64,000 bases of DNA from Candidatus Aenigmatarchaeota archaeon. Its GTDB lineage: Archaea > Aenigmatarchaeota > Aenigmatarchaeia > CG10238-14 > SCSR01. Under the pieces are notes generated by a model that saw only the letters and a program-made list of their open reading frames with translations, had not been told where the DNA came from and ran no database searches. Location of the stretch: the NCBI GenBank assembly GCA_016181005.1, contig JACPAE010000001.1, forward strand, positions 179,885 through 243,884, given 5' to 3'. Position numbers and translations under genes: made by a program. This document shows positions 1 through 64,000 of this stretch, piece after piece (position 1 is the first letter of the stretch; every line of letters begins with the position of its first letter).

Positions 1-90
1 GAAATATGGATCAAAAGAATGAGTGTAACCAAAAAAGTCTGATCTAACTTTAGGTAAAATACTACTCATAAAGACTCTCTCATAAATTAG

Positions 91-194
91 TGGACTGGTG
101 GGGATTTGAACCCCAGGCCTTCTGCTTCAGCGACCTCTATGCCATCTGCGGAATCACTCTATGCAGACGATCTACCAGACTGATCTACCAGCCC
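91..194 (-). tRNA. Intron-containing tRNA with Ala-type identity elements (G3:U70, A73). About 30 extra nt lie in the anticodon arm. Anticodon unresolved: GGC if two short insertions flank the loop, CTG if one non-canonical intron at 33/34.
   Basis: Minus strand reads GGGCTGG-TA-GATC-AGTCTGGTA-GATC-G-TCTGC-[37 nt]-GCAGA-AGGCC-TGGGG-TTCAAAT-CCCCA-CCAGTCC-A. The backbone closely resembles archaeal tRNA-Ala. A direct repeat GCATAGAG occurs twice inside the insertion. Confidence 0.6.
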
Positions 195-603
195 ATATAT
201 CTAATTGGAGAAAATAAAATTAACCTTTCTTCAACTTGGCCCACTTTAATTTCTTCCTATCCCTTCCCATCTTAAAACTCTTCCCACACTTGGAACTGCA
301 CCAATAGCTTACGTTGCCGGTTGGTCCAACAAACATCTTTCCAGTTCCCCTAGCAATGTTGGAATTGCAGAATGAACATTTCATCCTAATTACCTGGCTT
401 CCATCTTTCCGGCTGACTCCATCTCAGTCTCTCTTAGCATAAGAACGTCCTTTATCCTAATCGGACCAATTACATTCCTAGTCAAAATCTTTCCCCTGTC
501 TGGTCCATCCATCACCCTGCATCTTACCTGCATCACACCCTTAACACCAGTCCTGCCCATCAATTGCAATACCTCGGCCGGGTAAGATTCTCCTGCCATT
601 CAA

Positions 604-972
604 TCACTTCTTCAGAGCCTCGATGCCCTTTACAATCTCTTTTACAAGATCGTCGCCTTCACCGGCGTCGACAATGCAAATAGCGGACGACTGCACATCC
701 AGTCCGGCAGCCCTTCCCAGCTCGGTCTTCATAGGAACATAGATGTAAGGTATTCTCTTCTCGTCGCACAGCGCTGGCAAATGCATGACAATCTCTTCAG
801 GATCAACATCAGAAGCTATCACCAAGAGTCTCGCATTGCCCCTCTCGACCGCCTTTGTGCTTTCATTCACACCTTTTCTTATCTTCCCGGTGTTCCTCGC
901 TGCCTCCACAGCCTGCAATGTCTTTTCACCCAGCTCCTTTGACACCTCGAACCTAACATATGATTTCGGCAT
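604..972 (-). CDS. rpl7ae: Ribosomal protein L7Ae
   Basis: 122 aa with the typical L7Ae core [19 protein letters not shown]...[14 protein letters not shown]. Stop codon is TGA. Confidence 0.9.
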
Positions 973-991
973 ACTACCACATCCTCTATTT

Positions 992-2653
992 CTATTTATG
1001 CGTAAAGTATAAAACAGTTTCCCTACCTTGTTTGTTCACTCTTGCAAAGCCGATTCTTGGAAACTGCACCAATGAGCCGACCTTCAACTTTTTAATACTG
1101 GGCTCGGCAACACCCTTTACAACCTTACCGTCAGGCATCACCACCTTGATTTTCGCATTCGGTCCCGAAACCCAGTGGATTTTCTGGATATCATACTTGA
1201 CATTCTCCGATGTCACCACCGAATTCTTGTCCAGTTTTGCCGAAAACAGGTTCATAAAGCCGACTTCCCTTCCTTTAAAATTCCTATAATCCTCCTCTTC
1301 CACGTAAATCGCATTCGTATCCACATGAATTCTTCTTCTCCCTCTTCCGGGAAAATCAGGGTGCAACTGGGCTTCGACAGTTCTTGGTTTCGAGTTCTTT
1401 ACGGAAATTTTCACAGGATTCAAAACAGCAAAATACCTGTTTGCCTTCGAGTCTATCAATTTCCTGTTATCCGCATAAAGAATCTCCACAGGCATCTTAA
1501 CATCAGCTAAACTTAGCCCCATGTTAATTATAAAATTCCTAATGGCATGAGGTTGAACGCCTCTTTTCTCCAATGACTTGAGGCTCCAAGTTCTTGCGTC
1601 ATCCCATCCACTATAAACTTTCCTTTCAATTAACTTTCTAGATTCTGTTTTACTCAGCCTTACGCCTTCTAAGTTAAGAATTCCATAATGCAAAATTTCC
1701 GGCTTATTCCATCCCATCGCATTCCAAATAAACTCCTCCATCATGTCTTCTATAACCAAATCCTTCCCGCGCAATATGTGTGTCACACCCAGCATATGAT
1801 CATCAACAGCCCAAGAGAATTCTAGCATCGGCCACACTTTATATCTTTTTCCAACTCGGGGATGCCTCCTTTCTGCAACCCTAAACAAAACTCTATCCCT
1901 AAATGCAGGGTTAGGATGCTGCATGTCCGTTTTTAATCTTAAAGTCACTTTCCCCTCTTTGTACCTACCATTTAACATCTTTTTCCATTTCTCAGTATTC
2001 CTTTCGCTTGTCTGTTCTCTGTGTTTGCAGACAACTCCGTTAGCTCTATTATCGCGCAAAGTTTTTGCATCACATTCACAAACGTAGGCAATATTTTTCT
2101 TTATCAAATCTTCTGCGAGTTTGTAGAAAATTTTAATTCTATCTGATTTGTAAACTATTTTGTGATATTTAACACCCAGCCATTTCAAGTCGTCTGTTAT
2201 CATTTTGTAAGCTTCTGGAATTATGAACTTCTCCTCGCTCCCTATCGTGTCGTCAAAAACAAGCAGAAGCCTTCCTTTGTAGCGCTTCACGTATTCGTCA
2301 TTCAAAATGGCCATTCTAGCGTTTCCTATATGCAATGGACCGGACGGATACGGCGCAAGCCTCATCACGACCTTCCCTTTCGCATTCGGAAGTTCAGGCA
2401 GCCCAGTTTCAACAATTTTCTTCTCCTCCAGCCTTACCCCCAGCTTGCCCAAAAGATTTCTCTGCTCCTCCAACGTCTGCGAGTTCACATCGTCTACTAT
2501 TTTCTTTACCTCTGCAACAACTTGAGAGATATCTGACTTGAGCGACGGCTCCTCTGCAAGGACCTTCCCTATCACGGCCTTGACTTCCGCCTTGCCTCCA
2601 TACTCAACCGCATTTAGAAGAGCATGCTTGTAAATTACATCCCTCATATCCAA
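992..2653 (-). CDS. gltX: Glutamyl-tRNA synthetase, archaeal class I
   Basis: 553 aa. HIGH motif present ([17 protein letters not shown]) and a KMSKS-like [10 protein letters not shown]. Ends with tandem stops TAG-AAA-TAG. Confidence 0.88.
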
Positions 2654-2669
2654 TTAGAGAATTGGTAAG

Positions 2670-3500
2670 CTAATAAAATATTACAGATGCATAGCCTGTG
2701 ACCGGCAGCATTGTCTCGTCTATGTCGGCGGACGTGCCGTAGCCTACTACCCTACCCCTTTTCGCACCCATCTCCTTTGCGGCAAAAATAGTCGTGGCAA
2801 TAGCACCATACCCACACACTCCTTTATTTTCACCCTTCACCCTGCTGAACAAGTCCTTGCAGTCCAGCTTTGTTATACTTTTGAAGAGTTGTCTGTCCGC
2901 AATTTCAACGAATTCCTTCTGTGCGGCCTTGGAAAGGTCAGAACTGCCTATGATTTTCCACCCGCCCATGGCCTTGGCAAGCTTCCCAATCATCCTCCCG
3001 ACAGCTCTGCAGTTCTCAAGGAATTCCTTGTCCGGCAATTGGTCGTTCACTGCAATAGGTAGCATCTTGAACTCCCCAATTTTGTGCAGCAGAAACGGGA
3101 GCTGTACCTCTATCGAGTACTCCTGTTCGTGTGCAAACGCGTCGAACTCCACCATTCCACTTTCCTTCAGCAACCTGTCCGCAAAAAAATCATCAACCAC
3201 AACCTCTCCAATAGGAGTCTTCCACAAACAGTTCCTCATCGTGGTAAAAGCAGAGCCGTATGCGGCATGGTTGCTGCCTATGATTACAAAATTCGACTGG
3301 TCCACAGCGGAATAAAATTCCGTGGCCACTTTCCCGGAGTATATGTATGACGAATGCGGAACCAATGCCGCAACTACCCTCTCCTTCAGCTTTTTTGTCT
3401 TTGCATTCTCTAGAAAATAATCCAGCTGCTTCCTCAAATTGTCTGGATTTAGGTCATAAAGCATGCCTGCTGCGATTGGAGATCTGAGTATCACTACCAT
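2670..3500 (-). CDS. MEMO1/AmmeMemoRadiSam-B family protein
   Basis: 276 aa. VPHSSYIYSGKVA resembles the MEMO HAGYxYSG motif. Stop codon is TAG. Confidence 0.5.
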   Translation of the reverse strand: MVVILRSPIAAGMLYDLNPDNLRKQLDYFLENAKTKKLKERVVAALVPHSSYIYSGKVATEFYSAVDQSNFVIIGSNHAAYGSAFTTMRNCLWKTPIGEVVVDDFFADRLLKESGMVEFDAFAHEQEYSIEVQLPFLLHKIGEFKMLPIAVNDQLPDKEFLENCRAVGRMIGKLAKAMGGWKIIGSSDLSKAAQKEFVEIADRQLFKSITKLDCKDLFSRVKGENKGVCGYGAIATTIFAAKEMGAKRGRVVGYGTSADIDETMLPVTGYASVIFY

Positions 3501-3621
3501 TGAATTAAACTTGGCGCGTCAGAAATTAATCTTTAACACTAGCATTCCAAAGTATGTCTTTTTAAATAAATGAATAAGTATAAATATTTTACAGGGGAAC
3601 TTTAATTAAGGGTGCGATGTC

Positions 3622-3906
3622 TTGGCAATAAAACAAAAATTCGGTCCGAAACTTTTTTTCAGACTAAAGCCTGTGAAAATGCTGACATCGCTCAAGTCCG
3701 GCCCTAAATACGCGACCATAATATCAAAGGAAACTGACTGCACCTATTCCCACACTGTCAAGCTGCTGGATATGTTCCAGGAATACGGCCTTGTCGACTT
3801 TGAGAAGAAGGGAAGGATAAAAATAGTCAAGCTCACAGACTTTGGAAATGAGGTTGCAAAAAACATGGACACGATTCTTACAAGCCTTGCCAAAGCTAGG
3901 GTGTAG
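3622..3906 (+). CDS. Small winged-helix DNA-binding protein
   Basis: 94 aa. Pattern LKSGPKYATIISKETDCTYSHTVKLLDMFQEYGLVDFEKKGRIKIVKLTDFG is typical of small archaeal wHTH regulators. Confidence 0.45.
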   Translation: MAIKQKFGPKLFFRLKPVKMLTSLKSGPKYATIISKETDCTYSHTVKLLDMFQEYGLVDFEKKGRIKIVKLTDFGNEVAKNMDTILTSLAKARV

Positions 3907-3913
3907 TGTCAAC

Positions 3914-4144
3914 ATGCCGGAGAACAAAGGTAAACTTTTGAAGGAGTATGAGAAGATGATAAGAGAGCCCGGCAAGTACACCGAGGAGCAGTTCCAGGAA
4001 ATAGAGAAAGAGCTCAGCGAGGATGTGCATGAGACTTCCGAGGGCCTTGGTATAGAGGATGAAGAGAAAAAAGGCGAAGAGGCTTACCCTGAAATAGCGG
4101 ACTCGATAAAGAAAGAAGCTGACGAAGAAGAGGATGAGGATTAG
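3914..4144 (+). CDS. Small acidic protein (hypothetical)
   Basis: ATG at about 3914 gives a 76-aa ORF with a poly-acidic C-terminus EEEDED. It overlaps the listed 100-aa ORF in the same frame. Confidence 0.3.
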   Translation: MPENKGKLLKEYEKMIREPGKYTEEQFQEIEKELSEDVHETSEGLGIEDEEKKGEEAYPEIADSIKKEADEEEDED

Positions 4145-4148
4145 CGGA

Positions 4149-5069
4149 TTAACTCAACAGTTCCAAGCTTTTCATCCCTTTCGCATACCATTCCTTCAGT
4201 TGCTCTTCAGTATAAAGCTCATATTCCTGCGAGAGGTATCTTGCATGCCCTGTTAGCCTGTCGACAATCGGGCCAGGTACACCAGCAGATATCATCTGCG
4301 TTTTGAAATATTTCCTCAGAGAATGTGCATGGAGTTCATACCTCTTCCCGATCTTCTTGCTCACCTTCCTGAAGACATTGTGCAGAATGAACTGCAGGTT
4401 CTGGTAACTCATCTGGCTTCCATCATGCGTTGCGAATAAATGTGCATCAGGGCCGAGCTGGTGTCCGTTGTTCTTCCTGTGATCCATGTAAGACTGCAGT
4501 ACTTTCTTCGCCTCTTCCGACATGAAAGTAAGCCTTGATTTCCTTTCCTTAGCTGTCAATCCCTTCACCCTGACGGTTGCAGGCGAAGAGTTTAGGTCTA
4601 CATCAGACAATTTAAGATTTCTCAACTCACCGATTCTGAGCCCGGAAGAAGCAAGCATTAAAATTATGGTCTTTGCCCTTGAGCTGGAGTGCGACAGAAC
4701 GTTCTTCAAGTCAACTTTTGACGGCAGCGTATCCTCATGTACATTATACATCTTCATAGTCACTTTTCCCTTCAAGTCTATTCCGTTTGACAGGAAAAGC
4801 TTCTTCACCGATGCACCCCAAGCACCTACGGTCTTAGGCGCCATGTTCTGGTTCGCAAGCGCAATTACAAAATCCTTGTAAGTCTCTTCCGGGTCCAGCG
4901 ATTTCTCCCGCAACTTCTCCACAAAACCGTCAAGGTCATCAATCTTCATTGTCTTGGCAAAAAGGTTAACGCCCTTTAGATATGTCTTGGCGGTGTTGTC
5001 GCTCCTCGTTAGAAGCTTTAGCTCACCAAGCATCTTGTTCACAGAGTTGAACTTCATTAGATGTTCCAT
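4149..5069 (-). CDS. xerA: Tyrosine recombinase, XerA-like integrase family
   Basis: 306 aa with catalytic R...HxxR...Y pattern (LRIGELRNL; HAHSLRKYF; LTGHARYLSQEY). Confidence 0.75.
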   Translation of the reverse strand: MEHLMKFNSVNKMLGELKLLTRSDNTAKTYLKGVNLFAKTMKIDDLDGFVEKLREKSLDPEETYKDFVIALANQNMAPKTVGAWGASVKKLFLSNGIDLKGKVTMKMYNVHEDTLPSKVDLKNVLSHSSSRAKTIILMLASSGLRIGELRNLKLSDVDLNSSPATVRVKGLTAKERKSRLTFMSEEAKKVLQSYMDHRKNNGHQLGPDAHLFATHDGSQMSYQNLQFILHNVFRKVSKKIGKRYELHAHSLRKYFKTQMISAGVPGPIVDRLTGHARYLSQEYELYTEEQLKEWYAKGMKSLELLS

Positions 5070-5097
5070 GATACCACTATGTCAACTTAAGAATTTA

Positions 5098-5817
5098 TCA
5101 CTTCTCATTCCTGTCGCACTTGCTCCTGTACTCGCACATGTTGCACATCCAGTTCATATCGTCATTCCTCTTCGCCTCGTCTATCGGCAGGACGTCCTTT
5201 ACCAAAAGCTCGTGCAAGACTCTGAACCTTTTAATGATGTCCATGCTGTGCATTTCGTCATACGGTATTTCAAATGCCCTTGTCTTCAAGTTCTTCTTGT
5301 CTATGTAGAGTATGATTCCGTCCTTGATCCCTGTGGCATGCATGTAGAACTGCAGCTGCATAACGTGGTTCTTGTTGGCTGTATCAGCCCTTCTTATGTC
5401 CGCAACTGACTTCACCTCGATTATCATCTTCCTTCCGTCCTCAACGGCTATGACAACGTCGTCAAGCCTGCCCGAGACCATGAAATCCTTAAAGTCCTTC
5501 TTTATCGGAATCTCAGACTCGAGAAACTTTATCTTGTCCGCATTCTTCTCGTTCTTGAAGACATGCATCACAAAATCATGCAGAAGGTTGCCAACCTCGA
5601 AAATCTTCAGCCTGTCCGGGTCAGTTTCCATCGGATGCTTGTAGGAATACCAAACCTTCCTTATGCAGTTGCCGATCTCCGAAGGATAGTATCTTCCTAT
5701 CTCTTTCGGCTTCCTTTCCCTTTTGATGTGCGCCTCTATGAGCTTGTCAAAGTCTATGATGGAAACACCTACTATAATTAGAATGCGACATTCACATAAA
5801 GCTGACCAGAGCCCATT
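5098..5817 (-). CDS. Cas4-like PD-(D/E)XK nuclease with Fe-S cysteine cluster. No canonical start codon; start unresolved.
   Basis: Nuclease motif DDVVIAVEDGRKMIIEVKS. C-terminal Cys triad WMCNMCEYRSKC. The N-terminal Cys (YYPSEIGNCIRKVWY) lies upstream of the first ATG at 5629-5631. The frame is open back to the TFS stop at 5821-5823. Confidence 0.55.
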   Translation of the reverse strand, partial: NGLWSALCECRILIIVGVSIIDFDKLIEAHIKRERKPKEIGRYYPSEIGNCIRKVWYSYKHPMETDPDRLKIFEVGNLLHDFVMHVFKNEKNADKIKFLESEIPIKKDFKDFMVSGRLDDVVIAVEDGRKMIIEVKSVADIRRADTANKNHVMQLQFYMHATGIKDGIILYIDKKNLKTRAFEIPYDEMHSMDIIKRFRVLHELLVKDVLPIDEAKRNDDMNWMCNMCEYRSKCDRNEK

Positions 5818-5820
5818 TCC

Positions 5821-6144
5821 CTAACTGTATTCCCGCCATCTCCAGCTGCATTCCTTGCATTGGTAGAACCTTGTCGGCGGCTCGTCACCTCCCCTTGTCT
5901 GCTGCATCGTCCAGTATGCGTCCCTTATAACGCCGCACTTTGGGCACAGGATTTGCGTAACAGGAAACTCCTCCTTCTCATCCTCTACAACTATGACCTC
6001 CTTCTTCTCAATCTTCCTGGTGTCCGACAATTCCAGCTTTTCGTTCAACCTCGTTTTGTTTCCGCACGAGCGGCAATAAAGAAACTTTGCACTGAATTCA
6101 GTCTTCACATTCATCAGGTTCCCGCATTTGTCACAGAATTTCAT
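5821..6144 (-). CDS. tfs: Transcription factor S (TFIIS-like cleavage factor)
   Basis: 107 aa. N-terminal zinc ribbon CDKCGN...CRSCG and C-terminal CPKCG...QQTRGGDEPPT...CKECSW. Confidence 0.85.
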   Translation of the reverse strand: MKFCDKCGNLMNVKTEFSAKFLYCRSCGNKTRLNEKLELSDTRKIEKKEVIVVEDEKEEFPVTQILCPKCGVIRDAYWTMQQTRGGDEPPTRFYQCKECSWRWREYS

Positions 6145-6348
6145 AGATTGAATAATAGCAGAAAGGATATATTAGGTATGGTGATAGTAAAGCGGGGCTT
6201 CCGATGGCTCCTTTACACCAAAGATAGAAAGAGGGTTCTGGGCAAGTTCAGGGCAAAGAAGGATGCACTGAAGAGGGAGAGGCAGATAATATTTTTCAAG
6301 TATGCCAAAGGCAGGAAATGATTTAAAGAGCGACTTGCATTTATTTTC

Positions 6349-6894
6349 ATGGCTATGGAGTCGCAGGCAAAGCTCAAGACCGGAGACAAAGCACCTGGTT
6401 TCAGCCTGAAGGGAGTCGACGGAAAGAATTATTCCTCAAGTGATTTTTCAGACTCGGAAGGCCTGCTGGTTGTTTTCATGTGCAACCACTGCCCTTATGT
6501 AAAGGCAAGACTTGACGCAATAATTGGCCTGCAAAATAAATTCGGCGGAAAAGTTTCGATCGTTGGGATAAACAGCAACGACCCGAATTACGAGGGCGAA
6601 GGCTTTGAGAACATGGAGAAATTCGCAAAGGAGCGCGGCATAAACTTTCCTTATCTTTTCGACGAGACTCAAGAGGTTGCCAAATCCTACGGGGCCACGT
6701 GCACTCCGGACCCGTTCCTTTTCGACAAATCCATGAAGTTGGTGTATCACGGCAGGATTAATGATGCCCTCACTTTAGACGGCGAGCCTAAGGAAGACAT
6801 AATGGAAGACAACATGAACAAGCTTCTGAAAGGAGAGGAGATTGCAGAGGATTTCCTTCCGTCTATGGGATGCTCAATCAAATGGAGGCAATAA
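6349..6894 (+). CDS. Thioredoxin-fold redoxin-family protein
   Basis: 181 aa with a CxxC active site (CNHCPY) in a redoxin context. Confidence 0.65.
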   Translation: MAMESQAKLKTGDKAPGFSLKGVDGKNYSSSDFSDSEGLLVVFMCNHCPYVKARLDAIIGLQNKFGGKVSIVGINSNDPNYEGEGFENMEKFAKERGINFPYLFDETQEVAKSYGATCTPDPFLFDKSMKLVYHGRINDALTLDGEPKEDIMEDNMNKLLKGEEIAEDFLPSMGCSIKWRQ

Positions 6895-7111
6895 AGAATA
6901 AAATGTCCCCGGCCGAGGGACAAAAATCTTGGCTTACGCCAAGTTAGTTTCTAAGAAACCACTATCGCTTTCTTGATTTCTTAGCGCTTCTTTTAGCCAC
7001 TTACTTTCACCTCTTGGTCACCAGAAACAAAGTTTTGGAAAACCATGCTTCCAGCATCTATATCACTATAGAGTGGTTAAACTTTAAATATCTTTCGGTA
7101 AATCGATAAAA

Positions 7112-7975
7112 CTATATTACATGCCTGGAATTGATTAAATTCATCCTTCCAGTTTCATCATCAGAAAAAATAAGTGTGCCACTCGAATCTCTTCTTTCCG
7201 GATTAAATCCAAGAGCATTCGCTAGCCTTTCAATTTCTCCAAGCATAGTTGCATGCGAAATACTTACACGACCGTTATTTTTCGTTCCTTGGCTTGCTAG
7301 AATAACATCAAAAGCAGATTGCTGCAAATCAGGATTTAATTGAGACAATACTTGTGAATATCCCAAGTCTTCCATAAGCCATGTGTATACTGCTTTGGAC
7401 CTTACTGCAACTTGTGGATATTCCGCAGAAGTTCTTTTTCTGAATACAGTTGACCTGATGTTATGAACACTCCTTATCCTAGGTACAACAAAGTTCTCAT
7501 AAAAATCAAAATCATCGCTTTTGCCACTCAACTGTATAGTGTACCTATCGTCCTTTGCTAATGGTGCACCATCCATTAAGTAAACCATAAGAAGCTCAAC
7601 AGCCTCTGAAGTGAGTTCAAGAGGGAGCCTAACCCCTTGAAACCAGTCTTTTCTTGACGGTTGGAATTTTCCCCATTTCTTCCTCTCCTCAACAAAAGGG
7701 ATGTCACCTGTAATTTCATACCTCAGCAAAACTATAACCGGCGTACTCAAGCCGTATTTACATTCAAAATATTCTAGTTCTTCTGCAAAATATCTCTTTA
7801 GTTTTTTGTGCACAATTTTAACAGTAAAGTCAACTTCTGAAGACAGGTTTTCGTAATTAATTGCCCTGGCATCACCACGTCTTTCATACAAAGATTTTGC
7901 AGCTGATATAAGGTCAGGTATTTGAAGTTCTCGCATTCTCCTAATAATATAATGAAGATTTAAGAAATTTAACAT
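7112..7975 (-). CDS. Hypothetical protein
   Basis: 287-aa ORF. No motif I can place confidently. Confidence 0.35.
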   Translation of the reverse strand: MLNFLNLHYIIRRMRELQIPDLISAAKSLYERRGDARAINYENLSSEVDFTVKIVHKKLKRYFAEELEYFECKYGLSTPVIVLLRYEITGDIPFVEERKKWGKFQPSRKDWFQGVRLPLELTSEAVELLMVYLMDGAPLAKDDRYTIQLSGKSDDFDFYENFVVPRIRSVHNIRSTVFRKRTSAEYPQVAVRSKAVYTWLMEDLGYSQVLSQLNPDLQQSAFDVILASQGTKNNGRVSISHATMLGEIERLANALGFNPERRDSSGTLIFSDDETGRMNLINSRHVI

Positions 7976-8016
7976 TAAAGCGAAGATTTAAATCCATTGA
8001 AACGAAAATTAAAGGA

Positions 8017-8169
8017 ATGGAAGCCTACTGCATGAAGTGCAAGACGAAGAGGGAAGTAAACAATCCCGAGGAGACTGTCACCGAAAAGAGAATAAGGATT
8101 ATGAAGGGCACGTGCACCGTCTGCGGGACGAAGGTCGCCAAGATTCTAGGAAAGGCCAAGCAGATTTAA
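8017..8169 (+). CDS. Small zinc-ribbon protein (DUF5679-like)
   Basis: 50-aa ORF MEAYCMKCKTKREV...GTCTVCGTKV with two CxxC pairs. Below the ORF-track size cutoff. Confidence 0.45.
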   Translation: MEAYCMKCKTKREVNNPEETVTEKRIRIMKGTCTVCGTKVAKILGKAKQI

Positions 8170-9155
8170 ACTAAAACTCCATTTCGGATACTTGCTCTGC
8201 TGGTGTGCCTTGAAACAGCCTGGTTGTAAAGGCTTTCCGCCATGAGAAATGTTCTATTAACATTTGGTTTACCTTCAACAAATCCTTCCGGAAGAGTGCC
8301 AAACCCTTTTCTCAACTCAACAGCTTTCCGGAAATAACTCTCATCGCCTGTAATCAAATAAACCAGCGGCCAGTACATCGACCATTCCATTTCATTGCCT
8401 TCACCAAGACTGTGATATAAACCATCCCACTTGTCACCTTTATACCTCTTTGCCCCGAACGTCCCTTCCAGCTCAGTCTTTGCCCTGTCCAGTATCTCGT
8501 CTCTTGCCCTGTCGTCAACGACCTGTTTTGGATAAAGCAGAAACAATAGGGCAAGGTCTACTTCCCTTGTCTCTGTCTCTCTCGGCAATAATCTATGTAA
8601 ATTGTCTTGTGCAGATTCGATCAAAGCATCAACATACCCATCTTCATTGAAAATCCTCTTATATGCAGACACGCCTCTTATTATAGAACCCAGAGTACTG
8701 CTTCTAAGCTGTCTAGGTCCTTCTTCCCAGATTCCGTAATCTGGGCATCTCCATGCTTCAATGCAACGTAAATAATCCAGCAACAATCTAGACCTTTCAT
8801 AGTCCCTCTCTTCTGAAACAAGTTCAAGCACGTTACTCGCGGCGTCAAGTTGGATCCACCCCCACTTTTCTCTGAATTCTTGCAAATCAAAGTTGTATCT
8901 AGGATGAAAAAACATCCACTCTTCTGTCGGCTTTACTTCAGCATGGTATTCTAATTTTTTCCTATGGTTATCAACGATTTTTTGAAATGCAACTATGACT
9001 TTTGACCTAGAATGTTCTGGAAGACCTAGACTAATCCAGTAATTGTCCCTCAGCCAGTAGGCAGTCATATCAGGATTCCTTGTATCGGCCGTAGCTGGGA
9101 ATAATCCATTCCCATGTTGATATTGTTCAATATTTGCCAGTCGAAAGTTTGGCAT
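8166..9155 (-). CDS. Glycoside hydrolase family 15-like protein (glucoamylase/trehalase-type catalytic domain only)
   Basis: 329 aa. YWLRDNYWISL and GIWEEG resemble GH15 catalytic motifs. No N-terminal beta-sandwich domain. Confidence 0.5.
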   Translation of the reverse strand: MPNFRLANIEQYQHGNGLFPATADTRNPDMTAYWLRDNYWISLGLPEHSRSKVIVAFQKIVDNHRKKLEYHAEVKPTEEWMFFHPRYNFDLQEFREKWGWIQLDAASNVLELVSEERDYERSRLLLDYLRCIEAWRCPDYGIWEEGPRQLRSSTLGSIIRGVSAYKRIFNEDGYVDALIESAQDNLHRLLPRETETREVDLALLFLLYPKQVVDDRARDEILDRAKTELEGTFGAKRYKGDKWDGLYHSLGEGNEMEWSMYWPLVYLITGDESYFRKAVELRKGFGTLPEGFVEGKPNVNRTFLMAESLYNQAVSRHTSRASIRNGVLV

Positions 9156-9266
9156 AGTGCTCCTACCAACTAATTAAACTTTGGTTTTTCCAGCTTAAAT
9201 CTTGTGTTTGTATTCGAAACACCAATTCGCTTTCCAATACAGGCAACTATCATATAAGATCGATGA

Positions 9267-10538
9267 TCAGCGTTCAAACTCTGCATACGAAGAACCGAAT
9301 AACCAAGGTCCGCTGCCACAACTGGACAAGTCTTGTTTTTCAATTACCAAACTTGTAGGATTTTTAAGTTGAATTAAAATTACAAATAAGAATCTACTAT
9401 CACTAAATCCATCTCGTGGTTCGTAACAATAAACATTTCCATCTGCATTCACATCTTTAAATTCCCTGTCTACAAAACCTGAATTTTTCGGATTAAAATA
9501 ATAAGTGCCGACTTGTAAATTAGGTACGGACGTTCCAACAGAAAACACTCCTTTCACAGGATTTATATTGTCATGAGCTAAGGCTATATGCGAATCTTCT
9601 GGATAAGTTTCTTTAGTCCCTTTAGCAAACCAAACTCCCTGTGCAGTTCCTTCAACATCTTGATTTACCTCGCCACAAAGAGGTTCGACTATTCTTCTCA
9701 TGTCGCTATTGCCCAAAAGAGAATAAAGATTGGACTTGACATCTGGTATGAAATAATCCAGAGGGCACACACGGTGCAGAGGTTCATCATACCACCTGTT
9801 TCTATTAGCATAGCTAAGCTCTGGAGTTCTCAAATCAGCCAAGCCGAAATCAGAAGATCCACCAACAGTCCCCAGAGGCTCACCAGCTTTTAACAAAATA
9901 GGTGAGGAGAAAAAGCTCTTTTCGCAATTCTTGTAATTTATTCCACCTGTCTCATATTCCTTGCAGTTGCTAGGCTGGCCAAAACTTTGCATTAATTTTT
10001 CAGATAAGGAAGCGAGGTGAATGAAATACCCTTTTACCTCTTCGCAAGCAGAGAAATCCATTTTATAATCAGTTATTCGTTGCCCGTTCATTGTGTATTC
10101 CGAAGAATCAATCCTAGTAACCCAAATGTCTCCTGGTGCGACAATTGATGCGCTGGAACTACTCGACTGGCCTTGAAATCCTTTGAGATGGAAGTAAAGG
10201 TGATTCGTAGGAAATACATGCCCGCTAGGGTTGAAGTTTCCAAGAGGGACAATGTTGTTCAGATTTGATAATGCTATGTGAGGGACAGTGAAAAATTCTT
10301 TATTTGAACCGCATGAAGGTAATCTCTGGAATGGACTTCCAAATCCAGAACCAAAAGGGTTCTCTATTTCTTCTTGCACTTCTGTATAATTTGCTTTTTC
10401 CTCTTCAGTAGAATTATCGGTTTCATTGGTTTTGTTCATCTCGTCTGTGATAGAAGTGCAGCCAGCAAGGAAAACAACAAATATAAGCAATAAATATTTC
10501 ATAAAATTATTTGGTTTTCCGAAAGGTTTAATATGCAT
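9267..10538 (-). CDS. Secreted lipoprotein, unknown function
   Basis: 423 aa. Signal peptide with lipobox LLLIFVVFLAGCTS. Confidence 0.5.
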   Translation of the reverse strand: MHIKPFGKPNNFMKYLLLIFVVFLAGCTSITDEMNKTNETDNSTEEEKANYTEVQEEIENPFGSGFGSPFQRLPSCGSNKEFFTVPHIALSNLNNIVPLGNFNPSGHVFPTNHLYFHLKGFQGQSSSSSASIVAPGDIWVTRIDSSEYTMNGQRITDYKMDFSACEEVKGYFIHLASLSEKLMQSFGQPSNCKEYETGGINYKNCEKSFFSSPILLKAGEPLGTVGGSSDFGLADLRTPELSYANRNRWYDEPLHRVCPLDYFIPDVKSNLYSLLGNSDMRRIVEPLCGEVNQDVEGTAQGVWFAKGTKETYPEDSHIALAHDNINPVKGVFSVGTSVPNLQVGTYYFNPKNSGFVDREFKDVNADGNVYCYEPRDGFSDSRFLFVILIQLKNPTSLVIEKQDLSSCGSGPWLFGSSYAEFER

Positions 10539-10804
10539 AATTCAAATTTAGAATATGCTTTCAAAACAATACATGGCATGGGGAGCAATAGTTGTCAGTG
10601 TCCTCATTACAGCCACGGAGTTTTTGGCTTTGCCGAACTGGCTGAATTACGTATGGGCTCTTCTGGTACTCCTATGGGGTGTACTGGCTTTAACGGGCAA
10701 ATAGAACAAGATGCGATTATGCCTGCAAGGAGAAATAATTATTATGATTTATCAGGTCAGTCGAGTTTCAATGAGCGTATTAAACATCATGGAGAATAGT
10801 CTAA

Positions 10805-11062
10805 ATGCAAAAAGATGCTAAAATTGGGATTATTATATTAGCATTGGCAATAAGTGCTCTCGGATTCGTTTTCTATATGAATGTTTATGAGCCTTTGAAA
10901 TTCTTGGACAACCCTCTTTTCGGAGAAGGTTTAGGAAATCTTTGCGTTAGCGAAGAAAACTGCAGAAATTTTTGTCATACGAATAGAGGGCAGTGTAACG
11001 AATATTGCCAAGAAAATTCTTCGAATGAACTTTGTAATATTTTGTTTGGAGGAAGAGGATGA
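10805..11062 (+). CDS. Small secreted Cys-rich protein
   Basis: 85 aa. N-terminal TM/signal segment, then multiple Cys residues. Confidence 0.3.
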   Translation: MQKDAKIGIIILALAISALGFVFYMNVYEPLKFLDNPLFGEGLGNLCVSEENCRNFCHTNRGQCNEYCQENSSNELCNILFGGRG

Positions 11063-11679
11063 AAGAAGGCAAATTTAATTTGGATAAAATCCTTATCGCC
11101 TCAGGATTTGTTGGAGGAATTATATTTTTTGCAACTATCTACTTCCTACTGCCGTTGTTTTATCCTGAGTTTGATCCTGTGAATCAGACAATAAGTGAGC
11201 TTGGAGACTCTCATAGTCCTGTAAGGATATTTGCAAATGTGTTCGGCTTCAGCATGTTTGGAGTTCTTATCATGCTTTTTGCAGTCGGGATTTTCAGATC
11301 GGACGAAATAAACATGTTAGGTAAAACTGGTGCAGTATTCTTCCTTTTAGCAGGAGCTATGATGTATTTGGTCGGGATTTTTTACAGTAAATCGAACTTT
11401 TCGACAATGGCAACTCTCCACAACATAGTAGCCAACTACCAGTTTCCAATACTTGCTATGGGATTGGTTCTATTCGCCTTAAGTATCGCGTTAAACAAGA
11501 AGCTGAGATGGCTGACCCCAGTTATATTAATTCTGGGAATAGCAACTCTTATTCTGGCATATGTTTTCTTTTTCACGAATGATCTGCAAAATAGGGGAAT
11601 CTGGCAGAGATTTGCTATTGGTATACCTTATATTATTGTGATGATTATTTCAGTGGTGTTGTACAAGGAACGAAATTAG
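11059..11679 (+). CDS. Integral membrane protein
   Basis: 206 aa with about 6 hydrophobic segments. Confidence 0.45.
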   Translation: MKEGKFNLDKILIASGFVGGIIFFATIYFLLPLFYPEFDPVNQTISELGDSHSPVRIFANVFGFSMFGVLIMLFAVGIFRSDEINMLGKTGAVFFLLAGAMMYLVGIFYSKSNFSTMATLHNIVANYQFPILAMGLVLFALSIALNKKLRWLTPVILILGIATLILAYVFFFTNDLQNRGIWQRFAIGIPYIIVMIISVVLYKERN

Positions 11680-11693
11680 GAGTTGCGATAAAT

Positions 11694-12158
11694 ATGAAAC
11701 GAATAAAGCTGGCTATATCCATTTTGATTCCGTTAGCTGTAGGTTTCCTGGGATCATTATTCACAACGCCTTCTATTGGAACATGGTACACAACTATAAA
11801 CAAACCGGCATTCAATCCACCGGACTGGATTTTCTTTCCTGTATGGACGACATTATTCATATTGATGGGGATATCACTCTACCTAGTCTGGGAAAACTCG
11901 ACAAAGAAAAGCGGTAAGAGGTCGTTCTACATATTTGGCATACAGCTAACACTGAATCTTCTATGGTCTATACTGTTCTTCGGCATGCACAAACCGTTGT
12001 ATGCATTAATCGATATAGCAGTTCTATGGGTAGCTATACTTCTAACACTGCTTGAGTTTCGCAAGTTTTCTAAAACAGCTTCACTGTTGCTTCTCCCTTA
12101 CTTGGCTTGGGTAACATTTGCTACAGTGCTAAACTTTTCAATAGTGTTGCTGAATTGA
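11694..12158 (+). CDS. tspO: TspO/MBR tryptophan-rich sensory protein
   Basis: 154 aa. WYTTINKPAFNPPDWIFFPVWTTLF is the classic TspO signature. Confidence 0.8.
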   Translation: MKRIKLAISILIPLAVGFLGSLFTTPSIGTWYTTINKPAFNPPDWIFFPVWTTLFILMGISLYLVWENSTKKSGKRSFYIFGIQLTLNLLWSILFFGMHKPLYALIDIAVLWVAILLTLLEFRKFSKTASLLLLPYLAWVTFATVLNFSIVLLN

Positions 12159-12159
12159 T

Positions 12160-12399
12160 ATGATAATTTCCGTTAAAACCATTCCAAACTCGAAAAGGAT
12201 TGAGGTAAAGAAATTAGGGGAGAATGCTTATTCTGTAAGGCTGGACAAACCTGCCGTAGACGGGAAGGCAAACTCCAGATTGATAGAAGTGCTCTCAGAT
12301 TATTTTAATGTTTCAAAGTCTTCGGTAAATATAGTTAAAGGATTCAGGAGCAGGGAAAAGATTGTAGATATTATTCAGGAGCATAGTTCTCCACGGTAA
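12160..12399 (+). CDS. DUF167/YggU family protein
   Basis: 79 aa. IISVKTIPNSKRIEV...YSVRLDKPAVDGKAN...L matches the DUF167 pattern. Confidence 0.55.
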   Translation: MIISVKTIPNSKRIEVKKLGENAYSVRLDKPAVDGKANSRLIEVLSDYFNVSKSSVNIVKGFRSREKIVDIIQEHSSPR

Positions 12400-12465
12400 T
12401 AGGTAGACCGGTCGATAAGACAGAAGCAATTACAATAGTTTTATTACCCAAAACAATATAGGTGT

Positions 12466-13020
12466 ATGCAAAGCTCTACAATCGAGCAGAAACTGGAGAG
12501 CATGCCGCCGAATTTTCTCGCTTCCTTAATTTGTGGCATAAACGACAAGCCCGAACTGTCCAGAAAACTCCTAAGTTATTTTATGAGGAAAAAAGGTAGC
12601 TCAGGCATTTACTTGACTCTGGACAAGCCTGGCATGACGATAAAAGAAGAGATGATAAGAAACAAAATACCAGTGGAAAACCTTTACTTTGTCGATCTCA
12701 TATCTGAGGCGTCAGGTGCAGGTATCCAGCGCGACAACATTCTTTTCTCCAACTCGCCTTCAAACCTCACTGAAATAAGCATTATAATAAGCGGTGCCAT
12801 TAAGAACATGAAAGCTGAGAACAAGTTTCTAATCTTCGATACGTTGTCCACGTTGTTCAGCTACAATCCGCAACCTTTGGCTTTAAAATTCACCCATTTT
12901 ATGTCGACAATGATAAAGAATCTCAATGTATCAGGCGTCTTTATCATAATAAGAAACCAATTGGATGAAAGAGCAGTGTCGTTTATTTCAGGATTTGTCG
13001 ACGAAACAATAGAGATATGA
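12466..13020 (+). CDS. Hypothetical; degenerate RecA/KaiC-like (DUF835-like) domain
   Basis: 184 aa. GSSGIYLTLDKPG resembles a P-loop region but lacks GKT. Confidence 0.3.
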   Translation: MQSSTIEQKLESMPPNFLASLICGINDKPELSRKLLSYFMRKKGSSGIYLTLDKPGMTIKEEMIRNKIPVENLYFVDLISEASGAGIQRDNILFSNSPSNLTEISIIISGAIKNMKAENKFLIFDTLSTLFSYNPQPLALKFTHFMSTMIKNLNVSGVFIIIRNQLDERAVSFISGFVDETIEI

Positions 13021-13024
13021 TGTT

Positions 13025-13330
13025 ATGGCACATTTGGGCTTTGAAATCGGCGAAGTTTTTTCTTTATTCATAATTTTAGTAGGCTATGTAATTATTATCA
13101 TAGAGTTTGTAAATCATAAAAACCTGTTGCATTTGTTTTTAGCATATACATTTCTTTTAGTTGGATCAATAGCAACAGTTGTAGAAAGTTTTTATCTCGC
13201 GGATATTATGAATCTAGTTGAGCATGTTATCGGAATGGCGGCAGCGGGTATCGCATTCGGCATCACATCGTTTTTAGCATATAGAAAAATAACTGCTCTT
13301 GACAGTGGGATAAAAAGAAAGTTGAGATGA
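13025..13330 (+). CDS. Small membrane protein
   Basis: 101 aa with three hydrophobic helices. Confidence 0.35.
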   Translation: MAHLGFEIGEVFSLFIILVGYVIIIIEFVNHKNLLHLFLAYTFLLVGSIATVVESFYLADIMNLVEHVIGMAAAGIAFGITSFLAYRKITALDSGIKRKLR

Positions 13331-13334
13331 GAAA

Positions 13335-13655
13335 ATGGCAAATACACTGATAGTGTTATTGGACTTCATAGGATTTTTAGGTTTTACTGTAGCTTTTGTA
13401 TATTCGCTTAAAAACTTCCAAAAGACAAGGCACATCTCAGTAACATGGCTGCCATTTACTTTAGGCATGGCGTTTTTGGCAGCATTTTTATTCTCTAACA
13501 TCTTAGAATGGTCAGATTTCCATTTAGAAGTTTTAGACATACATCCGCAAACTCTGGACGAGATAGAAAATTCAATTTTGGTTGCTGCAATAGTCAGCAT
13601 TTTCACCTCAGTTCTGGTAACCCGCGAAGAATTTCTTAAGCCAGTATCAAGGTGA
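13335..13655 (+). CDS. Small membrane protein
   Basis: 106 aa with three hydrophobic helices. Confidence 0.35.
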   Translation: MANTLIVLLDFIGFLGFTVAFVYSLKNFQKTRHISVTWLPFTLGMAFLAAFLFSNILEWSDFHLEVLDIHPQTLDEIENSILVAAIVSIFTSVLVTREEFLKPVSR

Positions 13656-13722
13656 AATACTGCATTTATTTCTTACGTTTTGAAATGTAATACTTAAATA
13701 TTAGTAATACTAAATAGTTTGT

Positions 13723-13980
13723 ATGAAGGTAGAGAGGATAGAGTACCTAACTAGAGTAGGGCCTAAAGGTCAAATGATGTTGAAAAAAAACGTAAGGGAG
13801 ACACTTCACATAAAGCCTGGTTCTTTGGTTAGAGTTCTCGCTACAAAAAGCGAAGGCAAATTTCAACCAGTAAGTAAAGAAGACATGATAGCAGAAGTTG
13901 AAAGAATAGCAAAACTAGCTGGAAAACATTGGCCTAAAGGCAAAACATCAGTTGATTTAGTTAGAGAAGAAAGGCGGTAA
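13723..13980 (+). CDS. vapB: AbrB/SpoVT-type antitoxin (VapB-like)
   Basis: 85 aa. Swapped-hairpin-like N-terminus. Sits 1 nt upstream of a PIN-domain gene. Confidence 0.7.
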   Translation: MKVERIEYLTRVGPKGQMMLKKNVRETLHIKPGSLVRVLATKSEGKFQPVSKEDMIAEVERIAKLAGKHWPKGKTSVDLVREERR

Positions 13981-13981
13981 A

Positions 13982-14395
13982 GTGAGAGTTGTAGTTGATA
14001 CTACTGTTTTGGTTAGTGTATTTTCGGACAAAGATAAATTCCATAAAGACGGAATCAGACTTTACTCGGATATTCTAGACAGGAAAATAGAACCTATTAT
14101 ACCAACTTTAGCTTTCCCAGAAACCTGTGGTGTTATTAGAAGAATATTAGGCGAACATATTGCAATTATGGTAGAAGACCAGTTGAATTTGCTTGTAGAT
14201 AATGAAGTGCTTAAAGCAGAAGAATTGACAATCAAAAGAATGAAAAGCTCGGTTGAAAGCGCCATAAGATATAGTGTTAGAGGCGGTGACGCAGTATTCA
14301 TTTCTTTAACAGAGGAATTTGATGCGAAACTTGCAACTTTCGATGAGGAATTAAAAAAGAAAATAAAGGGCAGAGTAAAGTTATTCAAAATATAA
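13982..14395 (+). CDS. vapC: PIN-domain toxin VapC
   Basis: 137 aa. N-terminal VVDTTVLV and conserved acidic residues of a PIN domain. Confidence 0.8.
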   Translation: MRVVVDTTVLVSVFSDKDKFHKDGIRLYSDILDRKIEPIIPTLAFPETCGVIRRILGEHIAIMVEDQLNLLVDNEVLKAEELTIKRMKSSVESAIRYSVRGGDAVFISLTEEFDAKLATFDEELKKKIKGRVKLFKI

Positions 14396-14498
14396 TAGCT
14401 GTGAAAAATAGGTGAGGAAAGAATATTTTTTGTTTCAATACAATTTTAGAAAGTGAGAGTTCGTGATGTGAAATACGGCGAAATCAAAATAAGACCAG

Positions 14499-14825
14499 TC
14501 ATTTAGTTAAGATTGCTTTTGGTTTTGCTATCCGCTCTGCGTATTCATTCGCTAGGGCAAGTTCCAAGTCTAGCAAACGTCTTACAAATGTATTCTCCTT
14601 GTCAATAGTATACAATTGCGTCTTTCCATATTTTCTAGTTGATTTAAGAATTCTGAACTTGACAAAGTCTTTCCATATATTGAAAAAAGTTGTCTTGGAT
14701 ATACCTGAACCCTCGATTATTTCCTTCTTGGAATAGTCAAATGGCATATTGTCTATCAGAAAATCTATTACTCTAAGCTTAGGAGTGTTGCCAACATATT
14801 GTATTAAAATCGACTCGTCTTTCAT
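14499..14825 (-). CDS. Winged-helix transcriptional regulator
   Basis: 108 aa. KKEIIEGSGISKTTFFNIWKDF looks like an HTH. Confidence 0.5.
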   Translation of the reverse strand: MKDESILIQYVGNTPKLRVIDFLIDNMPFDYSKKEIIEGSGISKTTFFNIWKDFVKFRILKSTRKYGKTQLYTIDKENTFVRRLLDLELALANEYAERIAKPKAILTK

Positions 14826-14895
14826 TTTGCATCATAGATACTATCTAGTATCAAGTATTTAAATATAGCCTTTCAAAGGTATTAAAAGTGAACTT

Positions 14896-15171
14896 ATGAG
14901 TTTCGATGAGGAAATACAAGCTGTTATTATCCACCAATTATTTAGAAAGCAAAAGTGGATGGCCAACCACATAGCATATGATAAAATTAAGAAATGGGTT
15001 GTGGCTGGTTTAAGAGGCAAGAACGGAAAAGAAACCGATCATGGCCTGAAGCAACTAATCAAAGAAAATCTAATTATACCCAAGCCTACAAATTATGGAC
15101 TGCAAATCAGTTTGAACATAGAATTTAAAGAGGAAATAGATAGGAGGATGAAGAAATTCTACGATGTTTAG
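14896..15171 (+). CDS. Hypothetical protein
   Basis: 91-aa ORF. AAAAGTGAAC motif lies 10 nt upstream. Confidence 0.35.
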   Translation: MSFDEEIQAVIIHQLFRKQKWMANHIAYDKIKKWVVAGLRGKNGKETDHGLKQLIKENLIIPKPTNYGLQISLNIEFKEEIDRRMKKFYDV

Positions 15172-15235
15172 AACTAACTCATGTTTCTTATAAAAAGTGA
15201 GAGTTGGAGAGATTTAAAGATTATTATTTATTTAA

Positions 15236-15793
15236 TTGTTTATGTCTACAAAGAGCGAACAACCATCTAAATTACTTGAACAAATGAAACAAGAATTGTA
15301 TAGAGTGATTGGCAACTACGCAGACAGATTAAATGTTAACAGGTTAAGGTCATATATAGATGCTTTTTCAATTCCCCAAACAACTTCATCCCAAATTTTA
15401 TTGTCAAAACTACAGGAACTAAAAAGAGGCCCTTATCTTACCCCAGAAGTTTTTAGACAATTTCGTCAAGAATTTCCGCCAGAAACGTCACCTGATTTTC
15501 ATGGGAGGTATGGAATTCTAACGTCTTTCGAGCATAGCATCGAAAGGTATGGTGAAGATGCATTAGCACATCTTATTTTATCATCACGGTCGTATCATGC
15601 TCTTTTGAGATCTGGGATTGAAACTATAAGTGAATTAAGAACATTTATTGAGACCCCACCACCTTACTACACCGAAGATTACAGAAAGGCAGGAATGCAT
15701 CCACTTAAGATTATACGTAACATAGGTGAAAAAGGAGCCTCCGAAATCCAAAGAGCATTAGAAGGATTTGATAATTTAAGAGCAAGGAAATGA
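15236..15793 (+). CDS. Hypothetical protein with C-terminal helix-hairpin-helix DNA-binding motif
   Basis: 185 aa. SYHALLRSGIETISEL...LKIIRNIGEKGASEIQRAL is HhH-like. AAAGTGAGAGTT lies 30 nt upstream. Confidence 0.4.
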   Translation: MFMSTKSEQPSKLLEQMKQELYRVIGNYADRLNVNRLRSYIDAFSIPQTTSSQILLSKLQELKRGPYLTPEVFRQFRQEFPPETSPDFHGRYGILTSFEHSIERYGEDALAHLILSSRSYHALLRSGIETISELRTFIETPPPYYTEDYRKAGMHPLKIIRNIGEKGASEIQRALEGFDNLRARK

Positions 15794-15896
15794 ACTCCCT
15801 CCGAAAGACAGGTATATCGGAGATTGTTTTCATGTTGTTACTCATATGTAGTGAGGAATAGAAAAGCTTAAATATAACTGAATACTCTATAAAGAT

Positions 15897-16184
15897 ATGC
15901 CTCAAGAAGTTAGAAGTGAATTGCAGTTACAACTGGAAAGTAGGGGTTACGAATTTTTAACTAATGTGAATCCTATGATTGAGACTGGAATACCACAAAG
16001 AGCCGACCCTAAAACAGGAATGCTATATTTTGATCGTGTATTGCGCATGTATCCAGCTACTGATACAGAAATAGCTAATAGATATTCTCATTTTGAAAAT
16101 ATTTTAGTTACAGACGCCTATGACATACACGGGAATCCTATTCCTGATTTCCGAGCTGTTTATGTAAGACGTCAACAAAAATAA
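15897..16184 (+). CDS. Hypothetical protein
   Basis: 95-aa ORF. Confidence 0.3.
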   Translation: MPQEVRSELQLQLESRGYEFLTNVNPMIETGIPQRADPKTGMLYFDRVLRMYPATDTEIANRYSHFENILVTDAYDIHGNPIPDFRAVYVRRQQK

Positions 16185-16469
16185 GTCCTAAACACGTTTA
16201 AAAACTGAGAAATAACTATTATTATCTACGATGTTGTGGTGCAGAATATATGTTGGTGTGAGTTATTCTAACGAGTAAGTGCATACACAACTGCACCGTA
16301 AATAGCTAAATGGTAAGAGACAAATCTAAGTGCTTTCAAGACTTCGTTAGTGGTCATTTCTTCCAAACTTTGTCTATAAGGTACATTTCTAGCATTATTT
16401 ATAAGCAGTCCAGCTAGAGGTATAAAATCCTGAATTTTGTAGTTTCTTCTTAAATCGTAGGACATATGA

Positions 16470-16945
16470 CATAATTCATCTATTAAATATTAAAGATTAG
16501 TATATCATATCCTTCATCACATATTTTCGTGAGTATAATAATTTGCAAATTTCTCATTATCTAGCAGATTCTAAATCGGTAAAATAAGCCGAAATGACGT
16601 AAAATCAGCCTTTTTTAACCTATTAAATACGATAATAAAACATATACTATATTATATATGAAAGAGTGACTAATAAATTTTGCCAAAAATGAGAGAAATC
16701 AAGTATATATTATAAAATATAATAGGGAAAATAGATATTGGTGAGACTTTATCGGTAAGTGAGGGTTAATATAATTAAGAATAAAACATATGTTGTAAAA
16801 TATAAATAGATAGAGATGGACTGTATTATATATTTAAGTGAGGATATGTTTTTGAAGGTAAAACTTTTATCTCTATAACGCCAAAGTGAGAGTTAACCGA
16901 AAAGTATAAAAGTGAGAAAAGCCATATAATAGTATAGAGTGAGAT
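16470..16945. promoter_or_regulatory. AT-rich non-coding region with at least 6 copies of an AAGTGAG(A/G) motif. Candidate promoter or origin-like region.
   Basis: GGTGAGACT at 16740; AAGTGAGGGTT at 16758; AAGTGAGGAT at 16836; AAAGTGAGAGTT at 16883-16894; AAAGTGAGAAAAG at 16908; AGAGTGAGATC at 16935. Confidence 0.5.
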
Positions 16946-16946
16946 C

Positions 16947-17576
16947 ATGTTTGGATGGGTAAAAAGGCTATTCAAGCGAAGCGAAGCGCTTCAAAGCGCT
17001 TCAAGCGATTTAACATCGCTTCAAAGCGATACTCAAGCGCTTGAAAATCAATCGCTTCAAAGCGCTTCAAATATTTCGGATATAGATCAAACGGAATCTA
17101 GACCTCTCGAAATTGAAAAAGGTTCCTTACATCTCGGTATTGCGGCTGGCTATACAGGCCGAGTTTTAAGGGATATTGAGGCTTCTTTACTTCGAATTGA
17201 AGCTCAAATGGTCACAAAAGACTGGATGACGCTTCAAGTAAAGGACGATATTGATAAACGTTTAGAAACAATCCAAGAGGCTTTGTACGGGATATCAGGA
17301 ATTGCTAAAACTCTACCTCCATCTGAACAAGCTAAAATAATGGATAAAATACAGTCAATCGAGTCTAATTTACCCCTAACACCACAGATGCAAAGGATAA
17401 TGGCTGTATTGGAATTAAATAAGGAAATCTCTTATGATGAGCTTGCTGCTAAATTAGGCATTCAAGTATCTGCTCTGAGGGGGTTACTCTCTCAAATGGC
17501 CAAAAGAACCCAAAGAATCGTTAGAACAGAAAAAGAAGGCAAAGGATGGGTTAAAATCAGTGAAACGACGCTTTAA
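16947..17576 (+). CDS. Repeat-containing protein with C-terminal winged-helix DNA-binding domain
   Basis: 209 aa. N-terminal LQSAS-type repeats, central coiled coil, C-terminal wHTH (LELNKEISYDELAAKLGIQVSALRGLLSQMAK). Confidence 0.5.
   Translation: MFGWVKRLFKRSEALQSASSDLTSLQSDTQALENQSLQSASNISDIDQTESRPLEIEKGSLHLGIAAGYTGRVLRDIEASLLRIEAQMVTKDWMTLQVKDDIDKRLETIQEALYGISGIAKTLPPSEQAKIMDKIQSIESNLPLTPQMQRIMAVLELNKEISYDELAAKLGIQVSALRGLLSQMAKRTQRIVRTEKEGKGWVKISETTL
16975..17075. repeat. Iteron-like direct repeats of CGCTTCAA(A)GCG, about 8 copies, including the perfect palindrome TCAAGCGCTTGA
   Basis: Region reads ttcaagcgaagcgaagcgcttcaaagcgcttcaagcgatttaacatcgcttcaaagcgatactcaagcgcttgaaaatcaatcgcttcaaagcgcttcaaat. 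A related CGCTTTAAAT x2 lies just after the stop at 17572-17595. Confidence 0.6.
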
Positions 17577-17647
17577 ATCGCTTTAAATCGAGCGATGTGG
17601 AAATGTACTCCTTCGAAAGCTAGATATTCTTAAATAAATGAATTTCA

Positions 17648-18232
17648 GTGGTATTTATGTCAGAAGGTGAAATGGTAGAAATAGTGAAGGAATTAGCTAA
17701 ATTTGATGATTTCAAGATGCTTAAGGAGCCATTAGTGCTTTCTCCCGATATGGTTATAGAATGGGATGGAAAGAGAATAGGGATGGAATTCAAACAAGGT
17801 TTATACTCTTCTGATATAGCTGCTGGTATAGGCCAATTGTTGTTGGGTAAGGTGGTTTTTGCTCTACATGAAATGTGGTTAGTCTTTCCGAAGGCTCAAG
17901 TTCCTAAAAGATTATCCCTAAGTTGGTATGAGACAATGACAACTGTCGGAATAAAACCTTATTGGCTGGATGTCACAGGATTTACCAGAATTGATTATAA
18001 GGATTGTGCAAAATTAACTAAGATGGATGATATAAGATATCAGTGGCCAATGAGATACATTAATATACCTTCTTACCAGAAAGAAAAGGCAAAAGAAGCG
18101 GAACTAGTTAGTGCTCCACTTCAATCTGCAATGAGGACATACCTCGATTTTATCGAAAACACCAGCTCTAACGAAAGTATGGCATTTCCTGCAAGGTACG
18201 TTGACCTTACCAATGAATGGACTAAACTTTGA
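17648..18232 (+). CDS. Hypothetical protein
   Basis: 194-aa ORF. Confidence 0.35.
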   Translation: MVFMSEGEMVEIVKELAKFDDFKMLKEPLVLSPDMVIEWDGKRIGMEFKQGLYSSDIAAGIGQLLLGKVVFALHEMWLVFPKAQVPKRLSLSWYETMTTVGIKPYWLDVTGFTRIDYKDCAKLTKMDDIRYQWPMRYINIPSYQKEKAKEAELVSAPLQSAMRTYLDFIENTSSNESMAFPARYVDLTNEWTKL

Positions 18233-18325
18233 CATATTACACCCCTCGGAGTTAGACCGATCTAAACCGAAATATATATTATAGCTTTCCTAGTATATAA
18301 GTGTTTGACTTTTCTAGGAGATAAA

Positions 18326-18667
18326 TTATAGGGAATTCCTTACTGACTCTATCTTCTGCTTAACCGACAAATAGCGCAAGATTGTCCTTATGCTCTCCCC
18401 AGGCTTGATTCTGACCATTTTTATCTTCATGAAAGGCGGGACGCCCTCTTGAACTTCTACGGTCTGCCTTAGGTACTTGTCGATAAGGCGAGAGACTGTC
18501 TTGTGGTCCATTCTGCATCTTCTTCCAATCTCCCTGTACCACAACCAAGTGTCTTTTGCCTCCTGCAGGCATTTAACGATTTTAACTACGTTTTTAAGCT
18601 CGTCTCGGCGTATTTTACCCTCTTTCTTATCTTCAATGCTCATGTTTATCTCCTGGAAACTGAACAA
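18326..18667 (-). CDS. Winged-helix transcriptional regulator
   Basis: 113 aa. WLWYREIGRRCRMDHKTVSRLIDKYL looks like an HTH. Confidence 0.45.
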   Translation of the reverse strand: MFSFQEINMSIEDKKEGKIRRDELKNVVKIVKCLQEAKDTWLWYREIGRRCRMDHKTVSRLIDKYLRQTVEVQEGVPPFMKIKMVRIKPGESIRTILRYLSVKQKIESVRNSL

Positions 18668-18805
18668 CTAACAAACCCTCTCCCCAGTTGGGGTATTTTC
18701 TTACTGTAATTAGAATTTACTGATAGATAAAGCTTAGAACTTGTATTCTTCAAGCCTGTAAAGTTTTGTAGCAGTGCTGCGTAATGCAAATAACATCTAT
18801 CTGGC

Positions 18806-19081
18806 TCAGTTTGACTTTACCACACATCTATGCAGATTCCCAGTCGTAAACCTCCTCTCACGCCCGTTTTTCCCAGCCGTATAGTTCATTGCTAACTCTT
18901 TTATTATCCTATAGACATCTTGCCGGGCATGCCCATTCTCTGAATCTAAACGCAAAGACAGTTCTATGTAACTTTGACTCAAGCTAAACCCGTCAACGAA
19001 TTCAGTTTTGTAGTCACTTACTTTCAAACCGTGTTCATTAAATATACTTTTCGCTGTCGCATGAAATCTAGGTATTGACAT
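18806..19081 (-). CDS. Hypothetical protein
   Basis: 91-aa ORF. Confidence 0.3.
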   Translation of the reverse strand: MSIPRFHATAKSIFNEHGLKVSDYKTEFVDGFSLSQSYIELSLRLDSENGHARQDVYRIIKELAMNYTAGKNGRERRFTTGNLHRCVVKSN

Positions 19082-19242
19082 GTCTGAAAAGTCGTCTATG
19101 TCAGCTGGTTTGATTGTTACGTGGACGTCAAAAACGCCATCCTCCGGAGAAAGAACAACAGGATCGAATGTTATTGTCGTGGCTTGATATTTTGAAGGTA
19201 TAAAACCCTACATTAACTTGGGCGTTTCAAATATAAAAGGTT

Positions 19243-20604
19243 TTAATAAACATCGGGTAACACCTGCTGTATTGTATCCCCTCTTTTTGGGCCTGTCGAA
19301 ACTGTGGATACAGGAACGTCCAAATACCTGTGGATAAATTCTATGTATGCTTTCGCATTTCCGTCCAGTTTCTTGTAATCCGTCACACCGCTAGTATTGT
19401 TCCATCCAGGCAAAGTTTCGAATTGCGGGTCGACGTCGTAGAGAAGATTCGTGTTGCTAGGAAAATGTCCTGTCTTACCGTATCTAGTGCAAACCTTGAT
19501 TTCAGGCAGTCCGTCCAAAATATCCAGCTTTGTCACAGCAACAGAGTATCTGAACCTCTGCGGTCCGCCAACCACGTTTAGTGCGTACTGTGCAACCACA
19601 AGGTCTTGCCATCCTGCCCTTCTTGGTCTTCCTGTTGACGCACCATATTCCTTTCCCTTGGCTCTGATAAACTTCCCAACGGCTAGAGAGTCGCCTTTCA
19701 CAGCTCTTTCAATATCCTTTTCTGTCAATACCTCAGGATTATCCTTGCTTACGTTTTCGATGTCGGCCGCCGTTCCTAGTTCAGTTGGGAAAGGGCCTGC
19801 CCCCACCCTAGTAACATAAGCCTTCATCACACCGATAAAGTTGTCTATAGGAGGGATGCCTAGGGCACCAGTGTACGAGCCGCCAGGCACTGTGCTGGAA
19901 GAGGTTACATACGGGTAAGTTCCTGCGTCTAAATCCAAAAGCACAGCCTGTGCACCTTCCAATAATACATTAGCGCCCACGTTCTTCCTGAAAAATTCAA
20001 CAGTATCCTGAACAGACAAGTAACTTTGCAATTTTTTCAACAACGCTCTTTGCTCTTCCAGCAATTGCTCAGGGTCAAGTTCGAGACCGAATTCATCCGC
20101 ATGGATTCTGACATTTTGAATGAAACGGGCGCCGTCGTCAAGCAAATCCAGCACCCGAATGCCAGTCCTGTCAGCCTTCAGCATGTAAGCGACACCGATT
20201 CCTCTCCTAGTCGTCCCTATACCTCTCGAAAGTTCTTTCCTCTCTTCCACCTTGCTGTAATAAGGAAGTATAAGATGGGCCCTGTCAGACAGCACCAGTC
20301 TTTCAGGACTTGGAAAGACGCCTACAGAAAGCAAACCTTCCTTCCCTTCAATCTCACTGTAGAGAAGGTTGTTAAGATTCACTACCTCTCCATTGCCGAT
20401 GACATGTACTTTTCTATCATGCCTTATACTAGACGGAATGTTGTGCGATGCAACTTGGATCTCTTCATCGGTCACGACAGTATGACCAGCATTATCCCCG
20501 CCGTTGTAGCGGACTATAATGTCGTATTTTTCAGCCAGAATATCTACTATCTTTCCTTTGCCCTCGTCACCCCAATGCATGCCGAAGATTGCCGTGACTG
20601 TCAT
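19243..20604 (-). CDS. purA: Adenylosuccinate synthetase
   Basis: 453 aa. GDEGKGK P-loop and GGDNAGHTV motif. Confidence 0.9.
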   Translation of the reverse strand: MTVTAIFGMHWGDEGKGKIVDILAEKYDIIVRYNGGDNAGHTVVTDEEIQVASHNIPSSIRHDRKVHVIGNGEVVNLNNLLYSEIEGKEGLLSVGVFPSPERLVLSDRAHLILPYYSKVEERKELSRGIGTTRRGIGVAYMLKADRTGIRVLDLLDDGARFIQNVRIHADEFGLELDPEQLLEEQRALLKKLQSYLSVQDTVEFFRKNVGANVLLEGAQAVLLDLDAGTYPYVTSSSTVPGGSYTGALGIPPIDNFIGVMKAYVTRVGAGPFPTELGTAADIENVSKDNPEVLTEKDIERAVKGDSLAVGKFIRAKGKEYGASTGRPRRAGWQDLVVAQYALNVVGGPQRFRYSVAVTKLDILDGLPEIKVCTRYGKTGHFPSNTNLLYDVDPQFETLPGWNNTSGVTDYKKLDGNAKAYIEFIHRYLDVPVSTVSTGPKRGDTIQQVLPDVY

Positions 20605-22103
20605 CGGTATCCCGTTGCAGGTTTACCTCTACTTAATGTTATTGATAAAGGTGACATCACTTGCAAAATTGCATTAGCGTGCAATTCAGGAATGTTGGAA
20701 GAACCAGATTTTCTTATGCCATCCCTGATTTGCGCAAGCGCAGGCATTAAATGATTTCTCAAAGGACCGGTGTATGGTACTGTAGTCTCGAAACCTTCTT
20801 CAAATCTTGTATGGCCGTAACGTAGACCAGACCACTCTTGCGCCTTTCTAGAACCTTCACCCCAATAGCGTTTCACTTTAACTTCCATCCATTTACCATC
20901 AACTTCTCTTCTTTCAACATCTTCAGGTCCGTTGCTCTCTTCCGTTCCTGCAACATAACCCCCAGCCATTACATAATCAGCACCTAAAGCTAGTGCAACT
21001 TGGATATCGCCAGCGGACATTATCCCACCGTCTGAACAAATAGGTATGTAAGTACTTGTCTCGCTGTAATACGAATCTCTAGCTCTCGACACGTCCAAAA
21101 CAGCGCTGGCCTGCCCCCTACCAACTCTTATTTGTTCTTGAGTTATGCAGATAGATCCAGAACCCATACCAATTTTCACAGCGTCGGCCCCATTATCTAC
21201 CAAAAACCTGAAACCATCAGCTGTTACAATATTTCCAGCCACTACAGGAATATGTGGGAATTCTCTTTTCAAGTACCTTAGAGTTTTTTCAAGATATTCG
21301 GAATAACCCTGCGACGTATCTATAACTAGAAAGTCTGCTTCAGCATCTATCAGAGCTTTTGCTCTTTCAGCATAGTCGTGTGTATTTACTGCAGCACCTA
21401 CAGCATACCTCTTCGCATCATCCAAAAGTTCATAAGGGTTGTCTTCATGCGCTCTCATGTCCCTTCTAAATACTAATGACTTTAATCTTCCATCACTCGT
21501 TATTATAGGTAACACACTATGATGACCCTCTCTTAGCTTTCTGTTCGCCCTCTTTATATCATCCGTTATCTCATTCTCGTAGGCAACGTCCAACTCTTCC
21601 AAAGGTTTCATCCTTTCATACACTTTTGATGAGGCATGCACATCAATATCAAAATCATTATCTGTTAAAAGACCAAGCAGTCTTCCAGTAGGGGTGCCGT
21701 CTTCTGTTACTGGGAATTTGGAATATCCTGTCTCACGCATTCTTTCATAGGCATCTGAAATTGTAGCAGAAGGCAACAACACATCAGGAACCACGAATCC
21801 TGCTTTAACTCTTTTCACGTTTCTAACTAGCTTGGCTTCGTCCGCTATTGGTTGGCTACAATAGATTACACCTGCGCCGCCAAGCCTAGCTATTGCCGTT
21901 GCCATGGAGTCTCCAGTCACACTCTGCATGGCAGCAGTGAGTATAGGAATTCTTAATCGTATCGCATCCTCACCCTTTGTCAGGTTTACGGACAAGTCAA
22001 CATCATCGACAGAAATAGTTTCCTTAACTAGTCCGGGAAGCAACAAGTATTCTTGCAACGTCCTAGAAAAATAAGATTCGGAATCTATTATAGTTCCAGC
22101 CAT
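20601..22103 (-). CDS. guaB: IMP dehydrogenase with CBS pair
   Basis: 500 aa. Catalytic loop GSICITQEQIRVGRGQASAV. Overlaps purA by 4 nt. Confidence 0.9.
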   Translation of the reverse strand: MAGTIIDSESYFSRTLQEYLLLPGLVKETISVDDVDLSVNLTKGEDAIRLRIPILTAAMQSVTGDSMATAIARLGGAGVIYCSQPIADEAKLVRNVKRVKAGFVVPDVLLPSATISDAYERMRETGYSKFPVTEDGTPTGRLLGLLTDNDFDIDVHASSKVYERMKPLEELDVAYENEITDDIKRANRKLREGHHSVLPIITSDGRLKSLVFRRDMRAHEDNPYELLDDAKRYAVGAAVNTHDYAERAKALIDAEADFLVIDTSQGYSEYLEKTLRYLKREFPHIPVVAGNIVTADGFRFLVDNGADAVKIGMGSGSICITQEQIRVGRGQASAVLDVSRARDSYYSETSTYIPICSDGGIMSAGDIQVALALGADYVMAGGYVAGTEESNGPEDVERREVDGKWMEVKVKRYWGEGSRKAQEWSGLRYGHTRFEEGFETTVPYTGPLRNHLMPALAQIRDGIRKSGSSNIPELHANAILQVMSPLSITLSRGKPATGYR

Positions 22104-22134
22104 AGAATATTAGTGGAGATTAAAAAATAAATCC

Positions 22135-22248
22135 TTATCGTCTCTTTCGTTTCTTCCTGCAGTTCTTGCATAGCCATAAATAGCCAGACTTGAAGAGCTT
22201 TCCAACCTCTTTCACAGAACCCTTACAATTATCGCAGTGAGTATGCAC
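22135..22248 (-). CDS. Small zinc-ribbon protein with basic tail. Possibly an L24e/TRASH-like ribosomal or RNA-binding protein.
   Basis: GTG-initiated 37-aa ORF VHTHCDNCKGSVKEVGKLFKSGYLWLCKNCRKKRKRR. Lies between guaB and map. Not in the ORF track. Confidence 0.35.
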   Translation of the reverse strand: MHTHCDNCKGSVKEVGKLFKSGYLWLCKNCRKKRKRR

Positions 22249-22280
22249 AATTTATAGTTTTGTTTCAAACAATATAAAGC

Positions 22281-23144
22281 TCATTTCACTATAACGCTCT
22301 TCTCGGTGACAGCCACCATACCGTTGCTTTCCTCCTTTAGGGGAGGGTATTCCATCAGGGCCCCCGCATCTGTCAGCTGCTTTAATGCCATGTCGATTTT
22401 CAGCGGGGAGATGTCCGTTATCCACCTCTGTGTGAATGGCAGCTTCTCAAATTTTCCTTGTGCCATCTCCAGAATCTTCCTTGCTTCCCACATCCTTACA
22501 GGAGCATCCCTCAAGAACTGGAAAATTCCTGTAGGCGATGATTCTACCACAAAGCCGCTACCGTCTGTCACGAAGACCTCCATCGCGTAAACCTTGCCAG
22601 CCTCTATTTCGTCCTGTATTTTGTTCTTCCCGTTCGGAATGGAAGGATCAGCATGCTGGCTGTACCTGTCCACCCTATGTCCTGCAAGGTTCCGGATGAC
22701 ATTAAACCCGAGCCCGTTGACAGTTTCCTCACAAACATCGGAAATCTCCCACACCTTTGTTCCAGGTTTGAACAGTTTCAAAGTCTCCTCAAGTGCCTTT
22801 TCAGAAGCTTCAATTAACGGATGCGACTTTTTGCCTATGCAAATCGTAAACGCCCTGTCGCACGGATATCCGTCGACCTGGACACCAATATCCACCTTGG
22901 CCATGTCACCCTCCTTCAAAATCAGTGAATCGTTTCTGCTGGGCGTGTAGTGCGCTGCAATTTCATTTATCGAGATGTTTACAGGCCAGGCTGGCTTGCC
23001 GCCGAGTTCTCTAATCTTATTTTCTATTGTCTCGGCCAACTCCAACGCATGTGCATTCTCCTTGGCGCATTCCCGCGCAAATTCTATAACCTCGTTGGAA
23101 ATTGAGAACGCTCTTTCATAAGATTCCAATTCCTCATTTTCCAT
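22281..23144 (-). CDS. map: Methionine aminopeptidase, archaeal type 2
   Basis: 287 aa with M24 fold residues (DIGVQVDGYPCD; HxxxH region). Confidence 0.85.
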   Translation of the reverse strand: MENEELESYERAFSISNEVIEFARECAKENAHALELAETIENKIRELGGKPAWPVNISINEIAAHYTPSRNDSLILKEGDMAKVDIGVQVDGYPCDRAFTICIGKKSHPLIEASEKALEETLKLFKPGTKVWEISDVCEETVNGLGFNVIRNLAGHRVDRYSQHADPSIPNGKNKIQDEIEAGKVYAMEVFVTDGSGFVVESSPTGIFQFLRDAPVRMWEARKILEMAQGKFEKLPFTQRWITDISPLKIDMALKQLTDAGALMEYPPLKEESNGMVAVTEKSVIVK

Positions 23145-23180
23145 ACAACCACTTTTATATCCGACCGACTAAATCTATTA

Positions 23181-23795
23181 ATGGTCTTAAGGTTAAATTG
23201 GACAATTTCTTTTTTCATAGCGTGCGTAGCAGTGTTTTTCCTGCAAATACTTCTGCCGATAGACTGGGAGATGTTTTCATTCACGCCTGCGTTGGCAATG
23301 GAAAGGCCATGGACATTTGTCACGGCGATGTTCATGCATGCGAACATTACCCATCTTTTCTTTAACATGTTCGTGCTTTTGATGTTCGGGCTTATGCTCG
23401 AAAACATCATAGGCCACACAAAGTATGCAATAATCTATTTCACGTCAGGCATAATCGGGAGCATAGGCTATCTCCTTACGGCAAGCAGCTCAATGATACC
23501 TGCGGTAGGTGCGAGCGGGGCGATATACGGCATTATGGGAACTATGGCAGTTTTGATGCCTTTCCAGATGGTCTGGGTTTTCGGGTTCTTCCCTATGCCT
23601 ATGGTAGTCGCAGCAGCTTTCTGGGTTCTTTCAGAATTTATTGGTTTGTTCGCTCCAGGAAATATCGCGCACGGGGCTCACCTCGGAGGCCTTTTCATGG
23701 GATTTTTGTCCGGCGCATACTTGAGATGGCGATACATGAAACACCAAAAAAGGCGGAGAGTTGGAATAACAGGCTATGCCGACTGGGAAATGTGA
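23181..23795 (+). CDS. Rhomboid-family intramembrane serine protease
   Basis: 204 aa. GASGAIYG catalytic Ser motif and AHGAHLGG His in a 6-TM protein. Confidence 0.8.
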   Translation: MVLRLNWTISFFIACVAVFFLQILLPIDWEMFSFTPALAMERPWTFVTAMFMHANITHLFFNMFVLLMFGLMLENIIGHTKYAIIYFTSGIIGSIGYLLTASSSMIPAVGASGAIYGIMGTMAVLMPFQMVWVFGFFPMPMVVAAAFWVLSEFIGLFAPGNIAHGAHLGGLFMGFLSGAYLRWRYMKHQKRRRVGITGYADWEM

Positions 23796-24142
23796 TGTGC
23801 GGTCTTTTTAAGAGTGTAGAACAAACAATATTTATTGTAAATGTCATCCCAAACCTTAATGAGCATTATGTATGTACTAGGTTTTGTTAAGGTTAACTTC
23901 TCGATCAGATGCTGATTGGGGATGATTCCTTTTCTCAAATTTTCTGGATGACCCAAAAGTTCTAATTTATCATTGGTCTTCGCTAGGTTGAGATAGGATA
24001 GCTGGAACCCCTTGGAACGCCGATCTTGTAACAATTCTTCAGCTGTCCCTCAAAAATCCTTATGGTTGATAGATATGGGAAACAAAACTTGGGTAAGACT
24101 GGTGCTTACAAAATACAGAAGTAGGAAAGACAGGAAATAGAA

Positions 24143-24229
24143 TTATCGCCGCTTTCTAGCCCTTTTTCTCCTTCTCATTCTCTGCTTCTTGGTTTTTCTC
24201 CTTCGTCGTCTTTTTTCTCCCGATGCCAT
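24143..24229 (-). CDS. Highly basic 28-aa peptide, ribosomal-protein-L41e-like
   Basis: MASGEKRRRRRKTKKQRMRRRKRARKRR. Lies about 20 nt downstream of ogg. Not in the ORF track. Confidence 0.35.
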   Translation of the reverse strand: MASGEKRRRRRKTKKQRMRRRKRARKRR

Positions 24230-24249
24230 AGCAATTAACTTTGTTTTCC

Positions 24250-24891
24250 TTACTTAAAAATCATTCCAGTTTCCTTCGACCAAAGAACTATGTCCAGTTC
24301 GTCCAATGTTATCCCCAATTTATCTGCGAAATTTTTCATCTTACTTTCTATTTCCAAATATTTCTTCTCTGTTAGGGACTTTGGTATCTCATCAATCACA
24401 CCAAGTTCCTTCAGGTTCTTCAGTATATGCACATCCAATATCGCAAGCTGATTGTTGCTCAAGCCTATATTCCTAATAAAATGCGAACTCTCCTTCAGTC
24501 CACATCCTTTGACATTTTCCCTCACCCATTCCCTCAAGGAGGTCGGATCATCAGCAAGTTTCATTAGTTCACTTTTCAAAGCCAGTTTCCCGTTAGATGT
24601 GAATTTCCTCCTAGCATCCACTATCCGCGACGCTTTCTGTTCATTGAACCTTACAGCATTCAAAAACGGTTTTATTTGGTCTTCATTTCCAGTAAACAGC
24701 ATTCTATTTTCAACCAAACTTTTTATCGCACTCCATGCGCTTGTCGCTTTTGACTGGGGTGTGCATATACAGAATGCAAGTTCGGCAAAAACTTTTTCAT
24801 CCGATTTATCCAATACAGACTTGAATTCATCCAATCTTTTCCTAATCTCATCCTTTCTTCTCTCATGCAGTTGCACAAGTTCTTTACTCAC
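24250..24891 (-). CDS. ogg: N-glycosylase/DNA lyase (archaeal Ogg2-type 8-oxoguanine DNA glycosylase)
   Basis: 213 aa. HhH-GPD-like region ELAFCICTPQSKA with downstream Lys and Asp. Confidence 0.65.
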   Translation of the reverse strand: MSKELVQLHERRKDEIRKRLDEFKSVLDKSDEKVFAELAFCICTPQSKATSAWSAIKSLVENRMLFTGNEDQIKPFLNAVRFNEQKASRIVDARRKFTSNGKLALKSELMKLADDPTSLREWVRENVKGCGLKESSHFIRNIGLSNNQLAILDVHILKNLKELGVIDEIPKSLTEKKYLEIESKMKNFADKLGITLDELDIVLWSKETGMIFK

Positions 24892-25354
24892 TAAACCGCC
24901 TTCTAAAATACTTCCAGAATTTTGACCTAAAGTTTAAAAATCGTTTGCTGAATCCGAAGATGTATATAAGCAAAAGCCCGCCTATTATCTCAGAGATTAC
25001 AATATATGGTGTTAGCTGGATTCCAAACGCACACGTATCTATGAACGAGTATTGTTTGAAAGGGTAAAAGAGGGGTATATCACTGTTTAAATCCTCTATA
25101 AGGTGAAATATCACACCCAGCGATACAGCAACTGCAACTTTCTTGTTTCTTGTAATCGCATATGTGGCAAGCCCTGCTATTGGGAAGAAAAATATAGTGT
25201 GTGCCAAGAATCTTGTGCACGGAAACCAGCCAATCAAGAACAATCCCTTGTCGATTATGTCCGGCAGCAAAGCTCCGAATATTGCCGCTAGTGCTGGAAG
25301 GAATAGCATTGAAGCAACTAGTGCCGTTATTCCTGCATGCCCTAGAATAAGCAT
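24884..25354 (-). CDS. Membrane-bound metal-dependent hydrolase-like protein (DUF457/YdjM-like)
   Basis: 156 aa. Multi-TM with His residues. Confidence 0.4.
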   Translation of the reverse strand: MLILGHAGITALVASMLFLPALAAIFGALLPDIIDKGLFLIGWFPCTRFLAHTIFFFPIAGLATYAITRNKKVAVAVSLGVIFHLIEDLNSDIPLFYPFKQYSFIDTCAFGIQLTPYIVISEIIGGLLLIYIFGFSKRFLNFRSKFWKYFRRRFSE

Positions 25355-25942
25355 TCAATCACTTTTAGATACACGTGGCTTAAGCTTATTAGATTTGATG
25401 AATTTTAAAATTTTCTCAACTGTCTGGTTTATTGTCAGATTGGAACTGTCTATAATCAAATCTGCAATCTTTTTCTGGCTCATATAATCAAACCCATAAA
25501 TATTTTTAAATAGCTTTATTTCAGTAGCTTCCCTTTCTAAAACCTTTTTCAACGCTTTGGTAACAGGGACATTGTCTCTTTTGGAGGTCCTCTCCGCACG
25601 TTTTCTTTTCGATGCATAAACCCAAATTTTATGATCGGCAATGTTTTTCAAAAAATGTATAGACAGGCTTCCTTCCAGTACAATATTTCCTTTTCTTGCC
25701 TTTCCAATTTGCAATTCGTCAATTCTTTCGTGCAAACTTTTACTCGTACCTCTTTTTGTCTTAAGAAAAGATATTGCAGCCTCCGTTTCATTTTTCTTTC
25801 CAGACATTTTTTTGAAGTATTTCCCGGGAGAGAAGTATTTCATTTTCAACTTCTTTGCTACAAATCCACCAACAGTAGAAGCTCCAGAACCCGGTGGGCC
25901 CGATATAGCAATCACTAGTTTTCTCATATAATGTGTTGGCAC
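25355..25942 (-). CDS. cmk: Cytidylate kinase, archaeal type
   Basis: 195 aa. P-loop ISGPPGSGAST plus NIVLEGSLS, RKRAERTSKRDNVP and NIYGFD, matching archaeal Cmk. Confidence 0.85.
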   Translation of the reverse strand: MPTHYMRKLVIAISGPPGSGASTVGGFVAKKLKMKYFSPGKYFKKMSGKKNETEAAISFLKTKRGTSKSLHERIDELQIGKARKGNIVLEGSLSIHFLKNIADHKIWVYASKRKRAERTSKRDNVPVTKALKKVLEREATEIKLFKNIYGFDYMSQKKIADLIIDSSNLTINQTVEKILKFIKSNKLKPRVSKSD

Positions 25943-25966
25943 AGCTAAGAAAAATAGTTTGTCATT

Positions 25967-26287
25967 TTATCCAAGAAGCCTGATCTCTATCTTCACACTC
26001 TGTGGTATGTTTACCCTCATTATCTGCCTTAAGACTCTGTCATCTGCCTGAACGTCGAGTACCCTCTTATGAATGCGCATTTCGAACTTATCCCAAGTCG
26101 CGTTACCGTGGCCAGTTCCGTCGCCAGATGGGGTCTTTAGTGTTGTTATTCTCATTCTCTTTGTCGGCAAAGGAATCGGACCTCGGTAATCAATGCCAAA
26201 TTTTTTGGCAATCTCCCTGATCTCAGCACAAATTGTATCCAATTCCTGCGAATCTTTGCTGCTGAGCTTTATTCTTGCAGTCTGCAT
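25967..26287 (-). CDS. rps10: Ribosomal protein S10
   Basis: 106 aa. IRLSSKDSQELD...GPIPLPTKRMRITTLKTP is the S10 signature. Confidence 0.9.
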   Translation of the reverse strand: MQTARIKLSSKDSQELDTICAEIREIAKKFGIDYRGPIPLPTKRMRITTLKTPSGDGTGHGNATWDKFEMRIHKRVLDVQADDRVLRQIMRVNIPQSVKIEIRLLG

Positions 26288-26340
26288 AACCAGTTAATTG
26301 ACAGGTGTAATTTAAATTCTTTTCGTAAGCAAGAATTAGA

Positions 26341-27621
26341 TTACTTGGCCTTGACCACATCCAAAACTACGCCAGCAGCGACAGTCATTCCCATGTCCCT
26401 GATTGCAAACCTTGCCAAATGCGGGAACTCCGACTGCTTCTCCAAAACCATCGGCTTCAACGGCTTTACCTTTATTCGTGCAGCGTCTCCAGTTTTGATA
26501 AAGTCAGGCTTTTCCTGAACAACCTGCCCAGTCTTCGGGTCAAGCTTTGCAGTTATTTCTTCAATCGTGCATGCAATAGCCGCTGTATGCGCGTGGAATA
26601 CCGGAGTGTAACCGGCTGTTATCACTGTCGGATGCTGCAAAACTACAATCTGTGCTGTGAATTCCTTGACAACCGTTGGCGGGTTGTTCGGATGACCGGC
26701 AACATCACCTTTCTTTATCTGGGACTTGTCAACGCCTCTAACGTTGAATCCTACGTTGTCACCAGGCTTTGCTTCAGGCAATTGCTGATGGTGTATTTCT
26801 ATGCTTTTTACTTCACCCACTACACCTGATGGTTCAAAAACTATCTTGTCGTTCAGCTTCATGACGCCTGTCGCAACCTTGCCAACTGGAACTGTTCCAA
26901 CTCCTGTAATCGAGTAAACATCCTGGATAGGCATCCTCAGCGGCTTGTCGGTCAGCTTTGCAGGCTCTTTCACATGCTGGTCCAACGCCTCAATCAATGT
27001 CGGTCCGTTGTACCATGACATCTTGTCCGACTTTTTAGCTACATTGTCGCCGACATAAGCAGAAACTGGAACGAATGGAACTTCCTCGATTTTGTATCCA
27101 ACGCCTTTCAGCAGGTTCGTAACATCATTCTTTATTTCATCAAATCTCTTCTGGTCGTAATTTGCAGCGTCCATCTTGTTGAGTGTGACAATCAATTGGC
27201 TTATCCCCAAAACCTTCATCAGCCAGACGTGCTCCTTTGTTTGGTCTTGCACACCCTCGCCAGGTTTGGCAGAGACAACAAGAATGCCAACATCAGCCTG
27301 CGAAGCGCCTGTAATCATGTTCTTGACGAAATCCCTGTGCCCAGGAGCGTCGATAATAGTGAAATACCATTTCTGCGTCTCGAAAGGTCTGTGCATGATG
27401 TCAATTGTAACTCCCCTTTCTCTCTCCTCCTTTGCCTTGTCCATGACGAATGCGAATTCAAATGTCTCCTTCTTCAGCTCAGTAGCCAGCTCCTTGAGCT
27501 TTCTCATCTCCTCTTCCCTGATGGCGCCAGTGTCGTACAACAGCCTGCCTACTAGGGTAGACTTGCCTGCGTCTACGTGGCCTGCTGTTAATAGATTGAT
27601 ATGAGGTTTGCTAATTACCAT
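26341..27621 (-). CDS. tuf: Elongation factor 1-alpha
   Basis: 426 aa. [10 protein letters not shown]-loop, DAPGHRDF and NKMD motifs. Confidence 0.95.
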
Positions 27622-27692
27622 TTCTTCACCGAATTTTGCTTTAATCTAATTTAAAAGATAGGTTTAAATAAATTACTTTAAACTAACATAAC

Positions 27693-27998
27693 ATGCCTTA
27701 TAGACTATATAACAGTTTGAGGTCAGACGTTATGCATATTATGGATGGCGCAAAACAACTTGATTTAGACGGTTTAGGGCCAAGTCATTATGCCCGCATT
27801 TATCGCAAAATAGAAGATTTTAAAACATTGGGTATTATTGCAGGAGATCCCGTGAGGGTTGGAGTGTCAGTTTTTTATGGAAATCGTAGTCGGGGCTCCC
27901 AAATAACAGTATATCCAGTTAATTTAGAAAGAGCTAACTATTGTTTAAGAAGACTAGATGGACTAGGTAAACGTCGAATTGTTCTAGACGAAATTTAA
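27693..27998 (+). CDS. Hypothetical protein
   Basis: 101-aa ORF between tuf and fusA on the opposite strand. Confidence 0.3.
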   Translation: MPYRLYNSLRSDVMHIMDGAKQLDLDGLGPSHYARIYRKIEDFKTLGIIAGDPVRVGVSVFYGNRSRGSQITVYPVNLERANYCLRRLDGLGKRRIVLDEI

Positions 27999-28009
27999 GA
28001 AAAATTTAA

Positions 28010-30168
28010 CTAAATTTCCGGTTTAGGCACGTCCTCATTCAAGCCTTTCCTCTTCCTTATTGATTTAACTGTATCTTCAAACAAGTCCTTAGGCACCCGT
28101 TCAAATGTAGTTTCAACCAAAGAGTAGAATCCCCTGCCGCTTGTGGCCGACTTGAGCGAAGCGTCAAAACCAAATATGTCGCTGACAGGAATCTTGGCGC
28201 TGATTACGGAAGCCCCCCGTTCGTCCTTCATGTCCAGAATCTGCCCCCTCCGATTCTCAATCTCCTTTATAGCGTCACCGATAAGTTCCGTAGGAATGTC
28301 TACCCTAATAACCTGCTTCGGCTCCAATAACTGCGCGCCAGCCGCAAGCATAGCCTGCCTTATAGCCCACCTTACCGCAGGCCTTATCTGCCCCTCGCCT
28401 CTGTGCACAGGGTCTTCGTGAAGTTCCGCGTCCATCAGCTTTACTTTCAATCTCATGCATGGCTCTCTTGCCAGCGGCCCGTCTTCCATAACGTCAGTAA
28501 AAGCATCCTTGACCATCTCTATAATCTCGTTCAAATACTGGATGCCCTTTGTCATGTCTATCAAAACATTTCTGTTGTGCATCAAAAGTATGTTTCTGGC
28601 CTCGTCATAGTCCATCCCGGTTTTCTTGAATTTCTGGAAAAGCTCTATGTTCTTTCTTTTAATCTCGCCCTCGCTTGGAAGGTCGCCCGCAAGCATAGCC
28701 TGATAAATCCCATCCTCCAAAGGTTCTACTATGATGTCGAATTTGTTGTGCTTGTTCGGGGACTTGCCTTCTATTTCAGGGGATTTGTCAAACAAAGCCT
28801 CCCGGTAAACGACAATTGGCTTGGACATATCTACATCAATTCCCAAGTCCCTCAGTTTGTGCTCAACTTTTATTTCCAGATGCAGCTCTCCAAGGCCGGA
28901 AACAAGGTATTCCCCAGTCTCTTGATTAATTTTGACAACAAGCGTCGGGTCCTCCCTGCCAAGCCTCTTCAGTATGTCGACCAGCTTCGGCAGCTCCATG
29001 GGATTCTTCGGCTCGATGGACTTGGTGACAACAGGCTCGAATATGTGCTTTATTTCCTCGAAAGGCTCAATCACTTTTCCAGCGTCTGTTATGGTCTCTC
29101 CTGTGAATGCATCAGGTATGCCGACGATGCCGACAATATTTCCTGCGGTGATTTCATCGACAGGTATTCTTTGTATCCCCCTGTAAACAACTACTTGTTG
29201 CAGTTTCTGCGTTTTATGCTGAGTTATTAAATAGACGTCCTTGCCCTTGAAAATTTTTCCGGAGAATATTCTTCCTGCAGCGACAAAGCCAACATGAGGA
29301 TCCGGAACCATCTTCGTCATTATCATCGCAAGGGTTCCATCAGGATCGCATGCCAGCATGTCTTTTCCAACATCGTTGTTCAAATCACCCTTCCATATTT
29401 TCGGAATTCTGTATTTCTGCGCATCTAAAGGATTAGGCAAGTGTTTTACAATCATGTCGAGCACCACTTGGTGCATCGGGGCTTTTTTCGCAAGCTCGTC
29501 TTCTTTTCCTTGGATTGTCAAATCGATTATTTCCTTGAATGTCATTCTGGTCTTCTTCATGTAAGGGATCGATATTGCCCAGCGCCTGAAAGCTGATCCA
29601 AACGCTACTGTGCCATCCATTACATTCACAAGCCATTTCTGCTTGTACTCCTCCGGCGCGTACTTTTGGATATAAATGTTGACGTCGCGTATAACTTCCT
29701 CGAACCTTTGCATCATCTGCTCTGGAGTAAGCTTGAGTTCACGAATGAATCTGTCAACTTTGTTGACGAATAAAACTGGCTTTACATACTCTCTCAACGC
29801 TTGACGAAGAACTGTCTCTGTCTGTGGCATTATTCCTTCCACTGGATCTATAAGGACAATAGTTCCATCAACTGCTCGCATTGCGCGTGTGACATCACCT
29901 CCAAAGTCAACGTGACCCGGAGTATCTACAAGATTAATCAAGTAGTCCTTGCCGTCATATTCATGAACCATTGAAACATTAGCACCATAAACTGTGAGTT
30001 CTCTCTTTCTTTCCTCTGGATCGAACCATGTGACCATCGCTTTTCCAGCCATCTCCTCAGCAATCATGCCGGCGCCGGCCATTAAATTGTCAGTTAATGT
30101 GGTTTTTCCATGGTGTACAAACCCGTAGATATAGCGATAAACTAAATCTATTGCGAGGACGTAGCCAT
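28010..30168 (-). CDS. fusA: Elongation factor 2 (aEF-2). N-terminus disrupted: the GTP-binding P-loop is encoded upstream of the first in-frame start codon.
   Basis: The 690-aa ORF begins MAGAGMIAEE, but YIYGFVHHGKTTLTDNL (G1 motif) lies in frame upstream with no ATG/GTG/TTG. An ATG at 30166-30168 sits in the -1 frame (MATSSQ*). The C-terminal region HRGEGQIRPAVR matches the EF-2 diphthamide-site region. Confidence 0.85.
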
Positions 30169-30172
30169 GTTC

Positions 30173-30511
30173 CTAATTCTTGCCGGATCCTTCATTGTTT
30201 CTGTGATCCTTTCCGTCATTTCTTTCTTTGCTATGATTTTCACCTACATTCATTGACTTTAGATTCTGATTTAAACTCCAAACCTTATAAGAGTTGTTAA
30301 TTGTAGAATTTAACACATTCATTCTTTCCACCAAATTTAACAAAGATCTTGTAGTTCTCTCACTTCTATTTATTTTTAATTGAACTTCTCTTTTACTTAA
30401 CAATTTCTTCTTTTCGAAGAATTTTATTATATCTGAAAAGTTTACAGAACTTTTCCTTTGAAAAGGATATAATGTATAAAATATATCTAGATTTTCGCTG
30501 CTAAAGTCCAA
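30173..30511 (-). CDS. Hypothetical basic protein inserted between rps7 and fusA. Possible wHTH.
   Basis: 112-aa ORF. Its TAG stop (30173-30175) is in frame with the EF-2 N-terminal coding region. Confidence 0.4.
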   Translation of the reverse strand: MDFSSENLDIFYTLYPFQRKSSVNFSDIIKFFEKKKLLSKREVQLKINRSERTTRSLLNLVERMNVLNSTINNSYKVWSLNQNLKSMNVGENHSKERNDGKDHRNNEGSGKN

Positions 30512-30592
30512 CCCATTTAATAAAACATTTAATTATTTCCACTTAGTTGTATTAGGTTCAACGAGATGTTTTAAAATTTTCCTTAAATCGAA

Positions 30593-31195
30593 TTACCTTG
30601 CGCCTTCGGCTTCCTTCTCTATCCTTTCCCTTTCCCTTATGGCGTCGCTCTTCTGGTTGTCCCTGTTGTACGTCGCCATAATCTCGTTCGCCAACGCATC
30701 CACCATAGTCTCCTTCTTCCCAAAAGCCTTCTTGTACGCCGCCTGCGTTATTATCTTGAGCGCGATGTCGACCCTCCTCTGCGGCGCTGTTATGACAGCC
30801 CTCCTGACTATAATGCCGCCCACTTGGTATCCTGCAATCTCCTCCCTCAGAGCCGCATTTTCGATTGCTCTGACTAAAACTTCTATAGGATTAATCTTTG
30901 TTCTTTCGTAAATTTTATCGAACGCCTCCTTGACAATCCTGTAAGTTGTCACGTATCTGCCTACAACTCTCCCCGACGTTATCAGATGCTTCCTTCCCTT
31001 GTGGCCAGGTACCATCATCTTCATTATAAGCCTCTCAACAATGTTCATCTTTGACTTGTAGAACTGCTGCCTTGATAGCCTGCCGGAACTTTTCGGAACA
31101 AGTCGTGGTGAAAAATTGATGTAATTCTTTAATCCCGTATCATTTACCTGAATTCCGCTTACGTCCCACTTGTCAAAAATCTTGATGTCAGCCAT
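30593..31195 (-). CDS. rps7: Ribosomal protein S7
   Basis: 200 aa, S7 family. Confidence 0.9.
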   Translation of the reverse strand: MADIKIFDKWDVSGIQVNDTGLKNYINFSPRLVPKSSGRLSRQQFYKSKMNIVERLIMKMMVPGHKGRKHLITSGRVVGRYVTTYRIVKEAFDKIYERTKINPIEVLVRAIENAALREEIAGYQVGGIIVRRAVITAPQRRVDIALKIITQAAYKKAFGKKETMVDALANEIMATYNRDNQKSDAIRERERIEKEAEGAR

Positions 31196-31199
31196 TCAA

Positions 31200-31622
31200 C
31201 TACCTTGCGGGTTTCTGCTTCTTCCCAGACAGAATCTGGCTCAATGCCACACCGTTGACTGCAGACACCTTGTATTTCAATCCCCACATGCTACCTACAG
31301 AGCCTCCCTGAGATCCTCCAACGCCTTCGATAAGAACCTCGTCATGCTCGTTGATTTGGTCTATTGCATGGTTTCCCGGAACAAATGCTGTCACCTGGAT
31401 ATTATTCTTAATCAACTGCACTCTGACAGCTTTAACTAGTCCGGATGAAGGTTGCTTTTGCTCTACAGTCCTTTTGCTGATGACAAGCCCCTTTACCTGC
31501 GGCGCGCCTTGCAGGGGATCCTGCTTCCACAGCTTTTTCTTTTTTCTGACGTAATCCACCTTTTTCCATCTATAGTGTTTCCTTATTTTAAGCAGTTTTC
31601 TACCTGCAAATTCTCCTGGCAT
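31200..31622 (-). CDS. rps12: Ribosomal protein S12
   Basis: 140 aa. PQVKGLVISKRTVEQKQPSSGLVKAVRVQL matches S12/S23. Confidence 0.9.
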   Translation of the reverse strand: MPGEFAGRKLLKIRKHYRWKKVDYVRKKKKLWKQDPLQGAPQVKGLVISKRTVEQKQPSSGLVKAVRVQLIKNNIQVTAFVPGNHAIDQINEHDEVLIEGVGGSQGGSVGSMWGLKYKVSAVNGVALSQILSGKKQKPAR

Positions 31623-31626
31623 TCAT

Positions 31627-32049
31627 TCACCTTATTGTAAGTTCATTGATGTCATGGTTTCTTTGTAATAGCTCTTTATATAACTTTAAATGCCTGCCGT
31701 CCCTTCCGATTACTATAGCCTTGTTCTTCTTGTCAACTATGACCTCAACTATATTTCTCCCGTTTTCATTCCTAACTCTTACAGAATTCGCCTGCGGTAT
31801 CAAATTTTTAGCGAACTTGTCTATATCTTCCGAGAATTCGAAAATTTTTATGTTCTTCTTTATCAAGTTCTCGGTGTTTTTGACACTGTTACCTTTTTTT
31901 CCAATCGCTCTTCCAACATCACCTTCATCTATGACAAAGTAGACGTAATTGGAGTTGTTGTCAATTATACAATCACGGACACTCACACCAGTGAGCTTTT
32001 CAAAGAGCGCAACCAATCGTATGCTTTCTGTGTCAAAGATTATCGGCAT
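31627..32049 (-). CDS. nusA: Archaeal NusA-like protein (two KH domains)
   Basis: 140 aa. GKKGNSVKNTENL and IGRDGRHLK are KH GXXG motifs. Confidence 0.85.
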   Translation of the reverse strand: MPIIFDTESIRLVALFEKLTGVSVRDCIIDNNSNYVYFVIDEGDVGRAIGKKGNSVKNTENLIKKNIKIFEFSEDIDKFAKNLIPQANSVRVRNENGRNIVEVIVDKKNKAIVIGRDGRHLKLYKELLQRNHDINELTIR

Positions 32050-32052
32050 AAC

Positions 32053-32316
32053 TTATCCTTTTATAACAAGCGCGGATACTGGAAAAGGCTTACCGCAAAT
32101 AACTCCAAGTTCCCTGCTGGTTCCGTCGAATGTTTCCAACTTTACCTTTGAGATTTTCGTATTGTGTTCAAGTTCCTTCCTTACATTGGAAGACAAGTTG
32201 TTTGATACTACAATTAATCTTGGTTTGTTTGTTTTTATATAAGTTATCGTTTCATTATACCCGATTATTGCTTTGTTTGATTTAATCGCTTCTTGTACCT
32301 CTTCGGTCAGTACCAT
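32053..32316 (-). CDS. rpl30e: Ribosomal protein L30e
   Basis: 87 aa in the conserved position between rpoA'' and nusA. Confidence 0.85.
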   Translation of the reverse strand: MVLTEEVQEAIKSNKAIIGYNETITYIKTNKPRLIVVSNNLSSNVRKELEHNTKISKVKLETFDGTSRELGVICGKPFPVSALVIKG

Positions 32317-32761
32317 TTTTATCTTTGAAATTAATTGTAGCGAGGGTTTAAATAGTTAATAACAATTTTATAATATAGGGAATTTATGGACTTATCAGAA
32401 ATAGCAAAAGCTATCGGATTAGGAGCAGTTGGTGTCGCAGTTGTAGATTTAACGTTGCGAGATGGTTATTTATCATCAATACTAAATGACATACGAAGAG
32501 CAAGAGAAGTTAGGGCAACATTACTTGAAATGATGTACGGCAATGGTTTATGGGGATGTGGTGTTAGATACACAAAAGAAGCGGCATTTGGTATATACGA
32601 TAACTTTGTTTCAAGAGACCTTTTCAGTTATTTCACTATGAGAGAAGTAAGAAGAGTGAAAAAAGAATATGGAATTACGTAATGTTATTATTTTTCCTTA
32701 GATTTAGTCCATTTTAAAATATTGTTAATAGCTTCTGGCGTTGTCTTGTTGTTGTCAGATA

Positions 32762-33880
32762 TTACTCTTCGCTTCTCACTATAAGGTCAAACATTCCAGT
32801 TCCTGCCGGCACAATCTGCCCCACCATGACATTCTCAAAGATTCCCTGCAAGTTGTCAATCTCGTTCCTTATCGAAGCCTTGACAAGATGCTTTATCGTC
32901 TCCTCGAAGGCAGCCCGAGCAAGAATAGAAGTCTTCGCTCCTGCAACACCATAGCGCCCTATAGAATCAACAGCGCCGCTAAATGTCATAATGTCGGCAA
33001 CAAGAGTAACATACCTGACATCCACGTCAAGCGCCTGCTCCTGCATTGTCTTCAAAGCCTCCCTTATTATGACGCTCCTTGCGGCTTCTATGCCTAGCAC
33101 AGATTCTATCTCATAAATGTCATTTGTGAACGTTTTCTTCTCATCGACTTCCTTTATTTTCAGCACATCGCTCAAATTAGTTCCTATAGTGTTTATTATC
33201 CAGTCATCCTCCTCTTTTCTAACAAGAGCGTTTTTAATCCCTTTAACTCCCGTAACAGACAGCATCAGAATCTTTTCTTTCAGCTTCTGCAGCTCCTTAA
33301 CGTCATCAGTCTTCGCTATAACTGAAATCTTATCCTCCCTAGACCTGACATTCACGTTCTTCACAGACTCTTTGATAATCCTTTGCATCACATCAACCCT
33401 TCTCTTGTCGGAGACTTCAATTTCTATCGCGTTCTCGTTCAAGTTCAGCGAGATCCGATTAATGAGATTCATAACCTTCTTTTCTATAACAAATTCCGCA
33501 AGTTTAGCGGCCTCGGTCGCATTGTTGCTTTCTCTCTTCAAATATATGGTCATCATGGGAGTCTCGGGCGTCTTTTTGGCATCGAAAATTTCTATTAGCC
33601 TAGGCAGGCCATAAGTAACTCTTATCCCGGCTGTTCCTGCAAAGTGATAAGTACGCATCGTCATCTGTGTAGCTGGTTCAGAAATGCTTTGGGCAGCAAT
33701 TATTCCTATTCCCTCGGCCGGTTCAAATCTGCCTTGAAGATAAACTTTCTTGACTTCTTCAAGCAGCTTCTGCTTCTTCTCCGCATTCAGTCTCATTTCC
33801 TTCCCGACATTCTCCACTTCTTCCAGCAATTTACTAGGCAAGTTGTCTTCATGCGAATTTGTCTGCGATTTCTCTGACAT
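32762..33880 (-). CDS. rpoA2: RNA polymerase subunit A''
   Basis: 372 aa. GIGIIAAQSISEPATQMTMRTYHFAG. Overlaps the upstream gene by 32 nt. Confidence 0.9.
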   Translation of the reverse strand: MSEKSQTNSHEDNLPSKLLEEVENVGKEMRLNAEKKQKLLEEVKKVYLQGRFEPAEGIGIIAAQSISEPATQMTMRTYHFAGTAGIRVTYGLPRLIEIFDAKKTPETPMMTIYLKRESNNATEAAKLAEFVIEKKVMNLINRISLNLNENAIEIEVSDKRRVDVMQRIIKESVKNVNVRSREDKISVIAKTDDVKELQKLKEKILMLSVTGVKGIKNALVRKEEDDWIINTIGTNLSDVLKIKEVDEKKTFTNDIYEIESVLGIEAARSVIIREALKTMQEQALDVDVRYVTLVADIMTFSGAVDSIGRYGVAGAKTSILARAAFEETIKHLVKASIRNEIDNLQGIFENVMVGQIVPAGTGMFDLIVRSEE

Positions 33881-36800
33881 TTATTCCTCCACTTTCTATT
33901 TTTGACGGATCCAAACCATCCTCGCCCGGCACAAACTGCACTATCCTGTTGGCGCTGTCCCTTACAGTACCGTCGTATTCGACTTTCAAATCCTGCAGCG
34001 CACCGACCAGCCTTCTTTCCATATAACCGCTGTGCCTTGTCTTCAGCGACTTGTCCATAAGCGACTCCCTGCTGTTGATAGCATCGAAGAAGAATTCAAA
34101 CGGCGTAACACCGTCCTTGAACCCTCTACTGACGAATCCTGTCGCCTCCAAGCTCAACGTTCCTGGCTTGAAATGCGGAAATGTCCGCTGATAATAACCC
34201 TTCTCTATCCTCTCACCCATAACCATCTCCTGCCCGACCATCGCAGCAGTTTGCACAATGTTCACAACCGATCCCCTGGCACCGCTCCTCACCATTGCAA
34301 GTGTAAAGTTGTCCTTCAAATACTTCTCAAGAACTTTTTGCACATCATTCAACCCGTTCCTCAGGATTGTTTTGACAATGTGGTCAAGGCTCTCCTTCGG
34401 CGACCTGCCGACAAGAAGCTTCAACTCGCCCCTCTCATATTTCTTGTTTGTGTCGTCAACATCTTTCCTCAGGGTTTCTATAATCTCCTTTATGTCCTTC
34501 TTCGCATTCTCCGGCAGGTCCTGGTCAGACAAGCTGATGGAAAATCCAATAAGCATAAGATAGTTTATCGCCAGCCTTGTAACATTGTAGATGAACTTTT
34601 TAGTAGCCTCGCCGCCGTACACCTTTTCCATCTTGTCTATTATTTTTCCGGCCTCGGCTCCGATGGCAACTTTGTCTATAGCCCCCTTTAAAAGCCTGCC
34701 ATTCTCTATCACGACACTTTCCCCTGTGTTCGATTTGAATTCGAGCGAGAATCCTTTCGGCAGGAACGTGCTGAACACTTCTTTTCCTGTAAGATGCTCC
34801 TTGTCCGGCAACTCTATGCTCTGGTCGACAGCCCTTACAAGCTGCGTGAACTCTTTTCTTGAAAGTTTGACATTGTCCTGTGTCAGAAGATACGATCCGG
34901 TTATGTGGTCACGTATGGCTCCTATGACAGGCCCCGAGAATCTCGGGCTTCGTATGTGCTTCGGCACCATCATCAAATTCTCCACCTCAACCTTTGCCTC
35001 TTCTGTCTGTGGCACATGAAGGTTCATCTCATCCCCGTCAAAATCGGCATTGTAAGGAGTGGTCGCGCTGAGATTCATTCTGAAAGTTTTGAAGGGCATG
35101 ACCTTGACTTTATGCCCCATCAAGCTCATCCTGTGAAGGCTGGGTTGCCTATTGAAAATAACAATGTCGCCGTTCTGCAAATGCCTCTCCACAATGTAGC
35201 CAGGGGCAATCTCGGTTGCTATCTCGCTCTTGTTCAAATCGGTTATCTTCTTTCTCCTTCCGTCGGGCCTGATTACGTAATTTGCTCCCGGCCAAATCTC
35301 TGAACCGTTCAGGACGAGCTTTTTGAGCTCTTCCAAGTCGCTTTCGTTAACTTTGACAGGCATTGTCAATTCTTTCGCGATGACTTCAGGAACTCCAACC
35401 TCGTCAATATCGATCATTGGATCTGGTGAGATGACAGTTCTCGCAGAAAAGTTAACCCTCTTGCCGGCAAGGTTTCCTCTGAATCTCCCTTCCTTGGTCT
35501 TCAACCTCTGCGACAGTGTCTTAAGCACCCTTCCCGATCTGTGCCTTGCAGGCGGGACTCCAGACAGCTCATTGTCGAAATAAGTTGATATATGGTACTG
35601 CAAAAGTTCCCACAAGTCTTCAAGTATAAAGTCTGGCGCACCCAAGTCGATGTTCTCCTTTAACCTGTCATTAATCCTTACTATGTCAACAAGTTTGTGC
35701 GTGAGGTCGTCCTCGCTCCTCTCCCCTGTCTCGAGTGTGATAGACGGTCTTACGGTAACAGGCGGTATAGGCATCAGCGTCAGCACAAGCCACTCCGGCC
35801 TCACCTTCAAGCCGATCACGTCAAGGTCCTCCTGTGAAATCTTCTCCAACATTTCCCTCACCTCGCCAAAATTCAGCGTCCTTGCTCCTTCGACAAACGT
35901 GTAAGGCTTGATGAACTTGAACTTCTTCTGCTCAGTATTGCAGTGCGGACACTTTTTTCTGGACATTGTCACAAGCTCTTTAAAGTTCATTTTCTTCCCC
36001 CTGGCCTTTTCAATGTCCTTGGGATCAACGAGCATCTTGACGCACTTGTGGCAAAACATTTTCAAAAGCGCAAAAACAATTTTCGAATAGTGTACATGTA
36101 TGATGGGTTTTGTCAGTTCCAAGTAGCCGAAATGCCCGTGGCAGTCTCCCACATTTCCCCCGCAAGTCCTGCATCTCACACCAGGATCTATAACCCCAAG
36201 CCTCGGGTCCATCAAGCCACCTTCAATCGGATAGCCTTCTTGGTCGTAAAGCTCTGTCTTGGTCAGCTTGGCCGCGGCAATGCTCTTCACCATCTCAGGC
36301 GAGACGATTCCAAATTCCAGCTTGCTCACCTTCATCAGGTTCTCGTCGACAACAATCTTCGGATAAATAAGCATGCTCTTGAGCTCGTCCAGCATAAGCT
36401 TGAACGCGTAGCTCATCTCCACATCAACTATCTTTGACTCTCCATGTATCGGGCAAATTTTTTTGTTCTTTACGCGGTCCTGAATGGAAACCAAGCCGCA
36501 GAGGGTGCAGATACATACAGTCGTCTTGTCAGAGTCGAACCTTTCTTTCAGCACAAGCGACGCACCATGAGCTATGAGGCAGTCCTTCTCCATCTCACCA
36601 AGCCTCAGACCGCCTTCCTTGCTTCTTCCTTCAGTCGGTTGCTTTGTCAGCAGCGTCACAGGTCCCCTCGATCTCGCATGTATTTTGTTTGAAACAAGAT
36701 GATCCAGCTTCTGGTAAAACGTGCTTCCGATAAATATCTGAGAGTCGAATCTCTTTCCTGTCCTGCCATCGTACATTATTTCCTTCCCGTCGTTTCTAAA

Positions 36801-38132
36801 TCCATGAGCCACCAAAGTGTTTCTAAGTTCATTCTCCGGCGTCGGGCTGAACGCAGACGCATTCACGTACTTGCCAGTAAGCGCAGCCACCTTGCCTGCG
36901 ATAATCTCCAGCAACTGCCCCATAGTCATTCTTGACGGAATGCCGTGGGGATTGAAAATTATGTCCGGCACAATACCGCTTTCTGTGAACGGCATGTCTT
37001 CAGACGGAACAACAAGGGCGATTACACCTTTCTGGCCGTGCCTTGACGCAAGCTTGTCGCCGATTTCAGGAACCTTCATGTCCCTAACAGCAACTTTAAT
37101 CAGCTTTGTGCCGTCAGTAGTGTCGGTTATGAAAACCCTGTCAACAACTCCATGGTCGCCATGCCTAAGCCTTAAAGAAGTTTCGCGTATGTTCTCCAGG
37201 CCTGTGACAAACTTGTCCATGGTACCCAAGAACCTAAGCGGCGACACCCTCCCGATTATCACCTGATCCGATTCCAAAATTGTTTCCGGATTCGATATCC
37301 CGTCTTCCGGCAGATGCTTGTATGAGTCCTCGCCAGCATAACCTCTGACGCCGGCCTCAGGTATCGCTATTATGTCCTCCTGGCCTCCAAGATACCTTTT
37401 TTGCTCCGCTTCATAAGACCTGTACATGTAGGACCACAGAACACCTTTCTGCAAAGAGCCTGCATTTATGACTATGCTGTCTTCCATGTTGTACCCATCA
37501 AAGGACGCCACTGCAATTATCAGATTGTTTCCGTTCGGATGGGTATTGTAAGGGATGACATCGTATGCATGGGTCTGCACCAAGGGCCTTTGAGGGTAAA
37601 TCATCACGTTCGACTTGGTGTCGACTCTGGAAAGGAAATTCGTGGCAAAAATTCCAATGGACTGCCCGACCATTTTAGCCCCGTAGTTGACCCTGTCCCC
37701 CCTGTTGAATTCTGGGAACGGAATGAAAGATGCAGAGAAACCCAAAATTACTGCTGGATCCATTTCAATATGAGTGTGGTCCGGCGTAAGCTCGTTCTCA
37801 TCAAGTGCAATCAAAGAGTTTTCCTCCTCCTCGCTGTCAAGATACTCAACAACGCCGGTCTTCACCAATTCACTCCAGTTAATCTCACCTTTCTTCAATT
37901 TCTCCACTAGCTCTTTCGTCAATTTCGGGACTCCCCTCTCGACAACAATCAACGGCCTTCTCACTCTTCCGGATTCCGACAGAATTCTGACTTCGTCCAA
38001 ATTCCGGTGGTAAACTACATTTACTTCATAGGGTATAACCCCGGCCCTTCTCTTTTCCCTGATATCTCTAACAAGCTTTTCCGGATCTGCCGTGTCGCCA
38101 ACAAACTTGCCGTCAAAAAATATCGTGCTCAT
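33849..38132 (-). CDS. rpoB1-rpoA1: RNA polymerase subunit B' (C-terminal half of RpoB, residues 1-599) fused in frame to subunit A' (residues 600-1427)
   Basis: The B' part has GRHGQKGV, FDGYNMEDS, GEMEKDCLIAHGA and a C-terminal zinc ribbon. The A' part has MKVSKLEFGIVSPE, zinc ribbons and NADFDGDEMN. I read the junction DNA as ...gac gag aac ctg atg aag gtg agc..., with no stop. Confidence 0.85.
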   Translation of the reverse strand: MSTIFFDGKFVGDTADPEKLVRDIREKRRAGVIPYEVNVVYHRNLDEVRILSESGRVRRPLIVVERGVPKLTKELVEKLKKGEINWSELVKTGVVEYLDSEEEENSLIALDENELTPDHTHIEMDPAVILGFSASFIPFPEFNRGDRVNYGAKMVGQSIGIFATNFLSRVDTKSNVMIYPQRPLVQTHAYDVIPYNTHPNGNNLIIAVASFDGYNMEDSIVINAGSLQKGVLWSYMYRSYEAEQKRYLGGQEDIIAIPEAGVRGYAGEDSYKHLPEDGISNPETILESDQVIIGRVSPLRFLGTMDKFVTGLENIRETSLRLRHGDHGVVDRVFITDTTDGTKLIKVAVRDMKVPEIGDKLASRHGQKGVIALVVPSEDMPFTESGIVPDIIFNPHGIPSRMTMGQLLEIIAGKVAALTGKYVNASAFSPTPENELRNTLVAHGFRNDGKEIMYDGRTGKRFDSQIFIGSTFYQKLDHLVSNKIHARSRGPVTLLTKQPTEGRSKEGGLRLGEMEKDCLIAHGASLVLKERFDSDKTTVCICTLCGLVSIQDRVKNKKICPIHGESKIVDVEMSYAFKLMLDELKSMLIYPKIVVDENLMKVSKLEFGIVSPEMVKSIAAAKLTKTELYDQEGYPIEGGLMDPRLGVIDPGVRCRTCGGNVGDCHGHFGYLELTKPIIHVHYSKIVFALLKMFCHKCVKMLVDPKDIEKARGKKMNFKELVTMSRKKCPHCNTEQKKFKFIKPYTFVEGARTLNFGEVREMLEKISQEDLDVIGLKVRPEWLVLTLMPIPPVTVRPSITLETGERSEDDLTHKLVDIVRINDRLKENIDLGAPDFILEDLWELLQYHISTYFDNELSGVPPARHRSGRVLKTLSQRLKTKEGRFRGNLAGKRVNFSARTVISPDPMIDIDEVGVPEVIAKELTMPVKVNESDLEELKKLVLNGSEIWPGANYVIRPDGRRKKITDLNKSEIATEIAPGYIVERHLQNGDIVIFNRQPSLHRMSLMGHKVKVMPFKTFRMNLSATTPYNADFDGDEMNLHVPQTEEAKVEVENLMMVPKHIRSPRFSGPVIGAIRDHITGSYLLTQDNVKLSRKEFTQLVRAVDQSIELPDKEHLTGKEVFSTFLPKGFSLEFKSNTGESVVIENGRLLKGAIDKVAIGAEAGKIIDKMEKVYGGEATKKFIYNVTRLAINYLMLIGFSISLSDQDLPENAKKDIKEIIETLRKDVDDTNKKYERGELKLLVGRSPKESLDHIVKTILRNGLNDVQKVLEKYLKDNFTLAMVRSGARGSVVNIVQTAAMVGQEMVMGERIEKGYYQRTFPHFKPGTLSLEATGFVSRGFKDGVTPFEFFFDAINSRESLMDKSLKTRHSGYMERRLVGALQDLKVEYDGTVRDSANRIVQFVPGEDGLDPSKIESGGINVREIADKFA

Positions 38133-38136
38133 ATCA

Positions 38137-39612
38137 TCACTTCTTCAGCATGTCAAAGACAGGCTTTAATTCCTTCTCCTGCAGTCCTCTTGACACTTCC
38201 GCCATCGACGCCAAATATTTTCTCAAGCCAATCGTCGCGCCTTCCGGCGTTTCCGAGGTGCACAATTTTCCAAAATGTGTGGGATGCAGTTCCCTGGCCT
38301 CAAAGTGTTCCTGGGTTGATGTAAGCGGGGATAGTACGTTCCTCATATGAGAGATGGTTTTAATGTAGCTGCCTCTCTCAAGCCTCTGGCTGACTCCGGT
38401 CCTTCCACCTACCCACGAGCCAATGGCAAGTGCCGACACCAGCTGGTTGCTGAGGACGTTGGATTCTATAATCGACTGCAACGGAGGCAGCCTCCCCCTC
38501 TTTGTCAGCTTTTGGTAGTTGTACGTCACCCTTGTTATCAATCCCCACTTGCCCAAAAGAATCGATCTTAGAAGTATCTCAAGCAAATCCCCGGATTGCC
38601 TGAGCCTCTTGTTCGAATAATGATCCAAGTCGTCCTCGTCGATCTTGTTCAAATGCAGCTTTATGATCTTCTCAATCGCCTTTGCAAGGAACAGTGCCTT
38701 GGCCATTCTGTCAGGCGGCTCCTGTCCAAGATGCGGAAGCAAGTAGCGGTCGATTATCTTCACGGCACGCTGTATTCTGTACTCCAACTGCGGTATTTTC
38801 AAGTGCTTCCCGATTTCGTCCATGGCATCGTCCTTGTTGACTGCCTGGTTCTCGTAAAGATTGATGTAGAATTCCTCCTGCACATCCTCGTCTGACGACA
38901 CAGCATTCACAATATTCCTGTCATTATCCAAGCCCAACGCCTTTATCAAGATGCCTAAAGGAAGTTTTGTAACATTCGCGAAACTTATTGTCAGCAGCCC
39001 GTCAACCCTCCTTTCAATCAGGTGCCTCTGCACGTAACCGTCCTTTTCGGAATGGATCCTTGCTATTTCTGCAATGTTGGTTGAGCCTAGTTTGGATACT
39101 ATTATCCTGTTCGATGCGATCTCCTCTACAAGAACAAGAATTCTTTCGGTCCCGTTTACGATGAAATACCCGCCGGGATCATCCGGATCTTCGCCAGCTT
39201 CAATCAACCCCTCACGCGGCATTTGCGACAATGGACATATCTTCGACTTGAGCATCACAGGCATGTCTCCGAAGTTGACAATCACAGGCTCACCCTCCTG
39301 CTTGTTTATCACAGGCGTTATCTCGACATACATCGGTGCGGCATAAGTGAGATTTCTGGTCCTCGCCTCTGACGGCATGATTGCTCTGACGCTGCCGTCC
39401 GCCTCCTTGACAGTCGGCTCTCCTATCTTGAAATCGCCCAGCTTCAGCTTTATGTCTCCAACGTCCGGGACATCTGGCTTGATAACGCCGATCTCACTCA
39501 GGACTTTTCCTATCCTTCTCATGATGAAATCGTTGTAGGACTCGATCTGGAATTTCGAAAATCCCCTTTCACGTATTTGGCTTTTTAACAGCGGGACGAA
39601 GAAATCTTTCAT
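38137..39612 (-). CDS. rpoB2: RNA polymerase subunit B'' (N-terminal half of RpoB)
   Basis: 491 aa, N-terminal RpoB domains. Lies 4 nt upstream of the B'/A' ORF in a different frame. Confidence 0.9.
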   Translation of the reverse strand: MKDFFVPLLKSQIRERGFSKFQIESYNDFIMRRIGKVLSEIGVIKPDVPDVGDIKLKLGDFKIGEPTVKEADGSVRAIMPSEARTRNLTYAAPMYVEITPVINKQEGEPVIVNFGDMPVMLKSKICPLSQMPREGLIEAGEDPDDPGGYFIVNGTERILVLVEEIASNRIIVSKLGSTNIAEIARIHSEKDGYVQRHLIERRVDGLLTISFANVTKLPLGILIKALGLDNDRNIVNAVSSDEDVQEEFYINLYENQAVNKDDAMDEIGKHLKIPQLEYRIQRAVKIIDRYLLPHLGQEPPDRMAKALFLAKAIEKIIKLHLNKIDEDDLDHYSNKRLRQSGDLLEILLRSILLGKWGLITRVTYNYQKLTKRGRLPPLQSIIESNVLSNQLVSALAIGSWVGGRTGVSQRLERGSYIKTISHMRNVLSPLTSTQEHFEARELHPTHFGKLCTSETPEGATIGLRKYLASMAEVSRGLQEKELKPVFDMLKK

Positions 39613-39616
39613 AAAA

Positions 39617-39847
39617 TCAACCCTTTATCACGACCCTATAGTAGACAGTCTCTCCGGCAACGGCAGATTTTCTGCCTATCTTCACAACATCGCCGAGTTT
39701 CCCGCCGAGATTCTGGATGACTGGGTCGTTGGACGAAATTCTCGGTAGCTGCCTGAGCGTTATTCTGTATTTTTCCAAAAGTTCCTTTTTCTCATTGTCA
39801 TTAAGCAAGACATGCTTCGGCACCAACTCATTCTTGGTTATGTCCAT
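39617..39847 (-). CDS. rpoH: RNA polymerase subunit H
   Basis: 76 aa. GDVVKIGRKSAVAGETVYYRVV is Rpb5-like. Confidence 0.88.
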   Translation of the reverse strand: MDITKNELVPKHVLLNDNEKKELLEKYRITLRQLPRISSNDPVIQNLGGKLGDVVKIGRKSAVAGETVYYRVVIKG

Positions 39848-40013
39848 CTCCTTTATTTTAACACCTCAAAGAAATCGAACCGGGAGAACAGACGATGTGC
39901 ATTCTCAAGTGTAGAGTGGTGTGTTTGTACCCAAGCAATAATTATCCCCACGAGGCCGATTTGATATCCTAAATATTATTTCAAAGTTCTTAAATGTTTC
40001 GGTTACTGTAAAG

Positions 40014-40140
40014 CGCCCGAAGCGGGATTTGAACCCGCGTTTGCTGTCATAGTTTAATGATCACAGCCGTGACAGGGTTATGCGACAACTCTGCATCCTA
40101 GGCCATTCTCCCAGGTTTAACCTGTCTAGACGATTCGGGC
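40014..40140 (-). tRNA. tRNA-like element: perfect T-arm and 7-bp acceptor helix enclosing 127 nt. Interior does not fold into canonical D or anticodon arms. Either a multi-intron pre-tRNA or a tRNA-derived pseudogene.
   Basis: 5' GCCCGAA ... GCGGG-TTCAAAT-CCCGC-TTCGGGC-G 3'. Internal hairpin CTGTCA-N20-TGACAG. About 50 nt in excess of a mature tRNA. Confidence 0.45.
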
Positions 40141-40188
40141 TTGTTGAATAATAGAATGTGGTTGTTTATAAATTTGAGATAAGAGGTA

Positions 40189-40320
40189 GAAGGACGCAGT
40201 GCAGTTCCCGTGGTCAAGCCACAGTACAAAGCACCACGCTGGAGAGTTTAACTTCCGTGTTCGGATTTCCCTACTTTTAGAGTATATGGGAACGGGTGGA
40301 ACCTCTCCGCTCTGGTCCTT
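40189..40320 (-). rRNA. rrf: 5S rRNA, standalone, with an approximately 21-nt insertion after the CCCAT segment
   Basis: Minus strand reads GGACCAGAGCGGAGAGGTTCCACCCGTTCCCAT[ATACTCTAAAAGTAGGGAAAT]CCGAACACGGAAGTTAAAC...GTACTG...GGGAACTGC...GCGTCCTTC. Universal CCGAACACGGAAGTTAA motif present, and helix I closes via GAAGGAC/GTCCTTC. Confidence 0.8.
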
Positions 40321-40390
40321 CAATAACTTTATGAGGTATTCAATGTTTTTAAACATGTAGTATAACGAATAAATGTTTTGTCATATTTCA

Positions 40391-40870
40391 TTAAAGCATA
40401 GGGGTGTGAGCCATTTTATTCATGACATAGCTAGGTAGTTTTTCAAGGAACCGTAGGCGCCTTTCTGATACACTGGTATTTGGATTAACAAAACAACGGT
40501 CTGCATCCCACAAATCAGCTACTAGCGTTCCTGAAGCATAGTTTAGACCACTATGCCTGTTGCCAATAGTTGTAACACTATACACCATTCCTATCTGCGG
40601 GAGTCTTACTGTGAAATAACTATATATACGGTGGCCAGTAACAAAATCAAGCATCTGGGAGTGTTCTCTATAATCCGCGAATCCTCTTAGCGGGTGGCTT
40701 CTCCAAGCATCTCCTGGTATTTCGGCAAGTCTATTCATTATGTGCTCTAGCCTTTGACTATGCGCTTCGTAATTTCTTACTGGATGTTTTGCAGGATGAT
40801 TGGTTGTAGCCGGTAGTGGTTGATTGGCAGCTTCTTCAATTTCCTCAATCGGTGTAAATGTAGAATTCAT
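40391..40870 (-). CDS. Hypothetical protein
   Basis: 159-aa ORF. Weak resemblance to LAS/M15 peptidase His/Asp motifs, not convincing. Confidence 0.3.
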   Translation of the reverse strand: MNSTFTPIEEIEEAANQPLPATTNHPAKHPVRNYEAHSQRLEHIMNRLAEIPGDAWRSHPLRGFADYREHSQMLDFVTGHRIYSYFTVRLPQIGMVYSVTTIGNRHSGLNYASGTLVADLWDADRCFVNPNTSVSERRLRFLEKLPSYVMNKMAHTPML

Positions 40871-41013
40871 ACATTTTACTATATGCCAAAAACATTAATA
40901 GATTCTACTTATGCAGGTGAAATCAGGGTTTTGTCGGCGTTGGAAGGTAAACACAGTCGATTATACGACTATGATACAGATCCATTGGCAGAACCTATAG
41001 GTTATGAAAAATG

Positions 41014-41124
41014 TCCCGAAGGAGAGATTTGAACTCTCAACCTCACCGTATCCGGTAGAGTGCTGATCACTAGCACAATAGTACTAGGCTACAGCGGCGC
41101 GCTCCACCATTGAGCTACTTCGGG
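41014..41124 (-). tRNA. tRNA-Tyr (GTA) with 39-nt intron at canonical 37/38 position
   Basis: CCCGAAG-TA-GCTC-AATGGTG-GAGC-G-CGCCG-CTGTAG[39 nt]A-CGGTG-AGGTT-GAGAG-TTCAAAT-CTCTC-CTTCGGG-A. C1:G72 and A73 are archaeal Tyr identity elements. Intron CTAC pairs with GTAG, consistent with a BHB. Confidence 0.8.
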
Positions 41125-41170
41125 AATGTGATACTCCGTATTTATTTACAAGTTCTTCATCTTAATAAAT

Positions 41171-42616
41171 CTAATTCGCCTTCACCAAAGCCTCTTTCGA
41201 GACAGAACTTCTCCTGATCTTCCTTCTGTCGGCATAAACCATTGTCGCCTGCGGCAAAGTCAGATTCCCAACAACATCAACAACCGGCTTTATCCTGTAC
41301 GTCAGCACGCGGTCCTCCCTTGCCTTCATGGTGTCTATCCTCCACCTCAACTCCATGCCCCCAGGAACTTTCGTTATCTTCGGCCTCAACGTGTCAAACT
41401 GCTCAACAATTCTCACAAGCTGCGGCACTACGTCAATCACTTCCACGTCCTTGATCTCGTGGAACGCCCTGTTCCTCGCCTCCACCAAAACCACAATCTC
41501 CTTACCCCTTCTAATTTCTCCCCTGTGGCTGGTGCCCTTGTGAACGCCCGGCGTTGCAAAGAACTTGTATCCGGCATAAACAGCCCCGAACACTATCGCG
41601 GCAGCAACCCAAAGCCTCCATATCTCAAAGCTGTATTTAATCGTATACTGAGCCCCTGGCGCCAGTGTGGGAACTGACCACGAATACACTATTCTATTGC
41701 CGGCAGACTGTTCGCCCGGCTCTACATCGGGCGAGAAAAGAACCGTCGCCATCTTGGGAACAGATTCTGTCAACGTGAAAGGCGGCAAGTCAACATTGCC
41801 CCGATTAATTATTGTAATCGTTGTCGTAGTTGCAACCACGTTGTAGGAAGTTTGTTTTGATACATATTCCGTTGGAAGCTGCGTTACAGTATTTACGTTG
41901 AAATTCAACGACTTGGCATACTTGAGCTGGTTGTTAGCATCCCTTAATTCGGCCTCCACGACATAGCCGCCCGGCGGCGCATAATTATCCAAATCAAAAC
42001 TCTCGGCGATTCTTAGGGAAGACTTGGTTCCTATGCTTTCTATAGTCTCAGTGAAAGTCTGCACAATGTCAGCGCCTCTCCTGATTGTCAGCTTGAGGAA
42101 ATACTTGTCCGAGAGAAAATCGTCAGCGTTGTAAACTTGCGATATTATCCTAACCTTTTCTCCTGGATTCAATGCATACTTTTCCAATGACAGTTCGCTG
42201 ATGAAAACAGGGGTTTTCCTTTGCACGGTTGCGAAAATGCTCTTCGTGTCGGTGACAGAATTGTCGCTTGTTGACATGACGGTAATCGAGTATTCCACTG
42301 TCTGCGGATCGGCGAGGAAATCAGGAGTAAAGTCGATTCTAACAGTTTCCTGCTCATTCGGCCCTACATCTATCAGGAATTTCTCCGCTGAAACCCCGAT
42401 TTGCGTTGGAACAGGATTGAATATGGTCAAGGTGAAAGTGTCAGCGTTAGACCGTGAATTAACAATTACAACATCCACGCTTGAAGTTTCGCCTGTGAAG
42501 AGAGTGGGATTTGTTTTTGGGATTTGGACTGATACGCCTGCGGCAAATGCGGCAGCAGTTACGCTGAGCAGAACTGCAATAAAACTGAGAAGCACGGCTT
42601 TTCTCAAAGGGACCAC
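41171..42616 (-). CDS. Cell-surface protein with N-terminal signal peptide and a TM segment near residue 330
   Basis: 481 aa. Ser/Thr-rich beta-strand-like ectodomain. Confidence 0.4.
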   Translation of the reverse strand: MVPLRKAVLLSFIAVLLSVTAAAFAAGVSVQIPKTNPTLFTGETSSVDVVIVNSRSNADTFTLTIFNPVPTQIGVSAEKFLIDVGPNEQETVRIDFTPDFLADPQTVEYSITVMSTSDNSVTDTKSIFATVQRKTPVFISELSLEKYALNPGEKVRIISQVYNADDFLSDKYFLKLTIRRGADIVQTFTETIESIGTKSSLRIAESFDLDNYAPPGGYVVEAELRDANNQLKYAKSLNFNVNTVTQLPTEYVSKQTSYNVVATTTTITIINRGNVDLPPFTLTESVPKMATVLFSPDVEPGEQSAGNRIVYSWSVPTLAPGAQYTIKYSFEIWRLWVAAAIVFGAVYAGYKFFATPGVHKGTSHRGEIRRGKEIVVLVEARNRAFHEIKDVEVIDVVPQLVRIVEQFDTLRPKITKVPGGMELRWRIDTMKAREDRVLTYRIKPVVDVVGNLTLPQATMVYADRRKIRRSSVSKEALVKAN

Positions 42617-42656
42617 TAATACTATTTAAATTCCTTCTGGCTTAAACTTAACCTGT

Positions 42657-43283
42657 CTATTTCTTTTTCTTCAACTTGTCTATCAGCTGGTTGACAATTG
42701 GCTTGAAGACTTCCTCTTTAGGGCCTGTCTGGAAGTAGTAGGCCTTGTTGTACTTCTTCCTGTAAAAGTTGTACCAGGTTAAGTTCTCGATAGGCTGTCT
42801 CCTGATTATCTCCGACTTTTCTGCAGGGTAGCCCACAGTGACAATTCCAACCGGCCTTATGTCAGCCGGGATTCCGAAAATCTGCTTCACCTTGTCCTCG
42901 TCCAAAGCTCTTATCCAGTTGGCGCCGAGGCCTAACATCTGGGCTGTCAAAACCATTATAGTTGCTACGCTTGCAGTGTCTTGGACAGCGTAAACATTCT
43001 CCCCCCTTTCCTGGTACTTCAGGCTCAATTTCTTCGTGTCAGCGCATACGATTATGTTCACAGGCGCGCTTTTAACCGCGTCCGATTTTAGAGAGGCATT
43101 GTACAGCTGGCTCCTGGCGTCTTCATCGTCCTTGACAACAATGAATTCCCAAGCCTGCAGGTTTCCTGCAGATTCCGCATAGTTGGCCGTGTAGAGAATG
43201 ACGCCGATAAGCTTGTCGTCAACATCCTTCTTCTCATATCTCTTGACTGTTGCACGTTTTGTTATAGCATCGAAAAAGTCCAT
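42657..43283 (-). CDS. Nitroreductase-family flavoprotein
   Basis: 208 aa. KRATVKRYEKKDVD...NLQAWEFIVV is the nitroreductase signature. Confidence 0.75.
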   Translation of the reverse strand: MDFFDAITKRATVKRYEKKDVDDKLIGVILYTANYAESAGNLQAWEFIVVKDDEDARSQLYNASLKSDAVKSAPVNIIVCADTKKLSLKYQERGENVYAVQDTASVATIMVLTAQMLGLGANWIRALDEDKVKQIFGIPADIRPVGIVTVGYPAEKSEIIRRQPIENLTWYNFYRKKYNKAYYFQTGPKEEVFKPIVNQLIDKLKKKK

Positions 43284-43526
43284 TTATCCACTAGATTAAT
43301 TTGTTGTTTAAAATCTTTATAGTTTGCGTGTAAAGCCGCAACTTATGCAGACATGCAGCTGTTCGGACTTGGCATCGTCATCCGGCGAAACAATGGTTCT
43401 TCGAACTAGATTTTTCCTCAAGCCAAGACTCCTCAAGCATCTCAGGCAGAAGCTGGTCCAATTGAAGGTGTAGTTGAAGTACATACTCTCCTTTAAAATT
43501 AAATTAATGCCAATTTAAATCTATTT

Positions 43527-45224
43527 ATGGACTATTCCGTTCTTGCAGAAGTTTATGAGAAGCTCGAGTCTGTGCCGTCCAAGCTCGCGAAGGCGGACAT
43601 ACTTGCGGAATTTCTAAAGAATGTGCCGACCAGCGAATTGCACAAAGTCGTTCTCCTTGTACAAGGCAGGGCTTTTCCAGGATATTCGGAGCAGGAGCTG
43701 GGAATAGCGTCTCAGACGATGATCAAGGCAATTTCCAAAGCTACAGGACTGAACACTTCCCGTGTCGAGGAGAAGTTCAAGAAAACAGGCGACCTTGGGC
43801 TGACGGCTGAGGAATGCATAAAGTCAAAGAAACAATCCACACTTCTGAGAAGGAAATTGACTCTGGATCATGTTTTTGAAAACATGAAAAAGCTGGCAAC
43901 CATAACAGGCAGCGGATCGCAAGAAAGAAAATTAAGCCTGATAGCAGAATTGATTGTGTCCGCAAAGCCGAACGAGGCAAGGTACATTGTAAGGACGATA
44001 CTCGGTGATTTGCGTGTAGGCGTTGCCGAAGGAATAATTCGCGACGCTATCGTCAATTCGTTCCTGGAGCATTCCACCAAGGAAGAGAAAGAAAAGTCTG
44101 CAGCAGCTGTTGAGAACGCTTGGAGCATGATTAATGACCCCGGGGAGGTCGCAAAGATAGCAAAGGAAAAGGGCATTAAAGGCTTGGAAAAGATTGGTGT
44201 CCAACTTGGGAAGCCGCTGCAGGTGATGCTGGGCGTCGCCGCAGAAAAGATAGAGGATGTGGTCGAAGAGTTCGGAGAGGTTTTTGCGGAGTACAAATAT
44301 GACGGCATGAGAGTCGTGATTCAAAAGAAAGGCAATCATATATGGCTCTTCACAAGGAGGCAGGAGGACGTGACAAGACAGTTCCCTGACATAGTTGAGC
44401 TTGTCCGCAAGTGCTTGAAGGCTGACGAGTGCATTGTTGAAGGCGAGGCATTAGGGATTGACCCTAAGACTGGATATCCTCTGCCATTTCAAACACTCGG
44501 CCAGAGGGTGCACAGGAAGTACGATATTGAGAGGATGGCGAAGGAGATACCAGTACAGGTAAACCTTTTTGATGTAATGTATGTTGATGGCAAGTCGTTG
44601 TTTAACGAACCTTTGAAAGAACGAAGGAAGGAATTGATGAAGATAGTGAAGCCGATTGAAGGAAAGTTTCAAGCCGCCAAAAACATCTATACCAAAGACT
44701 TGAAGAAGCTGGAAAAGTTCTACGAGGAGGCGCTAAAGAACAGACAGGAGGGGATTATGTTGAAAGTTCCAGATACCCCTTATGTCTTTGGTAGACACGT
44801 CGGAACGATGTATAAAATAAAACCAACAATGGAGAATCTTGATCTTGTTGTTATCGGTGCGACATGGGGCGAAGGCACAAGAGCTAGATGGTTAACAAGT
44901 TACATGCTGGCATGTAGAGACGAGGGTACAGGAAAACTTTTGGAATGTGGGATGATCAGTACGGGGTTAAGTGAGGGGGAGTATAAACAGACTACACAGA
45001 TGCTAAAGCCCTTAATAATAAGAGAAGAAGGTAGAACAGTCTGGGTTAAACCAAAAATAATTATGGAAGTAGGCTATCAGGAGATACAAAAGTCACCAAA
45101 TTACAGTTCAGGATTTGCACTTAGGTTCCCTAGATTTATTAGATTTAGACAGATCGATAAATCCGAGCCAGATTCTTTGGATAGAGTCATAGCACTTTTC
45201 AAATCCCAAGGAAGGGCAGGATAA
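43527..45224 (+). CDS. lig: ATP-dependent DNA ligase
   Basis: 565 aa. Adenylation motif EYKYDGMR (KxDG) and downstream ligase motifs. Confidence 0.93.
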   Translation: MDYSVLAEVYEKLESVPSKLAKADILAEFLKNVPTSELHKVVLLVQGRAFPGYSEQELGIASQTMIKAISKATGLNTSRVEEKFKKTGDLGLTAEECIKSKKQSTLLRRKLTLDHVFENMKKLATITGSGSQERKLSLIAELIVSAKPNEARYIVRTILGDLRVGVAEGIIRDAIVNSFLEHSTKEEKEKSAAAVENAWSMINDPGEVAKIAKEKGIKGLEKIGVQLGKPLQVMLGVAAEKIEDVVEEFGEVFAEYKYDGMRVVIQKKGNHIWLFTRRQEDVTRQFPDIVELVRKCLKADECIVEGEALGIDPKTGYPLPFQTLGQRVHRKYDIERMAKEIPVQVNLFDVMYVDGKSLFNEPLKERRKELMKIVKPIEGKFQAAKNIYTKDLKKLEKFYEEALKNRQEGIMLKVPDTPYVFGRHVGTMYKIKPTMENLDLVVIGATWGEGTRARWLTSYMLACRDEGTGKLLECGMISTGLSEGEYKQTTQMLKPLIIREEGRTVWVKPKIIMEVGYQEIQKSPNYSSGFALRFPRFIRFRQIDKSEPDSLDRVIALFKSQGRAG

Positions 45225-45313
45225 GCTTTAATATCTTTCTATCCGAGTAATTATTACCCAGTGACAAGAATGCTTATAAGCTTTAAATTTAAAATCAATT
45301 TAATCGTGGTAAA

Positions 45314-46129
45314 ATGGCTTTAGCATCTAACAAAACGATGGACGCCCTGAAGGGCATCGGCTTGAACCTGTACGAGAGGAAATTGTGGGTGGCTTTGCTA
45401 GCCAGAGGAACATCCACTGCCGGCGAATTGTCAGAGATTGCCAATGTCCCAAGGTCGAGAAGTTACGATATCTTGCAGAGCCTGGCAGAAAAGGGATTTG
45501 TTATTGCACAGCCGTCAAAGCCTTTGAGGTACGTGGCGATTCAACCGAAGGAAGCGCTGGAAAGGGCGAAGAAGAAACTCGAGGAAAACATGCGGTCGAC
45601 TTTGGATAGGATGGACGATTTGAAGGCATCGCCGGTGATAAAGGAATTGAGCGAGATTCACAGCAAAGGACTTAACATTGTCTCACCAGAGGAAATAACC
45701 GGGGCGCTGAAAGGAAAATATTCAGTTATGCAGCAGATTGGCAGCATGATAAAGACTGCGAACAAGAAAATCAATATTGTCACCACTGCCGAGGGCTTGA
45801 ACGACCTTTATGAAAACCATATGAATGAGTTGAAAAAGGCTTCTGAAAGGGGAGTTAGAGTGCAGATTGCTGCAAGCGGTGCAGAAAAGGTGGCGGATGC
45901 TATCAAGAGTCTGACCAGCGTTGCCGAAGTCCGCACGTTGAATGCCAAGGATATGCCGATTGCCGGAAGATTCACAGTTGTGGACGGTAAGGAATTAGTT
46001 TTCTCATTAACAGACCATAAAGTTCACGACACACAGCACATGGCTTTCTGGAGCAGGAGCGAGCATGCCGCAGGCAACTTGATGGATCCTTTATTCAAGA
46101 TGATTTGGGAAAACTCCAAACGGGTTTAA
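45314..46129 (+). CDS. trmB: TrmB-family transcriptional regulator
   Basis: 271 aa. N-terminal wHTH LYERKLWVALLARGTSTAGELSEIANVPRSRSYDILQSLAEKGFV. Confidence 0.75.
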   Translation: MALASNKTMDALKGIGLNLYERKLWVALLARGTSTAGELSEIANVPRSRSYDILQSLAEKGFVIAQPSKPLRYVAIQPKEALERAKKKLEENMRSTLDRMDDLKASPVIKELSEIHSKGLNIVSPEEITGALKGKYSVMQQIGSMIKTANKKINIVTTAEGLNDLYENHMNELKKASERGVRVQIAASGAEKVADAIKSLTSVAEVRTLNAKDMPIAGRFTVVDGKELVFSLTDHKVHDTQHMAFWSRSEHAAGNLMDPLFKMIWENSKRV

Positions 46130-46150
46130 ATAATTTCTCTATTTAAAATT

Positions 46151-46825
46151 TTATGTTTCAGAACTTCTCATTAAAAGATTTTCTAGTGCTTCATATCCTC
46201 TTGCAGCATCTTTCCTTTTAACCAAAAAATTTAATTCTGTCAATGAAGAAACAATTTCAATCAAGTTTACATTTTTCCATAAAAGTTCTTTTGTCATTTG
46301 GTAAAGAATACCAGGTGTGTAAAGAAAGTCCTCAGAAAATTTTAAAGACAATTGGTTAAGATTTTCTTCTATGTGTGTTATCTTTTCATCTTTAAGCAAT
46401 TCAAGCAACTTTTTCTTATGTTTTTCATTAGAAATTATCGAGACATTAATATGGCCATGCACAATATTCAAAATATCACCTTTCTCATAGTCAATTAAAT
46501 TGTATATGGACTTTAACTTTCCAAAAAGCGATGGTGATTTATGAACAGTTATATCACATAGCCCCGATTTCATAGTAAGCTCTGTATCATGTTCAAACAC
46601 TTTCTGCATATCTTTACTATCATATTTTTTGGTCATTTCATCTGCATATCGACGAAGTGCCATCATCACTGCGGATGTCTTTACTTGTTTGTCTAGTTCT
46701 TCTTCTATCCTAGGCTTTAATAGTTCTGCAAGTGAGCCATAATTGATTAACTTCTTTTTCATTGCTTCGTATGCGAATGGCATGTCATTAACGTATTTTT
46801 TCACTAAATGACTTATTGTGACCAT
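46151..46825 (-). CDS. Hypothetical protein
   Basis: 224-aa ORF. Confidence 0.35.
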   Translation of the reverse strand: MVTISHLVKKYVNDMPFAYEAMKKKLINYGSLAELLKPRIEEELDKQVKTSAVMMALRRYADEMTKKYDSKDMQKVFEHDTELTMKSGLCDITVHKSPSLFGKLKSIYNLIDYEKGDILNIVHGHINVSIISNEKHKKKLLELLKDEKITHIEENLNQLSLKFSEDFLYTPGILYQMTKELLWKNVNLIEIVSSLTELNFLVKRKDAARGYEALENLLMRSSET

Positions 46826-46905
46826 AACATTTCTCCAACATTTTGTTATAATAATAACGTTAAGTTATTATATATATAAAGCTAATGGTACAGAGGTGAT
46901 TAAAA

Positions 46906-47198
46906 TGCAAACACAAACTGAAAACGGTAGAGAAGGGCTGAGACATGCTCTCAGTTTAATGGGTGTAGTTGACACACATGATGCAGCTACACCCGAAATG
47001 ATAGAAAATAACCTGAGAATAGGTCCACGACAGACATACCACTACGCTCTAAAAGCAGGTGACAGGATTACAGGACACCTGATCGCGTATTTACAAGGCG
47101 GTACAGTGACTGTCGAACATAGACGAGGATTAAATGATGAAGGAGAACCACTTGCGACATATGGATGGCAAATGGGGATGAGGTATCATGGCACATAG
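46906..47198 (+). CDS. Hypothetical protein
   Basis: Probable start at MQTQTENG within the listed 126-aa ORF. Confidence 0.3.
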
Positions 47199-47283
47199 AA
47201 GACGAATGAGGCATCGGCTGACGTTTTTAAATCTTTTGAATCTGTTTGAAAACTTAAATAGATTAAATATGAGGTAATGGATA

Positions 47284-48384
47284 ATGACAACAAGACCCAA
47301 AGGTGTAATACCTGCTTTACTTACGCACATGTTTGACAATGGAAAAATTGACTATGATAGTATCGATAGACATGTAGAATTTCTAATTGCAAATGGTGTG
47401 CATGGAATAGTACCATGTGGAACGACAGGACAAAGCCCAACTATTTCTTGGGAAGAACATGAAGAAATAAATAAAACAGTTATTGCAGCTAGAGACAGAG
47501 CAAATAGTAAAACATCAGTAATTATCGGCGCTGGCTCTAATAATCTAATAGAAGCAGTCGAATCGACAAAAAAGGCTACTGAAGAAGGTGCAGATGCAAC
47601 TCTTCACGTCACTGGTTATTACAACATGCCAACACAAGAAGGATTTGCCAATTATTTTCTGGGCGTAGCAGATGCAGCCTCTGAAAAGGGTGTGATAATT
47701 TACAACATTCCAGGAAGAGGACACCCGCTTATACTACCTGAAACAATGGCAGCTCTTGCAAAGGCAAGGAAAAATATATGGGGAACAAAGGATTCGACAG
47801 GTGGTAGAGTAGCTGGTCACAAGCTTTACAATGAAGAAAGAAGTTTATGGAGAGCAATAAGGCGTGAAGCGAATATGAGAGGTCTTTCTCTTTTCGGAAT
47901 TTGGTCAGGTGATGATCCTGTGACTTGTGCAATGATGACAGACCCAGAAATACGTGCGAATGGCGTTATTTCAGTTTGGGCTAATGTATTTCCACATGTT
48001 TACGCAAAAATGGTAGAAGCAATTTTGAGGCATGATTACAAAGCCGCAGAAAAGATAGATAATTCATTAAAAGAACTTAATGGTCTTGTTGGAGTAAGGA
48101 CTGGTTATTATTTTCCAGTAGGAAGTGAAAATATTTATGTAGAAGATGATAATTTCAGGAATCCACAACCAGCGCAATTTGTAGCTTATACTCTTGGTTT
48201 GACAAATTCTCCGATGGTAAGGTCACCAATGATTGTACCTCCGAAAGAAGTTCAAAGAAAAGTTGGAGTAGCTTTGCATAGATTATTTGTTGAACATGAA
48301 GACTACTTTGGTCCTATAACCGAATTTTATCATCCCCAACCTTCAGTAGCAGATAGGTTGATGGAATATAAAGAAGTGGTGTGA
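47284..48384 (+). CDS. dapA: DapA-family class I aldolase (4-hydroxy-tetrahydrodipicolinate synthase-like) with C-terminal extension
   Basis: 366 aa. GVHGIVPCGTTGQSP and Schiff-base Lys context IWGTKDSTGG. Confidence 0.7.
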   Translation: MTTRPKGVIPALLTHMFDNGKIDYDSIDRHVEFLIANGVHGIVPCGTTGQSPTISWEEHEEINKTVIAARDRANSKTSVIIGAGSNNLIEAVESTKKATEEGADATLHVTGYYNMPTQEGFANYFLGVADAASEKGVIIYNIPGRGHPLILPETMAALAKARKNIWGTKDSTGGRVAGHKLYNEERSLWRAIRREANMRGLSLFGIWSGDDPVTCAMMTDPEIRANGVISVWANVFPHVYAKMVEAILRHDYKAAEKIDNSLKELNGLVGVRTGYYFPVGSENIYVEDDNFRNPQPAQFVAYTLGLTNSPMVRSPMIVPPKEVQRKVGVALHRLFVEHEDYFGPITEFYHPQPSVADRLMEYKEVV

Positions 48385-48388
48385 TAGA

Positions 48389-49165
48389 ATGACTATAAAA
48401 GTTGCTTTAGGTGGATATGGAAGGATGGGAAAGATAGCTGAAAGTTATTTTGCTTCCGATCCGGATATAGAGATTGTTTATGGGGTCACAAGAAATCCTC
48501 CAACTAGAAATTCAGGTCAATTTCCAATTTATCCACCAGAGGTATTGTTAAGTGGCGATTTACCAACTGTTGATATGTGGTTAGATTTTTCTAGACCTGG
48601 AGGTGCGATGCAAAATATACCAACTGTAGTTAAAAAAAGAATCAAACCAATTATAGGAACGACAGGATTTGCTACAGAAGAGCAACAATATTTGAGAAAT
48701 GTACTAGAAGAATCTGGGATTCCTTGTTTTTGGGATTCTAATTTTTCTCTTGGAGTAAATGTAATGGCATATTTGGTAGAACAAGCTACTAAATCACTTC
48801 AAGGTTATGATGTAGAAGTTGGAGAAAGACATCACAACAGAAAAAGAGACGGTCCTAGTGGAACTGAATTAAATATTTTATTTAACGCCATTCGGAGAGT
48901 AAGAGAAGAAGCAACTGAAACATATAGAGAACCTACTAAAGATCATTTGAGAAGACTAGAAGAAGTAGGTCTATCATATCAAAGAGCAGGCGATAATCCC
49001 GGGAGACATGAAGTAGTCTTTGGTGGAAATAGAGAAGAACTAGTAATTTCTCATCAAGTTTTTGAACCCGTCGTTTTTGTCGGTGGCGCTAAAACTGCAA
49101 TTTTATGGTTGTACGAACAAAATACCTCTGGTATATACAGGTTTAGAGACATTCTAGGAATTTAG
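48389..49165 (+). CDS. dapB: Dihydrodipicolinate reductase-like protein
   Basis: 258 aa. N-terminal Rossmann VALGGYGRMGK. Adjacent to dapA. Confidence 0.7.
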   Translation: MTIKVALGGYGRMGKIAESYFASDPDIEIVYGVTRNPPTRNSGQFPIYPPEVLLSGDLPTVDMWLDFSRPGGAMQNIPTVVKKRIKPIIGTTGFATEEQQYLRNVLEESGIPCFWDSNFSLGVNVMAYLVEQATKSLQGYDVEVGERHHNRKRDGPSGTELNILFNAIRRVREEATETYREPTKDHLRRLEEVGLSYQRAGDNPGRHEVVFGGNREELVISHQVFEPVVFVGGAKTAILWLYEQNTSGIYRFRDILGI

Positions 49166-49178
49166 CCAATAAAATAAG

Positions 49179-50522
49179 CTAATAGACTTTTCTTATCTCG
49201 TCTTGAACCTGCTTTACAAAATCTCCCAACCTAACGCCTTGCTTTTCCCCACCATCGTAATTTGACCTGACGGAAATTGTTTTACTCTCTTCCTCTTTCT
49301 TGCCTATAACGAGAGAGTACGGAATCTTTTGCAATTGTACATTTCTTATCTTGTATCCGATTGTGTTAGATTCATAATCACCGACAACTCTTATACCACT
49401 TTCCAAAAGTTCTTTCTCGACCGAGCGCGCATAATTTTCATTCTGCTCGGACAGCGACAAGACTGCAACTTGCACTGGCGCGAGCCAGACAGGGAACTTG
49501 CCTTGATAGTGCTCAATCAAAATTCCGATGAACCTCTCAAGTGAGCCGTATATGACACGATGGATTACAATCGGAGTGTGCTCTTTGCCATCCTCGCCCG
49601 TGTAAGTTAATTGGAATCTACCCGGCATCTGGAAGTCCAGCTGTATGGTTGCGCACTGCCATTCCCTTCCCATCGAGTCCTTTATGTCCACATCAATCTT
49701 CGGTCCGTAGAATGCACCCTCCTTTTCCTTTATCTCAGCCTTTATGCCGTTCTTTTTCGCAACCTTGACAAGAATGTCAACAGCTTTATCCCACTGCTCC
49801 TTCGTTCCCATATGCTCCTCTGGCATCGTTGAAATCTTTACGGTATACTTCAGATCGAAAATGCCATAGAACTTTTTCATCAATTCTATCTGTTCGTGCA
49901 TTTCACCTTCTATCTGGTCTTCCGTGACAAAAATATGTGCGTCATCTTGCGTTAATGATTTAACCCTGAACAAACCGCTTGCGACGCCGCTCAGCTCGTT
50001 CCTGTACAAGACATCAAAATCGGATATCCTTAATGGAAAGTCTTTATAGCTCCATTTCTTGGATTTGTAGAAAAGGAAAGTGGACGGACAATTCATGGGC
50101 TTCAAGCCAAACTCTTCATTTCCAAGCTTGGTGATGAACATATTGTCCTTGTAGTGGTCCCAGTGGCCGCTTACCCGCCACAATACAGTATTTGCAAGCG
50201 CAGGAGCAGATATTTCTATGTAATTCCTTTTGGACAGCTCATTTCGTATAAAGTCAATCAGGATGTTCCTTAGTTTCAGCCCCTTGTCGTGCCAGTACAC
50301 CATCCCGGGCGACGGCTCTTGGAAGCTGAACAGGTCGAGTTTTTCACCGATGATTCTGTGGTCTGTTTCCGGCAGGCCCGCAAAGTCACTTCTCTTTATC
50401 CTCGCCATCATTGCGTGTTCGCTCAAGTTCTCCTCGTGCTTAACCTTCCCAAATTTCTCCTCTTTCTTCGAATAAATTTTTGCTGTCTCTGCCAGAGGAT
50501 GTCCCTTGACTTTGATGTGCAA
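49179..50522 (-). CDS. thrS: Threonyl-tRNA synthetase catalytic core plus anticodon-binding domain. TTG start, or joined to the upstream editing-domain ORF by frameshift.
   Basis: 447 aa. Begins (L/M)HIKVKGHPLAE, matching the conserved CKGHPLSE linker of archaeal ThrRS. Class II motifs present. Confidence 0.85.
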   Translation of the reverse strand: MHIKVKGHPLAETAKIYSKKEEKFGKVKHEENLSEHAMMARIKRSDFAGLPETDHRIIGEKLDLFSFQEPSPGMVYWHDKGLKLRNILIDFIRNELSKRNYIEISAPALANTVLWRVSGHWDHYKDNMFITKLGNEEFGLKPMNCPSTFLFYKSKKWSYKDFPLRISDFDVLYRNELSGVASGLFRVKSLTQDDAHIFVTEDQIEGEMHEQIELMKKFYGIFDLKYTVKISTMPEEHMGTKEQWDKAVDILVKVAKKNGIKAEIKEKEGAFYGPKIDVDIKDSMGREWQCATIQLDFQMPGRFQLTYTGEDGKEHTPIVIHRVIYGSLERFIGILIEHYQGKFPVWLAPVQVAVLSLSEQNENYARSVEKELLESGIRVVGDYESNTIGYKIRNVQLQKIPYSLVIGKKEEESKTISVRSNYDGGEKQGVRLGDFVKQVQDEIRKVY

Positions 50523-50787
50523 CTTGATTCGGATTTGCCAAATCCCTGCTCAAATGCGCGAAAGGATATATCAAAATCTTCTTGCACTTCACCTTGCCGA
50601 GAAAATTCTTCACATCATCTATAGCCTTCTTCCCGACAGATTCGTCGTCACTGTCCTCAACTGAAACAAAGAGCACAACAACGTCTTTGAGCCTGTATTT
50701 TTTTTTGGTTACTTCCTCAGCCTGCTTTATCTCCCTTTTAGTCGGCTCGTATTCGATAAAGTCAGCATGAGACTGCAAAATACGCAT
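50440..50787 (-). CDS. thrS-ed: Archaeal ThrRS N-terminal editing domain (D-aminoacyl-tRNA-deacylase-like), in a different frame from the catalytic ORF
   Basis: 115 aa. ...KKILIYPFAHLSRDLANPNQVA matches the archaeal editing-domain VYPYAHLSSDL region. The last 20 or so aa are out-of-frame read-through of the catalytic ORF. Confidence 0.7.
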   Translation of the reverse strand: MRILQSHADFIEYEPTKREIKQAEEVTKKKYRLKDVVVLFVSVEDSDDESVGKKAIDDVKNFLGKVKCKKILIYPFAHLSRDLANPNQVAHQSQGTSSGRDSKNLFEERGEIWEG

Positions 50788-50839
50788 AAAGCATCAAAAG
50801 TAATTAGTTTTTATAAGTTTATGAAATATTAGCAATTAA

Positions 50840-50912
50840 AGCCCCGTCGTCTAGTGGTCAAGGATACGAGACTCTGGATCTCGGGACATCGGTTCGAATC
50901 CGATCGGGGCTA
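50840..50912 (+). tRNA. tRNA-Gln (CTG)
   Basis: AGCCCCG-TC-GTCT-AGTGGTCAA-GGAT-A-CGAGA-CTCTGGA-TCTCG-GGAC-ATCGG-TTCGAAT-CCGAT-CGGGGCT-A. A1:U72 is typical of archaeal tRNA-Gln. Confidence 0.85.
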
Positions 50913-50947
50913 CTTAGTTATTAAAACAATGATTAGAATGTAACTAA

Positions 50948-51691
50948 TCACTGAACACCAATAGGCAATACCTTAATTTGTGCAGGGACACGATCTGCAA
51001 ATTCTTTTCTTACCATATTACCTTCATCTGCTACAAGCGGTCTTCCAAGGGCATCATACCTGCCAGAATTAGCCGCGACAGAATAGTCCACACAGTTCGA
51101 AACAGGATTCAGAACTGGATCAAGTCCTTTTTGCCATTCTGAACAGTATCCCCACAAATTAAATCCAGGAACTACTTTTATTTCAGAAGGTAAAATTCCA
51201 ATTACTTCTCCGTATTGCGGGCGATTTGATTCTTGTCGCTTTTCTCGAATTACAGGGGACTGTTGTCCAGAAGGTTGTACAGGATATTCTGCAGAGCTGT
51301 TCATTTGTGATGTAATTGCAATACCTCCTACTAATGCAAGAAAGCCTAGAGCAGTAAGATGTCTTCTAACATGAAATCTATCCCAGTTCTCTCTAGCATA
51401 ATCTAGAGCATCTCCAAGCGTATATTCACCAGGTATTCTAAGCCTCCTTTTTTGATAAGTATACAAGCCATCTAAGACAATTCCGTTTTGTAAAGCTTCT
51501 CTAACTTGGTTTCTTCTTTCCCCGTTTCCTAATACACTATCAGGCTCTACTAAAGGCTCTTCTCCAGATTCTCCATACGCTCTTGATAAAGCGGCAATTT
51601 CCTCTGGAGGTATGCCAAAAAATTTACGGTTTCCATACATTGCCAAACTTGCAAAGAATTGGCGTAAATTTCGTTTTCCTTCAAATTTCAT
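50948..51691 (-). CDS. Hypothetical protein with one TM segment
   Basis: 247-aa ORF. Confidence 0.3.
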   Translation of the reverse strand: MKFEGKRNLRQFFASLAMYGNRKFFGIPPEEIAALSRAYGESGEEPLVEPDSVLGNGERRNQVREALQNGIVLDGLYTYQKRRLRIPGEYTLGDALDYARENWDRFHVRRHLTALGFLALVGGIAITSQMNSSAEYPVQPSGQQSPVIREKRQESNRPQYGEVIGILPSEIKVVPGFNLWGYCSEWQKGLDPVLNPVSNCVDYSVAANSGRYDALGRPLVADEGNMVRKEFADRVPAQIKVLPIGVQ

Positions 51692-52037
51692 TTACCCACC
51701 TGTTATATCACTACCGTCTCTTTCTCCTGTTACTGCCTAGTTTAACTTCATTTAGTCTTTGCTTTAAATAATTAATTCTGTTTTGGAGGAACTGCATCTC
51801 CTTGACGCTTCTAGCAAAAAACAATGATTGCTGGGCATCGACCAACTGGTCTTTCAAGAACTCGTTATGGCCTTCGATTAGGCCGTTTCCAATCTTGCCT
51901 CTAAAGCCGTTTGACATGTCACTATATAGTAGTTACTGGTATATAAGCTTTTCGGTTTTCACTATTTAAAGGTAGCGAAATTTATTAATCGGGAAGTTAC
52001 ATGTCTAAAACTTAATCAAACGCTACAATAATAGTTT

Positions 52038-53459
52038 ATGGAGAAAGTCCTGCAGATTGTCCTGAAGAAAATCAGGCCCAAGGCATCTGACGAAAAAAGT
52101 CTGACAGAACTGGCTAAAAGAGCTGTGGAGCTGGCGAATGAAGTATCCAAAAAATACCACGCCAAGGCTATTCTGGCCGGCAGTCTAACTCGGGGCACAT
52201 GGCTTCCAGGGAAAAGAGAATTCGATGTATTCGTTTTATTCCCTCCTGACCTGCCAGAAGACAAGCTGGAGGATTACGGTCTGGCCGTAGGCAAGGAAGT
52301 GGTAAAGAGGTTGAAGGGAAAGTTTTTCGTAGAATACGCGCAACATCCTTATACGTCGGGCATCGTCCAAGGAATAAGCATAGACATAGTGCCCTGCTAT
52401 GAGGTCGAGTCTGCGGAAAAGATAAAATCGGCAGTCGACAGGACGCCTTTCCATGTGAGATACATAGAGAAGAACCTGCCGTTGAAGCTGGCCGACGACG
52501 TGAGATTGTTGAAGCAGTTACTTTCGGCTAACAGGATATATGGGGCAGATGCAAAGACTCAGGGATTCTCCGGCTATGTCTCCGAATTGCTCGTAATTAA
52601 ATACGGCGGATTCTCCAATGTTATAAAGGCGACTTCAGCATGGCAGCCCGGCACGATCATTGACTTGGAAAACAGCTACAAGAAAGAGGATTACCAACAG
52701 CTCATCAGAAGTTTCAAGGGTAACCCGCTGATTTTAATTGACCCGACCGACAAGAACAGGAATACAGCCTCCGCTTTGTCTGTGGAGAATTTTCTGAAAT
52801 TCAAAAAGTTGGCCAAGAGTTTTATAGCAAAGCCTAATGCCAATTACTTCTTCGAAAGCAAGACCAAGCCATTAACTGGCAGGGAGCTTGAAAGGATACT
52901 GGCAGGAAGGAAGACGGAATTAATTGTCGTAAAGTTCAAGCCGCCGAAAGTGGTCCCGGACATTCTTTGGCCTCAATTAAGAAGGTTCACTGAAAGACTT
53001 TCGAATATTCTGGAAGAAACCAAATACGAGTTTAAAGTTTTAAGAAGCGATTGTTATACCGACGAAAAGGATGTGGCAATTGCTTTGTTGGAAATGGAGA
53101 TTTCGAAATTACCTCCTATTCAAAAAAGAATTGGGCCGAGCGTCTTTGATATTAAAGATGCATCAAGATTTTTGGAAAAATACAATCAACCTTTAGCAGG
53201 ACCTTTTGTTGAGGATGATAAATGGGTTGTTGAGATAAGAAGGAGGTTCGTTACTGCCCATGAGAAAGTCTCGGATAGTCTAAAGAACAAAGAAGATATT
53301 TTGAAAGCGAAGGGCGTACCGAATTACATCGCCGCTCAGCTGGCCAAACGGTTTGAAATCGTATCCGATGGGGAAAAGCTTGTAAAATTGGCAAGCAAAA
53401 ACAAGGAATTCGGAATTTTTCTTCGGAATTATTTCAAAAAGGACAAGCCTGCTTTATAA
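52038..53459 (+). CDS. cca: CCA-adding tRNA nucleotidyltransferase, archaeal class I
   Basis: 473 aa. GSLTRGTWLPGKREFDVFVLFP is the nucleotidyltransferase motif. Confidence 0.88.
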   Translation: MEKVLQIVLKKIRPKASDEKSLTELAKRAVELANEVSKKYHAKAILAGSLTRGTWLPGKREFDVFVLFPPDLPEDKLEDYGLAVGKEVVKRLKGKFFVEYAQHPYTSGIVQGISIDIVPCYEVESAEKIKSAVDRTPFHVRYIEKNLPLKLADDVRLLKQLLSANRIYGADAKTQGFSGYVSELLVIKYGGFSNVIKATSAWQPGTIIDLENSYKKEDYQQLIRSFKGNPLILIDPTDKNRNTASALSVENFLKFKKLAKSFIAKPNANYFFESKTKPLTGRELERILAGRKTELIVVKFKPPKVVPDILWPQLRRFTERLSNILEETKYEFKVLRSDCYTDEKDVAIALLEMEISKLPPIQKRIGPSVFDIKDASRFLEKYNQPLAGPFVEDDKWVVEIRRRFVTAHEKVSDSLKNKEDILKAKGVPNYIAAQLAKRFEIVSDGEKLVKLASKNKEFGIFLRNYFKKDKPAL

Positions 53460-53671
53460 CCATTTCGTCTGTTTCCATTTCTTCCCCTCAATACAGTGTC
53501 CATAAGTCTTCTGCCTTCCATTGAGTCGATATCGTAATTCGTGCCACACTGCAGACAATCCAAGTAAAATCCATATTCATATCTCTCGGATTCAAGATAC
53601 ATGTCGCCGCGGCATTTCCCGCAGGCTTTAAATAACCACGTATTTCTTAGTTCGGACAGCCTGTAAGGCAT
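53429..53671 (-). CDS. Small zinc-ribbon protein
   Basis: 80 aa with CGKC...CLQCG. Confidence 0.35.
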   Translation of the reverse strand: MPYRLSELRNTWLFKACGKCRGDMYLESERYEYGFYLDCLQCGTNYDIDSMEGRRLMDTVLRGRNGNRRNGYKAGLSFLK

Positions 53672-53706
53672 ATTGAATATTAAACCGTTAAGAATAAATT
53701 CATATT

Positions 53707-54630
53707 ATGCTGGAGATAACTTTCCTCGGCACTGTGTCGGGAATACCTACAAGAGACAGGAACCATTCAGCCATAATTTTCGAGCACTATACTGATACCA
53801 AATCGACATTGCTGTTCGACTGCGGCGAAGGGACACAGAAGCAGCTGATGCTGGCAGGGATAAACTTCATGGACATTGACAACATATTCATTTCCCACTG
53901 GCATGCCGACCACTTTGCAGGGCTGATTCCTTTAATCCAGACGATGAACATGGAAAAGAGGAGGAAAGAATTGAAGATATACGGGCCGGAGGCGGAGAGA
54001 TTCGTAGCAGACATAATTGACTTGGGATACTTTGGTTTGAGGTTCCCGATAGAGGCAGTTAACGTGCCGTTCGAAGGCGATGAGATAACGACTATATTAG
54101 ATGAGGAGAACTTTGAAGTTTGTTCAGTGCCAATGCTGCATACAGTTCCCAGCGCCGCTTATTGCTTCAAGGAAAAGGACACATGGAACATTGACTTGGG
54201 AAAGTTGAAAGAACACGGTCTGAAGCGCGGTGTTTGGCTGAAGAAATTGAAAAAACATAACGAGGCAGAGTACAAGGGGAAGAAAATAAAGATAGAGGAC
54301 GTCTCAAACAAGAAGGAAGGCTTGAAGGTTGTTTATACAGGCGACACAAAGCCGAATGAAAATACAGTAAAAATTTCTGAGAATGCGGACATGCTTATCC
54401 ATGACGGCACTTTTCTCGAGCTTGACGAGTCAAAGGGCAAATACCATGCAGATGTTGGCGAGGCTGCGAAGATTGCGGAAGAGGCTAACGTGAAAAAGCT
54501 TATACTAACCCACATCAGCAGGAGATATAACAAGGAGGACATCAAGGAGATGGAGGAGAAGGCAAAAAAAATATTTCCTCATACGACAATTGCACATGAT
54601 ATGATGAAGCTTACTTTGAAGAAAAACTGA
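53707..54630 (+). CDS. rnz: Ribonuclease Z (tRNase Z, short form)
   Basis: 307 aa. Metallo-beta-lactamase HWHADH motif. Confidence 0.85.
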   Translation: MLEITFLGTVSGIPTRDRNHSAIIFEHYTDTKSTLLFDCGEGTQKQLMLAGINFMDIDNIFISHWHADHFAGLIPLIQTMNMEKRRKELKIYGPEAERFVADIIDLGYFGLRFPIEAVNVPFEGDEITTILDEENFEVCSVPMLHTVPSAAYCFKEKDTWNIDLGKLKEHGLKRGVWLKKLKKHNEAEYKGKKIKIEDVSNKKEGLKVVYTGDTKPNENTVKISENADMLIHDGTFLELDESKGKYHADVGEAAKIAEEANVKKLILTHISRRYNKEDIKEMEEKAKKIFPHTTIAHDMMKLTLKKN

Positions 54631-54632
54631 AA

Positions 54633-54941
54633 TTATTCTATATAAGCTGTTACTGAAGGAATTCCTAAGAATCTTTCCGTCCTTTCTCTAATCTTAACTT
54701 TAGCACCAATTGGATAAGGAAAATACCTTGCATTATACACTTCTATAACTCTTCCGTCTTCTCCTATTATTTTATAACTATAGCCGGAATAGGTGGGAGT
54801 GGCTGCTAGATTAAAACCTCTAAACTCTGGTCCACCCAAGTCTGGAATAGGAAGTAGTGTATCACTACGGTTGATTACTTCTCCCGTGTATGTTAGCTCT
54901 TCCGTCCCGAAAAGTCTTCTGACTATATTCCAATCAACCAT
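54633..54941 (-). CDS. Hypothetical protein
   Basis: 102-aa ORF. Confidence 0.3.
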   Translation of the reverse strand: MVDWNIVRRLFGTEELTYTGEVINRSDTLLPIPDLGGPEFRGFNLAATPTYSGYSYKIIGEDGRVIEVYNARYFPYPIGAKVKIRERTERFLGIPSVTAYIE

Positions 54942-54993
54942 AATCTTAAAGTGAACGAACAGTTATTTAAAGCGCGCACTTGTATGAATATCT

Positions 54994-55509
54994 ATGAACT
55001 GGGTGATGGTTGGTTTTGTCGTAGCAGCTATAGTCATTTATTCCTTGGTGTACTTGACCAATCCCAAAAACGTAAAAACTGCTTTCAATGCAACTATTTA
55101 TCAATTATTCCACCCAAGCGAAGGTTTCATGTACCTGATAATAGCGGCATTTTTCATCTCAAGCATGCTGATACTCATCCTGCCCAAAGAGCAGATTGTG
55201 TCTTGGATAGGCAGGGAGTCGGGCTGGAAGGGGTTAACCATAGGCGCTGGGCTCGGTGCTGTGACGCCAGGCGGGCCTTTCCTGACATTCCCTATTTTGG
55301 TGGCGTTCACGCAGTCTGGAGCAGGTGTTGGCGCCATAATATCATATCTGACGTCATGGTCCCTCCTAGGCGTGCATAGAGTTTTGGCATGGGAAGTTCC
55401 TTTCTTAGGCTGGAAGTTCGTCCTGGTGAGATTAGCCGTGTCGCTGCTAGTGCCGATAGTTCTGGGCTTCTTGGGGCAATGGCTTTATGATGCGTTGAGA
55501 TTAGAGTAA
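54994..55509 (+). CDS. Integral membrane protein
   Basis: 171 aa with 5-6 TM helices. Confidence 0.4.
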   Translation: MNWVMVGFVVAAIVIYSLVYLTNPKNVKTAFNATIYQLFHPSEGFMYLIIAAFFISSMLILILPKEQIVSWIGRESGWKGLTIGAGLGAVTPGGPFLTFPILVAFTQSGAGVGAIISYLTSWSLLGVHRVLAWEVPFLGWKFVLVRLAVSLLVPIVLGFLGQWLYDALRLE

Positions 55510-55514
55510 GCCGG

Positions 55515-56183
55515 TCAGCATTCATTACCATTCCGTATGCCAAACCTGCTAAAATCAGGAATGTTGCCCCTAGTAAAATATTTGAAAGCAGTTTCCCCAG
55601 GTCTTGTAAACAGTATTTTACCATCGTACCCGTCAACAAAGAGCAGTTCTGTATAAGGAGGTTCGTTCCCCCTAAGTTCAACCCTTTGTATGACTAGATC
55701 CAGATAATTATCGTCGTTTGCACGCACAACATAAGATGGCAGATGATAGTAAGGCTCACCATATACACCGCCTCCAAATTCCGCCAGACTTTTTATTTTC
55801 ATTGTGCCATTTGCCGATGTAACACTGAAGACAGTTTTGCCTTCATAACCGCCTGTTACAAATGTTGCCCTGCCCGGCTGGTAATTCACACACCGGGCCC
55901 ACTTATAGAGGGCATTCTCAGGTTCTTGAAGGAACCTTTTAATGTCATTTAATTCGCGTTCGTCTGCCGGGCTTATTGTGGGGCTTATTGTGATTTGTTG
56001 GGTTGCAGAAGTAGTTGGAGACGCCTGCGCAGTTATTTGAGGTTGCGAGTGTCTAGTTGGTGCGTCACGCAATCTTCCAGACAAACTTGACGCGACCGCA
56101 AAAAACATCCCCAGAGAAAGCACTCCAATAATTGCTAACATTTCCAGTATGTTATCCTTGTTGACGTACTTTCCAATAGGCAT
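55515..56183 (-). CDS. Secreted or membrane-anchored hypothetical protein
   Basis: 222 aa. N-terminal TM/signal segment. Confidence 0.35.
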   Translation of the reverse strand: MPIGKYVNKDNILEMLAIIGVLSLGMFFAVASSLSGRLRDAPTRHSQPQITAQASPTTSATQQITISPTISPADERELNDIKRFLQEPENALYKWARCVNYQPGRATFVTGGYEGKTVFSVTSANGTMKIKSLAEFGGGVYGEPYYHLPSYVVRANDDNYLDLVIQRVELRGNEPPYTELLFVDGYDGKILFTRPGETAFKYFTRGNIPDFSRFGIRNGNEC

Positions 56184-56239
56184 GGCCGATCCCTAAACCT
56201 AAAGTGGAAACCAACTTTTATAAATGGTTGGAATATGGC

Positions 56240-56923
56240 TTAATTAACATGTCTGAGCAGTTTAATGCAGTAATTCTTATCTTTTAAAATTTTACAAACA
56301 GATAATGGTACATAATAGAAGATACCTTTACTTAATTTTCCCCATCTTACACGAACTGAATAGTGTTTAGTTAATTTACATTCGTCCACTAAATATGACA
56401 TCAAATCTTCATAGTGATATTGCCAAATAACTCCAGTCTTACCTTTTCTGATAGACCCGTCTCCATCTATCAAACCAGATAAAAATGCAAAGATTTCTTT
56501 TGGTCTGTAAGTTCCGTCCTTCGGAGGAAATTCGTCATGCAAAATTTTAGAATAAACACGTATTACAGTACTTCCTCTATAGAGAGAAATAGTAGGTTTT
56601 AATCCTATTTTTTGTAACAATTCTATAACTCTTTGCGATATATCTTTGTCCCTAGAATGGTCCAAACCAAATTTTATTGTATACTGGTGTTTTTCTTTGA
56701 ATTTACATCCGTCGGCATAATAAAGACCTAATAACCATTCTAGTTCCCACTCCGATAATCTATCAAGATATATTTGTTTAATTCTAGTTCTACTCCTTTT
56801 GTAATAGCTGATTAAAGACTTTCCTACCCTAACTCCAAATTTCTTATAAATAGCACTAGCTAATTCTGAATAGCTTAATTCCTCACTTTTTATAAATTCT
56901 ACAACTTCTTTTGGGTGCATCAT
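56240..56923 (-). CDS. Free-standing double-motif LAGLIDADG homing-endonuclease-like protein
   Basis: 227 aa with two LAGLIDADG motifs: LLGLYYADGC and LSGLIDGDGS. Confidence 0.75.
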   Translation of the reverse strand: MMHPKEVVEFIKSEELSYSELASAIYKKFGVRVGKSLISYYKRSRTRIKQIYLDRLSEWELEWLLGLYYADGCKFKEKHQYTIKFGLDHSRDKDISQRVIELLQKIGLKPTISLYRGSTVIRVYSKILHDEFPPKDGTYRPKEIFAFLSGLIDGDGSIRKGKTGVIWQYHYEDLMSYLVDECKLTKHYSVRVRWGKLSKGIFYYVPLSVCKILKDKNYCIKLLRHVN

Positions 56924-56996
56924 GATAACACCAAATACAATGTCTGTATACTAGAAGTAATAAAGTTAATCCGAGTTCATTTCCCCAGACGTTTAA

Positions 56997-57096
56997 TGGA
57001 CCGGGAGAGATTTGAACTCTCGTCCCCCTGCTTTCTTAGATATACGGAGCAAAGTCGTATAAGACAGGTGCTCCAACCAGACTAAGCTACCGGTCC
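56997..57096 (-). tRNA. tRNA-Ile (TAT) with 25-nt intron at canonical position
   Basis: GGACCGG-TA-GCTT-AGTCTGGTTG-GAGC-A-CCTGT-CTTATA[25 nt]A-GCAGG-GGGAC-GAGAG-TTCAAAT-CTCTC-CCGGTCC-A. TATACG of exon/intron pairs with intron CGTATA. Confidence 0.7.
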
Positions 57097-58041
57097 ATGT
57101 ATTTATATCATTGTGCAATCGATTTATTAATTATGTTCGATAAGACCATCTTGATAAACAAGGTAATAAATGCCCTGCAGGACAACGGCTACGAGACTTT
57201 TGTCACTCACGGCTCTTTCGACATTGTCGCAAGGCAGGACAGGCTGATTCTGATAAAGACTCTGATGAACATAGACAGCCTTGAAGAGTCGCATGCAATG
57301 GACTTGAAAGCTGTTTCCTATTTTCTGTCAGCCCACCCTTTCATAGTTTCAATCAAAAACAACCGGGAGCATCTGAATGATGAGACAGTCTATTCAAGGT
57401 TCGACGTGCCTGTCGTCACGCCCAAATTAATGAGGGTAATGCTAGAAGACGACGAATTGGTAGTCTCGCACTCTTCAAAGGGAAGGCACACGCAGGAAAT
57501 CAACACTTTTACCTTGAAGGAGAAAAGGAAGGAATTGGGCTATACCTTGCAAGTTCTTGCAAAGCAGATCGGGATTTCCAAGAAGGCGATGTACGAGATT
57601 GAAAAGAAGAGGGTGAATCCGCAGAGAGAGAATGCACATGCATTAGAGCGGCTGTTGGGAACAGAGCTGGCATTGCCATATGAGATGAAATTTGAAGAGC
57701 CTACCTATATCAGGCCAAAAACAGTTTTCCAGAAGATTGTCAGCAGGGAGTTCGCAAGGCTGGGAATAGACAATTCAACTGTCAGGTCAGCGCCCTTCGA
57801 AATTATCGGAAGGGAAAGTTTCTCTATTATCACCAATTTGTCAACAACACCTTCAGAGATTAAAAAGGAGATTGAAGAAGTGAGGGGTCTGGCAAATGTG
57901 TTCTCGTCAAAGACAGTTCTTATTTCCAAGAGATATGTGAGGACTTGTGTCGAGGGCATACCTGTCGTCTCGGAGCAGGAACTGTCAGAGTTGCAGTCGT
58001 CGAAAGAGCTGTCCGAAATTATAGATGAAAGGACTTACTAA
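57097..58041 (+). CDS. COG1395-like archaeal transcriptional regulator with XRE-type HTH
   Basis: 314 aa. HTH LGYTLQVLAKQIGISKKAMYEIEKKR. True start is probably the internal MFDKTILINK. Confidence 0.55.
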   Translation: MYLYHCAIDLLIMFDKTILINKVINALQDNGYETFVTHGSFDIVARQDRLILIKTLMNIDSLEESHAMDLKAVSYFLSAHPFIVSIKNNREHLNDETVYSRFDVPVVTPKLMRVMLEDDELVVSHSSKGRHTQEINTFTLKEKRKELGYTLQVLAKQIGISKKAMYEIEKKRVNPQRENAHALERLLGTELALPYEMKFEEPTYIRPKTVFQKIVSREFARLGIDNSTVRSAPFEIIGRESFSIITNLSTTPSEIKKEIEEVRGLANVFSSKTVLISKRYVRTCVEGIPVVSEQELSELQSSKELSEIIDERTY

Positions 58042-58100
58042 AGAAGAAAAATCCTATCAACTAGCAACAATTAAATAGTTGATGTTTAAATGAGTTACTT

Positions 58101-58694
58101 ATGGACAGATTTAATCCAGAACAATTTCCTTATTTGCTGAAGTTGCTTGAACTGCACGGTGGCAACTACCCTATTGCTATAGGTATGTATTACGGTTTGG
58201 CTAGAGTTATAGGAACATATCCTAGAAGGTCGAAAGTTTTAACGCCTGATGGTATACGAGAAGTGGTCACTGGTAGTGACATTGAAGTCAAAAATTGGAT
58301 TGATGCTACTTTACAAGATCGCATAGCTGAGATAGGAGTAACTGCATTAACTGGGACTCTCTTGAATAGAAGTTATCCACAGTCTCAATTTGAAAGAGAA
58401 TTAAGAAGATTGGTAGAAGTAAATAGACAAACTAAATCCAAAGTTTTAACCTTTTACCTAACACATGATGGAATGATTTATTATAAAACTGTTCCATACA
58501 ACCCATCCCGCGTTAGCATGTTTAGAGTTTCACAAGAAGAAATTCAAGATGCTGAACATGTAATAAAAACAATTAAAGTCGCTGAGTACTTTCCTAAGAG
58601 GGATGATGCAGGGGGTCTAATTAGTGAAGATGGTTATGTGATAGATACCCCAGTTTTCGAAAGCAAATTTGGCGAATTAAAATTACAAGAATGA
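58101..58694 (+). CDS. Hypothetical protein
   Basis: 197-aa ORF. Confidence 0.3.
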   Translation: MDRFNPEQFPYLLKLLELHGGNYPIAIGMYYGLARVIGTYPRRSKVLTPDGIREVVTGSDIEVKNWIDATLQDRIAEIGVTALTGTLLNRSYPQSQFERELRRLVEVNRQTKSKVLTFYLTHDGMIYYKTVPYNPSRVSMFRVSQEEIQDAEHVIKTIKVAEYFPKRDDAGGLISEDGYVIDTPVFESKFGELKLQE

Positions 58695-58819
58695 TTTTTA
58701 GATTGTCAATCGGCTTGCAACAGTTAAATTTTCAACCTTTCCTACAACAGAACCTAAAACCGTAAAACTTAAATATGTGTATGTAGGTATATCTTATCTG
58801 TTAGTTTATTTGGTGAACC

Positions 58820-60460
58820 ATGGCAAACGCAATGATAGGTCAATTGGGAGGTCAGCCTATATTAATTCTTCCAGAAGGAGCTATGAGATCCACAGGCAAG
58901 GACGCGCAGAGAAATAACATTGCTGCTGCAAGGGCAGTTGCAGACGCTGTAAGAACAACTCTCGGCCCAAAGGGCATGGACAAGATGCTTGTCGATTCCA
59001 TAGGAGACATTGTCATAACGAACGACGGGGTCACAATTTTGGAGGAAATGGACATCGAGCATCCTGCCGCAAAGATGATGGTAGAGATTGCCAAGACGCA
59101 GAACGAGGAGGTAGGCGACGGAACTACTACCGCGGTAATTATTGCCGGCGAGCTGTTAAAGAAGGCAGAGGATTTGCTTGAACAGGAAATCCACCCTACA
59201 GTTATCACAAGAGGCTTCAGGCTGGCAAAGGACGAGACGTTGAAAATTTTGGAGCAGATTGGCAAGCCCGTCTCTATTGACGACACTGAAAGCCTTAAGA
59301 AAATCGCAATGACTTCGATGTACGGCAAGTCCGCTGAAAAGGCTTCGGCGCATCTGGCCACTGTAGTTGTCGATGCGATAAAGATGGTTGCCGAAAAGAA
59401 CAACGGAAAGATCCAGGTCGATTCGGACAACGTAAAAAGGGAAAAGAAGCATGGCGGAAGCTCGGAAGACACTGCCCTGGTAAGGGGCATTGTTGTCGAC
59501 AAGGAAGTAGTTCATCCGGCAATGCCTAAGACAGTAAAGGAGGCAAAGATAGCACTTTTGGATGTGGCACTGGAAGTAAAGGAGACAGAGACCGATGCGG
59601 AAATCAGGATAACATCACCAGATCAAATGCAGGCCTTCATAGAGCAGGAGCAGAAGATGCTCAAGGACATGGTTGAGAAAGTTGTCAAGTCTGGAGCAAA
59701 TGTTCTCTTATGCCAGAAGGGGATTGACGATGTCGCCCAGCATTATTTGGCAAAGAAAGGGATACTGTCCTGCAGAAGGGTGAAAAAGTCGGATATGGAG
59801 GCATTGGCCAAGGCGACTGGCGGAAGAATAATTTCAAACTTGGACGACCTGTCGACTGAAGACTTGGGTTATGCAAAGGTTGTGGAGGAAAGAAAGGTCG
59901 CAGGAGAGTCGATGACTTTTGTTGAAGAGTGCAAGGATCCAAAGGCGGTAACAATTTTGGTCAGGGGCTCTACAGAGCATGTTGTCGATGAGATTAATAG
60001 GAGCATAGAGGATGCAGTCGGTGCTGTGGCTTCGGCGCTGGAGGAGGGCAAGATCGTGGCAGGAGCGGGCTCTCCAGAAGCAGAGGTCTCCAACAGGCTG
60101 AGAAAGTTTGCAGAAAAATTCTCCGGAAGGGAGCAGCTGGCGATAAAGGCGTTCGCGGATGCAGTAGAAGTTGTTCCAAGAAGCCTGGCCGAGAACGGCG
60201 GATTGGACCCGATTGACACTTTGGTTGAATTAAGAGCAGCGCATGAGAAGGGGAATGTAACTTACGGCGTTGACTTGACCAATGGCAAAATCAGCGACGC
60301 ATTTACAGCTGGAGTCATCGAGCCGCTGAAGGTCAAGACGCAGGCAATAATGTCGGCCGGAGAGGCTGCAGAAATGATTTTGAGAATCGACGACGTAATA
60401 ACTGCTGGAAGGCTTGAGAAGGGGCCTTCAATGCCCTCTGGAATGGACCACGAAGAGTAG
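58820..60460 (+). CDS. ths: Thermosome subunit (group II chaperonin)
   Basis: 546 aa. [18 protein letters not shown] and GDGTTT motifs. Confidence 0.95.
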
Positions 60461-60556
60461 CTAAATTCCATAGGTATGTAAGTAACGGCTAATTCTTGTA
60501 AAAAATTCCTAATTAAAAAGCTTTTATCCCACACTTCCAAATAATAATAAGACACC

Positions 60557-61000
60557 ATGCCACGAAGAGACGACGAAGTGGAGCTTCCTTATTCGCCAGT
60601 GAAAAGATGGGAAAGAAGATTTGACACAAGCCGCCATGGAGACTCCAACCATGAATTCTTCCGGGAATTGATCTCGATAATCAGGATGAACCAGGAAATT
60701 GTCGACGAGATGGTCAGGGCCAACGACGCCTTGAGGATAGAGCTGTCCAGACTGCCAGCAAGACTGGAGGAAGTCGCAAAGAACATCAACGAGTTGATAG
60801 GCTACATAAAGGCGGCTGCTGCGGACGACAAGGGAACACCTGCAGAATCGGCGGAGGTAACCGGCAAAGTGGATCAGCTGATAGAGCTGAATAAAAAGCT
60901 GCTAGAAGCAAACGAGAACATCAATGCAGTGCTTGATTCTATAGAAAAGAAGCTAAAGCGCCCTCTACCGCCACCGGCATTTAGACCGCTAGTTAGATAA
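60557..61000 (+). CDS. Coiled-coil protein, hypothetical
   Basis: 147 aa, immediately upstream of the pilin genes. Confidence 0.3.
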   Translation: MPRRDDEVELPYSPVKRWERRFDTSRHGDSNHEFFRELISIIRMNQEIVDEMVRANDALRIELSRLPARLEEVAKNINELIGYIKAAAADDKGTPAESAEVTGKVDQLIELNKKLLEANENINAVLDSIEKKLKRPLPPPAFRPLVR

Positions 61001-61022
61001 GAAGAAAAATGCAATTAATTTT

Positions 61023-61667
61023 ATGAAGGGAGTAACTACAATCATCGCAGCTATAATCATAGTTGCAATTTCGGTAGGCCTCACGTCCACAGCCTACATT
61101 TGGGGCAGGCCGCTGATAGAAAAGCGGCAGGAGACGACCGTGACTGAAACGGTTTTCTCAAAGTTCAGCCCTGACAACCCGAGCTCTCTGCCGAAAATTA
61201 TAGAAGACGTGGCGAACAACAGAGGCGTAAGAACGTTCACCGTAAATGCAGACGGGATTTGGAAATTAGACGAAGGCGAAGATTCCATCGCGTTTACCTT
61301 CACAAGCAAGACGTCGAACATAGCGATAGGCACGTCCAATCCAATCTCGCTGACCGCCGGCGTCCAGTGCGCCCCGAAACCATCCCCTGCAAACGGCACT
61401 ATCGGCCGTGACAGCTCTTCTGTCGTCTGCGCTAACGCGACATCCGGTGATGTCTTCTCGATAACTTACAAAATCTACTTCCGCGAGCTTTACGACAACC
61501 CGCTCAGCCCGACAGCAAAAGGCTTCAAGATAGACTTGCTTAAAGACCCCACAGGGCTTACAGTGTCGTCCGGAAGGACGGTGAAAATCATCTTTGACGA
61601 CAGCCAGGAGCAGGCATCAGGCAGTGTAACCTTAATTACAAAGAAAATAAAAATCTTACTTATATGA
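61023..61667 (+). CDS. Archaeal type IV pilin-like protein (class III signal peptide)
   Basis: MKGVTTIIAAIIIVAISVGL is a class-III-signal N-terminus. Confidence 0.65.
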   Translation: MKGVTTIIAAIIIVAISVGLTSTAYIWGRPLIEKRQETTVTETVFSKFSPDNPSSLPKIIEDVANNRGVRTFTVNADGIWKLDEGEDSIAFTFTSKTSNIAIGTSNPISLTAGVQCAPKPSPANGTIGRDSSSVVCANATSGDVFSITYKIYFRELYDNPLSPTAKGFKIDLLKDPTGLTVSSGRTVKIIFDDSQEQASGSVTLITKKIKILLI

Positions 61668-62086
61668 AAAAATCCCAGACGCTTGTCGTGCAGTTCGTAA
61701 TCTTCGTCATCATGGGCCTAACTTTTTCACTGGCCGCGGCCGGCTTGCTAAGGATGCAGTCTGACTTTATAAAACAGGATATATTGGATTCTGCGACCGA
61801 GCTTGTAGCAGAGCAGGTGTCCGCGAATGCAATAATGGCGACATCTTCATGCAAGTCGTGCGAGCAAGTAAGCCTGAAGTTCAATGTAAAAAGAATAGCG
61901 GATTACTCGCCGATTATAGGGCTTGGTGCAGATTTGACTGTGTCAGTTGAGCCGGAAAACAAAGTGGTTGTATCCACCCTCCACAATCTCAAGTATTCGG
62001 TTATTTACAAGCCCGGTTCGGCATCCACGATAAAACCCATAAATTTAACGTATGAAAAAACCAAGAATAATTTAGTGGTATCATGA
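61664..62086 (+). CDS. Second pilin-like protein
   Basis: MKKSQTLVVQFVIFVIMGLTF N-terminus. Overlaps the previous gene by 4 nt. Confidence 0.45.
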   Translation: MKKSQTLVVQFVIFVIMGLTFSLAAAGLLRMQSDFIKQDILDSATELVAEQVSANAIMATSSCKSCEQVSLKFNVKRIADYSPIIGLGADLTVSVEPENKVVVSTLHNLKYSVIYKPGSASTIKPINLTYEKTKNNLVVS

Positions 62087-63804
62087 AAAGGTCTTCTCTC
62101 GCCTTCAAAAAATTGGTAGAAGGGTACAAGAAAACACATATGCGAGAGGCAGAATTCATAATAGGTCCAGGCTCGTTTCCGTTATCTATGCAAGCTGCCC
62201 CGCAGCAGCAGGAGGAAGAAAAGCCGAAAGAAGTAGAAGGATTCTCTATACCGCACTTTCAAAAAGGCGCTGTCAAGATAGGTTCCTTGGAAGCCGCGGA
62301 AGAGGGGCTGCCACTCTCTATATCATATCCTTTGATTCCCAGGCATCCGTCGAAAGGCGAGCCCATCTTCGCATATGCGAAGATTTCTTGGGATGATAAA
62401 AACAGCAGGTACTTTTACAATCTAGTGGAGCCCGTCCTGACGCCCAAGATTGCCGATGTTTACGGAAGAATAAAAGAGATGCTGGAGCAGCGTCTTAACG
62501 TAGACTTTACAAAAATCAAGAAAATTGAGGCGAAGAAGTTTCTCAACGAACAGATCAACGATATCATAAAGGTCTTCAACTTTGCGATTACGCCGGGCGA
62601 GAGGACCATATTAAAGTACTACATACAGCGCGACTTTATCGGGCTTGGCGCACTTGAGCCGCTGATGCGCGACCCCAACATCGAGGACATCAGCTGCGAC
62701 GGCGTCGGCATACCAGTTTTCGTGTTCCATAGGAACACTGGAATAGGATCGATAGCGACGAACATAGTTTTCAACGACCCTGATGAGTTGGACTCCTTTC
62801 TGATGAGGCTGGCGCAGTTGAGCGGTAAATCAATTTCGGTCGCAAGCCCGTTGCTCAACAGTATCCTTGTGGACGGTTCGAGAATCCAGGGCACGCTCGG
62901 GACCGACATCGCCAGAAGAGGCAGCAACTTTACCATAAGAAAGTTCACAGAAGAGCCTTTGACACCGGCCCATCTTATGAACTACGGAACAGTCGATTCC
63001 ACGCTGCTTGCATACCTATGGTTCGTTGTCGATTACGGAAAAAGCGTTCTTGTCTCCGGCGGAACAGCAACCGGCAAGACTTCATTGCTGAATGTGATAT
63101 CGCTTTTCATCAGGCCTGAAAAGAAAATTGTCAGCATCGAGGATACAGGCGAATTAAGGCTGCCGCATTCGCACTGGGTGCCGTCTGTGGCAAGGACTGT
63201 GATAAGTGCGGAAGGCAGCGGGGAGATAGGAATGTTCGAACTCCTGAGAGAGAGCCTGAGGCAGAGGCCCGACTATATAATAGTAGGCGAGGTAAGGGGC
63301 AAGGAAGCCTACATTCTTTTCCAACAGATGTCGACGGGCCATCCGAGCCTTGGAACAATACACGCGGAAAATATGGAAAAGTTAATCGACAGGCTTACGA
63401 CAGCGCCTATATCGCTTCCCCCGGTGCTGATAAGCAGCTTGGACGTCGTCCTGTTTCTGGCGAGGCTGAGGTACAGGGGCAAGTTCGCAAGGAAAGTGGT
63501 GGAAGCTGTGGAGATGATTGATTTCAATATGGAAAAGAACAAGCCCAATGTCAACTATGTATCCAAATGGAATCCAAGAACAGACAAGTTCGATATCCTG
63601 AACAAAAGCATCCTCTTGAAGCAGATTGCCGACATGGGCGGCCTTGCCGAAAAGGACATAAGGGACGAGATTGAAAGGAGGATACTTATACTTGAGTGGA
63701 TGAAGGCAAGGAACATTGTGAACTACAAGGATGTCCATAAGATACTGGCCTATTATTATGCAAACCCTGAAAAATTATTGTATGCGATTCAAGGTGCAGC
63801 ATAG
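62083..63804 (+). CDS. Type II/IV secretion-family ATPase (archaeal pilus/archaellum assembly ATPase, PilB/FlaI-like)
   Basis: 573 aa. Walker A GGTATGKTSLLN, Asp/His boxes. Confidence 0.88.
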   Translation: MKRSSLAFKKLVEGYKKTHMREAEFIIGPGSFPLSMQAAPQQQEEEKPKEVEGFSIPHFQKGAVKIGSLEAAEEGLPLSISYPLIPRHPSKGEPIFAYAKISWDDKNSRYFYNLVEPVLTPKIADVYGRIKEMLEQRLNVDFTKIKKIEAKKFLNEQINDIIKVFNFAITPGERTILKYYIQRDFIGLGALEPLMRDPNIEDISCDGVGIPVFVFHRNTGIGSIATNIVFNDPDELDSFLMRLAQLSGKSISVASPLLNSILVDGSRIQGTLGTDIARRGSNFTIRKFTEEPLTPAHLMNYGTVDSTLLAYLWFVVDYGKSVLVSGGTATGKTSLLNVISLFIRPEKKIVSIEDTGELRLPHSHWVPSVARTVISAEGSGEIGMFELLRESLRQRPDYIIVGEVRGKEAYILFQQMSTGHPSLGTIHAENMEKLIDRLTTAPISLPPVLISSLDVVLFLARLRYRGKFARKVVEAVEMIDFNMEKNKPNVNYVSKWNPRTDKFDILNKSILLKQIADMGGLAEKDIRDEIERRILILEWMKARNIVNYKDVHKILAYYYANPEKLLYAIQGAA

Positions 63805-64000
63805 TGGGATTTTACACAAGGACGTCATTCAGGATTTTCGGAATGTTCAGCGACAACTTGGGTATTTTTTTTCCCGAGCTGGGGGACGACATCAAGCGCG
63901 CCGGGATGCAGATTTCAACTGACGAGTACATCAGCATAGGCGTGATGACTTCTGCATTGGTGCTTCTTCTCGAGGTGCCGTTGCTCTCTTTCATCTTCGG
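63805..64000 (+). CDS. Partial TadC/FlaJ/PilC-like membrane platform protein (5' end only)
   Basis: GTG start immediately after the ATPase stop. Hydrophobic N-terminus VGFYTRTSFRIFGMFSDNLGIFFPELGDDIKRAGMQI... runs off the window. Confidence 0.45.

Follow-up and report, generated by a model that had tools for sequence, protein, structure and literature searches.

A Cas4-family nuclease gene of Aenigmarchaeota with a probable, clade-conserved AUC start codon

Introduction

Only AUG, GUG and UUG are generally accepted as start codons in Archaea, and ATC and ATA stand outside the set that standard gene callers accept. Near-cognate AUH start codons are known from infC and pcnB. In infC, the gene for bacterial IF3, the AUU start follows a Shine-Dalgarno (SD) sequence, is kept across species and gives weak or regulated initiation (PMC4705826). 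As reviewed in the same source, aIF1 of Sulfolobus discriminated against AUU in vitro (PMC4705826), so that AUH initiation should be inefficient in Archaea, which counts against an AUC start there. By ribosome profiling of Haloferax volcanii, near-cognate codons made up about 30% of the putative alternative sites of initiation (PMC7261190), and archaeal ribosomes can therefore engage such codons; these sites were unvalidated and were set aside by the authors. For the alternative starts GUG and UUG, lineages differ in the codon used at one fixed position, and purifying selection generally favours AUG starts (PMC5622118). No report of an experimentally verified archaeal AUC start was found in the literature searched, which covered few subscription-journal papers.

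Two other described systems bear on the DNA analysed here. Cas4 SSO0001 of Sulfolobus solfataricus (4IC1) is a PD-(D/E)XK nuclease having four cysteines, one N-terminal and three C-terminal. In the crenarchaeal cbf5 pre-mRNA, bulge-helix-bulge (BHB) introns are short inserts folding into a helix, a 3-nt bulge, a 4-bp helix and a 3-nt bulge (PMC2738675; PMC5829648).

In a 64-kb stretch of DNA from an uncultured member of the Aenigmarchaeota (DPANN), here called the window, the gene of a Cas4-like nuclease was found to lack a canonical start codon before its 44th codon. The gene very probably initiates at an SD-led AUC (5760-5758); the alignment of this ATC with the ATG of orthologues, the lack of an alternative start, the coding constraint from codon 1 onwards and the conserved SD and promoter-like motifs all point to it. 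As with the infC AUU, this would be a near-cognate AUH codon, conserved across species, preceded by an SD motif and weak in initiation. The nuclease case differs in being archaeal (aIF1/aIF2, not IF3), in using AUC and not AUU, and in concerning a nuclease gene without an obvious autoregulatory loop, and it is proposed here from sequence comparison. As with GUG and UUG, the position stays the same and the codon changes from lineage to lineage (here ATG, TTG, ATC and ATA), whereas ATC and ATA lie outside the codon set accepted by the ORF lister used here. In contrast to the H. volcanii sites, no start other than the ATC is available to this conserved gene, and the codon has become fixed in evolution. 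The AUC start most likely belongs with the known rare near-cognate starts such as the infC AUU, from which it stands out in being archaeal, clade-fixed and systematically mis-annotated. It would offer an evolution-supported natural example of a fixed AUC start in Archaea and a test case for archaeal start-codon fidelity, and a recurring annotation error across the clade is corrected.

Methods

Orthologous loci of the nuclease gene were taken from species-representative genomes (26 loci) and from metagenomes (41 loci), amounting to 60+ loci in all, and were compared in register. Three additional close relatives (L068, L069 and L070) were located via protein records. The boundaries of the inserts in EF-2 were set by hand from the sequence, and four regions were folded.

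Results and discussion

In the frame of the nuclease gene on the minus strand, no stop codon is present from the TAG of tfs (5823-5821) to the first ATG (5631-5629, in ..HP-METDP..), and none of the 63 codons between them is ATG, GTG or TTG, as was noted in a preliminary description of this DNA. This start-less stretch is the longest among the 73 ORFs of the window, being followed by stretches of 42, 33 and 30 codons (the last one in EF-2), and most are shorter than 10 codons. The product deposited at NCBI (P0006) is the exact 177-aa protein called from ATG 5631. Across the close clade, public gene calls vary from 177 to 251 aa because the first downstream canonical start moves among the relatives, and the shorter calls (177-188 aa) are without one Fe-S ligand. 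Such mis-annotation would be explained by the fact that gene callers do not accept ATC or ATA. The features of the locus are collected in Table 1.

Table 1. Coordinates of the nuclease gene, its upstream motifs and its neighbours in the window
Feature	Position	Strand	Remarks
XerA-like tyrosine recombinase	4149..5069	-	28 nt downstream of the nuclease gene; conserved downstream neighbour
Cas4-like PD-(D/E)XK nuclease, full CDS	5098..5760	-	220 codons + TGA; based on translation, Pfam and orthologues of 219-220 aa beginning at the equivalent codon
C-terminal CX2CX5C (WMCNMCEYRSKC)	5116..5145	-	remaining three cluster cysteines (predicted)
First canonical start, ATG	5629..5631	-	read as internal Met44, not as initiator; based on the codon periodicity of codons 1-43
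Cys32 codon (TGC)	5665..5667	-	predicted first Fe-S ligand; upstream of the first ATG
Codon 2, ATA	5755..5757	-	minor alternative initiator; ATA in 16 of 16 close-clade loci
Proposed initiation codon, ATC	5758..5760	-	aligns with the orthologue ATG of MIDFDKL
Shine-Dalgarno-like AGGTG	5766..5770	-	GGTG core ends 5 nt before ATC
TAATTATAGT	5771..5780	-	in conserved upstream block (TAATATAGTAGGCGA in relatives; alignment of 14 loci)
TATA-box-like CTTTATGT (CTTTATCT in relatives)	5794..5801	-	41-34 nt upstream of ATC
GGAAAT motif	5815..5820	-	conserved in most close relatives at about 60 nt before the start, also where the upstream gene is other than tfs
tfs (transcription factor S)	5821..6144	-	TIGR01384, 83.5 bits, above cut-off; genuine TAG stop at 5821-5823

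The preliminary description had placed a conserved N-terminus with the first cluster cysteine upstream of this ATG, which was borne out by the comparison with known families. The sequence IIDFDKLIEAHIKRERKPKEIGRYYPSEIGNCIRKVWYSY is encoded at 5760-5641. The matches to Pfam Cas_Cas4 and to TIGR00372 begin at residue 31-32 (numbering from the codon at 5760) and thus include C32, and the alignment with 4IC1, the only solved relative, begins at residue 7 of the ATC-started protein and includes C32 as well. Because the Cas4 profiles and the 4IC1 alignment extend there, the stretch upstream of the ATG is taken as part of the protein. In the 4IC1 alignment (residues 7-171, E = 2.4e-7, with YPSEIGNCIRKVWY against YVTDLVRCPRRVRY), Cys32 is aligned at high posterior probability with the Cys of ..LVRCPRRVRY.., and it is conserved in all homologues displayed. 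Cys32 and the C-terminal CX2CX5C form the four-cysteine Cas4 set, and the nuclease core is represented by GRLDD..IEVK and QLQFY.

The coding constraint was estimated from the variable sites at the first, second and third codon positions among 13 close-clade sequences. These numbered 14, 6 and 41 of 43, respectively, in codons 1-43 and 94, 55 and 172 of 177, respectively, in codons 44-220, the pattern being the same in both parts, and no codon periodicity was found in the 72 nt upstream. Codons 1-43 are under strong purifying selection. This bears on the view that translation starts at ATG 5631, as in the NCBI record (177 aa), and that the conserved stretch upstream is an untranslated remnant. 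ATG 5631 is indeed the first canonical start and is picked by gene callers here and in several related genomes. However, it is not preceded by an SD motif, codons 1-43, with their purifying selection and codon periodicity, and the Fe-S cysteine aligned to 4IC1 lie upstream of it, and the first canonical start of the relatives falls at varying codons (9, 11, 35, 43 and 63), so that a start at ATG 5631 is considered very unlikely. Judged from the profiles and the codon periodicity, annotation from ATG 5631 most likely drops the first 43 residues, including a predicted Fe-S ligand.

The position of the start codon was read from the orthologues. Homologues of 219-220 aa begin with MIDFDKLI.., and some 45 distant relatives, at no more than 58% identity, start with ATG-ATH-GAY-TTY (MIDFDKL) or with an ATG a few codons upstream; all those that start at this codon have ATG. 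The window reads ATC-ATA-GAC-TTT there, and the family ATG is aligned with ATC 5760-5758, not with ATG 5631. ATC is present at the aligned codon in the window and in 14 close relatives (70-83% aa identity), and the codons in the close clade were counted as ATC (14 loci), ATA (one, L008), ATG (two, L068 and L069) and TTG (one, L070). The non-canonical start suggested in the preliminary description is therefore right in kind, but the codon is the ATC at the position of the family ATG and not an ATT or ATA beside the tfs stop.

According to a neighbour-joining tree, ATG is ancestral and ATC arises once, at the base of one clade, within which changes to ATG, TTG and ATA are nested. L068, with a nested ATG, shares 93% identity with L029 and L031, which have ATC. 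The upstream block of the ATC loci is shared by L068 (ATG) and L070 (TTG), and the upstream region of L069 is more diverged. Every codon at the aligned position is an initiator of translation table 11, and none is a codon for Val, Leu (CTN) or Thr, which are the codons to be expected at an ordinary hydrophobic position. In-frame stops are located 4-10 codons upstream of the ATC in relatives (4 codons upstream of the aligned codon in L001, L002, L008 and L029), and no canonical start is present from the upstream stop to the aligned codon in 13 of 15 loci. Indels between the SD motif and the ATC and elsewhere upstream alter the upstream frame among the relatives. Of the Ile codons, ATC is the least used in these genes (17%), yet it is nearly fixed at codon 1, and codon 2 is likewise fixed as ATA, unlike most other conserved Ile columns, which mix two or three of ATA, ATT and ATC. 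The fixation of codons 1-2 is attributable to a nucleotide-level constraint, as expected around an initiation site.

Two further explanations are affected by these results. One is a sequencing or assembly error, as was offered in the preliminary description, or a pseudogene, the true codon being ATG. ATC and ATG differ by one base only (C versus G), but 14 further loci, drawn from separate public assemblies and metagenomes, have ATC at the identities given above, each with an ORF that is intact and subject to purifying selection; an error or a pseudogene is extremely improbable, and the nuclease gene is normal and intact, most likely with 220 codons. The other is a start at the ATA of codon 2, with the ATC merely as a spacer. 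The ATA is invariant in the close clade and is located 8 nt past the GGTG, a spacing that is still workable, and L008 has ATA at codons 1 and 2 both. Against this, it is at codon 1 and not at codon 2 that the orthologues have their ATG and that ATG and TTG variants are found within the clade, an ordinary I, L or F residue is present at codon 2 in the ATG-bearing relatives, and it is codon 1 that has the 5-nt spacing most common in the window. A start at codon 2 is accordingly rated as quite unlikely, and AUC at codon 1 is kept as the preferred initiator.

The SD-like motif was recognized with an anti-SD sequence assumed from general archaeal knowledge, not read from the 16S rRNA 3' end of this genome. 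In other genes of the window, the spacing from GGTG to ATG is most often 5 nt (4 of 7), and a 4-mer of GGAGGTGA is present 1-11 nt before the start in 21 of the 55 window genes with ATG, versus 14% of random positions. At the SD position the relatives have GGCGAT or AGTGAT, which are imperfect (5 of 6 matches) and sit within the conserved block TAATATAGTAGGCGA. The sequence TAATTATAGT is probably the transcript start region or leader. Further upstream, A(A/G)CTTTATCT hardly varies among 14 loci, regardless of which gene precedes (tfs, SAM synthetase or FKBP). TATA-like hexamers in the window show a peak at about -29 (leaderless genes) and a second group at about -38 to -43 before genes with an SD motif, and one window gene (56923-56240, CTTTATTA..GGTG-5 nt-ATG) has a layout like that of the nuclease gene. 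CTTTATCT at -41 is preferred as the TATA box because it fits these other leadered genes. An upstream TAATATAG was rejected as TATA box, being about 17 nt from the ATC and hence too close; the transcript start would fall inside the coding region.

On the basis of these motifs, the following mechanism is proposed. The TATA-like box would drive a transcript whose leader, to judge from the position of the box, may be about 10-13 nt long and would consist mostly of the SD motif AGGUG. Pairing of this motif with the 16S rRNA 3' end would set the AUC, 5 nt downstream, in the P site, and the initiator Met-tRNA would read it with a third-position mismatch, presumably yielding an N-terminal Met. Leaderless initiation generally needs AUG, and the dependence on an SD motif therefore fits a non-AUG start. 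The weak AUC codon would probably throttle the synthesis of a potentially harmful nuclease, low expression being the presumed selective reason.

The relation to tfs turned out otherwise than first described. A zero intergenic distance had been stated, whereas conserved coding begins 60 nt past the TAG, at ATC 5760-5758. Read as protein, the 20 codons after the TAG (GNGLWSALCECRILIIVGVS, 5820-5761) are unconserved, with indels, frame changes and no periodicity in relatives, and the same stretch holds the promoter-like and SD-like motifs. That the tfs stop is in frame with the nuclease is a coincidence. Read-through, coupling and TAG recoding had also been offered, by which the N-terminus would result from the tfs TAG being read through or recoded, or from tfs-coupled termination-reinitiation, giving a TFS-nuclease fusion or a coupled protein. 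That the TAG is in frame with no intervening stop is in line with such a reading, but in relatives the 20 codons in between have frame shifts or stops, and most relatives have no tfs upstream (SAM synthetase in L068 and L070, FKBP in L069) and still keep the promoter-like block. Moreover, the stop codon after the same residue of TFS orthologues is TGA (L001) or TAA (L006). TAG is an ordinary stop that ends 18 of the 73 window ORFs (TAA, 29; TGA, 26), and its use as a real stop in the tandem TAG-AAA-TAG at the end of gltX, as first described, was confirmed. The tRNAs of the window have the anticodons CTG, GTA and TGA only, so that no suppressor tRNA with a CUA anticodon is present within the 64 kb. 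The probability left for an N-terminus derived through tfs is vanishingly small, and neither case in the window of coding sequence following a TAG involves a change of the genetic code.

The second of these cases, EF-2, had been regarded as of the same kind as the nuclease, whereas a 32-nt insert at 30151-30120, predicted to be a BHB mini-intron, breaks its frame (28010-30082 by the first ATG); the nuclease start and the EF-2 break have unrelated causes. When ..ACG TCC TCG CA is joined to T GTA CAC CAT GGA.., the product is IRNMATSSHVHHGKTTLTDN, which is the sequence of the uninterrupted 730-aa relatives (P0126 and P0128 are identical over this stretch). The minimum-free-energy fold has a 4-bp helix (CUCG/CGGG), a 5' bulge of 3 nt (CAA), an unpaired UU(U) on the 3' side and an inner 5-bp helix, and it fits the BHB motif as defined in PMC5829648. 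Cleavage after the second bulge nucleotide, a rule applied by hand, gives exactly the frame-restoring junctions (30152|30119). Among the relatives, the same site is occupied in L074 by an insert of 35 nt, which shows compensatory changes and whose loop is unrelated. The insert of L071 and L073 is 33 nt long and is located 12 nt downstream. Five inserts (31, 14, 14, 31 and 15 nt) are present in the first approximately 110 codons of L076, and three of these five also in L077; each insert shows the same geometry and its excision restores the conserved protein. The likeness to the cbf5 introns is evident in the fold, and the differences are in the gene (EF-2), in the phylum (Aenigmarchaeota), and in introns of 14-35 nt that number up to five per gene. 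In the literature searched, BHB introns in archaeal protein-coding genes were reported only for crenarchaeal cbf5 (PMC2738675). No report on EF-2 or on protein-coding genes of DPANN was found in that literature (few subscription-journal papers covered). The predicted EF-2 introns are a more novel lead in this window than the nuclease start.

Other inserts were also found. In loop C of the 5S rRNA gene (40323-40186) there is an insert of 20 nt, of the same layout of helices and bulges, and two tRNA genes have introns. With such BHB-like inserts in the genome, RNA processing, either by a mini-intron as in EF-2 or by trans-splicing, might be supposed to provide an AUG for the nuclease. This supply of an AUG is nonetheless highly improbable. 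No conserved RNA secondary structure was predicted around the nuclease start (-50 to +45), no ATG is present within 60 nt upstream in L003, L004 and L005, and L068 has its ATG at exactly codon 1 with an upstream region that is otherwise nearly identical. A BHB intron as the cause of the missing start was rejected for the lack of conserved pairs at the start and of a conserved upstream ATG in relatives.

Non-canonical starts were also sought elsewhere. A Pfam scan was made of eight other ORFs of the window that have long extensions without a start; six had domains beginning after the canonical start and two had no match. For neighbouring genes (tfs, xer, S7, S12, EF-1a and others), about 45 starts of orthologues had ATG at the aligned position or within about 3 codons of it, and a window scan for an SD motif followed by ATH was too noisy for use. 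An ATA start of RpoH (39856), the one suggestive candidate, was rejected, since ATG 39847 fits better and gives MDITKNELVPKH, which presumably has the typical N-terminal length of archaeal RpoH. A genome-wide habit of ATH starts is not supported in this sample.

In EF-2, the codon aligned with the Met of MAKKEMTER is ATA in the window, L074, L076 and L077, and it is located 5-6 nt past GGTGA (window) or GGAGGTGA (the three relatives); in L074 and L076 an in-frame TGA is present 3 codons upstream. The EF-2 ATG five codons downstream could serve as start instead, and the ATA is therefore weak evidence for AUH starts. AUH (AUC/AUA) initiation might be a trait of the Aenigmarchaeota lineage in which start discrimination (by aIF1 or the initiator tRNA) is relaxed or re-tuned, such that even the essential EF-2 would use ATA behind a strong SD motif and the nuclease AUC would act as a fidelity-dependent expression switch like the infC AUU. 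This extension to the lineage is doubtful.

As to the protein itself, the nuclease was matched to PF01930 at 26.3 bits (cut-off 22.7) and to PF12705 at 28.3 bits (cut-off 22). It shares the PD-(D/E)XK nuclease and the cysteine arrangement with Cas4 SSO0001. In contrast to CRISPR-associated Cas4, its match to the equivalog TIGR00372 is below the cut-off (55.1 versus 65 bits), no CRISPR repeat array is present in the 64-kb window, and its conserved neighbour is the XerA-like recombinase, on which grounds an assignment to CRISPR-associated Cas4 was rejected. The nuclease is classified, by profile and alignment, as a stand-alone Cas4-family protein of PD-(D/E)XK type with a predicted Fe-S cluster. 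The pairing of the nuclease and Xer genes is also present in L068 and L070, and in at least 15 loci by tblastn.

Mini-introns in the EF-2 gene

The EF-2 gene had been taken in the preliminary description as a second case of a conserved coding segment that follows a TAG without an initiator; the interruption is instead, according to its predicted fold, a bulge-helix-bulge (BHB) mini-intron. The P-loop His codon is split by an insert of 32 nt, and its removal yields IRNMATSSHVHHGKTTLTDN, which matches the uninterrupted 730-aa relatives. The fold was predicted as a 4-bp helix (CUCG/CGGG) with a bulge of 3 nt (CAA) on one flank and UU(U) left unpaired on the other, and the junctions by which the frame is restored coincide with the predicted cleavage sites. 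BHB-type mini-introns were also found at several sites across the EF-2 genes of related Aenigmarchaeota (loci L071, L073, L074, L076 and L077), and the conserved EF-2 protein was exactly restored by every excision. All five of those in L076 fall within the first ~110 codons, and the one in L074 differs from that of the window at the same site by compensatory changes. The boundaries in the relatives were set by hand and folding was done for four regions. In the papers searched, no BHB intron was reported for EF-2 or for protein-coding genes of DPANN archaea.

Features in the window and in EF-2 genes of related loci
Feature	Locus	Position	Strand	Description
EF-2 insert	window	30120-30151	minus	32 nt, inside EF-2 (28010-30243); fold and frame restoration
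EF-2 mini-introns	L076 (GCA_053537075.1, JAIYGB010000009.1)	1075-1560		five: 31, 14, 14, 31 and 15 nt
EF-2 mini-introns	L077	385-800		three
EF-2 mini-intron	L074	~1100-1140		one, at the window's site
EF-2 mini-intron	L071 and L073	~1125-1160		one each, 12 nt downstream of the window's site
112-aa ORF	window	30173-30511	minus	between the S7 gene and EF-2
5S rRNA gene	window	40186-40323	minus	138 nt versus 120-nt model
tRNA-Tyr(GTA)	window	41013-41124	minus	39-nt intron; Rfam, ARAGORN -i
tRNA-Ser(TGA)	window	56996-57097	minus	25-nt intron; Rfam, ARAGORN -i
tRNA-Gln	window	90-194		with intron; doubtful call
Nuclease and recombinase genes	window	4149-5760	minus	same orientation

EF-2 start codon and upstream neighbours

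The initiator Met of EF-2 (MAKKEMTER) aligns with ATA in the window (30232-30234, minus), L074, L076 and L077, in all of which this codon lies 5-6 nt downstream of GGTGA or GGAGGTGA. An in-frame TGA stands 3 codons upstream of the ATA in L074 and L076. As for other candidate start codons, an ATG is present 5 codons downstream in all four genes, and a GTG lies 3 codons upstream, within the Shine-Dalgarno motif, in the window and L077. Judged from these alignments, the ATA may be a second near-cognate (AUC, AUA or AUU) start of the Aenigmarchaeota lineage, besides the probable one of the Cas4-like nuclease gene.

The 112-aa ORF shares ~70 nt with the 5' end of EF-2 in a different frame, and no match to it was found among Pfam and NCBIfam profiles. 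The place upstream of EF-2 is taken in L071 and L076 by a gene for a LAGLIDADG-domain protein. EF-2 homologues of 1213-1259 aa, with LAGLIDADG/intein Pfam domains (PF14528 and PF14890), occur in other Aenigmarchaeota (P0131 and P0200), so that EF-2 of this phylum houses inteins as well as mini-introns.

Inserts in 5S rRNA and tRNA genes

Loop C of the 5S rRNA holds an insert of ~20 nt (AUACUCUAAAAGUAGGGAAA) between UUCCCAU and UCCGAAC, for which a UCCC/GGGA helix with bulges of 3 nt is possible and without which the consensus CCCAU-UCC-GAAC is regained. By this modelled pairing, the insert may be a BHB mini-intron. The tRNA-Tyr(GTA) and tRNA-Ser(TGA) genes were overlooked by ARAGORN in default mode and detected by both Rfam and ARAGORN -i.

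Nuclease-recombinase pair

Downstream of the Cas4-like nuclease gene, 28 nt away in the window, lies a gene for a XerA-like tyrosine recombinase. The same order and orientation with a short gap were found in most close relatives (loci L068, L070 and others), and the two genes may form a conserved two-gene unit.

Follow-up and report, generated by a model that had tools for sequence, protein, structure and literature searches.

In the window, a stretch of 64,000 nucleotides from a Candidatus Aenigmatarchaeota archaeon, the genes for RNA polymerase subunits B' and A' form a single uninterrupted open reading frame on the minus strand, and this is considered to be a genuine, heritable gene fusion that arose by loss of the rpoB' stop codon, with a probability of roughly 0.9. 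The resulting subunit pattern of B'', B'A' and A'' as three chains is unusual, and some relatives carry B''B'A' and A'' instead.

The fused reading frame and its junction

The first-pass annotation had described one B'-A' frame of 1427 codons, and both the ORF listing and a 1427-residue translation without any internal stop bear this out. The frame lies within an operon whose gene order (rpoH, rpoB'', fusion, rpoA'', L30e, NusA, S12, S7, EF-2) is as expected of archaea:

39617 to 39847, minus strand: rpoH, 76 aa, first operon gene, AGGAG upstream (read from the sequence)
38137 to 39612, minus strand: rpoB'' (Rpb2 domains 1-3), a separate gene (Pfam)
33849 to 38132, minus strand: fused rpoB'-rpoA' ORF, 1427 codons plus stop, ATG start (ORF listing, Pfam)
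36336 to 38132, minus strand: B' part, residues 1-599, Rpb2 domains 4, 5, 6 and 7 (Pfam)
36315 to 36362, minus strand: junction, tat ccg aag att gtt gtc gac gag aac CTG ATG aag gtg agc aag ctg
33849 to 36335, minus strand: A' part, residues 600-1427 plus stop, Rpb1 domains 1-5 (N-part) (Pfam)
32762 to 33880, minus strand: rpoA'' (C-terminal part of Rpb1 domain 5), a separate gene (Pfam)
32053 to 32316, minus strand: L30e (Pfam)
31627 to 32049, minus strand: NusA-KH (Pfam)
31200 to 31622, minus strand: S12 (Pfam)
30593 to 31195, minus strand: S7 (Pfam)
28010 to 30082, minus strand: EF-2 (Pfam)

Four nucleotides, TGAT, stand between the rpoB'' stop and the B' ATG (aag TGA TGA T ATG), and rpoA'', read from its first ATG, shares 32 nt with the 3' end of the fusion, an overlap comparable to that in relatives (29 nt in L161/L162, 38 nt in L163/L164). 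The position equivalent to rpoH carries Pfam RNA_pol_Rpb5_C in locus L170.

Both parts of the fusion are recognisable by their domains. The B' part contains Rpb2_4/5/6/7 (PF04566, PF04567, PF00562, PF04560) in order over residues 4-594 and the clamp tail ...YAFKL(L/M)LDELK...YPK, which is conserved in 120 homologues; its C-terminal end, ...SYAFKLMLDELKSMLIYPKIVVDENL, aligns with these homologues, and PDB Rpo2 chains match it as far as their own C-termini. The A' part qualifies as Rpo1N, with Rpb1_1/2/3/4/5(N-part) (PF04997, PF00623, PF04983, PF05000, PF04998) over residues 601-1406, the zinc motifs of the clamp, NADFDGD, the catalytic motif YNADFDGDEMNLH in the translation, and matches to Rpo1N PDB chains at E about 1e-111. 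Only about 6 residues separate the last B' domain from the first A' domain in Pfam, and the C-terminus of the second-largest subunit runs into the N-terminus of the largest within one uninterrupted ORF, which is the layout of a beta::beta'-type fusion. The fusion has a calculated mass of 160.4 kDa, with 66.9 kDa in its B' part and 93.5 kDa in its A' part. The fusion product matches NCBI MBI2084258.1 at 100% identity, an entry annotated only as 'subunit A''.

At the join the protein reads ...IYPKIVVDENL followed directly by MKVSKLEFG, with the ATG at 36335-36333; neither the translation nor the junction DNA contains a stop or spacer between B' and A', and Pfam revealed no intein, protease site or module, or inserted domain at this position. 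The minus strand matches the first-pass reading of the junction from gtt gtc gac gag aac ctg through the ATG to gaa ttt. In the alignment with 108 split A' relatives (MKVE(K/R)IEFGIVSPEMVK), their start Met falls on the junction Met. The TGATG that had been noticed in the +1 frame is likewise present, that frame reading T followed by two stops (TGA TGA), i.e. TGATGA. It can plausibly be interpreted, as an evolutionary event, as what is left of a stop/start overlap, and the closest split relatives have ATGA or TAATG, but the motif alone proves little, because any A' gene starting with ATG AAR carries a +1-frame TGA. As proof of a hidden stop the motif was discarded: TGATG is missing from L166 (gtt ATG aaa), a fused relative.

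Fused and split relatives and the history of the fusion

A separate Logan assembly of SRR12113430 is identical to the window sequence over 6284 of 6284 nt. Aligning the junction against the closest relatives, a check suggested at first pass, showed that the two nearest, P0002 (5 contigs) and P0003 (A' identity 90% and 83%), are both fused in frame, with junction codons TTG and GTT as opposed to CTG in the window. The last 10 B' codons encode, in frame, the conserved B' C-terminus IYPK(I/V)VV (IYPKIVVDE matches the tail); in an alignment of 120 homologues, residue variation before the junction is restricted to 3-6 linker residues, and the translation does not depart from its homologues ahead of this point. 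Presence in related genomes as well as in independent assemblies marks the fusion as heritable.

The best 120 full-length matches (53-100% identity; NCBI, JGI, ENA and Logan) all span the junction, 90 as B'-A' and 29 as B''-B'-A', the remainder being truncated. Besides the window there are at least 119 further fused protein clusters, 29 of which also include B'' (about 1911 aa); one protein search returned no 1911-aa proteins, not even the parent of the query, probably owing to a length filter, and is unusable for B''-B'-A' counts. The GTDB species genomes yielded 14 fused loci of Aenigmatarchaeota type, and all 62 loci from elsewhere in the archaea (Woese-, Nano- and Micrarchaeota, methanogens, haloarchaea and further lineages) have the two genes split. 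In these 62 loci the B' stop is followed by the A' start about 0-78 nt further on, the median spacer of about 9 nt stemming from a sample biased towards short in-frame spacers. Separately, a very divergent other archaeon encodes B-A'-A'' as a single chain of 2214 aa.

No report of an archaeal B-A' fusion was found in the searched literature, which took in few subscription journals, and as far as could be found the archaeal (Pol II-like) B'-A' fusion is apparently undescribed. The first-pass remark that this is not a known archaeal state thus holds for the searched literature but not for public databases, where such fusions are common under the labels 'subunit A'' or 'subunit B'. Fused ORFs labelled in this way can mislead rpoB/rpoA1 marker extraction, orthology tables and completeness estimates.

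When A' alone served as the query, 108 of the 120 nearest relatives turned out to be split. Split loci retrieved independently of the junction (L161-L165 and L171) have ATGA (L161, L162), TAATG (L163), or a stop plus 1 nt (L164, L165, L171). The distance from YPK to ATG is 21 nt throughout the fused window lineage, whichever of the three junction codons is used, and differs by 1 or 4 nt in the closest split relatives. The impression that the B' stop is always in frame with A' in split relatives, given by every split locus from two junction-based scans including the outgroups, had to be abandoned, as A'-retrieved loci show -4, -1, +1 and +171 nt; the apparent universality was a selection artefact, because tblastn ranking with a fused query favours in-frame loci with short spacers. 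In-frame split variants do exist, such as L082 (EEV, stop, MKV) and L107 (TGA), the latter versus L104 (TGG).

A neighbour-joining tree of 438 A' sequences, built from A' only and from sequence sets picked by similarity, requires 20 changes between the fused and split states (bootstrap 18-24); a history of fusions only takes 24 events, and one with a single fusion requires 41 later fissions (bootstrap 34-44). About 20 state changes favour repeated independent fusions within the Aenigmatarchaeota, both the direction and the number of events being read from trees of this kind. In 99 of 100 bootstraps the sister group of the window clade consists of split sequences only, while the three fused sequences nearest the window are monophyletic in only 49 of 100, and P0003 may therefore represent a separate fusion. 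On balance, I lean towards the phylum being a hot spot in which genes of the RNAP catalytic core underwent fusion on about 20 separate occasions, with gene packing as the driver.

It is unlikely that a single ancient fusion at the base of the Aenigmatarchaeota was followed by many fissions, with the window retaining or reverting to the fused state rather than having fused recently and independently. A first tree from a fusion-biased sample did have mostly fused deep branches, and fission would be easy via a nonsense mutation beside the Met, as the in-frame split variants above illustrate. However, once an unbiased A' sample around the deep fused clade had been added, this history cost 41 losses against 24 events for fusions only or 20 for a mixed history, and a fusion ancestral to the phylum with a re-split crown was dropped. 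Moreover, the window clade is nested within split groups and still keeps the start Met, and the outgroups are all split.

Under repeated fusion, the event in the window lineage would be recent and the ancestral genes separate, with the B' stop overlapping or abutting the A' ATG. An insertion of 1 nt (or 4 nt) into this stop/start overlap could have produced the observed junction, or, alternatively, an in-frame variant could have had its stop changed to a sense codon; the original start Met would have been kept and its Shine-Dalgarno-like motif lost. Fusion has probably recurred in this phylum because the B' and A' genes are packed with almost no spacer: with overlapping stop and start and a Shine-Dalgarno motif inside the upstream gene, a single-base change may suffice to fuse two essential subunits. 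Recurrent origin makes it testable how such packing eases fusion, and also whether tethering is neutral or an assembly aid in small-genome DPANN archaea.

One chain or separate subunits

The predicted pairing with the anti-Shine-Dalgarno sequence is -3.0 kcal/mol at the window junction, and -0.9 to -3.0 kcal/mol across the fused window clade versus -7.0 to -8.3 kcal/mol in split relatives and a background median of -3.8 kcal/mol, all energies being relative to a generic 16S 3' end rather than the organism's own. No Shine-Dalgarno-like pairing was predicted upstream of the ATG. Since this motif has been lost ahead of a retained ATG, the window lineage probably produces A' exclusively within the fusion. 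Among 72 fused loci, just 1 has an ATG at the junction position; the Met is gone in most other fused lineages, and the fusion must therefore be able to function by itself. With the rpoB' stop lost, the ribosome would read on from the C-terminal half of B into A', and the predicted product would be one polypeptide of ~160 kDa that makes up the polymerase with the small subunits and with B'' and A'' as chains of their own.

There is only a slight chance that the fused ORF nevertheless gives rise to separate subunits, and with them the canonical subunit pattern, by an internal start at the retained ATG (36335) or by post-translational cleavage. In the window lineage the junction Met coincides exactly with the ancestral start of A', such that some internal initiation is conceivable, and leaderless or Shine-Dalgarno-independent initiation occurs in archaea. 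This is opposed by the loss, in the window, of the pairing seen in every split relative, by the absence of the Met itself from most other fused lineages, by the lack of a protease or intein module at the junction, and by the need for a stop codon if B' were to be released on its own.

The other branch raised at first pass, a spurious 1-nt insertion from sequencing or assembly near the B' 3' end that hides a TGA between genes that are really separate with a TGATG overlap, can draw on the +1-frame TGATGA and on the 1- or 4-nt spacing difference to the closest split relatives with their overlapping stop and start, but is rejected as next to impossible in view of the identical Logan assembly, two fused relatives with other junction codons and no homopolymer context in common, fused clusters from four sources that contradict one common pipeline or artefact, a B' tail that stays in frame up to the junction, and the missing Shine-Dalgarno motif that a separate A' would be expected to have.

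Structure of the join and comparison with known systems

An AlphaFold model of residues 470-900 places strands 120-127 and 132-140 on either side of the junction and a beta-hairpin across it (pLDDT 86-87). Its best PDB match is 3qqc_A (TM 0.79), which also aligns across the window junction in one stretch; the alignment and the modelled hairpin agree in placing the two strands next to each other. The join is structurally plausible in this model, and would be tolerated because the B C-terminal strand and the A' N-terminal strand adjoin in the clamp, where a turn of 3-6 residues suffices. 3QQC is an engineered P. furiosus chain, B(1053-1115)-linker-A'(3-318), that folded and bound Spt4/5 (PMC3094117). 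Like the window protein, this rClamp has the B C-terminus followed by the A' N-terminus, with a linker of 2 residues (PKLNLSE-GG-KVIGSIEFG), but it is artificial, a 436-residue fragment that also takes in a piece of A'', and neither a natural gene nor a whole subunit. The natural junction sequences may in turn guide single-chain constructs of recombinant archaeal polymerase. If the reading as fusions is true, the B'-A', B''-B'-A' and B-A'-A'' chains would amount to natural experiments in which the catalytic core works as one or two polypeptides.

Large-subunit gene boundaries are labile elsewhere in archaea, DPANN included: A is unsplit in Thaumarchaeota and Korarchaeota and a secondary A'-A'' fusion is found in Pacearchaeota, events that have been called rare (PMC5484517). 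In those cases pieces of the same subunit are joined or split, whereas the window joins two different subunits. Orf6 of the yeast cytoplasmic plasmid pGKL2, an Rpb2::Rpb1 fusion of 982 aa, does have both catalytic subunits in one polypeptide and in the same order, but is drastically reduced and divergent, has an inserted domain at the junction and is no cellular polymerase (PMC2919709).

The window shares gene order, domains and the downstream L30e-NusA-S12-S7-EF-2 genes with the canonical archaeal rpoH-rpoB(''/')-rpoA'-rpoA'' operon, and differs from it in having no B' stop before the A' start. A parallel in layout is found in bacteria. Helicobacter and Wolbachia have lineage-specific rpoB-rpoC (beta::beta') fusions in which neighbouring operon genes have lost the intervening stop, and these are tolerated because both termini lie next to each other in the clamp. 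There, as in the window, the C-terminus of the second-largest subunit is joined in frame to the N-terminus of the largest. The domains and closest structures of the window protein are of archaeal or Pol II type, which makes it an analogue of the beta::beta' fusions, as the first-pass annotation had proposed, and not a member of the bacterial rpoB/rpoC group. In contrast to the bacterial proteins, both large subunits of this Pol II-like enzyme are themselves split, so that the fusion protein comprises half of B plus two thirds of A; its linker has only 3-6 residues, and the fused state is polymorphic within one phylum, with many origins as the trees suggest.

Reading frame and junction of the fused gene

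The B' and A' pieces of RNA polymerase share one reading frame, flanked by the genes for the remaining pieces of both subunits:

38137..39612, minus strand: rpoB'', upstream neighbour of the fusion
33849..38132, minus strand: fused rpoB'-rpoA' ORF, 1427 codons, ATG start, no internal stop
36335-36333, minus strand: ATG of A' within the fused ORF
32762..33880, minus strand: rpoA'', downstream neighbour of the fusion

The uninterrupted ORF and the junction DNA described in the first-pass annotation (minus strand: gtt gtc gac gag aac ctg ATG aag gtg agc aag ctg gaa ttt) were both reproduced exactly. By Pfam, residues 4-594 hold Rpb2 domains 4-7 and residues 601-1406 hold Rpb1 domains 1-5 (of domain 5, the N-part), which leaves ~6 residues between the end of B' and the start of A'. 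The calculated mass is 160.4 kDa (66.9 + 93.5), and NCBI has an identical protein, MBI2084258.1, in a MAG titled 'Candidatus Aenigmarchaeota archaeon', under the plain label subunit A'. The surrounding operon is canonical (rpoH, rpoB'', fusion, rpoA'', L30e, NusA, S12, S7, EF-2). The B''/B' boundary at 38130-38142 (minus strand) has the sequence aag TGA TGA T ATG, in which two stops and a single base precede the start; this near-zero spacer is closed in relatives of 1911 aa.

Three RNA gene matches lie further upstream:

40186-40323, minus strand: 5S rRNA gene, just upstream of the rpoH operon
41014-41124, minus strand: tRNA match, 111 nt
56997-57096, minus strand: tRNA match, 100 nt

The lengths of the two tRNA matches suggest introns. 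A further tRNA-like sequence at ~40010-40140 was read from the raw sequence and had no Rfam match at the gathering threshold. Elsewhere, positions 10001-18000 show a reversed GC skew and a GC content of 0.34-0.38, below the 0.40-0.49 of most other 2-kb intervals; they encode DUF998, TspO/MBR and PIN-domain proteins, several ORFs without a Pfam match, and a 185-aa ORF (15236-15793) matching the bacterial RNA polymerase alpha C-terminal domain.

The fusion is real. The other possibility first raised, a 1-nt indel near the 3' end of B' masking a TGA, did not hold up, and a sequencing or assembly artefact was rejected on three grounds. An independent Logan assembly of run SRR12113430 contains a contig encoding the same 1427-aa product, identical to the window at 6284/6284 bases. 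All of the best 120 matches to the whole ORF (identity down to 53%; NCBI, JGI, ENA and Logan) span the junction, 90 in the B'-A' form (1417-1461 aa) and 29 as B''+B'+A' (~1909-1932 aa), the remainder being truncated sequences. When aligned, these sequences share a conserved B' tail ...SYAFKLMLDELKSMLIYPK(I/L)xV and, in the same frame, a conserved A' head (V/I)xxIEFG..SP, with variation confined to 3-6 residues between them; an indel hidden within the ten final codons of B' would break up this tail, which is intact.

Split relatives and the origin of the junction

An A'-only query, which does not favour fusions, showed that fusion is the minority state nearby: the 120 closest relatives (70-100% identity) comprised 108 ordinary split A' proteins (827-844 aa) and just 12 fused ones. 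Split proteins start MKVE(K/R)IEFGIVSPEMVK, so the junction Met of the window corresponds exactly to their start Met. Junctions of split relatives retrieved via the A' protein, and hence unbiased by junction structure, were of four types:

L161, L162: 4-nt ATGA overlap
L163: 1-nt TAATG overlap
L164, L165, L171: stop, one base, ATG
L170: unsplit B, then a 171-nt spacer

In the three fused sequences nearest the window (its own, P0002 and P0003), 21 nt separate the YPK codons from the ATG, and the junction codon is CTG, TTG and GTT, respectively. This spacing equals a TGATG/TAATG-type overlap plus one base, or an ATGA type plus four. A gain of one or four bases in the respective overlap would thus produce the observed junction; alternatively, a stop-to-sense change may have occurred in an in-frame variant such as the split locus L082 (gtt TAG ATG, where TAG to TTG is a single substitution). 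Since the spacing can be reached from split relatives' overlaps, the TGATG noted in the first-pass annotation is plausible as a historical relic of a stop/start overlap, but not as a sign of error; a +1-frame TGA is automatic in any ATG AAR start.

The related loci L104 and L107, both placed in one crown subgroup by the A' tree, differ by TGG (Trp, fused) versus TGA (stop, split), with a 45-nt insertion between stop and ATG in L107, and look like a direct example of a state switch by a single base. The search with the fused junction query (loci L016-L160) prefers same-frame, short-spacer loci, and all split loci that it found, including those of outgroups, had gaps divisible by 3. A universal in-frame arrangement of split genes was nevertheless rejected: the pattern recurs in all outgroups and stems from tblastn ranking with a fused query rather than from biology.

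In split relatives, the final codons of B' contain an SD-like motif with a predicted pairing of -7.0 to -8.3 kcal/mol against a generic 16S 3' end, whereas the window clade reaches only -0.9 to -3.0 kcal/mol, weaker than the ORF background median of -3.8. Other fused lineages have usually lost the Met, with ATG at the aligned position in 1/72 loci. As A' is essential, the fused chain has to function, and these sequence features suggest that the window lineage probably produces A' only as part of the fusion.

Distribution and recurrence

A GTDB survey with one genome per species yielded 14 fused loci, eight titled Aenigmatarchaeota and the others unclassified 'uncultured' MAGs, while a stop followed B' in 62/62 loci from other archaeal lineages (Woese-, Nano-, Micr- and Nanohaloarchaeota, methanogens, haloarchaea, Hadesarchaea, one Asgard MAG and others). 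When all of 1.84 billion representative proteins were scanned by HMMER with a 600-aa junction query, the junction was spanned by one Aenigmatarchaeota cluster and by only two more proteins, P0167 and P0187.

A first tree had pointed to an ancestral fusion, a reading dropped because its deep branches were sampled solely via a fusion-biased search. After 111 split A' proteins from around a deep fused clade were added, the final neighbour-joining tree of 438 non-identical A' sequences required 20 state changes (bootstrap 18-24), 24 events (20-29) with fusions only, or 41 fissions (34-44) after a single fusion, numbers that are approximate because the trees are simple and sampling is uneven. The 1911-aa clade is nested within a ladder of split groups, and the window clade among split groups with a purely split sister in 99/100 bootstraps; monophyly of the three fused sequences nearest the window (P0001-P0003) had a support of just 49/100. 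Repeated independent fusion is a better reading of the A' tree than a single fusion followed by fissions.

The B''-B'-A' relatives among the best 120 matches (29 clusters, 1909-1932 aa) form at least two clades plus a singleton, P0057:

P0057, P0084-P0117 (e.g. P0092, P0112 = MFH0929252.1); loci L013, L014, L139-L160

In L170, the nearest split relative of the largest of these clades, an unsplit B of 1084 aa is followed by a 57-aa ORF and then by A'. P0167 is an independent, more complete fusion: its 2214-aa ORF (L169:3001-9645, plus strand, Logan contig SRR24908257_10944) carries Rpb2 domains 1-7 and Rpb1 domains 1-5, making B, A' and A'' a single chain. The organism is very divergent, and the ORF lies in an archaeal operon whose genes overlap tightly (S19e ... 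S12, S7, EF-2). The truncated P0187 (1665 aa), Rpb2-like and then in frame Rpb1-like (N-terminal part), looks eukaryotic or giant-virus-like by sequence; it may represent a further fusion or a merge made in gene calling. Four A' proteins of 1303-1321 aa (P0409, P0420, P0424, P0427) have the intein-type Pfam domain PF14890, indicating that some Aenigmatarchaeota A' genes contain inteins.

Structural and comparative context

An engineered P. furiosus clamp (PDB 3QQC) connects B residues 1053-1115 via a short linker to A' residues 3-318, and was correctly folded and bound Spt4/5 according to its authors (PMC3094117). Its alignment with the fusion runs unbroken through the junction (PKLNLSE-GG-KVIGSIEFG versus PKIVVDENLMKVSKLEFG), and it is the best PDB match (3qqc_A, TM 0.79) of an AlphaFold model of fusion residues 470-900. 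Strands at model residues 120-127 and 132-140 flank the junction with pLDDT ~86-87; the outer ends of the model are poor (mean pLDDT 70.7). Model and construct both indicate that the B'-A' join is structurally easy.

Changes of split state inside one subunit are known in archaea and described as rare (PMC5484517), and a yeast plasmid carries an Rpb2::Rpb1 fusion (PMC2919709). The literature searched by full text, whose coverage is incomplete, yielded no account of a B-A' fusion in archaea. By analogy, the closest counterpart is the bacterial beta::beta' fusion, which occurs in Helicobacter and Wolbachia. Order and logic are alike in both; unlike the bacterial case, the window fusion belongs to an archaeal enzyme in which both subunits were already split, giving a B'', B'A', A'' pattern, and the archaeal B'-A' state is polymorphic and recurrent.

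Follow-up and report, generated by a model that had tools for sequence, protein, structure and literature searches.

The window, the whole 64,000-nt stretch of DNA that was analysed, belongs to a metagenome-assembled genome (MAG) of Candidatus Aenigmarchaeota (DPANN): its RpoB'' is 100% identical to the protein of a MAG assigned to that group. On the minus strand, a 5S rRNA gene and a tRNA-like element stand in a conserved gene order of nitroreductase, a gene of about 479 aa, a tRNA, a variable ORF, 5S rRNA, tRNA-Asp, rpoH and rpoB'' (Table 1). Variable ORFs lie around the 5S gene, between the upstream tRNA and tRNA-Asp, and in three relatives they include genes resembling LAGLIDADG homing endonucleases (L024 2309-2977, L025 1860-2789 and L026 1816-2469); ORF159 of the window, in the same slot, is unrelated to these and has no match in Pfam or NCBIfam. 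The window also carries a single ORF of 1427 aa in which RpoB' (residues 2-598) is fused in frame to RpoA' (600-1425); the 1427-aa gene recurs in the closest relative (L023/L029, GCA_964373665.1), whereas in more distant ones B' and A' are encoded separately, by overlapping genes. Three per-run Logan assemblies (SRR12113430, SRR12113385 and SRR12113424) agree with window 41067-39295 at zero mismatches, the identity spanning 1.1-1.8 kb and covering both the tRNA-Asp gene and an insertion in the 5S gene. Because these three assemblies are identical, the tRNA-Asp sequence of the window is not an assembly artefact.

Table 1. Features discussed in the text, in window coordinates; RNA positions are those of the unspliced transcript, and paired numbers such as 15/16 are tRNA positions.
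Feature	Coordinates	Strand	Description
Predicted tRNA-Asp(GUC) gene	40014..40140	minus	Complete, 127 nt unspliced; G1 = 40140, discriminator G73 = 40014
Acceptor stem, 5' strand	40134..40140	minus	GCCCGAA, RNA 1-7
Acceptor stem, 3' strand	40015..40021	minus	UUCGGGC, RNA 120-126
T arm	40022..40038	minus	GCGGG-UUCAAAU-CCCGC, RNA 103-119
Exon 1	40126..40140	minus	tRNA 1-15: acceptor 5' strand, U8, C9, D-stem 5' strand GUCU, A14, G15
Predicted intron 1	40106..40125	minus	20 nt, ACAGGUUAAACCUGGGAGAA; RNA 16-35; D loop, 15/16
Exon 2	40091..40105	minus	tRNA 16-29: D loop UGGCCUA, D-stem 3' strand GGAU, G26, C27 A28 G29
Predicted intron 2	40078..40090	minus	13 nt, AGUUGUCGCAUAA; RNA 51-63; anticodon stem, 29/30
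Exon 3	40062..40077	minus	tRNA 30-45: C30 C31, loop CUGUCAC, GGCUG, U44 G45; anticodon GUC 40073-40071
Predicted intron 3	40041..40061	minus	21 nt, AUCAUUAAACUAUGACAGCAA; RNA 80-100; variable loop, 45/46
Exon 4	40014..40040	minus	tRNA 46-73: A46 C48, T arm, acceptor 3' strand, G73
TATA-like box	40165..40172	minus	TTTATAAA; 25-32 nt upstream of G1; putative tRNA-Asp promoter
5S rRNA gene	40186..40323	minus	138 nt; Rfam 64.6 bits; 3' end 45 nt upstream of tRNA-Asp 5' end
5S insertion	40266..40285	minus	20 nt, AUACUCUAAAAGUAGGGAAA; loop C, between CCCAU and UCCGAAC
ORF159	40391..40870	minus	159 aa
Upstream tRNA	41014..41124	minus	42-nt insertion in anticodon loop
Fused RpoB'-RpoA' ORF	33849..38132	minus	1427 aa
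tRNA-Ala(GGC)	91..194	minus	G3-U70, A73

The ends, T arm and discriminator G of the element are located as the original prediction described them, and the 5S gene adjoins it as stated: the acceptor stem is a perfect 7 bp, and the discriminator is RNA 127, where RNA position n corresponds to window coordinate 40141 - n. The gene lies on the minus strand, the orientation in which the interior sequence had already been given. That interior had been judged impossible to fold as a cloverleaf, and so it proves in the unspliced gene, on which ARAGORN is silent and the Rfam tRNA model (RF00005) returns 18.3 bits (E = 0.41) against a gathering threshold of 29 bits, aligning only by way of a forced false acceptor stem. 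Such a low score is to be expected of a model with no states to accommodate three insertions. The 128-nt RNA folds better than all of 200 shuffled sequences (z = -3.6).

The nature of the tRNA is indicated by CUGUCAC (RNA 66-72), the anticodon loop of tRNA-Asp(GUC), which G73 fits. Removal of 54 nt at three sites, where about 50 nt at more than one site had been anticipated, yields the 73-nt product GCCCGAAUCGUCUAGUGGCCUAGGAUGCAGCCCUGUCACGGCUGUGACGCGGGUUCAAAUCCCGCUUCGGGCG, a canonical cloverleaf with conserved tRNA nucleotides: an acceptor stem of 7 bp, a D stem of 4 bp, a perfect 5-bp anticodon stem (CAGCC/GGCUG), a T stem of 5 bp, a 9-nt D loop and a 4-nt variable loop. The product was checked against a list of identity elements from yeast and archaeal tRNA-Asp, and it has GUC in CUGUCAC, G73, C38, the G10-U25 wobble pair and the 4-nt variable loop. 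ARAGORN, negative on the gene as it stands, calls the triple-spliced sequence (73-75 nt) tRNA-Asp(gtc) with scores of 116.6-119.2. Among partly spliced forms it calls Asp only when introns 1 and 2 are both gone; the precursor and the forms lacking intron 2 only or intron 3 only receive no call, and the remaining forms, which retain intron 1 or 2, receive spurious identities. No CCA is encoded. The four exons are colinear inside 127 nt, unlike those of a split or permuted tRNA gene. Other candidates considered for the element (a class II tRNA for Ser or Leu, tRNA-His(GUG), tRNA-Met(CAU), an intronic C/D-box sRNA and a permuted gene) were set aside, as the Asp model explains every nucleotide.

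Intron-less references were obtained by scanning one genome per species, in a collection that lacks the source lineage, with the 25-nt 3' end of the gene (T arm, acceptor strand and G73), which returned nine loci, all haloarchaeal; eight are called tRNA-Asp(gtc) by ARAGORN and the ninth runs off the end of its locus. We use these genes as references and not as orthologues. All nine, which are intron-less tRNA-Asp(GUC) loci, share these 25 nt exactly with the window element, so that its likeness to tRNA-Asp is not due to chance. Moreover, the spliced product aligns over its full length, almost base for base, with the eight complete haloarchaeal genes (alignment A1), including CUGUCAC, the variable-loop junction GUGAC|GCGGG, the 4-nt variable loop, C38 and G10-U25.

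Orthologues came from two sources, a metagenome scan that looked for tRNA-Asp genes in which additional sequence follows the anticodon loop, ahead of the T stem, and syntenic loci reached through RpoB'' homologues, and together comprise a set of 11 related loci. Two further metagenome matches (L012 and L019) were discarded as chance matches, and four (L014, L016, L017 and L018) were set aside as tRNA arrays of unrelated organisms. These four are dense, with 16 to 19 tRNAs per few kb; L014 also contains a bacterial SRP RNA, and L017 (Ga0255341_1019666) a gene resembling tRNA-Asp whose variable region is longer by about 20 nt. The contig of the closest relative, which encodes P0002 (RpoB'' 89% identical), stops 241 nt upstream of rpoH and so does not reach the tRNA-Asp and 5S genes. 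Relative to the insertions of the window gene at 15/16, 29/30 and 45/46, those of the orthologues are distributed as follows: 15/16, 29/30 and 43/44 in L010; 43/44 only in L011; 15/16 and 45/46 in L013, L015 and L025; 29/30, 37/38 and 45/46 in L024; 28/29 and 45/46 in L026; the 3' end of the D loop in L028; 15/16, 45/46 and 53/54 in L030; 29/30, 37/38, 45/46 and the T loop in L031 and L032; and 7/8, 29/30, 37/38, 53/54 and the T loop in L027.

Every insertion position is uninterrupted in some relative, so that the junctions can be read directly: L011, L024, L031, L026 and L028, each without at least one intron, run uninterrupted across the predicted junctions. The intron at 15/16 is absent from L011, L024 and L031, that at 29/30 from L011, L013 and L025, and that at 45/46 from L028, L027 and the haloarchaeal genes. 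The boundaries of intron 1 are set by the intron-less D loops of L011 (CUAG|UGGCCC), L024, L031 and the haloarchaea, exon 1 being in the same register as L011 (CUAG|UGGC). Removing the 29/30 intron of L010 at the same site gives GUAG|CCCU, as in the intron-less L011, and the window junction left by removal of intron 3, GUGAC|GCGGG, is identical to that of the haloarchaeal genes.

Boundaries defined by comparison can be set against those predicted from the bulge-helix-bulge (BHB) motif, a 4-bp helix between two 3-nt bulges on opposite strands, in which cuts fall between bulge nucleotides 2 and 3. We asked whether the cut sites fall exactly on the insertion boundaries, with shuffled intron sequence as the control. 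BHB motifs, whose absence the original prediction would have counted against itself, are present at all three junctions of the window gene. Intron 3 has the full hBHBh' form, with central helix GCUG/CAGC, bulges UG|A and AA|A, an inner hairpin UCAU/AUGA and an outer pair G39-C48 (any further one would be in competition with the T stem); none of 5000 shuffles was as good. Intron 2 has a strict BHB, with central helix AUGC/GCAU, bulges AG|A and AA|C and four outer pairs (P = 0.008), its inner part being a small loop only. Intron 1 has bulges AG|A and AA|U, a central helix GUCU/GGAG that forms three of its four pairs, an inner hairpin CAGG-UUAAA-CCUG of 4-5 bp and outer pairs C9-G37 and U8-G38, and again none of 5000 shuffles was as good. 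It is classed as a relaxed motif because of the G-G mismatch in the central helix, on account of which a strict BHB scan missed it, and an EndA of broad specificity may be needed for it; the same helix is perfect (GUCU/GGAC or GGGC) in L013, L015, L025 and L030.

The agreement extends across the orthologues. In the first eight genes, all 17 tRNA insertions have BHB cuts exactly on their boundaries, and the same is true of the 12 insertions of L030, L031 and L027; shuffle P values lie between 0 and 0.008 for the three introns of the window and do not exceed 0.02 over all 30, most being below 0.001. The orientation is uniform, the 5' strand of the central helix coming from the exon and the 3' strand from the intron. 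Covariation accompanies these motifs: U-A, G-C, A-U and C-G all occur as the innermost-helix pair that comes first in the 45/46 intron, changes in the anticodon stem are matched by the central helix of the 29/30 intron (G-C to A-U; C-G, U-A, A-U), inner hairpins show compensatory changes, and central-helix pairs follow changes in the exon.

An enumeration in the manner of SPLITS, in which the products of 2367 combinations of BHB-like excisions of the right length were scored with ARAGORN, placed tRNA-Asp(gtc) at the top for the window gene, as did the like enumerations for eight orthologues, and introns 51-63 and 80-100 (RNA numbering) occur in each of the four top-scoring solutions listed. 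The choice that such scores leave is that of the D-loop intron: the gene would still be a tRNA-Asp if RNA 17-34, 16-37 or 24-41, for example, were removed instead of 16-35, and four variants tie in ARAGORN at 116.6. A weak alternative helix, GGUU/GGCC, would also serve two models drawn by hand, Y (25-42) and Z (18-35). Only 16-35, however, yields the AGUGGCCYA of the intron-less orthologues and the haloarchaea, and only its BHB is kept in register in six orthologues, with compensatory changes; model Y, moreover, removes the conserved UGGCCUA motif. A different D-loop intron is accordingly a very slim prospect. The hand models X (16-33), Y and Z were all rejected on the strength of the intron-less L011, which gives 16-35 as the true insertion.

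The three BHBs occupy non-overlapping nucleotides and are compatible with the acceptor and T arms. A fold containing all three has a free energy of -31.4 kcal/mol against a minimum of -48.9 kcal/mol for the naked RNA, and is thus feasible, not the minimum. That the naked RNA prefers an alternative fold would suit a tRNA-like structural element in which the insertions are retained as expansion segments, for instance a signal for 5S processing like that at the 5S 5' end in Haloferax; the 5S gene adjoins the element, and in H. volcanii a tRNA-like element at 5S is a substrate of tRNase Z (Holzle 2008, as cited in PMC7714728). The element of the window, though, is on the downstream side of 5S, with a conserved TATA box of its own; a processing signal would not need a conserved anticodon loop and Asp identity nucleotides; and the distance between the two genes is not maintained in relatives, the tRNA-Asp gene of L010 being about 700 nt from 5S and the pair in L011 lying on opposite strands. 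The presence or absence of the insertions varies freely and the spliced product is constant, which speaks against retention, and we give a structural element of this kind hardly any weight.

Similar considerations apply to the second reading that the original prediction had allowed, a degenerate tRNA pseudogene or integration-site remnant, here a tRNA-Asp copy with a scrambled interior and no function. Failure of the unspliced sequence in ARAGORN and its score under the Rfam threshold could be so explained, and the variable ORFs nearby, including the LAGLIDADG genes of relatives, would be in keeping with such an origin. Yet all cloverleaf exon nucleotides are intact and pairable, the Asp identity nucleotides checked among them, and the three insertions are precisely excisable BHB units. 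At 11 or more related loci only the introns vary and exon sequence is conserved, the synteny upstream of rpoH and rpoB'' is kept, and no locus has a second tRNA-Asp at the syntenic site. The TATA-like box is likewise conserved, 8 of the 11 orthologous loci having it equally far from the gene; most loci also have a T-run after the gene, and that of the window is weak (CUUUAC). The sequence is also explained without an integrase or direct repeats. A pseudogene or remnant is on these grounds highly improbable, if a shade less so than the two alternatives above. We conclude, with a probability of roughly 0.93, that this locus is a functional tRNA-Asp(GUC) gene of four exons and three short BHB introns, as judged from comparative sequence evidence, and the first suggestion of the original prediction, multiple introns at non-canonical positions, is thereby upheld.

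We infer that the pre-tRNA-Asp of the window is spliced, along a pathway drawn largely from what holds for archaeal tRNAs in general. Transcription would start from the gene's own TATA box. Each intron pairs with its adjacent exon into a 4-bp helix with two 3-nt bulges, as the sequence and its covariation show, and EndA would then cut between bulge nucleotides 2 and 3 at six sites, after which a ligase of the RtcB type would join the four exons. RNase P and tRNase Z would trim the ends, and addition of CCA is proposed because the gene encodes none.

With one to five per gene in close relatives, over about ten positions, the introns are evolutionarily mobile to judge from these alignments. The gene of L031 (2962-3105, identical in L032) has four BHB introns, and that of L027 (3407-3584) has five insertions, four of them with a strict BHB; the insertion at 7/8 in L027 was poorly scored because the leader sequence had been left out. 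The genes of L031/L032 and L027 splice in silico to one identical 73-nt tRNA-Asp. In L010 and L011 the variable-region intron lies at 43/44, with central helix CGGC/GUCG, and in the window and six other loci at 45/46; either the intron has slid, or the two placements are independent insertions 2 nt apart. The upstream tRNA also differs between loci: it has a 42-nt insertion in the window, and an extra D-loop insertion, seen by eye, in L024 (about 2020-2140), L030 (about 1470-1610) and L031 (about 2620-2760), the sequence in these three being GCTCAA[ATCCGA...GAGAGCA]ATGGTGGAGC. Since these insertions vary, intron polymorphism is not restricted to tRNA-Asp.

Introns at different positions share sequence in some cases. 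A 10-nt hairpin, ATCGAAAGAT, recurs at two intron positions, at 15/16 in L013 and at 29/30 in L024, L031 and L027. The 4-nt strand after it differs (GGAC versus UUAU), matching the neighbouring exon in each case; at least 9 nt in common was reached by only 11 of 8740 shuffled cross-position pairs. This sharing hints at intron transposition with local adaptation, a pattern that resembles the transposition inferred for introns of Thermoproteales (Fujishima 2010, as cited in PMC4090602).

An element of the same design interrupts the neighbouring 5S rRNA gene. The 5S genes of all seven relatives examined are 116-119 nt long, and the excess in the window is one 20-nt block, whose excision gives CCCAUUCCGAAC, the very sequence of L010. 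Around this block a perfect BHB can be drawn (UCCC/GGGA, with bulges AU|A and AA|U) whose cuts fall on the block's boundaries (shuffle P = 0.0006), with an inner hairpin UACU-CUAAA-AGUA; a generic count of BHBs of any kind in the 5S RNA was uninformative, at 1 against a shuffle mean of 2.5. In length and plan (1 nt, a 4-bp hairpin with a 5-nt loop, a 4-nt exon-pairing strand, AA) the block equals the tRNA-Asp D-loop intron, and it has TAGGGAAA in common with the D-loop intron of L010. It is a candidate for a spliced 5S rRNA intron, though it may instead be retained as an expansion. Known archaeal rRNA introns lie in 16S and 23S rRNA, are usually tens to hundreds of nt long, and in some cases contain LAGLIDADG ORFs. 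Like them, the 5S block is a BHB-bounded element that interrupts an rRNA gene, presumably a substrate of the same EndA; it differs in being 20 nt long, in lying in loop C of 5S and in being built like a tRNA D-loop intron. The literature that we searched contains no report of a 5S rRNA intron.

A second tRNA hidden from the standard tools lies near the start of the window: tRNA-Ala(GGC), missed by both ARAGORN and Rfam. Two insertions flank its anticodon loop (RNA 33-49 and 57-69), their junctions form minimal BHB helices (CUGC/GCAG and UGGC/GCUG), and once they are removed ARAGORN scores the product at 119.0. A permissive splice-and-score scan did not resolve this gene at 194-91; G3-U70 gave the clue from which its structure was worked out by inspection, and ARAGORN bore the solution out.

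Taken jointly, these observations lead us to a tentative hypothesis, to which we give somewhat less than even odds: the 5S-tRNA-Asp locus of Aenigmarchaeota would be a hot spot for mobile BHB mini-introns of about 13-24 nt, with four or five in a single 73-nt gene, whose re-insertion keeps the hairpin and adapts only the 4-nt exon-pairing strand, and one of which entered the 5S gene of the window to become what would be the first spliced 5S rRNA intron.

Multi-intron tRNA genes are already known, from Thermoproteales such as Pyrobaculum calidifontis and Thermofilum pendens (Sugahara 2007/2008, as reviewed in PMC4090602, PMC4033280 and PMC8450103), and they are also listed for ARMAN-1/2, Nanoarchaeum, M. 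kandleri and others (PMC4033280); because such genes occur in Thermoproteales and ARMAN, the window gene belongs to a known kind, ordinary in type and notable in degree. The likeness to Thermoproteales is close: up to three short introns per gene with BHB, HBh' or hBH motifs, non-canonical sites including 29/30 and 45/46 (both recognised intron positions; PMC4090602), genes that standard finders miss, rapid intron turnover between relatives, and similar introns at different sites that are read as transposition. Thermoproteales, however, are Crenarchaeota of the TACK group with a heterotetrameric EndA bearing the crenarchaeal loop, whereas the window is from a DPANN aenigmarchaeon, and its introns, unlike theirs, are very short (13-21 nt) and follow a minimal common plan. 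The published maximum is three introns per archaeal tRNA gene (PMC4033280; PMC8450103), which the window gene equals and which its relatives L031/L032, with four, and L027, with five insertions, exceed.

Within DPANN, many tRNA genes are disrupted and some escape gene finders (PMC5829648), and an alpha4 EndA with an L3 loop has been described, as has the epsilon2 EndA of the Micrarchaeota ARMAN-1/2 (PMC5829648, PMC3488258). Other members of the superphylum thus resemble the window in their non-canonical and multiple introns, and their incomplete tRNA sets have been ascribed to undetected disrupted genes (PMC5829648, PMC3488258). Aenigmarchaeota are not among the four DPANN genomes newly analysed in that tRNA survey, and are named there only in the expansion of DPANN (PMC5829648). 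A further parallel is the pre-tRNA-Glu(UUC) of Methanopyrus kandleri, which has a D-loop HBh' intron together with a canonical one and for which cleavage has been shown experimentally (PMC5829648); it shares with the window gene a non-canonical D-loop intron, a relaxed BHB and another intron in the same precursor, and differs in isoacceptor and lineage, the window gene having three introns and none at the canonical 37/38. The literature searched held no description of this tRNA-Asp gene, nor of tRNA genes with more than three introns. More unusual than the window gene itself are its relatives with four or five introns, the 5S insertion and the hidden tRNA-Ala.

ARAGORN and the Rfam tRNA model overlook both tRNA-Asp and tRNA-Ala; annotated with tools of this sort, DPANN genomes like the present one would seem short of essential tRNAs, and such apparent gaps feed claims of reduced translation capacity or dependence on a host. 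The mechanism by which archaeal BHB introns are gained, lost and moved is still called unknown in reviews (PMC4090602), and about ten variable positions in one 73-nt gene provide an unusually dense natural series for these processes. Splicing of the 5S insertion, if it takes place, would add 5S rRNA to the substrates of the tRNA splicing endonuclease and would tie the origins of tRNA and rRNA introns to a single family of mobile elements.

Follow-up and report, generated by a model that had tools for sequence, protein, structure and literature searches.

The gene for threonyl-tRNA synthetase (ThrRS), thrS, lies on the minus strand of the window (the whole 64-kb stretch of DNA that was analyzed), where it occupies two overlapping open reading frames. 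The first of them, ORF-ed, is the 5' fragment of the gene (50787..50440, 115 aa), which starts with ATG and ends at a TAA stop at 50442-50440. The second, ORF-cat, is the 3' part of the gene (50522..49179, 447 aa) and opens with TTG at 50522-50520. The two frames share the 83 nt from 50440 to 50522, and relative to ORF-ed, ORF-cat is read in frame +1. A TATA-box-like element (TTATAAAA, 50809..50816, minus strand), read from the sequence, precedes the ATG at 50787 by approximately 25 nt. Taken with the usual geometry of archaeal promoters, its position suggests that the thrS transcript is leaderless or has a short leader. A divergent gene for tRNA-Gln(CTG) (50840-50913, plus strand) is found 52 nt upstream of thrS.

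The ORF coordinates and the Pfam matches agree with the original prediction, which placed the editing domain and the catalytic core of ThrRS in two overlapping frames. ORF-ed covers positions 1-92 of the 137 positions of the archaeal editing-domain model PF08915 (E=6e-27), and its codons 1-88 (MRILQ...ANPNQ) are genuine editing-domain sequence. The last 27 residues, VAHQSQGTSSGRDSKNLFEERGEIWEG, are an out-of-frame read-through tail and, as had been stated, show no homology to ThrRS. ORF-cat contains the editing domain's last strand (HIKVKGHPLAE), followed by the linker, the class II catalytic core (PF00587, tRNA-synt_2b, E=7e-37), and the anticodon-binding domain (PF03129, HGTP, E=1e-21), and it scores 494.6 bits on the NCBIfam equivalog model for thrS, TIGR00418 (cut-off 383.65). 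In the NCBI records, ORF-ed is a "hypothetical protein" (MBI2084271.1, HYT70_01495), and ORF-cat is a threonine--tRNA ligase (MBI2084270.1) with the TTG codon of Leu118 annotated as its start. The latter (P0001 in our protein set) is titled 'MAG: threonine--tRNA ligase [Candidatus Aenigmarchaeota archaeon]' and is encoded on a 246-kb contig.

The 90%-identity cluster of this 447-aa protein contains a second member of 564 aa (P0121), which is encoded on five Logan contigs. The longer protein consists of residues 1-88 of ORF-ed, 29 residues that are lost in the window (AFDILKGMESYAKKLKIVASRAPFGWTKA, residues 89-117), and the whole of ORF-cat, which is identical to residues 118-564 except that Leu replaces the TTG-encoded start. 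Approximately 30 residues had been noted as missing between the editing ORF and KGHPL, and the comparison with the intact allele sets the number at 29. The junction-spanning Logan contigs examined, L006 (SRR12113424, 9,949 nt), L007 (SRR12113430), and L008 (SRR12113385), match the window with 100.000% identity on either side of 50523/50522, the sole difference being 86 extra nucleotides. As a control of contig quality, Logan contigs were taken for two further genes of the window as well. The Logan contigs come from six runs of one accession series. Over the 31,584 nt of the window that they cover, identity is 100.000%, and not one mismatch or gap was seen besides the deletion in thrS. This indicates that the assemblies represent the same clonal population and that the deletion is the lone discrepancy between them. 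L007 and L008 stop exactly at the 3' end of the tRNA-Gln gene (window 50912), which is expected where organisms share k-mers.

On the minus strand, the deletion junction reads CAAG/TTGCAC and falls at window 50523/50522, where 86 nt are absent compared with L006, L007, and L008. The deleted allele reads ...CCGAATCAAG/TTGCACATC..., and the two breakpoints of the intact allele read ...AATCAAG/CATTTGAC... and ...AAAAGCG/TTGCAC.... The absent stretch is (G)CATTTGACATATTGAAAGGAATGGAGTCTTATGCCAAGAAGCTCAAGATAGTTGCTAGTCGCGCCCCATTTGGTTGGACAAAAGC(G), and the microhomology at the junction amounts to one base (G). Alignment of the DNA with that of relatives (L001 and L002) gives a clean 86-nt gap in the window, within the editing domain. 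As a result, 29 codons are gone and the frame is shifted. An indel was one of the options considered in the original prediction, and it is the only one of them to survive, but as an 86-nt deletion and not as a homopolymer slip at the AAA run, which lies 8 nt downstream of the actual junction. Nor does a single-nucleotide correction yield the continuous ORF of about 600 aa with a full linker that had been envisaged. Removing one base at the junction, or adding two, produces a single ORF of only 535-536 aa, in which the editing site is still missing. The arrangement therefore cannot be explained by a single-base error or by a ribosomal frameshift.

No direct repeat of at least 7 nt bridging the breakpoints was found, and neither was a stable hairpin linking them; folded as single-stranded DNA, the intact region is no more stable than shuffled sequences (z = +1.49). 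An imperfect AAGC(A/G)TT(T)G element that flanks both sides was considered as the cause of the deletion and rejected, given that it predicts an in-frame loss of 84 nt and 86 nt were observed. The converse possibility, that the 86 nt are an intron or a mobile insert of the intact allele, was also discarded, because they encode conserved editing-site sequence that aligns to solved structures.

The consequences of the deletion were assessed by comparison with the ThrRS of Pyrococcus abyssi, to whose N-terminal editing domain (residues 1-135) the intact protein aligns with E=1.4e-27. The deletion takes out 29 residues whose counterparts in the P. abyssi alignment are residues 94-122, and with them the active-site strand of the domain. 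The lost segment also spans the equivalents of residues 117-120, which form the RNA-protein interface. In P. abyssi, Phe117 stacks on A76 of the tRNA (PMC3845328), and the main-chain nitrogen of Lys121 fixes the β-hydroxyl of serine; mutation of Lys121 abolishes editing (PMC4491819). The KGHPLAE motif aligns to residues 128-134 and forms the last strand of the editing domain, with the equivalent of Glu134. By this alignment, KGHPL is the editing domain's own last strand, and not the linker motif for which it had been taken. The missing residues, likewise attributed to the linker, lie inside the editing domain. A complete PF08915 domain in frame with the catalytic core is present in the intact allele and not in the window copy, where the domain is short of about 29 residues and its last strand sits in the +1 frame.

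Homologues were searched for with a composite of both frames as the query. Each of the 119 other homologues listed is encoded by one ORF of 524-610 aa and contains PF08915, PF00587, and PF03129, and the closest among them are 565-566 aa long and 73-76% identical. The alignment to related ThrRS proposed earlier thus confirms that the relatives have one ORF, but what separates the window from them is an 86-nt gap and not a single base. The gene order near thrS is conserved in the relatives, with the genes for the CCA-adding enzyme, DNA ligase, and TrmB nearby. The motif [AS]PFGW.K was found in each of the 120 intact sequences checked (the 119 homologues and the 564-aa protein), and its spacing from [FY]AHLS is 34 residues in all 89 sequences that contain both exact patterns. 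This conservation of the motif, together with the fixed spacing, indicates that the missing segment is core sequence of the domain, invariant in length, and is no linker.

The catalytic part of this ThrRS departs from the archaeal type. On the archaeal equivalog model NF003068, ORF-cat reaches 200 bits (cut-off 484), far below its score on the general model TIGR00418. Among species-representative genomes, the best match of the intact protein is 65% identical, and after three archaeal MAGs the matches (loci L012-L088) are mostly ThrRS of Clostridia and other bacteria, at 45-53% identity over residues 171-560. Judged by the scores on the two models and by the bacterial best matches, this ThrRS family is an archaeal editing domain joined to a bacterial-like core.

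Elsewhere in the window, an ORF of 1427 aa (33849-38132, minus strand) joins RNA polymerase subunit B' (Rpb2 domains 4-7, residues 4-594) directly to A' (Rpb1 domains 1-5, with the N-terminal part of domain 5, residues 601-1406; Pfam). B'' (Rpb2 domains 1-3) is encoded upstream (38137-39612, minus strand), and A'' (the remainder of Rpb1 domain 5) is encoded downstream (32762-33880, minus strand). The fusion is reminiscent of bacterial rpoB-rpoC fusions. An identical ORF is present on an independent Logan contig (L089, 100% identity over 8,726 nt), which shows that the B'-A' fusion is no artefact of the MAG alone. Two tRNA genes on the minus strand, of 100 nt (56997-57096) and 111 nt (41014-41124), were detected by Rfam and not by ARAGORN, and presumably contain introns. 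The match to 5S rRNA (40186-40323, minus strand), which adjoins one of these long tRNA genes, extends over 138 nt on a model of 120 positions, and the 5S rRNA probably carries an insertion. The region from 12000 to 18000 has a G+C content of 0.34-0.37, versus 0.40-0.48 elsewhere. Its GC skew is positive and most of its ORFs are short, and it may be of foreign or mobile origin.

Two of the explanations first offered for the overlapping frames would make them functional. According to one, the gene has evolved into a free-standing ThrRS-ed and a separate ThrRS-cat that act in trans, as they do in Crenarchaeota, except that the two genes would here be neighbors that overlap. The editing-domain homology does lie on one ORF and the catalytic core on the other, and ORF-ed weakly matches the model of the Ser-tRNA(Thr) hydrolase (NF011500). 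This match, however, is limited to positions 1-88 of 387 and to 68.4 bits, against a cut-off of 362. Moreover, ORF-ed has neither an anticodon-binding domain nor the substrate-holding segment that corresponds to P. abyssi residues 117-121. The break falls inside a domain, leaving the last strand with the Glu134 equivalent on the other ORF, and none of the 119 relatives has a split gene, while the otherwise identical contigs carry it fused. An evolved split is for these reasons very improbable. According to the other explanation, the ribosome undergoes a programmed +1 frameshift within 50440-50522 and so reads the frames as one ThrRS, as the 83-nt overlap in +1 relation would permit. The product of any such shift, however, would be defective, with approximately 535-560 aa and without the 29 conserved active-site residues, which include [AS]PFGW.K. 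The two-frame layout occurs in 0 of the 119 relatives and is absent from the identical population, and the out-of-frame tail has no ThrRS homology. We give programmed frameshifting practically no credence. Indeed, an intact gene for the 564-aa protein is present on contigs with 100% identity to the rest of the aligned window sequence, and this removes both readings more decisively than the single-nucleotide test envisaged earlier could have done. The two-frame arrangement is not a biological design, and the deletion is private to this contig.

The contig most likely misrepresents the consensus of the population. We consider it rather probable that the deletion is a local error of assembly or curation, or at most a minority allele caught by the assembler, and that the gene architecture of the organism is unaffected. 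The organism would then possess an ordinary one-piece thrS of archaeal type, encoding 564 aa when intact, in which a D-aminoacyl-tRNA-deacylase-like (DTD-like) editing domain at the N-terminus is followed by a linker, the class II core, and the anticodon-binding domain. In the deposited contig, 86 nt would have been lost inside the editing domain, taking away 29 codons and shifting the frame. ORF finders would consequently report a 115-aa stump and a 447-aa ORF beginning at the first start-type codon past the junction, the TTG of Leu118.

Several observations favor an error or a minority allele. Neither the stump nor the 3' part has decayed any further, both being identical in sequence to the intact allele. 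Local assembly errors are known to corrupt protein-coding genes in short-read MAGs, with 13 of them in a genome of 1.13 Mb, or about 1 per 90 kb, in one curated case (PMC7111523). The mark of such errors is a consensus that no read supports perfectly (Chen et al. 2020, PMC7111523). When set against independent assemblies of the same population, the discrepancy in thrS is an isolated one, as an assembly error would be. The 115-aa product forms a singleton cluster among approximately 15 billion proteins, its sole member being the NCBI MAG protein MBI2084271.1. None of the products of the broken allele (447 aa from the TTG, 410 aa from the ATG at 50411, and the 115-aa stump) was found on the indexed contigs, which is weak evidence, as these were incomplete look-ups of exact proteins. 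A 32-nt flank common to both alleles gave 0 matches in a scan of metagenome contigs. What counts against an artefact is the nature of the breakpoints, since without a repeat of at least 7 nt or a stable hairpin nothing obvious would make a de Bruijn graph skip 86 nt. This leaves room for reads that genuinely carry the junction.

The deletion may instead be real, very recent, and dominant in the sample from which the MAG was obtained. The editing domain would in that case be destroyed, and the cell would depend either on the 3' ORF as the source of a ThrRS without editing or on another copy of thrS elsewhere. We consider this possible but less probable. With 1 nt of microhomology and no repeat of k-mer length, the assembler should have needed supporting reads. 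The 3' ORF retains the full catalytic core and the anticodon-binding domain, and ThrRS without editing occurs naturally elsewhere, the yeast mitochondrial enzyme being an example (PMC4267643). On the other hand, the gene is intact on all five contigs, which are independent per-run assemblies of the same clone, and the deletion is on none of them. The absence of SNPs over 31.6 kb across six runs implies that a deleterious allele would have to have swept one sample only. Neither a second thrS nor a free-standing editing domain is present within the 64-kb window.

Were the deletion real, translation of the 3' ORF could start internally at the TTG at 50522 or, by reinitiation, at the ATG at 50411, 29 nt past the TAA of the stump. 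No Shine-Dalgarno-like motif, and no TATA-like box at promoter distance, precedes either codon. In the absence of a recognizable ribosome-binding or promoter signal, expression of the 3' ORF would have to rely on inefficient internal initiation or reinitiation. Shine-Dalgarno-like motifs precede only 10 of the 43 long ORFs of the window, so that their absence neither supports nor excludes internal initiation. The more specific proposal, that the 86-nt deletion is a real allele dominant in one groundwater sample and that this Aenigmarchaeote lives with an editing-less ThrRS made from the ATG at 50411 or the TTG at 50522, appears improbable. Were it true, it would show, as a modest example, that a DPANN archaeon with a reduced genome has naturally and very recently lost the ability to proofread Ser-tRNA(Thr).

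With an error or a minority allele as the favored reading, MBI2084270.1 and MBI2084271.1 are to be regarded as one broken thrS in one MAG contig, and they offer no evidence for a split or editing-less ThrRS in Aenigmarchaeota. The main value of the result concerns data quality, as a warning on two misleading entries whose intact 564-aa protein can be obtained from independent assemblies. In this respect thrS resembles the local assembly errors described for short-read MAGs (PMC7111523), where a lone discrepancy in an otherwise perfect contig corrupts a gene that enters public databases. Those errors are defined by a lack of perfect read support, whereas the present case was judged by comparison of assemblies.

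The intact protein has the same order of elements as the canonical archaeal ThrRS of P. abyssi (PF08915; PDB 1Y2Q and 2HL1), namely YPFAHLS, APFGW.K, KGHPLAE, the class II core, and the anticodon-binding domain. The window copy differs from it in lacking the equivalents of residues 94-122 and in being frameshifted. With the split ThrRS-cat and ThrRS-ed of Crenarchaeota (Aeropyrum pernix 'Probable threonine--tRNA ligase 2', PDB 4RR6; NF011500), the window shares the distribution of editing and catalytic sequences over different ORFs. The crenarchaeal ThrRS-ed, however, has a complete editing domain and an anticodon-binding domain, and the separate genes are conserved across the lineage. In contrast, the editing ORF of the window is an 88-residue stump with a nonsense tail, divided within a domain and known from a single contig. 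Finally, the product of the deletion, if expressed, would resemble the yeast mitochondrial ThrRS (PMC4267643), with a core and an anticodon-binding domain and without editing. Those natural editing-less enzymes are fixed, conserved forms with proper starts, whereas expression and fixation of the allele of the window are hypothetical.

Follow-up and report, generated by a model that had tools for sequence, protein, structure and literature searches.

Much has been learned from phages about free-standing homing endonucleases, and in archaea LAGLIDADG enzymes have been described within rRNA introns and inteins. The 64,000-nucleotide stretch of Candidatus Aenigmatarchaeota DNA that was analysed here, referred to below as the window, encodes a protein with two LAGLIDADG motifs whose gene stands alone beside a tRNA-Ile gene. 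The question raised by this locus is whether such a gene moves by itself, was brought in by another element or serves the host. In the reading that we favour, with a probability of about 70%, it is an active-looking, selfish and free-standing endonuclease gene carried on a cassette of about 0.75 kb that would home to the flanks of tRNA genes, its activity being predicted.

Identity and fold of the endonuclease

The gene encodes a 227-aa protein, or 226 aa in public gene calls, which begin at the second Met. A Pfam search matched it to LAGLIDADG_3 with 40.6 bits for a cut-off of 22.5 (E = 3.2e-10) and, weakly, to Hom_end over the second motif, while no Hint/intein domain was found. Its sole sequence match in the PDB was E-DreI, the I-DmoI/I-CreI chimera. 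An AF2 model, which drew on an alignment of 25 family sequences, reached a mean pLDDT of 92.3. In this model, a unit of three helices at the N-terminus (residues 5-43) precedes two alpha-beta-beta-alpha-beta-beta-alpha halves (H58-71 E E H E E H and H144-155 E E H E E H). Foldseek comparison of the model with the PDB retrieved PI-SceI and dozens of I-DmoI entries at E~1e-7, as well as I-SceI, and the best monomeric structural match was I-DmoI, with a TM of about 0.6 normalised to I-DmoI. By fold and identity, the 227-aa protein is a single-chain two-motif LAGLIDADG protein. The Pfam match, the model and the structural match to I-DmoI all agree with the double-LAGLIDADG endonuclease of the original prediction, and the homology search places the protein in a nuclease family rather than among ordinary non-nuclease proteins or intein fragments. 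Nuclease activity, cut position and homing are predicted from these features.

The N-terminal three-helix domain carries a KSxISYYKR motif kept throughout the family alignment and gave zero matches in Pfam and NCBIfam. Modelled from its single sequence, it reached a pLDDT of 76, and its Foldseek matches were all at E>1, several of them to HTH repressors or transposase HTH domains. We presume it to be an extra DNA-binding module, HTH-like by its three-helix form only.

The tRNA-Ile gene and its surroundings

The features of the locus are listed in Table 1. The tRNA gene has the anticodon loop CUUAUA, corresponding to Ile(UAU), and a sole intron of about 25 nt at the canonical position 37/38 (about 57033-57057); ARAGORN run without its intron mode overlooked it. 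An intron-bearing tRNA-Ile is thus found upstream on the same strand as foreseen, at a distance of 73 nt between the tRNA 3′ end and the ATG instead of the 77 nt first given. Also borne out was the claim that the ORF is embedded in neither an rRNA or tRNA intron nor an intein, since it has its own start and stop codons, the tRNA upstream is complete and a Hint match is lacking. The placement of the gene between tRNA-Ile and COG1395 was right in one half: the gene does adjoin the tRNA, but the plus-strand order is endonuclease gene, tRNA-Ile, COG1395, so that the tRNA separates the endonuclease gene from the divergent regulator gene.

Table 1. Positions of the features of the tRNA-Ile locus in the window
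Feature	Position	Strand	Basis or remark
Inserted cassette, about 0.75 kb	56227..56987 (approximate)	minus	L106 alignment, GC trough
LAGLIDADG homing-endonuclease gene, free-standing	56240..56923	minus	227-aa ORF
N-terminal three-helix domain, about 57 residues; helices 5-13, 18-29, 35-43	56753..56923	minus	AF2 helices
LAGLIDADG motif 1, LLGLYYADGC, residues 64-73, predicted catalytic D71	56705..56734	minus	translation
LAGLIDADG motif 2, LSGLIDGDGS, residues 148-157, predicted catalytic D155	56453..56482	minus	translation
tRNA-to-endonuclease spacer, 73 nt	56924..56996	minus	first 9-10 nt common to the empty allele, remainder cassette
tRNA-Ile(UAU), resident gene anchoring the insertion	56997..57096	minus	Rfam tRNA 55.4 bits, full model
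COG1395	57133-58041	plus	divergent, far side of tRNA-Ile
222-aa gene	55515-56183		neighbour of the cassette

The spacer contains a hairpin (56990-56969) and a T-run, and about 40 nt ahead of the endonuclease ATG an AT-rich TATA-like stretch, CTTTATTAC, with a predicted promoter function. On the other side of the endonuclease gene, the 222-aa gene was considered as a possible part of the element and rejected: it has a host-like GC content of 44%, and its only relative is a weak homologue in the same place in an allele without the endonuclease (L106). We treat it as a resident orphan gene.

The endonuclease gene is an insertion at a fixed site

Four related Aenigmarchaeota loci (L106, L107, L108 and L016) have the same synteny and no endonuclease. 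The shared gene order is CCA-adding enzyme, metallo-beta-lactamase-fold protein, ArsP permease, tRNA-Ile(UAU), COG1395 and thermosome, and the identity of their COG1395 to that of the window is 74%, 70%, 69% and 65%, respectively. The L016 tRNA-Ile has two introns and for this reason falls under the Rfam gathering threshold. At a sixth locus, L109, a divergent COG1395 and tRNA-Ile(UAU) are followed after 66 nt by an endonuclease 52% identical to the one in the window. The orthologous tRNA-Ile adjoins COG1395 at all five of these loci, and the endonuclease is absent from four of the six closely related loci, a presence/absence polymorphism at a fixed site. Since the two copies found at the same locus are only 52% identical, any recent transfer between the window and L109 lineages would be conjectural.

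The window and L106 are 95% identical over 57140..56988, from the COG1395 start through the tRNA, and similarity then ends 9-10 nt past the tRNA-Ile 3′ end, where L106 runs straight on into a 192-aa gene, the weak homologue of the 222-aa gene. The inserted block therefore comprises the endonuclease gene and a leader of about 60 nt. Its left junction is defined at 56987/56988. The right junction is approximate, lying past the stop codon at 56240 but short of the 222-aa gene promoter, because the 222-aa and 192-aa genes are only 37% locally identical and the alignment with L106 is lost in noise at this point. A search for repeats flanking the window cassette returned only short matches at chance level and no tRNA-derived repeat; a CCATT(T/A)A duplication spotted by eye was too short to count.

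Base composition also distinguishes the gene, with a GC content of 31.1% against 42.6 +/- 4.8% in equal-sized windows, 1% of which are as low, and against 44-48% in the adjoining genes. At 10 of 10 other loci, the GC content of the endonuclease relative is likewise below that of its flanks. Judged from these comparisons, the endonuclease gene at tRNA-Ile is an insertion: four empty orthologous sites, one further occupied site, the break in homology just past the tRNA and the low GC content all support the suggestion that it is mobile.

A family of endonucleases adjoining tRNA genes

A search of 5.8 billion proteins returned 25 relatives, nearly all unnamed metagenomic proteins of 210-260 aa; the relatives are stand-alone proteins (216-250 aa). 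A profile search of 1.84 billion representatives gave 16 clusters at E<=1e-30 and 124 at E<=1e-10. The GLYYADG...GLIDGDG core is invariant in the family alignment. In motif 1, residues G66, A70, D71 and G72 are invariant among 25 aligned sequences; among 30 sequences, G66, D71 and G72 are invariant and A70 is present in 29. In motif 2, G154, D155 and G156 are invariant, and the predicted catalytic aspartates D71 and D155, together with Q168, are kept in 30 of 30 dereplicated members.

Family contexts were gathered from genomic-context look-ups and a metagenome scan. As ARAGORN in default mode and Rfam at its gathering threshold overlook multi-intron tRNAs, we used a custom tRNA finder based on T-arm and acceptor pairing. 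It recognised every tRNA that Rfam reports in the window and two further ones, with 0 hits in 1.25 Mb of shuffled sequence. Each of the 30 dereplicated members adjoins a tRNA gene, at a distance of 0-89 nt or in overlap with the end of the ORF (Table 2). Within a clade, many of these loci may be orthologues by descent, and the independent associations therefore number about 8-9 rather than 30. Other tRNAs on the same contigs occur about once per 25 kb, which excludes chance adjacency. The scans also returned intein-type LAGLIDADG matches that are distant (<=35% identity) and lie within ORFs of 800-1300 aa; with the custom finder, no tRNA was found next to them. A viral origin was rejected, since the IMG/VR matches were distant (<=35% identity to the core) and those re-examined lay within ORFs of 800-900 aa; tblastn of the endonuclease against 50,697 phage records gave zero matches.

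Table 2. tRNA genes adjoining the members of the endonuclease family
tRNA	Placement of the tRNA relative to the endonuclease gene	Members
Ile(UAU)	upstream, 66-73 nt	window, L109
Lys(UUU)	upstream, 85-89 nt	L007, L010/L028
Lys(UUU)	downstream, 18-37 nt	L012, L034, L035
Lys(CUU)	downstream, 1-33 nt, or overlapping the ORF end (L027)	L005, L014, L027, L031, L032, L110
Asn(GUU)	convergent, overlaps the ORF end	L039, L041, L042, L044
Tyr(GUA, C1-G72)	convergent, overlaps the ORF end	L036, L040, L043, L045, L046, L048, L053, L047, L054, L055
Thr(CGU)	8 nt downstream	L052
CAU or Lys(UUU)	abutting	shorter subfamily of about 185 aa: L057, L060, L062, L067, L068

In a neighbour-joining tree, from which three Tyr-associated members (L047, L054 and L055) were left out, the endonuclease clades match the identity of the tRNA and the geometry and orientation of the pair, and the two Ile-associated proteins, from the window and L109, are sisters. 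Across the family, the tRNA lies upstream, downstream or in convergent overlap, and a single target position is therefore not readable from it. At the S8e-LSm-L37e locus itself, the endonuclease gene comes after tRNA-Lys in L007 and L010 and before it in L012. On each contig only one tRNA is accompanied, though many tRNAs of these genomes carry introns. That every relative examined adjoins a tRNA gene lends indirect support to the suggestion of a nearby target, and tRNA-Ile(UAU) is presumed to be the recognition landmark of the endonuclease in the window.

Interrupted copies were found at L063-L066, in which the second motif, GLFDGDG, comes after the first 116 codons but out of frame. They agree with the cycle of invasion, gain and decay of homing endonuclease genes. 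Within the literature searched, no paper describes a LAGLIDADG family placed systematically at tRNA-gene flanks in cellular archaeal chromosomes. The LAGLIDADG fold and the concept of free-standing homing are already known; what appears to be undescribed is a family with this N-terminal module, specialised clade by clade on archaeal tRNA-gene flanks and in some cases accompanied by duplicated tRNA ends.

Duplicated tRNA ends and a possible integrase origin

The ORF of the Tyr clade lacks its own stop codon and reads into the antisense of the tRNA 3′ exon; at L048, the C-terminus ...GRAGRI is encoded by the tRNA acceptor and T-stem. The gene of this clade (L053, L040 and others) had looked as if it lay inside a tRNA intron at 59/60. 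This was refuted when the 3′ exon turned up on the opposite strand, in the final 10-25 nt of the ORF. The exon being inside the last codons of the ORF, the Tyr tRNA is complete and the endonuclease gene lies outside it. The idea of a former host intron nearby found no support: no relative lies inside an intron, the Tyr-clade lookalike was rejected and the tRNA-Ile introns are the same with and without the gene.

On the opposite side of the cassette, 0.2-1.1 kb off, the Tyr clade has a second copy of 17-23 nt of the tRNA 3′ end, comprising the T-loop, the T-stem 3′ strand, the acceptor 3′ strand and ACCA. At the Thr-associated locus L052, a tRNA-Thr 5′ half that breaks off at about position 39 is followed by the endonuclease gene and then by an intact, intron-less tRNA-Thr. 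We read these repeats as marking the tRNA 3′ region as a probable entry site, and the duplicated end as keeping the host tRNA gene functional.

tRNA genes are general hotspots for other mobile elements too. The endonuclease could be the cargo or the remnant of an integrase element of the SSV or pNOB8 type that used the tRNA as its attachment site, and would then not be the cause of the tRNA association. Direct repeats of tRNA ends around the cassette in the Tyr and Thr clades are what archaeal integrases classically yield, tRNA repeats flanking an element being the hallmark geometry of integrase-mediated insertion into tRNA genes, and a tRNA-Thr fragment accompanied by a recombinase has been described in Caldiarchaeum (PMC3293823). 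In L048 and its relatives, the segment bounded by the repeats also contains a second gene, the sole additional one, of 305 aa, which is PD-(D/E)XK-like with a weak DUF5655 match. Against this origin, neither the window insertion nor any other cassette that was examined contains an integrase, the Tyr- and Thr-clade relatives with repeats included, and the cassettes measure merely 0.75-1.8 kb. Moreover, the gene directly touching the tRNA is always the endonuclease, for 7 anticodon types, and the match between endonuclease clades and tRNA identity is the one expected if the endonuclease sets the site. The window cassette itself has no tRNA-derived repeat. We regard an integrase origin as very unlikely.

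A possible host function or collaborative homing

Domesticated LAGLIDADG proteins are known, such as WhiA and intron maturases, and the original prediction had offered domestication as one possibility. The protein could then regulate tRNA transcription or help in the maturation of multi-intron pre-tRNAs. Retention of the extra N-terminal helical module throughout the family would suit such a role, as would the tight association with tRNA genes, often on the same strand so that co-transcription is possible, and the 1-4 introns that most neighbouring tRNAs carry. Both catalytic aspartates are invariant, unlike in WhiA-type proteins, and the distribution is patchy, as seen from the four empty sites among the six related loci. 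A host function also sits poorly with the atypically low GC content, the interrupted copies, the pairing with one tRNA per contig despite the many intron-bearing tRNAs present, and the rarity of the family, given its 16 clusters among 1.84 billion representatives. With invariant catalytic residues, patchy distribution and decayed copies, domestication is highly improbable.

A further alternative links the endonuclease to the introns themselves. In collaborative homing, for which cyanophage psbA with F-CphI is the precedent, the enzyme would cut tRNA genes that are intron-less or differently interrupted, the introns would confer immunity by splitting the recognition site, and endonuclease and introns would spread jointly. 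The neighbouring tRNAs are unusually rich in introns: of 30, 29 contain introns, often 2-4, and measure 99-215 nt, and among the remaining tRNAs of these contigs about half have no intron. The Tyr-clade introns, at 53/54 and 59/60, fall in the T-arm region, of which the other end of the cassette bears a duplicate. However, tRNA identity confounds this intron enrichment, intron positions vary between clades and the L052 tRNA-Thr is intron-less. The comparison of intron-less with intron-plus alleles of the neighbouring gene, proposed with the original prediction, gave the same introns with and without the gene at the Ile locus, both for the window against L106 and for L109 against L107 and L108. 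In L106, which is free of the endonuclease, the intron has the length of that in the window and differs by one base. The intron as immunity determinant was rejected for the tRNA-Ile locus on these grounds, and we give collaborative homing very little weight.

Proposed mechanism

Intact catalytic residues, an insertion polymorphism and a family-wide tRNA association are established at the level of sequence. The homing mechanism that we propose for this selfish endonuclease is taken over, by analogy, from the free-standing homing endonucleases of phage T4. The enzyme would cut alleles that lack the gene, at or beside the conserved tRNA 3′ region, and repair of the break by recombination with a gene-bearing allele would bring in the cassette and probably also the tRNA allele beside it. 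The host's own site would be protected from cleavage by the inserted cassette or by differing sequence around it. A tRNA gene would offer a well-conserved landmark for homing, and a cassette that lies just outside the tRNA, or that replaces the tRNA end by a duplicate, would spare the host.

A broader role may also be considered, in which the family acts as an integrase-independent agent of archaeal tRNA gene remodelling, moving intron-bearing tRNA alleles between lineages and leaving duplicated or truncated ends behind. We hold this to be unlikely; if true, it would offer a mechanistic account of the so far unexplained spread of tRNA introns at non-canonical positions and of fragmented tRNA genes. 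If tRNA genes are what the enzymes recognise, the family would supply natural nucleases, specific to each clade, against highly conserved targets, and it might drive the horizontal replacement of tRNA alleles; a link to the long-standing problem of the heavy interruption and fragmentation of archaeal tRNA genes would then become open to testing. For annotation, the endonuclease gene flags a recent insertion, and the multi-intron tRNAs adjacent to such genes escape standard tRNA finders.

Comparison with known systems

The window protein shares with the I-DmoI, I-PorI and I-ApeI class the monomeric two-motif LAGLIDADG fold and the acidic residue ending each motif. It differs by its extra N-terminal helical domain of about 57 residues and by an identity of only about 18-20%. 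The genes of that class lie in sense orientation inside rRNA bulge-helix-bulge introns, whereas the window gene is free-standing, intergenic and beside a tRNA.

Insertions of the SSV and pNOB8 type and the Caldiarchaeum tRNA-Thr insertion resemble the window cassette in being placed at a tRNA gene. Integrase insertions leave a reconstituted tRNA and a tRNA-fragment repeat on the far side, an arrangement found in some endonuclease relatives but not in the window copy. Unlike integrase elements, the endonuclease cassettes are about 1 kb long, have no integrase and place the LAGLIDADG gene in contact with the tRNA.

Like the window gene, F-CphI of cyanophages is encoded by a free-standing gene beside a gene, psbA, whose intron has no endonuclease of its own. 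The defining feature of that collaborative homing is not seen here, the intron being the same in alleles with and without the endonuclease gene.

The closest functional analogue of the proposed mechanism is SegB of phage T4, another free-standing endonuclease among tRNA genes. SegB has the GIY-YIG fold, a phage genome as its setting and an experimentally shown activity, whereas the window gene encodes a LAGLIDADG protein, belongs to a cellular archaeal chromosome and is known from its sequence. Encoded by a free-standing gene in the phage tRNA cluster, SegB recognises a 27-bp site that includes the T-psi-C stem-loop motif, and it promotes the preferential inheritance of itself and of the neighbouring tRNA genes (PMC2330249).

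Gene content of the cassettes and their neighbourhood

The cassette type represented by L048, a Tyr-clade relative with a second copy of the tRNA-Tyr 3′ end on its far side, carries a second cargo gene. This gene, which encodes a 305-aa protein, lies between the upstream tRNA-Tyr 3′-end repeat and the endonuclease gene, an arrangement also found in L043, L047 and L049. The L048 product contains a PD-(D/E)XK-like motif (FDVVGY...YVVECKKG), gives a weak match to DUF5655 and starts, like the endonuclease of the same cassette, with MPRLP. A tRNA-Tyr 3′-end copy is likewise located upstream of the interrupted endonuclease genes of the soil contigs, in which a stop closes the reading frame at 116 codons and GLFDGDG, the second motif, follows out of frame.

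A DUF5654 gene was repeatedly observed next to the tRNA-Lys/endonuclease pair: three loci (L005, L014 and L015) have it upstream of the endonuclease gene, and a fourth (L012) has it downstream of the tRNA. This recurrence probably reflects conserved host synteny around tRNA-Lys.

In the window, the 222-aa orphan adjoining the endonuclease gene features a hydrophobic helix at its N-terminus and has no Pfam match. Apart from an identical database copy, its sole relative, at 37% local identity, is the 192-aa protein encoded at the same position in L106, a related Aenigmarchaeota locus devoid of the endonuclease gene.

Features of the window and related loci
Feature	Position	Strand	Remarks
Intron-bearing tRNA gene	92-194	-	Detected by T-arm plus acceptor pairing only
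Stretch of ~760 nt	16185-16946		GC ~28%, minimum of the window
Intron-bearing tRNA gene	40015-40140	-	Detected by T-arm plus acceptor pairing only
5S rRNA	40186-40323	-	Rfam, 64.6 bits
Intron-bearing tRNA gene	41014-41124	-	
222-aa orphan protein gene	55515-56183	-	Directly downstream of endonuclease gene
tRNA-Ile, UAU anticodon	56997-57096	-	Also in L016, L106, L107, L108, L109
305-aa protein gene	L048 1996-2913	+	Also in L043, L047, L049
Interrupted endonuclease gene copies	about 3004-3530 in L063		L063-L066, soil contigs

RNA genes and the low-GC stretch

The low-GC stretch contains no ORF of at least 80 aa; it may represent a decayed insertion or else an extended intergenic or regulatory region. 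In the 5S rRNA, the loop after ...CCCAU includes 23 nt in place of 3 in the Rfam model, and this insertion of ~20 nt could represent either an expansion or a short element resembling an intron.

The window has five tRNA genes, four of them interrupted; those at 92 and 40015 gave no match with ARAGORN or Rfam at the gathering threshold. The tRNA-Ile(UAU) adjoining the COG1395 regulator gene is kept in six Aenigmarchaeota loci, the window included, with two different intron patterns among them. A tRNA-Ile with a UAU anticodon is rare in Archaea, where AUA is normally read by an agmatidine-modified CAU tRNA; such a tRNA is on record in Nanoarchaeum and Korarchaeum.
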